A DNA stretch of 15,769 nt, from contig JAZDNO010000007.1 of the NCBI GenBank assembly GCA_043799545.1, positions 1 through 15,769 of the forward strand. Reading direction: 5' to 3'. Below the pieces are notes generated by a model. That model searched no databases, was not told the DNA's origin, and saw nothing but the letters and a program-made list of their open reading frames with translations. Position 1 is the stretch's first letter, and every line of letters begins with the position of its first letter. This DNA comes from Methanobacteriota archaeon (GTDB lineage: Archaea > Thermoplasmatota > Thermoplasmata > SG8-5 > DAIRED01). Positions 1-15,769 of this stretch are shown piece after piece. The position numbers and the translations under genes were made by a program.

Positions 1-495
1 TTTGTCCGGCGCCATCAGGTTCGCGTCTATCATCGCGCTCGTCAGGTACGTCTGCCCGCCGTCGTACTGCTCGACGCTCTGGACAGTCGTGCCTGAGACA
101 TCACCCTTGAACATGGCGACCGTGTAGCCCGCATCGTCAGATGGGAAGCCAACCATGTTCCAGCCTGACTTCAGTGTTATCACGGTCGAGACGGGCTTGG
201 AGTACGTGGTTCCGCCCACGCATATCTGGCCGTCTCCGACCACCGTGACGTAGAGCCATACGCCCATCTTCGTGTCGACTGCCGTCAGGTCGTTCAAGGC
301 CGAATTCCAGGTTGTGTAGTACTGCTTCCACGGGTCGGTCAACGAGTTCGGATTGTACCACATCGCGCGGGTCCACTGGACCAAGCCAAGGCCGCCGTTC
401 CTGAGGTCTGTCAGAGCGCCCGGCATGGTTGTCGGTCCGGAGATGTTCACCGAAACGAAGTTCCAGCCGATGTGGTCCACGGTTATGTTCTGCCA
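1..495 (-). other. C-terminal two-repeat 'GWN' module of the minus-strand protease
   Basis: Internal repeat: HIGWNFVSVN (451-468) ... DPWKQYYTTWNSALNDLTAVDTKMGVWLYV ... ITLKSGWNMVGFPS (142-165) ... VEQYDGGQTYL. The module runs off the window edge. Confidence 0.7.
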
Positions 496-3400
496 CACGG
501 CGGACACGCTCGAAGCGGTCAGCGACGGGTGCACCCTGGACGGCGTGTCTGTGTTGTCGTATGCGAAGGTGAAGGTCGCAAACGGGTTGACGGTCGTTGT
601 CTGCACTCTCAGGTAGTCGACGCTGGACCCGCCCCTGGAACCGCTGTTGTAGACTCCCCAGAGGATTACGCCTCCGGAGATGTAGTCGCCCCAGTTGGAT
701 GCGATTGCCCTTGTCATCGTCTGTTCCACGTTGGCTGCGAAGGCTGTCGTTGCTCCGACCGTGTCCCACACCGACGTTGCGGAGTTGAAGGCATACATCG
801 TGCCAGTTCCGGCAACGGTGAACGAACCCTCGAAGGTCAGTGTTATGTCCGTAGCCAGGGCTGGGTTTGCCGCGGTGGCGAACGAGCACTTCACGAAGGT
901 CTCGTCTCCCACAGGCGGGTTGCCGCTAGGACCCGCCCTGATATCGTTGGATGTCGACGCTGCGGTGTAGTATGCGTCCGTGAACTCCGTGGCGCTGTTG
1001 GGCGTTGTCAGTTCAGCGTCTGCGTTGCTGTCGACCACGGTGAACCACACGTCGTGCGGCCCGCCTGCGGCCGTCGTTCCGGCTGTATCTAAGTCCTCGT
1101 ACAATGTGCCTCCGGTAACCGCGGTCACCTGTATCCACAGTTCGACATAGAACCTGCCGTTTGCGGCCATTGTCGTGCCTGCGGGCACAGTGTACTCCCA
1201 GTAGAACTCATGGTATGCGCCTGCGAAGTTCGCAATGTCCTCGTTGTCGTTGGTGGTCGTGAACTTCAGGGTTGGTACAGTGCCATTCTCGTACACCTTG
1301 GCGAACAGGAATCCGTTGGCTGTGGCCCTGTCTACCTGACCGTGTATCCAGAACTTCCACAAGCCGCCCATGTCCTGGCCGGCCACGTAGGTTCCAGATA
1401 TCCACTTCTGGCCCACCTGGTACGGTCCGACAGCGGACATCGCAACCGACGTCGATGTCTGAATCGCCACCTCGAATGGGTCGTTGTTGAGGTTCATTGC
1501 CCCTGCGAACGGGGACTGAACCTGGAACCACAGCAGCGCCTCTGCCAGGCAGCTCTTTTCAACGAGGTTGATCTCCTGCACCGGCGGGGCTCCGGAGTCG
1601 GTCGCGCGCACCACGTAGTAGTATGTCGTTCCCGGCGTCAGTGGGCCCGGGTCGGTCCATGTCAGCGTCGTGCCAACCTGGACTGCGGTCGAGGTCACGC
1701 CGGTAGCGATTGGCGAACCGAAGTTCTCGCCGCCGGGTGTCGTCGCCCTATATGCCTGATAGGTGATCGGGTATTCGCTCTGGTAGTCCTCGGCGCCAAG
1801 CCAGGTCAGCTTCAGGGTGGTTCCCGTGCCCGGGTTTGTGACTGAGACGAGCCCGTTGAATATCGGGTAGTCCGGGAAGTCGATGAAGGTCACGGTGAAC
1901 GCAGAGGGAGCTCCCCAGTTGTTCGCCGCATCCTGGCCGCGCACGTAGAATGTGTAGTCCTTGCCCAATGCAGTGCCCGTTATTCCGTATGTAGCCGGGG
2001 TCAAGGCGGCCGATGTCTGCACGCCCTCAGTCTGCGTCGGCGTCGCTTCGACCAGAACCATGTTGTACCATGTAACCTGATCGAGAGACCACTGGGCGGG
2101 AGTTGTTGCGTGTATCAGAGAGTTGCCCGTGTAAACGTCGGTGATGGTGGCGTAGAGGTTGAAGGTCTGGCCTGCGCTGATGTTCACGGGGTTCGGAGTC
2201 GCGCCGCCGTTGTAGGCCCTCGGCCCAACCGTGTCAGCTCCGCCGAGGTTGTCGAATTTGTACATGACGACGTCCCTCTCGAGCTGGTTGAGGCCGTTCG
2301 ACAGCCCCCAGTTCGTCGGCTGCGGGTTGGTCGGGTGCGTCAGGCTGATTTCGCCCTCGTTATCGTACATCGTCGTCCTGTCTCCGAAGACATAGGCGAT
2401 GTTGTCCCTTGCAAGCATCTTGTGGCATCTCCTGCCGGCGTTGTCAGCGGTGATGTTCTTGTATTTGACGGGGAAGTTGGTCGTGGTGTATCCGCTGGCG
2501 TACGCGCACCTGTAGTTGGCGTTGGCGGACATCGGCTGGGAATCGAAGAGCGCCCAGTTCCACGTGGTGTCCGCATAGGTGTCGGCCGCTCCGCCGTACC
2601 AGTACGTGTCCATGTACCCGATCCACATCGTTCCGTCCGCGGTCTTCGCGAGGCCGATTGGCAGGTTTTCCCCGGCGTAGTTGTTCCACCAGAGGGTGTT
2701 GGTGCCGTACGGTCCGAATATGTTCGACCAGGTCGTTCCGCCGTCCGTGGTGTATCGCACCCGGACCTGCATCACGTCGTAAACGTCCGTGGCGTCTCCT
2801 GGCGGCGGCTGCTCGTACCAGGCGAACCACACCTCGTTGCCGGTCGGCGGCACGTAGACGAATGGCTGGTTCTGGTCCTGGTCAGCGTTCGTGGGAAGGC
2901 CTATCGCCGTGCGGGTTCCGAAAGTGGGCGTGTCGTCCGTGGCATCCCAGCTTGTCCTCCAGACGACCCTCTGGTTGCCGTCTGTGCCGCCGGTCTGCGC
3001 GCACCTCCACACGAGCCACAGCCTGTTGCTGTTGTCCACTGTGCACATGTGCTGCCTGTCGTATCCCGTGGTAACCGCCGCTGGGGTCACGGTGCCTATC
3101 GCAGACCACGCAGTGCCGGTGGTCGACGTGAAGTAGCGGATATCTTCCGTTCCCGCAGGAGTGGAACCCAGGTCGTCCGGGATGATCGTCGGAAGCACCC
3201 ACCAGACATCCGTCGCCGCCCCTTCGGAGGTTGCGACGTCCACGCCGCTGATGCCTGCCTGGTCAAGGAAGGCCACGTCCGTATCGGTGTTGACGCACGT
3301 GAAGAGCAGGTTCTGCGTCCATGTGTCCGTCAGGTGATTGTAGTATGAGCACAGCAGCCACCAGCTACCGGCAGTGTATGCCGTGAGCACGTCGCCGTTG

Positions 3401-6330
3401 GCGCGGGCGCATACAGATATATCGTTGGGTTTCGTGAAGTAACCGGGGTCGCTGTTAGTGTCTGTTCCGGCCGGGAGAGCCCTTGGCGAGCTGGCCCTGC
3501 CGTTGTTCGGCCCGACCGCCGTCCACGTGGTTCCGCCGTCCAAGGACTTCTTCACAAAGACGCTCGACATCCCTTCAACGTTGGTGGAGTCAGCTCCGCC
3601 GTTCCAATACCTCTCGCCGCTTATGTATGCAACGTAGATTGCTTTCGTGTTTTTCTCGTAGAACACCTTCGTCGTCAACTGGTTGCCAGGCTCTTTCGCT
3701 ACAGGCTCCGGGTAAGATATCGCGGTGTCGATGACGTTCACCATCAGCGACAGCTGGTCCTTCTTCGTATTGTCTCCTGAAGACATAACGTTGAGGGTTA
3801 TGTTGAAGTCGTTCCTGGTGGTCGCCGGGGCTTTTATCGTCGCAACGCAGCCGTAGCTCGCCCCCGCCGGGAGGTTCGATACGCTCGCCGGGTTGAAGGT
3901 TATCGTCCAGCCTGCGGCTGCCACGCCGTTCGAGCTCACCACTGGGGCCGGGAATGTGAAGGAGTCCGTGACCTTCCCCTGGTTTCTCACGCTGAACGGG
4001 TATGTGATTATGCCCCCGGAGCGGATGTGATGGAAGTACTCGCCCGTCGAGGTCATCTTGACGTTGTTGTTCGTGTTCGTCTGTTTGGCAGTTCCGAGGT
4101 CTCCAGACCACACCAGGGCGAACGGGATTGGCCCGGAGTTCCAGGTGCGGATGTCGACCTTCACGGAGTACGTGCCCTTCTGCACAAACGGGGTGTTGAT
4201 GTAGACGTTCTCGAGGGTGTTCCTGTCATCGTAGCCGTCGTTGTTGTTGTCGTATCCCCAGCCTAGGCCCGTCGTCGGGTTCGGGTAAGCCCAGCTGTCC
4301 TTGAATATGTTGCCGTGGTACTGGGTTCCGTCCGGAGCCGTGACAATCAGGTCAAGGTCGTTCCGGATGGTGACCGCGCTGCCGACCGCTCCCGGGCTCG
4401 GGTCCGCCCAGACGAGCGTAATCCTCAATGGCACCCTGGTGTTTACGACGGGGATGTTGAAGTTGTACTCAGAGGTGCTCGCCGTGAGCAGTGAGTTACG
4501 GTCCTCGAAGTAGTCCCAGCTCCTCGGCGCGGTCGGGAACAGCGAGTTCCTCACGTTTACCTGCCCCCAGCCCTGAGCGTAGCTTGGAACGCCTTCGCCG
4601 ACGTCGTCCGCGCCGTTGATCAATGTCGCCTTCATGAGCGACATCGACGGGCTCGCTATGCCCCTTATTTCATTGTAGTATTGTCTAACAAGCATCGCGC
4701 ATCCGGCGACTACCGGTGTCGCGCAGGACGTGCCTCCGAACCACGTGTAGACCCCGTTGGGCCCGTATGGAACGTAGTCCGCCGTTGGCGCGCCCGCCGA
4801 GCGAACAGAGTAAACGAACGTCCCTGGCGCGGCTATGTCCGGCTTTATCCTCTCGTCGTCCGCCGGTCCGCGGCTGCTCCAGCTGACTATGCCGTGTCCA
4901 CCGGAGGTCTCCGTTCCGTTCATCGGGGCGTCGTTGTTCGACGCCGCGACGCACAGGCCGTTCTTCATGGCCCATCCGACACCGTACGGTCCGGGTATGT
5001 CGCCGGGCGTGTACTGCGGCGTGTCGCCGGAGTTGTGCGCGGCGTAGCACGGGATTGCGTCCCAGGCGGTTCCCCAGATGTATGCGTCGATTCCAGCCGA
5101 TTCGCTTCCGTACGTTCCATCAGCAGAGTTCCATCCGGAGCTCGATGAGAATACGCGGAACCGGACTGTCGTGTCGGTTGTGTAAGTGTACTGCGTGTCG
5201 TGGTAGAGTTCCGCGTCCTGGGTGGACGTGGCGGACATATAAATCTTGGCCTCAGGTGCGGTCCCGGGGTTCCCCCTGTCGTACCTGTTCAGCTCGTTCG
5301 GGGGCAGAAGCTCTCCATGGACGCTCAGCCAGTTGTATCCGTTGCCTGCCGCTGCGCCAGTGCACCCCGTTCCGTGTCCGTCGGTATCGCCGCCGCCGCC
5401 CGCGACTATGCGGTTGACGCCCGCCTGCGGACCAGTCGAGAAGTCCTGGCGCGTCCCGTCAAGCCCCGAGTCGGATATTCCCAGGCCCTGGTACGTGTTG
5501 GTGCCAGCGCCGGCGGTGTACCCGGTCAATGGGACCGAAAGGCCGCTCCTGTCGACATCCCACGCATCGGCTGCGTTTAGAAGCTCGGTGCTCTGCTTGT
5601 TAAAATACTTCACTGTCGGGCTCTCGTCGGTGACGAGGGCAATCTCCTGGATGTTAAGAATCTGCGGCATTATTGACATGTCGATGTAGCAGTAGATGAA
5701 GGGGTTGTCCCTCTTCTCCGGGTTTGTCAAGCTGTCCTGCTCAATCTTGACTTCCCTTGCACCCAGTGCCGCAAGCTTGTCGGCGACGTCAATGACGCTC
5801 TCGCCCTTGAAAAGCCAGACGCACCAGTAGTGCTCCCCGGTCCAATCCTGGTTCTTCGCCGGCAGCTTGTAGCCAGGCTCCACCAGGCCGACCCACTGAA
5901 CGAGTGGGGAAGATTCGACCTTCGCCTTCGTGTTGCCGTTCATCTTGACAACGTAGGCGTTCTCGTGAACGTATTCGTTGTCGAGAACCTTGGCACCAAA
6001 CGAGCGGATGTGGTCCCTCATGCTGTCCGTGACGGTCTCCTTGAACTGCACGATGTAGTACACATCCTGTTTCGGGTCAATCCCGCTCGCTTTGTATCCT
6101 GCTTTCACAGCTGGCTCGCCTTTCGCCGTGTCGAAATCACCGTTCCGCAAAAACAGCCTGGTGTCAGGCGCGTTGTTTGCTCCCACGACCGGAAGGTCGT
6201 CGGTCAGGACGACGTTGCTATTGTCGTGTGTCCCGAGTCCGATGGTAGCGATCAAGCCAGACAAGGCCATCGCCAATGCGAGCGCGATAGCCAAAACTTG
6301 GCCCACCCTTCGATTTTCACCCTTGCCCAT
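1..6330 (-). CDS. Giant secreted multidomain S8 (subtilisin-like, Kp43-type) serine protease, at least 2110 aa, 3'-truncated by the window edge
   Basis: I read the minus frame codon by codon from ATG at 6330 to position 1 and found no stop. An in-frame TGA lies just upstream (6343-6345) and GTGAGGAGG precedes the ATG. The N-terminus MGKGENRRVGQVLAIALALAMALSGLIATIGLG is a signal peptide. The prodomain contains YYIVQF. Catalytic motifs are GISDSGLDG (D287), DGHGTGCTG (H319), YAAHNSG (N433), SSRGPADDERIKPDIAAPG and FGGTSCATPVVAGCAMLVRQYY (S535). These are followed by PSMSLMKATLINGADD, QGWGQVN, ITLVWADP and NDLDLIVTAPDGTQYHGN, typical of Kp43-like subtilases. Confidence 0.96.
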   Translation of the reverse strand, partial: MGKGENRRVGQVLAIALALAMALSGLIATIGLGTHDNSNVVLTDDLPVVGANNAPDTRLFLRNGDFDTAKGEPAVKAGYKASGIDPKQDVYYIVQFKETVTDSMRDHIRSFGAKVLDNEYVHENAYVVKMNGNTKAKVESSPLVQWVGLVEPGYKLPAKNQDWTGEHYWCVWLFKGESVIDVADKLAALGAREVKIEQDSLTNPEKRDNPFIYCYIDMSIMPQILNIQEIALVTDESPTVKYFNKQSTELLNAADAWDVDRSGLSVPLTGYTAGAGTNTYQGLGISDSGLDGTRQDFSTGPQAGVNRIVAGGGGDTDGHGTGCTGAAAGNGYNWLSVHGELLPPNELNRYDRGNPGTAPEAKIYMSATSTQDAELYHDTQYTYTTDTTVRFRVFSSSSGWNSADGTYGSESAGIDAYIWGTAWDAIPCYAAHNSGDTPQYTPGDIPGPYGVGWAMKNGLCVAASNNDAPMNGTETSGGHGIVSWSSRGPADDERIKPDIAAPGTFVYSVRSAGAPTADYVPYGPNGVYTWFGGTSCATPVVAGCAMLVRQYYNEIRGIASPSMSLMKATLINGADDVGEGVPSYAQGWGQVNVRNSLFPTAPRSWDYFEDRNSLLTASTSEYNFNIPVVNTRVPLRITLVWADPSPGAVGSAVTIRNDLDLIVTAPDGTQYHGNIFKDSWAYPNPTTGLGWGYDNNNDGYDDRNTLENVYINTPFVQKGTYSVKVDIRTWNSGPIPFALVWSGDLGTAKQTNTNNNVKMTSTGEYFHHIRSGGIITYPFSVRNQGKVTDSFTFPAPVVSSNGVAAAGWTITFNPASVSNLPAGASYGCVATIKAPATTRNDFNITLNVMSSGDNTKKDQLSLMVNVIDTAISYPEPVAKEPGNQLTTKVFYEKNTKAIYVAYISGERYWNGGADSTNVEGMSSVFVKKSLDGGTTWTAVGPNNGRASSPRALPAGTDTNSDPGYFTKPNDISVCARANGDVLTAYTAGSWWLLCSYYNHLTDTWTQNLLFTCVNTDTDVAFLDQAGISGVDVATSEGAATDVWWVLPTIIPDDLGSTPAGTEDIRYFTSTTGTAWSAIGTVTPAAVTTGYDRQHMCTVDNSNRLWLVWRCAQTGGTDGNQRVVWRTSWDATDDTPTFGTRTAIGLPTNADQDQNQPFVYVPPTGNEVWFAWYEQPPPGDATDVYDVMQVRVRYTTDGGTTWSNIFGPYGTNTLWWNNYAGENLPIGLAKTADGTMWIGYMDTYWYGGAADTYADTTWNWALFDSQPMSANANYRCAYASGYTTTNFPVKYKNITADNAGRRCHKMLARDNIAYVFGDRTTMYDNEGEISLTHPTNPQPTNWGLSNGLNQLERDVVMYKFDNLGGADTVGPRAYNGGATPNPVNISAGQTFNLYATITDVYTGNSLIHATTPAQWSLDQVTWYNMVLVEATPTQTEGVQTSAALTPATYGITGTALGKDYTFYVRGQDAANNWGAPSAFTVTFIDFPDYPIFNGLVSVTNPGTGTTLKLTWLGAEDYQSEYPITYQAYRATTPGGENFGSPIATGVTSTAVQVGTTLTWTDPGPLTPGTTYYYVVRATDSGAPPVQEINLVEKSCLAEALLWFQVQSPFAGAMNLNNDPFEVAIQTSTSVAMSAVGPYQVGQKWISGTYVAGQDMGGLWKFWIHGQVDRATANGFLFAKVYENGTVPTLKFTTTNDNEDIANFAGAYHEFYWEYTVPAGTTMAANGRFYVELWIQVTAVTGGTLYEDLDTAGTTAAGGPHDVWFTVVDSNADAELTTPNSATEFTDAYYTAASTSNDIRAGPSGNPPVGDETFVKCSFATAANPALATDITLTFEGSFTVAGTGTMYAFNSATSVWDTVGATTAFAANVEQTMTRAIASNWGDYISGGVILWGVYNSGSRGGSSVDYLRVQTTTVNPFATFTFAYDNTDTPSRVHPSLTASSVSAVWQNITVDHIGWNFVSVNISGPTTMPGALTDLRNGGLGLVQWTRAMWYNPNSLTDPWKQYYTTWNSALNDLTAVDTKMGVWLYVTVVGDGQICVGGTTYSKPVSTVITLKSGWNMVGFPSDDAGYTVAMFKGDVSGTTVQSVEQYDGGQTYLTSAMIDANLMAPDK
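1540..1870 (-). other. Fibronectin type III domain within the minus-strand protease
   Basis: TLKLTWLGAED...ITYQAYRATTPGGENFGSP...TWTDPGPLTPGTTYYYVVRATD matches the FN3 pattern (early Trp, L-x-PGT-x-Y-x-Y-x-V-x-A). Confidence 0.85.
2250..3720 (-). other. BNR/Asp-box (sialidase-like) beta-propeller region within the minus-strand protease
   Basis: Asp-box motifs KSLDGGTTW (3523-3546) and YTTDGGTTW (2728-2751), a degenerate FTSTTGTAW (~3106-3132), and repeated x-W-x-x-W/Y blade strands (RLWLVWR, EVWFAWYE, TMWIGYMD). Boundaries are approximate. Confidence 0.7.
3730..4050 (-). other. Ig-like beta-sandwich (NEW3/CARDB-like) after the protease's jelly-roll domain
   Basis: ITYPFSVRNQGKVTDSFTF...GWTITFNPASVSNLPAGASYGCVATIKAPA...ITLNVMSSGDNTKKDQLSLMVNV. 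The family assignment is by motif resemblance only. Confidence 0.6.
4090..5560 (-). other. S8 catalytic domain plus C-terminal PPC/P-domain-like jelly-roll of the minus-strand protease
   Basis: Catalytic codons are Asp 5470-5472, His 5374-5376, oxyanion Asn 5032-5034 and Ser 4726-4728. The D-to-H spacing is 32 aa, as in subtilisin BPN'. Confidence 0.93.
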
Positions 6331-6336
6331 TTTTTT

Positions 6337-6346
6337 CCCTCCTCAC
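6337..6346 (-). promoter_or_regulatory. Shine-Dalgarno-like site for the minus-strand protease
   Basis: The minus strand reads GTGAGGAGGGAAAAAA-ATG. Confidence 0.7.
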
Positions 6347-6442
6347 ATTCTCGTCTCGAAAATTTTATCAACTCAGGTGACATTTCACTGCATTGACAAA
6401 TCCTGAATGATTAATTTGAGACAACTAGCGATATGATGATAC

Positions 6443-6460
6443 TATTATAATTAGTTTTAT
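6443..6460 (-). promoter_or_regulatory. Candidate BRE/TATA for the minus-strand protease
   Basis: The minus strand reads ATAAAACTAA-TTATAATA about 110 nt upstream of the ATG. Other AT-rich candidates exist in the spacer. Confidence 0.4.
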
Positions 6461-6480
6461 GTTTCCGTATATATCTCATT

Positions 6481-6504
6481 ATAAAAACATATAAATATGT
6501 CTTT
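6481..6504. promoter_or_regulatory. Candidate BRE/TATA (ATATAAAT) for the plus-strand gene, embedded in a dyad-symmetric element
   Basis: ATAAAAAC-ATATAAATATGTCTTT. The arms ACATAT/ATATGT are a perfect inverted repeat, and the minus strand reads TTTATATG. Confidence 0.55.
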
Positions 6505-6573
6505 TCCACTCTCCAACCATCGTCCTCAATTCCATCATGCCCATTATAATGTTGGGGGGGATGTAGACTCGAA

Positions 6574-6581
6574 TGAGGGAG
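6574..6581 (+). promoter_or_regulatory. Shine-Dalgarno-like site for the 2767-aa gene
   Basis: TGAGGGAG, 4 nt before ATG 6586. Confidence 0.6.
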
Positions 6582-6585
6582 AAAT

Positions 6586-9500
6586 ATGCTCGAATTGAAG
6601 AATAGATACGCCGCGATGATTTTGGCCTGCCTGGTAATCGTCTCTGGATTATCGATTGGCATCGGCCACTCATCGACCCCGTCAAACGACCGCACGACAG
6701 AATCCGATGTGCTGCACCCCTTGGACCGCCCTCAACAGGTTGCCGGGATTGATATGGACCAAGAAACGGCTATTGAAACTATGCCCAAGTCGGCCCTGTC
6801 GCTTCCCAGCGGTGAGTTCGTGACCGTCGTGGTTGCCACGAAGGATGCCGGCGAGTTGGCGAGATTCCTCTCGAAATACAGTTACTCAGGCAATATCGGC
6901 TCCAGGAGCGATGGTGCTGGCTCTTTGGCCACGCCTGTCTTGACCGTGCCTTCCGAATCGATAGAGGGGATATCCTCCCTTCCGTCCACTATGGGTGTTT
7001 ACGAATACCAGCCGAAGGTAAAGCAACCGGTCCTCCCTCCGTCCAAAACCGACTTTGTCGGGCCGGTGGGAGGCATCAACAGCGTAGATTTCGATCAAGG
7101 CATCGTGCAGCACCACAACGCGGACGATGCCTGGGCAGCGGGCATCACCGGAAGCGGCGTCAAAGTTGCAGTCGCCGATTCAGGTGTGGACTTTGCCACG
7201 CCGGACCTGTTCGGGTCGCAGGCGACCTTCGACGTTTCCAAGGTGAAAGCGGATATCCTCGCAAATAAATCATACTTAAAAGAATACGACGGGTGGCCCA
7301 TCGCCTTCGACGAATCGTCCATGGAGAACTACCTTGCGAAGAAGGGCGATGCGACGGGAACCTGGTACGCGGACACCTCTGCGAGACGCACCCCCATCCC
7401 TCTCAAGGTTTTTGACAGCACGAAAACCATCACTGTCGACGGAAACCCTGCTGATTGGAGCAGCGCGGACCTTGTGGCTTCGGACCCGAGCGGAGACATG
7501 ACGGACGTCCGCTACGACGTCACCTCACTCTACGCATTGAGGAACTCCGCGACCGCCATCTGGAACTTCGGATTTGACGTGATGGGGACCACGAATGTGA
7601 ATGTCACATACAATTTGGCGATAGACACAGACATGGCTCCGGGCCAGGGGGCGACGAAAGACCCTTTGGGCCGCCCTGTGCGGTTCGCGGACGGGTGCCT
7701 CCCGGATAAAATGATCACGGTCACGCATACCCCCTCCGATACCTTCGAGAACGCATGGTTCTATCAGTGGAACGGGGCGGAATGGGACATGACCGCCAGT
7801 TATTCGTTTGACTTGCTGTTCTTTGCAGAATATGCCTACAATCCTGCGCTCAAATTCGCAGAGTTCGGCGTGATAGGCGATCAATCAGGCGGTTCGTTCA
7901 GGGACCAATTCTCGTTGCCCACGGACAAGATACAGGTAATCCTGTACACAGCAAGCGAAACCAGCCATGCGCAGGACACCGTTCCCTCGGACCCTGCCGT
8001 TATATATACAACGCCGGATTTGACCGCCTCAATAACGAAATTGTCGACGCCCGTTACCTTATCCCCATACCCGGCGAGCTACATCCAATACGGCACGAAC
8101 ATTTACAACGTGACGGGCATAACAAGCATATCCGGGATTTACCACATCGGATACCACCCGGACAAGAACATGCAAACGGAATTGTTCTCCGGCAAGGCCA
8201 TGGCAATCCTCGCTGTCGATGCCGTCGTGAGCGGGGAATACGACACGGTATACGTTGATATGTCTGGAGATGTTGGCTTTTCACCCGGGGATATGGACGC
8301 AAGCTTCTCAAACGAAAAGCCCTGCACCCGGGACGACCCCGTTGCGTACTACGACAGCTACAACTTCGCGAGTGACACCGCGGACTACAGCAAGTGGAAC
8401 ACCGGTGACGGGATTCCAGACCTGTCGGGAGGGATGATATACTTCATCGGCAACTCAACGGAAGTGAAGAATGAATGGGTGGTAACTCCCACGGAGAACG
8501 GCACCAACACCGCCAAGCTGGCACATGGCAACATCTCAACTCCGGACGAGTGCGTGCTTTACAAGAACGGCGCGAAATGGGAATTCACCGAAGTCACAGG
8601 AGAGATGGTCATCGTGGCCGCAGGCGGCGAGAAAAAGGCTAAACTTGACTACAAGAACGTGGCGACGGGAACTTTAGTGCTTTTCGGGAGCAACATTTCA
8701 GTGAAGAACGATTTGCTCTTCGAGCAGGGCTCCACTGTATCCAACACGATATTGCTGAAGCGCAAAGGCGTTACCGCGTTCAACACGTTCGACCTTTACT
8801 ACAAGCCAAAGAACGAGTCGCAGCCCCGACGGGAGATGGCCGGCTCCGAATACCAGATCCTTTACGACATGGGCATAAAAACCTGGAAGCTAATATTAAC
8901 AGGTACCTTCTTTGAAGGTGATCAGTACTTTGCATACTACAACTTCACAGGCACGATGGTCGATGGCGTGGATTATGACAAAGACCTATCCAAGGGAGAC
9001 ATCTTACTCACGGAGCCTCTGATAGCGAGGACGATCATCACTGCGGATTACTGGTGGAGGCCTTACGTCGTGGATTTATTGAGCGGCAATCTCACATTCA
9101 CCTTCTATCTGAAAATAGGGGACAACATCACGGCGACATACCAGTATGGCACCACCCCAATACCGTACTCAGACTCTTATTGCAAGCGCTTGGGGCTCGA
9201 CAACTATTACCCGGGGAAGGGCAATGTCGTCGCGCTCATAGGGGAGTTTGACAGGACAGTGGACGAGAATTTAGAAGATATAGGCGAACTCCACGGTACG
9301 CTGTGCGCGTCCGCGATTGCCGGAGGGAGCTCTAGCTCGCAACTGTACGTCAACTCCGTCTTCAAGGGCGCATTCAATCAGCCAAAAGGCATCGCGCCGG
9401 ATTGCGACATCATCGCGATAGCCAACATATACAAAACCGAGGGGTACGAATTCTGGTACTTCTCAGTCGAAGGCTACGACGGGGCGCCAGGCACCGGCGA

Positions 9501-12500
9501 CGAGGCGAACATCGTCAGCAACAGCTTCGGCCAGAGCAAGACCTACAACGACGGCTGGGATTTCGAGTCTCGTCTCATCGACTATCTGACCATGGACTAC
9601 GCGAAGGGCCAGACGGTGTTCACCGTATCGGCAGGCAACGAAGGTTACGGTTATGGAACCGTTACAGCTCCAGCATCGTCGCCAGGCGTCATATCGGCCG
9701 GTGCGGCCACGGACATGTACTACCGGTTGCTTCTCAACGAAGACGGCGGAGAGAATCCCATGTTCGGCGATGTCTCGCCGTTCTCCGGGCGCGGACCAGG
9801 CGGGATGGGGACGCCGGACCCGGACGTCATAGCCATCGGCGACAAAGCGGTTGGGAGCTTGCCCCTGTACCTGGCCAACTCCGACGGGAAGCGGGCCATC
9901 TCGATATGGGAGGGCACCGACATCGCAGCCCCGATTGCAGCCGGTACGTTGGCGTTGGTATACCAGGCGTACGCCCAAAAACACAGCGGGAAATACCCCA
10001 CCGCCCTCGAGGCTCATGCCATACTGAAGTCGACCGCCGACAACATCAACTACGACATCTTCAGCCAGGGCGCTGGATTCATCAACGCCGACAGGGCGAC
10101 AAACGCAGCCCTCGGGACCGACGGTCTCGTCGTCTCGCCATCCTCGTGGGTGCCTGGAACGTACCAGGGCGCGAAGACGGACGTATTCACAAACGTCATG
10201 CAGCCCGGAACGAGCAACATCACAACAATCCAGGTCGCCAACTGCGACCTGGTTTCGGATGCGACAGCGAACGTCCACGACGACATCTTCAAGAAGATCG
10301 GCACTTACGAATACACATGGGGTACTGGCGGCCAGCTGAACAACAAGAACGAGTCCTGGGAGGTCGTCAACCGAGACAGCCTGGGTCAGAACGCGAGCTA
10401 CTGGGACCAAGCGCAGATGGTCAAGGTGACCGCACACATCAACTCCATGGACATGGATCCCTCTAACGACCTATATCCCGACTCTGGATACTACATGCGG
10501 TTGTTCAATTGGGAGGATCTGAACGGAAACGGGGTGCCTGACCAGGACTGGACGGACGGCACCGGCTACACGCACGTCGCCCACGGCGAGAGGAACCAGA
10601 TTGCATTCAGCGAAGGCCGGAACATCATGGAGACCATCGTCCACGACCCGAACCAGAGGATCGCCACGGGATTGCTCGTCAGCATTATACCGGATGGTTC
10701 CAACATCCAATGGCTCAACTTCACAGTCAGCGTAGACTTCTACATGCGCGTAGACTGGAGCTGGTTGAACGTACAGAATTCCCTGATCGTCCCCGCGGGA
10801 ACGACGAGGGGTCTTCCTTTGACAATCACGGTCCCGAGCAATGCCGGTATAGGGACATACGAAGGGGCAGTCTACCTCGACCACGACGCGCAGACCGTTT
10901 CAGACGAAGTGGTCTACAACGCATCCATGCACCCAACGTACACGGAAAAAGTGTACAACACGACGAACCGCATCGCCAATCTGTCTCAGGGGGATTTCAC
11001 AGGGCTGGAACTCTACAAGCACAAGGCCGGCTCTTTCAACTCCCTCACCAACAAAAGCGTGTTCAACAACGATAGCGTAGCATATAGCCCAACTGGAACC
11101 GAGGTCACTCCTTGGGGATTTTTCCTACCGCTACCGTATGGAGAGATAATCAATACTACTTTTCTGGCGTTCTTCATACCTGGCGATACCGTGTATGATG
11201 CATTGGAAATTGCGGACTTTACCGTAGATCTCACGACAGGATACGTAGAATTCACGGATCCCAATTGGGACGACCCGCTAAACAACAACGGGATATCGGA
11301 ATTTTATGCGTGGTACGAATATGCAGACGTCACCTCGGCATACACGCCAGATGGAAGCGAGGTCGCGCCTTGGGGATTCTACCTTCCTCTTCCTTATGGG
11401 GAGATTACAAACTACACTTATCTGGCATACAATATACCTGGCGACAACATATACAACGCAACAAGTATCGCTAATTATACCGTGAACCTCACAACAGGAT
11501 TTGTGGAGTTTACAAGCGCTTTGTGGAACGACCCGCTCAATAACTATGGCATAACAGAATTTTATGCATGGTACGAATATGGCGTCAGTGCATTGCTGCC
11601 TTCCGTCAACTATACGTTTTATCCGGCAAACGGGACAATAATCTTGAGTGCTGCTGACGCTCTACAGCCCGGCAATTACCTCACTGCTGTGAGGTGGAAC
11701 ATACCAACAAGCGCTTTGGGCCACGGAAATGTCATTCTCGGAACCTGCATCGTCTCGGCCAACGGCATAGCGCTCAACATCAACCAATTCTCAATAACCC
11801 CGTCCACGGGCGTCATAACATTCAGCAACCTCGATCACGAAACGACGCTAATAACTGCGACCTACAATTACTACGCGCACACCGTAACAATCCCCGTCGC
11901 AGTCACCGTAAGCACCGTTGGCAGCGACTTCCGTCTCGGAGGACCGACAACGATATCGCAGGACCTTTACAACAACAGCCAAATGGGCGGAGGCGCTTGG
12001 GACCTGACCGACGGTGGGGACTGGCGCATATACTACGTCTATATCCCCCAGCAGGGTCTTTTCGTCAAGGGAGACGGGTACAAGCTAATAGTCGATGTCT
12101 CATGGCGTGCGATACCAACCGATATTGAGATATTCATTTACGGGGCGGGCGAGGGGGATGAATTCAGCACCTCGAACCCGGACAGGTACGGGCCGTACAC
12201 GCTTGCTGACGTCGGCAAGAGCCAGATGCCGTCCGGCTCCCAAGGGTTCTACACTACGACGGGCGGGAACGAGGAAATAATCACTGGCCAGCTTAAGGGC
12301 GGTTTGAACCTAATCGTTTTGCATTGCACCAACATCAACGGCACCAAGACGAGCGAAGAGTTCTCGGGGGTCGGCGGATGGATTTCCACTAGCTCCGCAA
12401 AGGTCGAGGCCCGCACGAGGGAAATAAAAGGCAACGTCTCGATGACCATGAGAAGCAGCATGAGCTGGCCCTTAGGAAGCAAGGCTTCCATTCTTGGACC

Positions 12501-14889
12501 AGCATCGGCCGAGAAATTCTACGACCAGGAGGTCTGGCAGGAGAGACAGAAGGACATGGACGCCCAAGACGCTTCAGTCACATTCAGAGATTACATGTAC
12601 ACTTTGCGTTTCTCCAGCTACCAGAAAGTCATCACGATAGCCAAGGCTTCCACCTTGGAAGTGAAGATATGGGGCGACCCCAGCGACGACCTGGACCTGG
12701 CGGTCTTCTATGATGTGAATGAGAACGGGGTCTGTGACGACCCGAAGGAGGTCGTCAGGAGCGGCGATTACGGCATCGGAGTGGAGACCTATTGCGACTG
12801 GTCCATGGGCGGATATGCCGGATGCGCGGACGGAGACAGCAACGAGGGCCTCAAGCTAATCCTCCCGCCTGACGGGCAGTATATCATCGCAGTCTATGGC
12901 TGGGGTGTAAAGACAGGAGGGTTGGAGGGCGAAGGGAGCCCGGCCCACTTTGACATGGATATCAGCATGATAGTCGCGGGCGTGGAGGGATACGAGCTAT
13001 CCGGCGGTCCAGGAGCGGACCTGGATTCCAAGAAGAGCAGCTACATGTCGAACGAGTCCACAACTGCTTACTTGCCCCAGACATTCACGGTGCTGTGGAA
13101 CTTCCCAGCCGATGCCACAGACGGAGAATACAGCGGCATGATGTACCTCGGGCCCGCGAACGTGCAGGATGGAATACTCGCGATTCTGGTCAATGTAATA
13201 CTGGACAGGGAAGCGCCGGTCCTGAAGGACCCGACCCCGGCGGAGTACACCATCACAAACAATCCCACGCCCTGGATAACTTGCAACCTGGAGGACGTGG
13301 AGCGCGGTGAAATCGACGTGAATTCCATCGCCATATCCGTGGATGGCACCGACGTGACGCACATCGCGAACATCGCAGTGCCGTTCGTCGCGGATGGCGG
13401 CGGCACAGGCTATCCCAGGGGATCGATTGTTTACACCCCCTACAAGCCGTTGACTGACGGAGGCCACCGTGTGGACTTCTCCTTCAGCGACTGGGCCGGC
13501 AACGTCGAGACCGACACCTGGCTGTTCACCGTCGACAGGTTCGCCCCTTCGATAAAGATACTGTCGCCAAACAAAGAAACGACTGTCACTGGCGAAAACG
13601 AAATATCGATTCTCGGGATGACGGACAGCAACGCCGAAGTCAGCATCTATTGCGGGGCGGTACAAGTTGTCCCGAAGCTTCAGCCCAATGGCACATTTAC
13701 GGCCACCGCGCCCCTTGTCGAGGGCGAGAACGAGGTGAGGGTCATCTCGAAGGATAAAGCGGGAAACGAGGGAGTCGAAACCTTCTCCGTCATCTGGGAC
13801 AACAGCGTACCGAGGATAACATCCGCGATTTCCTCTGTGGGTTCAATGACAAATGCAGAAACGGCGGTCATTTCCGGCAAGGTCAGCCAGGACGGCACGC
13901 TGGCCATCAACGGCAACATGGTCAATGTCATGAAGGGAGACCTGTCATTCGAAAGCCTCGTGGCGTTGTCTGAAGGACAAAACGTGATAAGACTCGACTT
14001 CGTTGATCTCAAGGGATTCGAGACTACCACATGGAAGAACATCACCAGGGACACCATCGCGCCTGAGGTGACCCTCAGGTCGCCCACGGGATATGTCTAC
14101 AGCAGAACATACAACGTGACTGGTTCGGCAGACGGCGCCTCAAGCGTATTCGTCAACGGCAAGACGGCGATTCTTACCGGAGACAACTTCGGCAAGGAAG
14201 TCGTGCTGAGCAACGGAGCGAACACCATCGTGGTCGAGTGCCGGGATTCTGCGGGAAACTCCGAGTTCCGCACCATTTCCGTGAGCTACCTGCCGACCCC
14301 GACAAACTGGGGGGCTATCGGGCTGATGATCGGACTGCTCGCGATTGGCCTAATCGTAGGAGTCGTCATGTGGATGTTCTTAGGTCCCAAGGGCGAGAAG
14401 GCTCCAGTCCCTGGGGAGGAAGGCGCGATAGCGACCGGGGAAGAGCCTGCGTCGGAGACCGCGGCGGATTCTGGAGACGTGCCGCCCGAGGGAGCGGATG
14501 AAGTGCCGCCCGTAGAACCCGAAACGGAGGCAATCCAACAAATCGAGGAGCCCGCGCTGGATGACGGACAAAAGGTCGCCGAGGCCGAGGAAATCGAGTT
14601 CCCGACAGAGAGTGCGACAACCGACCTGCCGCCCATACCCGCGGAGGAATCGATGCCGGAGGAGCTGCCTGCTCCCGAAATCGCACCGGAACCGGCCGCA
14701 GAGGCCGCCCCAGCGCCGGAGCCTGCGCCAGCCCCCGAACCGAAGCCGGCGCCCGAGCCTGCACCGCCCGTGCAGCCGAAGGCGTCCCTGGCGAACGAGG
14801 AGAAGATTGCCCGTCTGAAGAAGGCGCTCGAAAGCGGCAAGATATCCCAGGAGATGTACGACCTGAACCTGAAGAAGCTCCAGGGCTAG
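6586..14889 (+). CDS. Giant membrane-anchored S8 subtilase homologue (pyrolysin-like large-insert type), predicted catalytically inactive (nucleophile Ser->Asp), 2767 aa
   Basis: The signal peptide is MLELKNRYAAMILACLVIVSGLSIG. S8 motifs are VAVADSGVD (D198, 7177-7179), LHGTLCASAIAG (H903, 9292-9294), IVSNSFG, VSAGNEG (N1018), FSGRGP, PDVIAIG, WEGTDIAAPIAAGTLAL (Asp1112 at the Ser position, 9919-9921) and QGAGFINA. The C-terminus has Ig-like repeats, a TM helix and an acidic tail. Confidence 0.96.
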   Translation: MLELKNRYAAMILACLVIVSGLSIGIGHSSTPSNDRTTESDVLHPLDRPQQVAGIDMDQETAIETMPKSALSLPSGEFVTVVVATKDAGELARFLSKYSYSGNIGSRSDGAGSLATPVLTVPSESIEGISSLPSTMGVYEYQPKVKQPVLPPSKTDFVGPVGGINSVDFDQGIVQHHNADDAWAAGITGSGVKVAVADSGVDFATPDLFGSQATFDVSKVKADILANKSYLKEYDGWPIAFDESSMENYLAKKGDATGTWYADTSARRTPIPLKVFDSTKTITVDGNPADWSSADLVASDPSGDMTDVRYDVTSLYALRNSATAIWNFGFDVMGTTNVNVTYNLAIDTDMAPGQGATKDPLGRPVRFADGCLPDKMITVTHTPSDTFENAWFYQWNGAEWDMTASYSFDLLFFAEYAYNPALKFAEFGVIGDQSGGSFRDQFSLPTDKIQVILYTASETSHAQDTVPSDPAVIYTTPDLTASITKLSTPVTLSPYPASYIQYGTNIYNVTGITSISGIYHIGYHPDKNMQTELFSGKAMAILAVDAVVSGEYDTVYVDMSGDVGFSPGDMDASFSNEKPCTRDDPVAYYDSYNFASDTADYSKWNTGDGIPDLSGGMIYFIGNSTEVKNEWVVTPTENGTNTAKLAHGNISTPDECVLYKNGAKWEFTEVTGEMVIVAAGGEKKAKLDYKNVATGTLVLFGSNISVKNDLLFEQGSTVSNTILLKRKGVTAFNTFDLYYKPKNESQPRREMAGSEYQILYDMGIKTWKLILTGTFFEGDQYFAYYNFTGTMVDGVDYDKDLSKGDILLTEPLIARTIITADYWWRPYVVDLLSGNLTFTFYLKIGDNITATYQYGTTPIPYSDSYCKRLGLDNYYPGKGNVVALIGEFDRTVDENLEDIGELHGTLCASAIAGGSSSSQLYVNSVFKGAFNQPKGIAPDCDIIAIANIYKTEGYEFWYFSVEGYDGAPGTGDEANIVSNSFGQSKTYNDGWDFESRLIDYLTMDYAKGQTVFTVSAGNEGYGYGTVTAPASSPGVISAGAATDMYYRLLLNEDGGENPMFGDVSPFSGRGPGGMGTPDPDVIAIGDKAVGSLPLYLANSDGKRAISIWEGTDIAAPIAAGTLALVYQAYAQKHSGKYPTALEAHAILKSTADNINYDIFSQGAGFINADRATNAALGTDGLVVSPSSWVPGTYQGAKTDVFTNVMQPGTSNITTIQVANCDLVSDATANVHDDIFKKIGTYEYTWGTGGQLNNKNESWEVVNRDSLGQNASYWDQAQMVKVTAHINSMDMDPSNDLYPDSGYYMRLFNWEDLNGNGVPDQDWTDGTGYTHVAHGERNQIAFSEGRNIMETIVHDPNQRIATGLLVSIIPDGSNIQWLNFTVSVDFYMRVDWSWLNVQNSLIVPAGTTRGLPLTITVPSNAGIGTYEGAVYLDHDAQTVSDEVVYNASMHPTYTEKVYNTTNRIANLSQGDFTGLELYKHKAGSFNSLTNKSVFNNDSVAYSPTGTEVTPWGFFLPLPYGEIINTTFLAFFIPGDTVYDALEIADFTVDLTTGYVEFTDPNWDDPLNNNGISEFYAWYEYADVTSAYTPDGSEVAPWGFYLPLPYGEITNYTYLAYNIPGDNIYNATSIANYTVNLTTGFVEFTSALWNDPLNNYGITEFYAWYEYGVSALLPSVNYTFYPANGTIILSAADALQPGNYLTAVRWNIPTSALGHGNVILGTCIVSANGIALNINQFSITPSTGVITFSNLDHETTLITATYNYYAHTVTIPVAVTVSTVGSDFRLGGPTTISQDLYNNSQMGGGAWDLTDGGDWRIYYVYIPQQGLFVKGDGYKLIVDVSWRAIPTDIEIFIYGAGEGDEFSTSNPDRYGPYTLADVGKSQMPSGSQGFYTTTGGNEEIITGQLKGGLNLIVLHCTNINGTKTSEEFSGVGGWISTSSAKVEARTREIKGNVSMTMRSSMSWPLGSKASILGPASAEKFYDQEVWQERQKDMDAQDASVTFRDYMYTLRFSSYQKVITIAKASTLEVKIWGDPSDDLDLAVFYDVNENGVCDDPKEVVRSGDYGIGVETYCDWSMGGYAGCADGDSNEGLKLILPPDGQYIIAVYGWGVKTGGLEGEGSPAHFDMDISMIVAGVEGYELSGGPGADLDSKKSSYMSNESTTAYLPQTFTVLWNFPADATDGEYSGMMYLGPANVQDGILAILVNVILDREAPVLKDPTPAEYTITNNPTPWITCNLEDVERGEIDVNSIAISVDGTDVTHIANIAVPFVADGGGTGYPRGSIVYTPYKPLTDGGHRVDFSFSDWAGNVETDTWLFTVDRFAPSIKILSPNKETTVTGENEISILGMTDSNAEVSIYCGAVQVVPKLQPNGTFTATAPLVEGENEVRVISKDKAGNEGVETFSVIWDNSVPRITSAISSVGSMTNAETAVISGKVSQDGTLAINGNMVNVMKGDLSFESLVALSEGQNVIRLDFVDLKGFETTTWKNITRDTIAPEVTLRSPTGYVYSRTYNVTGSADGASSVFVNGKTAILTGDNFGKEVVLSNGANTIVVECRDSAGNSEFRTISVSYLPTPTNWGAIGLMIGLLAIGLIVGVVMWMFLGPKGEKAPVPGEEGAIATGEEPASETAADSGDVPPEGADEVPPVEPETEAIQQIEEPALDDGQKVAEAEEIEFPTESATTDLPPIPAEESMPEELPAPEIAPEPAAEAAPAPEPAPAPEPKPAPEPAPPVQPKASLANEEKIARLKKALESGKISQEMYDLNLKKLQG
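7426..8061 (+). other. DOMON/CBM9-like beta-sandwich inserted within the S8 domain
   Basis: ITVDGNPADWSSADLVASDPSGD...DVTSLYALRN...WNFGFDV...YNLAIDTD...G...FAEFGV...F has the 'iDG...dW...D..gD...Di..l.......l.f......y.l.iDtD' pattern of DOMON-like ligand-binding domains. The assignment is by motif resemblance. Confidence 0.6.
11080..11580 (+). repeat. Intragenic tandem duplication, 258-nt (86-aa) period, two 81-aa copies (11080-11322 and 11338-11580)
   Basis: AYSPTGTEVTPWGFFLPLPYGEI...EFYAWYEY versus AYTPDGSEVAPWGFYLPLPYGEI...EFYAWYEY. Hand alignment is ungapped with 56/81 identical residues. Confidence 0.95.
13204..14292 (+). repeat. Four tandem Ig-like stalk domains (glucodextranase domain-B-like)
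   Basis: Each begins D-x-x-x-P: DREAP (13204), DRFAP (13534), DNSVP (13798), DTIAP (14050). Shared features are L-x-x-G-x-N/H-x-[IV] and D-x-x-G-N/F motifs. Confidence 0.8.
14308..14382 (+). other. C-terminal transmembrane helix
   Basis: WGAIGLMIGLLAIGLIVGVVMWMFL, 25 uncharged residues followed by GPKGEK. Confidence 0.9.
14668..14769 (+). repeat. Pro/Ala/Glu low-complexity repeats (PAPEP-like) in the cytoplasmic tail
   Basis: PAPEIAPEPAAEAAPAPEPAPAPEPKPAPEPAPP. Confidence 0.9.
14794..14886 (+). other. SHOCT-like short C-terminal helical domain
   Basis: NEEKIARLKKALESGKISQEMYDLNLKKLQG fits the SHOCT pattern (L-x-x-L-x-x-G-x-I-[ST]-x-E-x-[FY]). Confidence 0.75.
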
Positions 14890-14927
14890 GCAATCGACGG
14901 AACGACAGCCTGAAACATCGGAAAACC

Positions 14928-15056
14928 TTTTTCAAATCCTTTGGTTTTTACATTTTCCAAATCAATGCAAGTGAGCTTTTTTCGGAATCGATTTTATCGG
15001 ATTGGGGTGAACCCCCAGCTACAATTGGAAACTGTGTGAAATCAAGGTGGTTTTTT
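14928..15056 (+). terminator. Oligo-T tracts, candidate archaeal intrinsic terminator(s) for the 2767-aa gene
   Basis: T5 at 14928, T5 at 14945, T6 at 14977 and T6 at 15051, downstream of the stop at 14889. Confidence 0.45.
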
Positions 15057-15127
15057 CGTCATTTTACCAGCGTGATGAGGCGACTTCTAGGGGTTCATTT
15101 TGTTTAGCAAACTTCTCGTGAGCTTGG

Positions 15128-15526
15128 CTACTTTTTCTTTTTCCCCATCAGGTAGATTATCGCCTCGGCGGGCTCCCCGCCGGACTCGATTAAGGCTGCG
15201 CGCGCCTCCTCCTCCGAGACGTTCGCCTGCCCGGCAACCAGCTCCACGTCCTCCTGGTTGACGCTCGGCCCGGACTGGGCGGGCACCGATGACTGTCCGC
15301 CCCCGGAGCCGCGCTCCCGCACTTCCTCGCCTTCGCCCGCGATTTGGTAGGTCTTCTGGCCCTTCATCGAAACCACAGTGACCTGCGGAGCCAGGACGAC
15401 GATGTCCTTGTCCTTCGTGCGGATGATGACCTCGTCGACGTCCTTCATCTCGGTGGTCTCGATACCCATCCGCTTCATCGCCATCTGCATCTGGCGCGGG
15501 TTAACTCCTCGCATACCTGGCATCAT
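15128..15526 (-). CDS. nac: Nascent polypeptide-associated complex protein (archaeal NAC), 132 aa
   Basis: MMPGMRGVNPRQMQMAMKRMGIETTEMKDVDEVIIRT...TYQIAG is the NAC domain, and VNQEDVELVAGQANVSEEEARAALIESGGEPAEAIIYL is the UBA-like domain. The true start is the ATG-ATG at 15526, not 15682. Confidence 0.96.
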   Translation of the reverse strand: MMPGMRGVNPRQMQMAMKRMGIETTEMKDVDEVIIRTKDKDIVVLAPQVTVVSMKGQKTYQIAGEGEEVRERGSGGGQSSVPAQSGPSVNQEDVELVAGQANVSEEEARAALIESGGEPAEAIIYLMGKKKK

Positions 15527-15556
15527 CGTATCGCTTCGAGTGTAAAGGTTGACGGC

Positions 15557-15570
15557 ATTTAACGGTTGCT
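15557..15570 (-). promoter_or_regulatory. Candidate BRE/TATA for nac
   Basis: The minus strand reads AGCAACCG-TTAAAT about 31 nt upstream of ATG 15526, consistent with a nearly leaderless transcript. Confidence 0.5.
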
Positions 15571-15734
15571 GTCGAGCCATACTAGAGGTTGAAAAATGGG
15601 TTATTGATAATGCAGCCTGGCCCACGGGCCATGTACGGTCGAGGCGAGCTGGCGAGGGCGAGCCTTTTGGGATACCATACAACTTTTCCGCGAGCCCGAG
15701 CCGGAGAGCCTAGGCAGGAAAAGGGGTTGAGCGG

Positions 15735-15749
15735 GAAAAGGTTTAATTA
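15735..15749 (+). promoter_or_regulatory. Candidate BRE/TATA for a plus-strand gene starting beyond the window
   Basis: GAAAAGG-TTTAATTA, about 20 nt from the window end. Confidence 0.5.
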
Positions 15750-15769
15750 CGATGCCACGATTAACCGCC

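Follow-up and report, generated by a model that had tools for sequence, protein, structure and literature searches.

A conserved divergent gene pair in Thermoplasmata archaea encodes a secreted subtilase of active type and a membrane-anchored pseudo-subtilase

The locus

The window analysed here, a stretch of 15.8 kb, is the whole of contig C14 in the genome of an uncultured Thermoplasmata archaeon (2.06 Mb, 94% complete). Two long open reading frames, here called A and B, run outward on opposite strands from a 255-bp spacer at positions 6331-6585. Gene A (1-6330, minus strand) encodes a secreted subtilase that is predicted to be active and has no membrane anchor; gene B (6586-14889, plus strand) encodes a membrane-anchored pseudo-subtilase of 2767 residues. 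Both assignments were made from the open reading frames and their translations, from Pfam matches to the S8 family, and from alignment with the KP-43 protease for A and with Vpr for B.

The G+C content of the spacer is 35%, as against about 60% within the two genes. Several TATA-like boxes are found in it, and a Shine-Dalgarno-like GGAGG or GAGGG lies ahead of each start codon. The spacer is thus a putative control region shared by the divergent genes. Its promoter function is suggested by these features, and co-regulation of A and B from such a short AT-rich stretch with TATA-like boxes is plausible. The only other gene, beyond B, is a small one at 15128-15682 on the minus strand, whose sequence looks, by eye, like that of the alpha subunit of the nascent-polypeptide-associated complex; this housekeeping gene stands outside the A/B pair.

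Gene A

The S8 domain of A was recognised by Pfam (PF00082, E 3.9e-25). Its catalytic domain, residues 250-600 (4531-5583, minus strand), aligns with the KP-43 protease 1wmd (E 3e-34) with all four catalytic residues in register: D287 (codon 5470-5472), H319 (5374-5376), N433 (5032-5034) and S535 (4726-4728), all on the minus strand. The Asp, His and Ser occur in the S8 order together with the oxyanion Asn, each within its own motif, and the four residues are kept in 24 paired A homologues. By its fold and its catalytic residues, A is predicted to be a subtilase of the active type. The 1wmd alignment runs on through an L-V-W-A-D segment, covering a beta-sandwich that follows the S8 domain as in KP-43 (residues 601-745; 4096-4530, minus strand). 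The likeness to the KP-43-type high-molecular-mass subtilisins comprises the catalytic domain with all its catalytic residues and this beta-sandwich, whereas A is five times longer than they are and has in addition a propeller-like region, Ig/Fn3-like modules and an uncharacterised C-terminal domain.

The middle region of A (2311-3723, minus strand) carries two Asp-box (BNR) motifs, at residues 929 and 1194, with a weak Pfam BNR match, and is probably a propeller. It varies among the A homologues and is common neither to the A protein of a second pair in the same genome, on contig C23, nor to an A-like protease on contig C4. The modules found downstream in A are CARDB-like, an Asp-box region and Ig/Fn3-like, followed by a tryptophan-rich C-terminal domain (CTD). 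The N-terminus is hydrophobic and signal-like, and no second hydrophobic helix was seen beyond it in A; full-length homologues likewise have no membrane helix.

Gene A runs off the contig after 2110 visible residues. The same 141 bp stand at the left ends of contigs C14 and C23 and at the start of contig C17. This assembly fork arises from the near-identical 3' ends of the A paralogues, and both A genes are truncated at contig ends because of it. C17 extends A by only 16 residues before a stop codon. A therefore has about 2126 residues and no C-terminal anchor helix. The length of at least 2110 residues given by the sequence-only reading, on which this study follows up, was correct as a minimum, and the overlap with C17 shows that it was nearly the complete protein.

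The CTD covers residues 1940-2110 in the window (1-513, minus strand), its final 16 residues lying off the contig. It is a domain of about 180 residues with conserved tryptophans and two G-W-N motifs, and its fold was predicted with a pLDDT of 94.8. About 26 copies occur in the genome, nearly always as the last 175-186 residues of large secreted proteins (among them those of loci L118-L136). No Pfam family was found for it. Foldseek gave no match to a solved structure with an E of 0.001 or less, VIA scored highest against small RCK-C domains but with a Z of 5.7 that lies in the range of noise, and the matches in a protein atlas were to unnamed archaeal clusters only. In one pseudo-B paralogue of a relative (L034:1992-10316, the same as L074) the membrane helix and tail are absent and the protein ends in a CTD instead, which suggests that the CTD is an alternative means of retention at the surface. 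The CTD is thus a candidate surface-retention module that probably holds A at the cell. With about 26 proteins carrying it, a receptor for the CTD, should there be one, is unlikely to be dedicated to the A/B pair.

We also compared the two A proteins of the genome with the unpaired protease, and no region emerged that could be a pair-specific interface: the C-terminal third is common to the unpaired protease, and the two A proteins have different middle regions. The C-terminal part is the fastest-evolving portion of A. Together with the generic nature of the CTD, this argues against a specific contact between the tail of A and B.

Gene B

B begins with a signal-like N-terminus (signal peptide), and its S8 match in Pfam is to PF00082 (E 4.4e-26). 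All features of this gene lie on the plus strand. A propeptide-like beta-alpha domain (residues 78-140; 6817-7005) was modelled in blocks with pLDDT 85-94 and aligns with the N-termini of active B-type relatives. Asp198 is present with its D-S-G motif (codon 7177-7179) and is separated by 704 residues from H903 (9292-9294); between the Asp and His segments lies a beta-rich insert in the model (residues 216-860; 7231-9165), at the place where relatives have a WD40 propeller. The pseudo-catalytic core comprises residues 861-1200 (9166-10185) and includes, besides H903, the retained N1018 (9637-9639). At the nucleophile position it has D1112 (9919-9921), so that B reads G-T-D where Bacillus Vpr (8jmw) reads G-T-S. 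Because the nucleophile serine of the G-T-S-x-A-x-P motif is absent, B was filed as a pseudo-subtilase and not as a peptidase. The Asp codon, GAC, is at least two substitutions away from any serine codon (e.g. AGC or TCC). A sequencing error behind G-T-D was considered and rejected, since two base changes would be needed and the same pattern is seen family-wide.

A model of residues 31-1225 (pLDDT 76, pTM 0.73) contained a subtilase core, and the top Foldseek matches of this core were all subtilases, with probability 1.00. Vpr was the sole sequence match of B among solved structures. In its fold and in its very large insert between Asp and His, B resembles the pyrolysin-group S8A subtilases such as Vpr and tripeptidyl peptidase II; those enzymes are active, whereas B is a type-I membrane protein without the serine.

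Two parts of B, residues 650-850 and 1450-1750, consist of repeated beta modules of low G+C content with dense N-x-S/T sequons. The first is absent in all eight active relatives compared and is common only to pseudo-B proteins. The second (10933-11835; G+C 0.49, 30-35 sequons per 1000 residues) was found in none of the eight active and in 4-8 of 11 pseudo relatives. We also noticed that this stretch is asparagine-rich and includes a clear internal duplication of about 80 residues. Other pseudo-B proteins have a right-handed beta-helix in the corresponding region, and the accessory domains of the group vary between WD40, beta-helix and repeated modules.

The core is followed by beta-sandwich regions. 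Towards the C-terminus, B has an Ig-like stalk (13393-14301; three Glucodextran_B and one Big_13 match in Pfam), a transmembrane helix found by a hydropathy scan (residues 2575-2599; 14308-14382) and followed by Lys residues, and an acidic, proline-rich cytoplasmic tail of 168 residues (14383-14886). The helix is kept in 15 of the 17 B homologues examined. The tail ends in a 30-residue motif (14797-14886; …G-K-I-S-x-E-L/M-Y-x-x-N-L…), which is conserved in both pseudo and active B-type proteins and occurs in one to three copies in B-type proteins of several orders. By eye it is SHOCT-like, with no match in Pfam. Pfam gave no match in the insert or in the tail, where in particular no signalling domain was found. 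B-type enzymes that are active and unpaired have the stalk, helix, acidic tail and terminal motif as well, so that these are inherited features and not adaptations to A.

The sequence-only reading had described two very large S8 genes diverging from a 255-bp spacer, one with a full D/H/S triad and no transmembrane helix in its visible part, the other with Ser replaced by Asp, an Ig stalk, a membrane anchor and a cytoplasmic tail. The open reading frames, the Pfam matches and the sequence itself agree with the first point, the 1wmd alignment and the C-terminus completed from C17 with the description of A, and the Vpr alignment, Pfam and hydropathy with that of B. It had also held that the two belong to different S8 subtypes and are not a simple case of duplication and decay; this stands as well, A being KP-43-like and B Vpr/pyrolysin-like.

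Occurrence of the pair in other genomes

Each protein was searched against 40 related genomes, and the coordinates of the A and B matches interleaved. Twenty regions were fetched and their layout was judged wherever both ends were present. At 20 loci, which come from 16 related genomes, a gene of the A type (about 2000 residues) and one of the B type (about 3000 residues) diverge from a spacer of 100-944 bp with 24-52% G+C. These pairs span all four families of the order and include one genome of another order in the class; the genome of the window has its second pair on contig C23, and overall the divergent arrangement was found at more than 40 loci. Conservation of the divergent synteny in relatives, which had been proposed earlier as a check, therefore held across the order and beyond, and it supports the view that the A/B pair is a conserved unit and not a chance neighbourhood.

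The serine was missing in all 21 paired B proteins, with D in its place in 6, E in 4, A in 6 and G in 4, and also V and W. Many paired B proteins are in addition without the Asp, His or Asn, whereas G-T-S is intact in every paired A protein.

A scan of one genome per species, with a six-row B alignment as the query, gave 73 more loci of the B type, which belong to Thermoplasmata, Thermococcus and a few Chloroflexota bins. About half of them keep the His, the Asn and G-T-S. The active B-type subtilases in the Chloroflexota (Anaerolineae) bins are those of loci L102, L103, L105, L107, L109 and L112; they could reflect inter-domain transfer or mis-binning. Two other active B-type relatives from the protein database, P0026 and P0055, have precomputed Pfam matches to dockerin (PF00404) and cohesin (PF00963).

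The survey comprised 81 B-type cores, for which a divergent A gene was scored within 3.5 kb; 16 loci could not be judged, the contig end being too close. Among the B genes that have lost the serine, 28 had a divergent A gene within this distance and 3 did not, while among those that keep it, a single one (L061) had a divergent A gene and 32 had none; this association of serine loss with pairing rests on one or two evolutionary events, with 1-2 contrasts in an independent-contrast test, and the counts carry no statistical weight alone. An A-like protease also occurs unpaired, on contig C4, and three serine-less B genes have no A gene nearby, so neither partner is strictly dependent on adjacency.

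Phylogeny and selection

In a tree of the 81 B cores, 39 serine-less proteins formed one clade with a support of 97. B of the window fell just outside this clade in the unconstrained tree, with weak support; a tree that places it inside had a higher likelihood and was not rejected (p-AU 0.62). For 25 pairs the trees of the two partners were compared. At its deepest split (support 99), the A tree matched the clade of the partner B exactly, with one change, and none of 500 shuffles gave a number as low. The A and B subclades match too, and both clades coexist in single genomes. Congruent trees and the presence of both clades in single genomes indicate that the pair was duplicated as a unit and that its members have co-diverged since. 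A and B of the window each represent a third, early-branching lineage.

It was also found that the core block has the lowest dN of B in four of four homologue comparisons. In the one comparison with unsaturated dS, the dN/dS of the core was 0.08, as against 0.11-0.22 elsewhere in B. It follows that B is not decaying and that its dead domain is its most constrained part.

Acidic residues dominate at the nucleophile position. Among 31 serine-less matches from the protein database, D was present in 20 and E in 1, and among the paired B proteins D or E was found in 10 of 21; the change needs at least two substitutions. One may ask from this whether B is not dead at all, and whether Asp or Glu together with the retained His and Asp performs a different chemistry. 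A large sister clade with Ala, Gly, Trp or Val at this position, in which the His and Asp are lost, is equally conserved and paired, and we know of no subtilase with an Asp nucleophile. We consider an altered chemistry highly improbable.

When 40 active and 40 serine-less cores were compared, the positions conserved in the former and relaxed in the latter included the catalytic His, the Ser and the Ser-x-Gly strand that binds the substrate backbone. B of the window is the least decayed of the serine-less proteins: it keeps all such columns except the nucleophile and two others, and the substrate strand is among those kept. Its closest relatives by sequence are active enzymes (47-53% identity). 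In a search of 5.8 billion proteins the best match reached 47-49% identity, the top matches all kept the serine, and no close orthologue was present.

Retention of the Asp, His, Asn and substrate strand without the nucleophile is the pattern of a binder that is unable to cleave. B might thus be a regulator or sensor: it would bind an extracellular ligand or substrate and either control the activation of A or signal inward through its tail motif. Its chain crosses the membrane and has the conserved 30-residue motif at its end, and there is a precedent in Clostridioides difficile, where a signalling heterodimer of CspC and CspA acts upstream of the active CspB (PMC12880746, PMC7200643). The tail and its motif are, however, also found in active unpaired B-type proteins and hence did not evolve to regulate A, Pfam finds no signalling domain in the tail, and the cleft residues are lost in most pseudo-B proteins. 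Such a role for B seems to us rather unlikely.

The propeptide raises another possibility, namely that B is mainly a substrate of A: unable to remove its propeptide itself, it would be matured in trans. The propeptide-like domain of B in the window is confidently folded in the model, and the STABLE protease has been proposed to cleave the precursor of tetrabrachion (PMC5744192). In several clade-II pseudo-B proteins, however, the Asp motif lies about 70 residues closer to the N-terminus and the propeptide may be reduced, in which case the need for such cleavage would not be general. Moreover, CspC-type pseudoproteases function with an uncleaved prodomain. Maturation in trans would be possible for B of the window, judging from the model, but is unlikely as the general reason for pairing, and we give little credence to the idea that B serves chiefly as a substrate.

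B of the window groups with L061 with moderate support. At this locus (L061:1-14767) there is a B gene that keeps the serine; a gene of the A type lies on the opposite strand, 3.2 kb upstream, and the two small genes in between, a PQQ-propeller gene and an unknown gene, are unrelated. L061 is a possible intermediate, paired but still of the active type, and this order of states suggests that pairing may have come first and that catalysis was lost afterwards.

Distribution of sequons

The two partners differ in their content of N-x-S/T sequons. In the window, A (1-6330) has 7 sequons against 23.5 expected, an observed/expected ratio of 0.30, and B (6586-14310) has 34 against 23.3 expected (1.46). 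Across the pairs, which were taken from loci L025-L108, the median ratio was 0.245 for A and 1.43 for B, and the ratio of B was higher than that of A in 24 of 24 pairs. Sequons are not generally depleted in the other CTD-bearing proteins of the genome. One reading of this asymmetry is that a glycan-shielded scaffold stands beside an unglycosylated protease.

The abundance of sequons also bears on whether A and B work together at all. With its Ig-like stalk, helix and tail, a sequon-rich B resembles an archaeal surface glycoprotein. It could be a glycosylated coat protein or adhesin and A a nutritional exoprotease, the two being co-regulated yet independent, with their adjacency due to a shared bidirectional regulatory region. 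The variability of the accessory domains in pseudo-B proteins, the relaxed substrate-binding strand in most of them and the existence of unpaired A-like and B-like genes all agree with such independence. On the other hand, the dead core is the most constrained part of B, which is unexpected for a mere coat protein, and the adjacency has persisted through order-level divergence and duplication of the whole unit, with matching trees, which exceeds the linkage usual for shared regulation. Independence of the two proteins is therefore possible, but we doubt it.

Discussion

We are inclined, by a small measure, to regard A and B as a conserved two-gene cell-surface module in which A would be the catalytic and B the non-catalytic, membrane-fixed partner. 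Their functional coupling appears well supported by the comparative data, while co-expression, contact between A and B and a binding target for B are what we infer from it. The architectures are complementary, a membrane helix and tail being present in B and neither of them in A. A would be the working enzyme, a KP-43-like, anchor-free protein exported by a Sec-type signal and kept at the surface probably by its CTD. B would descend from a membrane-anchored active ancestor of the pyrolysin/Vpr type, having lost the serine and kept the fold, stalk, helix and tail. With catalysis supplied by A, B could have been retained as a non-catalytic, glycosylated, membrane-fixed partner that, through its dead catalytic domain, positions proteolysis, binds something for it or controls it. 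A scaffold fits better than a substrate receptor, because most paired B proteins have a relaxed substrate-binding strand, B of the window being the exception.

A stronger version of this module can be put forward only tentatively. The pair might form an obligate heteromeric surface protease, whose dead, glycan-coated, membrane-fixed subunit would capture or dock the sequon-free A, or substrates, in its preserved cleft without cleaving them, and may report occupancy to the cytoplasm through the tail motif. The arrangement would date from the point at which a second protease rendered catalysis by the ancestral anchored enzyme superfluous, and L061 may be an intermediate on this path.

The A/B pair is a form of a known theme, that of an enzyme with a dead, paralogue-like partner. 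Partnerships between a pseudoenzyme and an active relative are well known in eukaryotic signalling, and there is one bacterial case, Csp. To our knowledge, hardly any have been described from archaea or from cell surfaces. In C. difficile, the active CspB and the pseudoproteases CspA and CspC act in one pathway (PMC12880746, PMC7200643). Both systems have active and dead subtilases encoded together; the A and B genes are linked and co-inherited, and the dead members of the Csp system are conserved and functional. The Csp proteins, however, are small, soluble proteins of bacterial spores encoded on the same strand (cspBA-cspC), and their pseudoproteases bind each other and not CspB, whereas A and B are giant archaeal surface proteins of two S8 subtypes, encoded by divergent genes, and one of them is anchored in the membrane. 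A and B do not form a same-strand operon of the Csp type, which serves spore germination in Clostridia, and the likeness would be one in the way of working rather than membership of that system.

A second parallel is the tetrabrachion of Staphylothermus marinus, an archaeal surface scaffold to which the STABLE protease of the subtilisin family is bound non-covalently; nutrition of the cell and processing of the scaffold have both been proposed as tasks of this protease (PMC5744192). There the scaffold is an S-layer protein of coiled-coil type that has no protease fold, whereas the candidate scaffold B is a dead subtilase with an Ig-like stalk. No coiled-coil stalk was seen in B within the modelled residues 31-1225, in which long helices occur in the S8 core only, and the Pfam matches of the stalk are Ig-like.

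An analogy with the cellulosome had been drawn earlier. It applies only to the idea of an anchored non-catalytic protein that organises secreted enzymes sharing a C-terminal module. In the literal sense it is not supported, as Pfam finds neither cohesin nor dockerin (PF00404, PF00963) in A or B at E up to 1 on sub-regions.

A full-text search of the literature gave no paper on dead subtilases in archaea and none on the A/B pair. The pair is confirmed as real and conserved, and it seems to be undescribed. The present analysis adds the co-phylogeny, the selection profile, the control set of active unpaired enzymes, the possible intermediate, the completed C-terminus of A, the sequon asymmetry and the model of the CTD, which is itself a further uncharacterised surface module. 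Within the uncultured Thermoplasmata of sediment and groundwater, a widespread group that presumably draws part of its nutrition from detrital protein, the pair has a long history, has been duplicated and is under strong constraint. If A and B were one machine, they would show how wall-less archaea organise extracellular proteolysis. They would also provide a natural series from enzyme to scaffold, in which active unpaired proteins, an active paired one, loss of the nucleophile only and full decay would be the successive states.

We also noticed a 3013-residue paralogue, encoded at L140:4831-13869 on contig C9 of genome G003, with a strong A-type core but with G-S-D-G at the site of the oxyanion Asn. 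It keeps G-T-S within an altered motif, has no adjoining B gene, and may be another A-type protein drifting from catalysis.

What the first reader, a model, noticed from the sequence alone, without database searches (positions are those of the whole stretch)
9910..9936. Catalytic serine replaced by aspartate (GTDIAAP) in an otherwise intact 8.3-kb subtilase gene
Seen: GAG GGC ACC GAC ATC GCA GCC CCG, where the canonical motif is G-T-S-M-A-x-P. Any Ser codon needs at least 2 substitutions to become GAC, so a single base-call error is unlikely. The ORF is uninterrupted and Asp, His and the oxyanion Asn are retained, arguing against decay. Established: S8 catalysis requires this Ser. Inference: a maintained pseudoprotease that binds or traps peptides, keeps its propeptide, or uses the D198/H903/D1112 cluster for metal binding or altered chemistry.
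Basis: partly seen in the sequence, partly recalled or inferred. Interest (0 to 1): 0.78.

Follow-up and report, generated by a model that had tools for sequence, protein, structure and literature searches.

The report
Archaeal surface subtilase lacking catalytic serine
A giant membrane-anchored surface protein of an uncultured Thermoplasmata archaeon has a subtilisin-type protease domain that is canonical except that its catalytic serine is an aspartate; it belongs to an apparently undescribed archaeal lineage of serine-less subtilases encoded back-to-back with a real protease gene, so it most likely binds rather than cuts.

Summary
ORF 6586-14889 (+) encodes 2767 aa with a split S8 domain: D198, a ~700-aa insert, H903, N1018, then GTDIAAP, with D1112 (GAC, 9919-9921) aligned to the catalytic Ser of solved subtilases.

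It is not a lone accident. Among about 250 relatives from Thermoplasmata, roughly 30% lack Ser, and one deep clade carries Asp.

Three lines place this gene in that clade:
- its stalk phylogeny;
- several residues flanking the Asp;
- its gene context. I found 21 divergent pairs of an intact P0002-type S8 protease gene with a giant split-S8 gene, and 19 of the giants lack Ser.

In one Asp-type subclade the head domain is the most constrained part of the protein (dN/dS 0.14).

This copy is unusual in changing almost nothing else. It keeps 63 of 65 columns conserved in Ser-type relatives, including the oxyanion Asn, the Pro and the SxSxG cleft.

No orthologue was found in the collections and genomes searched, so I cannot tell whether its Asp is old or recent.

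Best reading: a maintained, non-proteolytic head that works with the neighbouring protease. Metal binding or Asp-based chemistry remains untested. The scan noted the same kind of Asp-for-Ser protein in another genome (e1-4501489).

The parts
6586..14889 (+). Gene for the 2767-aa giant surface protein P0001. Layout: signal peptide, propeptide, split S8 head, long beta-rich stalk, Ig-like domains, TM anchor, cytoplasmic tail.
   Evidence: Uninterrupted ORF. About 250 homologues of 1500-3700 aa, mostly from Thermoplasmata.
6817..7005 (+). Propeptide-like beta-alpha-beta-beta-alpha-beta module (aa ~78-140), followed by a low-confidence linker (aa ~151-170).
   Evidence: AF2 model residues 44-106 have pLDDT above 90; the linker 117-136 is below 50. 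Pfam I9 was not detected. The similar segment is kept in the degenerate paralogue P0255.
7099..7359 (+). N-terminal part of the S8 domain, with catalytic Asp D198 (7177-7179) in VAVADSGVD.
7360..9255 (+). Beta-rich insert of about 630 aa between the catalytic Asp and His. Relatives carry 200-1580 aa here, often a WD40 propeller.
   Evidence: Asp-to-His distance is 705 aa. The model is mostly strands. No Pfam hit in this copy. The second half resembles the inserts of P0126, P0087, P0124 and P0130.
9262..10077 (+). C-terminal part of the S8 domain: H903 (9292-9294), SNSFG cleft strand (aa 978-982), oxyanion N1018 (9637-9639), and GTDIAAP with D1112 (9919-9921).
   Evidence: Pfam PF00082; PDB alignments; 63 of 65 Ser-type-conserved columns kept.
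9919..9921 (+). GAC = Asp1112 at the position of the catalytic Ser.
10123..13395 (+). Stalk (aa ~1180-2270), including two tandem ~86-aa repeats (11080-11580).
   Evidence: Most similar to the stalks of Ser-less relatives (36-45% identity against 29-31% for Ser-type). In the stalk tree it is sister to P0128 inside the Ser-less clade.
13417..14286 (+). Ig-like domains (Big_13 and Glucodextran_B x3).
   Evidence: Pfam.
14308..14385 (+). C-terminal transmembrane helix (aa 2575-2600).
   Evidence: Hydrophobic 26-mer read directly.
14386..14889 (+). Pro/Glu/Ala-rich cytoplasmic tail ending in a conserved amphipathic motif (14797-14886).
   Evidence: The tail is shared with P0216, P0131, P0128 and P0255.
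1..6330 (-). Divergently transcribed partner gene P0002. It is another large S8 protease with an intact triad (SDSGLD, DGHGTG, AAHNSG, GGTSCATP) and is cut off at the contig end.
   Evidence: The same pairing was found in 20 further places.
6331..6585 (.). AT-rich 255-bp divergent intergenic region shared by the two genes.

Best explanation
P0001 is a membrane-anchored giant surface protein. Its subtilase head is a maintained, non-proteolytic (or at most vestigially active) pseudo-subtilase. It belongs to a Thermoplasmata lineage in which the catalytic Ser is dispensable and is often replaced by Asp, and in which the gene sits head-to-head with a gene for an intact S8 protease. Shown here: Asp at the Ser position; every other catalytic and cleft residue intact; membership of the Ser-less lineage by stalk phylogeny and synteny; strong purifying selection on Asp-type heads in a subclade of that lineage. 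Inferred: the head still folds around its propeptide, which it cannot cleave itself, and uses the preserved substrate cleft and the Asp-His-Asp cluster to bind a peptide, protein or cation. It would act together with the neighbouring active protease, for example by capturing or presenting substrate, or by docking or regulating that protease, in the way the CspA and CspC pseudoproteases work with CspB.
For: D1112 aligns to the catalytic Ser. Among 250 relatives the Asp/His/Asn/Ser/Pro columns read DHNSP in 160, DHDDA in about 21, DHNDA in 5 and DHNHA in 3, with many fully degenerate. In the stalk tree the query is sister to P0128 (99*) and lies inside a set of 31 Ser-less rows (97*); excluding it gives AU p=0.034. 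Local residues E1109, I1113, A1115 and I1117 are Asp-clade-like. Twenty-one divergent pairs of a P0002-type S8 gene and a giant split-S8 gene were found in 16 genomes. All 19 partner proteases read, plus P0002 and P0254, keep GTS and Asn, and keep Asp and His where the fragment covers them. The giants carry Ser in 2, Asp in 6, Glu in 3, His in 2 and another residue in 8. Direct adjacency was verified by ORF maps in two genomes and twice in the own genome. In Asp-type P0078, P0072 and P0068 the head C-half has dN/dS 0.14 at dS 0.26, against 0.36 for the stalk, and the Asp codon varies synonymously (GAT, GAT, GAC). The 8.3-kb ORF is intact, and the head keeps 63 of 65 Ser-type-conserved columns. 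Known S8 pseudoproteases that partner an active S8 exist: CspC and CspA with CspB (PMC7200643).
Against: No orthologue closer than about 50% identity was found, so neither conservation of this Asp nor dN/dS on this gene could be measured. By head sequence the gene groups with Ser-type proteins (97* set of 36 Ser-type rows). Joining it to the Asp clade costs 15.7 lnL units (AU p=0.2: allowed but not favoured). The Asp could therefore be an independent and recent change in a lineage that had kept Ser, as P0041 does inside the clade. The stalk AU group was named after the tree was seen. Binding, lack of activity and coupling to P0002 are all inferences. No atomic coordinates were available to check the geometry of the site.
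Confidence: 0.58

Rival explanations
1. Recent loss of function. A fully active surface subtilase lost its nucleophile not long ago (AGC to GAC through Gly or Asn). The rest of the site looks perfect only because there has been no time to decay, so the Asp has no role of its own.
For: The head keeps 97% of Ser-type-conserved columns, above the mean for Ser-type proteins (93%) and far above Ser-less ones (74%). The head tree places it among Ser-type rows. Ser is retained by at least one member inside the Ser-less clade (P0041, DHNSA), so late losses do occur. No orthologue shows that the Asp is conserved.
Against: The path to GAC needs two substitutions through an already inactive intermediate, and it ends on the residue favoured across the clade. 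Four flanking residues have also shifted towards the Asp-clade consensus. The gene already sits in the paired context in which 19 of 21 giants lack Ser. The query's terminal branch in the head tree is long (0.6 substitutions per site), yet no other catalytic or cleft residue has changed.
Confidence: 0.17
2. Altered chemistry. The Asp198-His903-Asp1112 cluster, with the oxyanion Asn and substrate cleft intact, is a working active site that uses Asp as nucleophile or general base. This would parallel the Asp-His-Asp triads of haloalkane dehalogenases and epoxide hydrolases in the alpha/beta-hydrolase fold (own knowledge).
For: Every residue of the machinery except the nucleophile is kept in this copy. 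In the deep Asp clade, defined by the tree rather than by this residue, 26 of 36 rows carry Asp at the Ser column, and the commonest five-column state keeps the catalytic Asp and His (DHDDA). One Asp-type subclade has head dN/dS 0.14. Together these point to a functional site.
Against: No subtilisin-fold enzyme with an Asp nucleophile turned up in the literature searches. Most Asp-clade members have lost the SxSxG cleft strand, the Pro and the oxyanion Asn, and sister lineages tolerate Ala, Gly, Trp or His at this position. That pattern fits a structural or binding role better than catalysis.
Confidence: 0.09
3. Cation site or salt bridge. The Asp replaces Ser to neutralise or bridge the buried His (Asp-His-Asp), or to bind a cation. 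This would stabilise a head that no longer needs to turn over substrate, so its role is purely structural.
For: Acidic residues recur at this position: Asp in 6 and Glu in 3 of the 21 paired giants. On the tree the Asp state needs at least 5 changes. In 25 of 36 Asp-clade rows the oxyanion Asn has also become Asp.
Against: No structure, coordinates or metal prediction could be obtained. This copy keeps Asn, so a four-ligand acidic site is not formed here.
Confidence: 0.12
4. Sequencing, assembly or binning artefact at codon 1112.
For: The sequence is a metagenome-assembled contig, and reads could not be inspected.
Against: Two adjacent bases would have to be wrong. Neighbouring residues are co-adapted. 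The frame is intact for 8.3 kb.
Confidence: 0.03

Closest known systems
CspC and CspA pseudoproteases of Clostridioides difficile, which work with the active subtilase CspB (PMC7200643; PMC6636752)
   Same: They have an S8 fold with substituted triad residues, do not autoprocess their prodomain, are maintained by selection, and are genetically and functionally tied to an active S8 protease (CspBA fusion, CspC adjacent). Here the tie is a conserved divergent gene pair.
   Different: They are bacterial, soluble spore proteins of about 550 aa. Their substitutions are Thr and Gly (CspC) or variable (CspA), not Asp. No sequence-level subfamily link was seen: the best PDB hits were SubHal, Vpr and BprB, not Csp. 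The archaeal protein is a 2767-aa membrane-anchored surface protein with a split catalytic domain.
Pyrolysin-group S8A subtilases and tripeptidyl peptidase II, which have a large insert between the catalytic Asp and His (own knowledge; Thermococcus homologues P0037, P0067, P0088)
   Same: The triad order is Asp-His-Ser with an insert of at least 200 aa between Asp and His, followed by long C-terminal beta-rich extensions. The proteins are homologous (36-46% identity in the catalytic half).
   Different: Those proteins keep Ser and are active proteases. The insert here is about 700 aa.
Asp-type Thermoplasmata pseudo-subtilases with a nested WD40 propeller (earlier scan note e1-4501489; P0068, P0072, P0078, P0081 and P0092 here)
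   Same: Same giant architecture, homologous stalk, TM anchor and tail, Asp at the Ser position, and divergent pairing with a P0002-type protease (for example G020:C98).
   Different: Those have also changed Asn to Asp, Pro to Ala and the SxSxG strand (state DHDDA). This copy keeps all of them (state DHNDP, seen only once among the 250 relatives), and Pfam finds no WD40 in its insert.
Sedolisins (S53) (own knowledge)
   Same: They have a subtilisin fold with a re-engineered, more acidic active site, with Asp in place of the oxyanion Asn as in the DHDDA clade.
   Different: Sedolisins keep a Ser nucleophile (Ser-Glu-Asp). This protein keeps His and Asn and lacks Ser.

Membership tests
Peptidase S8 (subtilase), as a homologue | Sequence and fold homology to the S8 domain | tested here: met
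   PF00082 E 4e-26 over aa 893-1164. phmmer hits to 5fax, 8jmw and 3ti9. AF2 model (pLDDT 78, pTM 0.75) gives Foldseek hits to Vpr, BprB, KP-43 and Tk-subtilisin at E 1e-11 to 1e-9.
Peptidase S8 (subtilase), as an active peptidase | Catalytic Asp in a D(S/T)G motif | tested here: met
   D198 in ADSGVD.
Peptidase S8 (subtilase), as an active peptidase | Catalytic His in an HGT motif | tested here: met
   H903.
Peptidase S8 (subtilase), as an active peptidase | Oxyanion-hole Asn | tested here: met
   N1018 in AGNEG; Asn in 162 of 162 Ser-type rows.
Peptidase S8 (subtilase), as an active peptidase | Nucleophile Ser in GTSxxxP | tested here: not met
   D1112 in GTDIAAP. By this criterion the protein is a non-peptidase homologue.
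Peptidase S8 (subtilase), as an active peptidase | N-terminal propeptide removed by autoprocessing | not testable with these tools
   A confident beta-alpha-beta-beta-alpha-beta module at aa 78-140 is modelled. Its cleavage cannot be assessed.
Paired Ser-less giant split-S8 lineage of Thermoplasmata | Stalk homologous to, and nested within, the Ser-less clade | tested here: met
   Sister to P0128 (99*), inside 31 Ser-less rows (97*); AU p=0.034 against exclusion.
Paired Ser-less giant split-S8 lineage of Thermoplasmata | Divergent adjacency to a P0002-type S8 protease with an intact triad | tested here: met
   Window 1-6330 (-) and 6586-14889 (+). Twenty further pairs were found.
Paired Ser-less giant split-S8 lineage of Thermoplasmata | Head domain grouping with the Ser-less clade | tested here: inconclusive
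   The free tree puts it with Ser-type rows (97*). The constrained tree is not rejected (AU p=0.2).
Paired Ser-less giant split-S8 lineage of Thermoplasmata | Companion changes: Asn to Asp, Pro to Ala, loss of SxSxG | tested here: not met
   All are retained in the ancestral state.
Csp-type pseudoproteases | Sequence membership in the clostridial Csp subfamily | tested here: not met
   No Csp chain appeared among PDB sequence hits at E<=0.001. The resemblance is functional and by analogy only.

The most novel reading that the evidence does not exclude
The Asp198-His903-Asp1112 cluster, with its intact oxyanion Asn and peptide-binding cleft, is a working catalytic site. That would make it a subtilisin-fold hydrolase with an aspartate in place of the serine nucleophile, and this minimally changed copy would capture the first step of that switch.
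Probability: 0.09. Interest if true: 0.85.

Novelty: new variant of a known kind. Interest (0 to 1): 0.52.

Why it matters
Three reasons.

1. Extracellular S8A 'peptidases' are counted by homology to infer protein degradation by uncultured archaea. One study found that such gene counts do not predict which archaea actually degrade protein (PMC9123169). Here about 30% of the giant Thermoplasmata S8 homologues collected lack the nucleophile, and the own genome's two giants of this family are both Ser-less. Homology-based counts will therefore overstate proteolytic capacity.

2. A conserved archaeal gene pair of an active protease and a pseudo-protease would be an independent parallel to the clostridial CspB/CspA/CspC system.

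3. This copy is the least-changed member found: only the nucleophile is replaced. That makes it the cleanest construct for asking what an Asp at this position does in a subtilisin fold.

Tried and rejected
**Search for orthologues**
- A word-indexed search for short fragments over aa 1030-1230 gave only three hits at 42-48% identity.
- A metagenome scan with six peptide patterns, including IWEGTDIA, gave 71 pattern matches but no relative.
- Sixty related genomes gave nothing above 50% identity.
- The same-genus genome G001 (84% complete) has only 36-41% matches to the N-terminal 900 aa.
- Because of this, dN/dS and conservation of this particular Asp could not be measured.

**Phylogeny**
- The AU test of the head did not decide between independent and shared origin of the Asp (p=0.2).

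**Domains and structure**
- Pfam found nothing in the propeptide or the insert.
- The AF2 model could not be used to measure Asp-His distances, or to look for a substitute Ser, because no coordinates are returned.

**Not run**
- Complex prediction: the head exceeds the size limit and cannot be trimmed without joining pieces.
- The idea that the head was swapped in by recombination from a Ser-type gene was considered. It is less parsimonious, because it would require re-evolving Asp and the Asp-clade-like flanking residues, but it is not excluded.

**Literature**
- Three searches found no description of this archaeal family.

Full report
**Observation.** The window is a whole 15,769-bp contig (C14) of a 2.06-Mb, 94%-complete assembly. 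Homologue names and earlier notes place it in an uncultured Thermoplasmata archaeon. ORF 6586-14889 (+) is open for 2767 codons. At 9910-9933 it reads E-G-T-D-I-A-A-P, and the Asp codon GAC is at 9919-9921.

Pfam finds Peptidase_S8 over aa 893-1164. HMMER alignments to three solved subtilases put D1112 exactly opposite the Ser of GTSMA(T/S/A)P. D198 (ADSGVD), H903 (HGT) and N1018 (AGNEG) are all present, with D198 and H903 separated by about 700 residues.

An AF2 model of aa 35-1234 (pLDDT 78, pTM 0.75) matches subtilases by Foldseek. D1112 lies at the start of the long helix (model 1077-1098), which is where subtilisin carries its Ser (own knowledge).

**How unusual it is.**
- I collected about 250 homologues, nearly all giant proteins from Thermoplasmata and some from Thermococcus, and read five columns: Asp, His, Asn, Ser and the Pro after Ser.
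- 160 read DHNSP. About 21 read DHDDA, 5 DHNDA and 3 DHNHA, and some 40 are fully degenerate.
- The query reads DHNDP, a state seen only once. Ser is therefore invariant among the canonical members (162 of 162), but loss of Ser, often to Asp, is a recurrent feature of the family.
- The own genome's only paralogue of this family (contig C23) is completely degenerate.

**Where this copy belongs.** The signals are mixed, and I report them as such.
- *Head sequence: Ser-type.* Identity to Ser-type proteins is 48-53%. An IQ-TREE tree places the query in a 97* set of 36 Ser-type rows. It keeps 63 of 65 columns that are at least 85% conserved in Ser-type relatives. That is 97%, against a mean of 93% for Ser-type proteins and 74% for Ser-less ones. 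The only departures are S1112D and N1095Y.
- *Head sequence: join with the Asp clade not rejected.* Forcing the query to join the Asp clade is not rejected (AU p=0.2). The residues around the Asp (E1109, I1113, A1115, I1117) and the stretch 880-899 are Asp-clade-like.
- *Stalk.* For aa 1560-2270 the best matches are all Ser-less proteins (36-45% identity, against 29-31% for Ser-type). The stalk tree puts the query sister to P0128 (99*) inside 31 Ser-less rows (97*). Excluding it gives AU p=0.034, a group I named after seeing the tree.

**Gene context.**
- Upstream and divergent lies P0002 (window 1-6330, minus strand). It is a different large S8 protease with an intact triad.
- The own genome repeats this arrangement on C23, where the intact protease P0254 sits beside the degenerate giant P0255.
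- Comparing the places of P0001-like and P0002-like matches in 60 related genomes gave 19 more same-contig, divergent pairs with the matched segments 3-9 kb apart.
- ORF maps of two of them show direct adjacency, with gaps of 356 bp and 151 bp.
- All 19 partner proteases keep GTS..P. Eighteen of them also keep the oxyanion Asn (the contig-end fragment L073 aligns Gly there), and Asp and His are present wherever the fetched piece covers them.
- Across the 21 pairs the giants read Ser 2, Asp 6 (including the query), Glu 3, His 2 and other 8.
- Of 11 Ser-type giants that were the best hit of their genome, only one has such a neighbour on its contig. The Ser-type P0124 sits among housekeeping genes.
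- The query's nearest stalk relative, P0128, also has a divergent upstream S8 gene, with two genes in between.
- Contigs are often short and related genomes are not independent, so I present this as a pattern and not as a statistical test.

**Are Ser-less heads maintained?** This could be measured only where close relatives exist. For the Asp-type trio P0078, P0072 and P0068, the head C-half has dN/dS 0.14 at dS 0.26. The N-terminal part plus insert gives 0.24 and the stalk 0.36. More distant pairs give 0.05-0.07 near saturation. The Asp codon differs synonymously among the three (GAT, GAT, GAC). In that subclade the head without Ser is therefore the most constrained part of the protein. For the query itself no orthologue was found.

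**Mechanism.**
- Shown: the nucleophile is absent, while the general base, its Asp partner, the oxyanion Asn, the SxSxG cleft strand and the propeptide-like module are present.
- Established (PMC7200643): S8 proteases lacking triad residues do not autoprocess. Pseudo-subtilases can be maintained as ligand-binding regulators of an active S8 partner.
- Inferred: this head is a binding module that keeps its propeptide unless it is cut in trans, and it works with the co-regulated neighbouring protease at the cell surface.
- The preference for acidic residues suggests that the Asp pairs with the buried His or binds a cation. Catalysis by Asp cannot be excluded, but it is disfavoured because sister lineages tolerate Ala, Gly, Trp and His at this position.
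- Relatives use AGC or AGT for this Ser (9 of 10). GAC was therefore reached through an inactive Gly or Asn intermediate. That fits either relaxed need for Ser followed by selection for Asp, or plain loss.

**What remains open.** I cannot tell whether the Asp in this gene is old or recent. If it is old, the near-perfect site has been held by selection without Ser, which would be remarkable. If it is recent, the site simply has not yet drifted. I give the maintained pseudo-protease reading 0.58, recent loss 0.17, a structural or cation site 0.12, altered chemistry 0.09 and artefact 0.03.

**Novelty.** S8 pseudoproteases are known (Csp). No paper describing this archaeal family, its Asp-type site or its pairing with an active protease was found. 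The scan had already met the Asp-type proteins elsewhere. This report adds the conserved protease/pseudo-protease gene pair, the selection estimate, and the fact that this copy is the minimal-change member.

Noticed in passing
window 1-1083 (-) and L042 1-1080 (-): The last ~350 residues of P0002 are about 90% identical to those of its paralogue P0254 on contig C23, while their catalytic parts are only 27% identical. Both contigs end inside this shared module, so the repeat probably broke the assembly. It also suggests gene conversion or a swappable C-terminal module.
   Followed up: partly
window 9868-9870: Y1095 replaces an Asn that is 91% conserved in Ser-type relatives. It is the only other departure from the 65 conserved columns. 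Asp-clade members have His or Ala here.
   Followed up: no
window 11080-11580 (+): Two tandem repeats of about 86 aa in the stalk (AYSPTGTEV...FYAWYEY and AYTPDGSEV...FYAWYEY), roughly 60% identical by eye.
   Followed up: no
window 14797-14886 (+): The cytoplasmic tail ends in a conserved amphipathic motif (EEKIARLKKALESGKISQEMYDLNLKKLQG). The motif recurs at the C-terminus of P0255, and BLAST alignments to P0216, P0128 and P0003 also reach the tail's last residues. It looks SHOCT-like from memory, but Pfam gave no hit.
   Followed up: partly
window 7360-9255 (+): The ~630-aa insert in the catalytic domain has no Pfam match, although relatives carry WD40 propellers at this place. The model is all-beta, with a low-confidence stretch at aa ~710-790. 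Another first-reader note on this window (e1-5720184) reads part of it as nested beta-modules.
   Followed up: no
window 15128-15682 (-): Downstream gene encodes an archaeal nascent-polypeptide-associated complex protein (NAC domain plus UBA).
   Followed up: yes
L076 4491-7732: In the locus of P0128, the nearest stalk relative, two genes (a 519-aa protein with a weak lipocalin-like hit, and a UbiA prenyltransferase) lie between the divergent S8 gene and the giant gene.
   Followed up: partly
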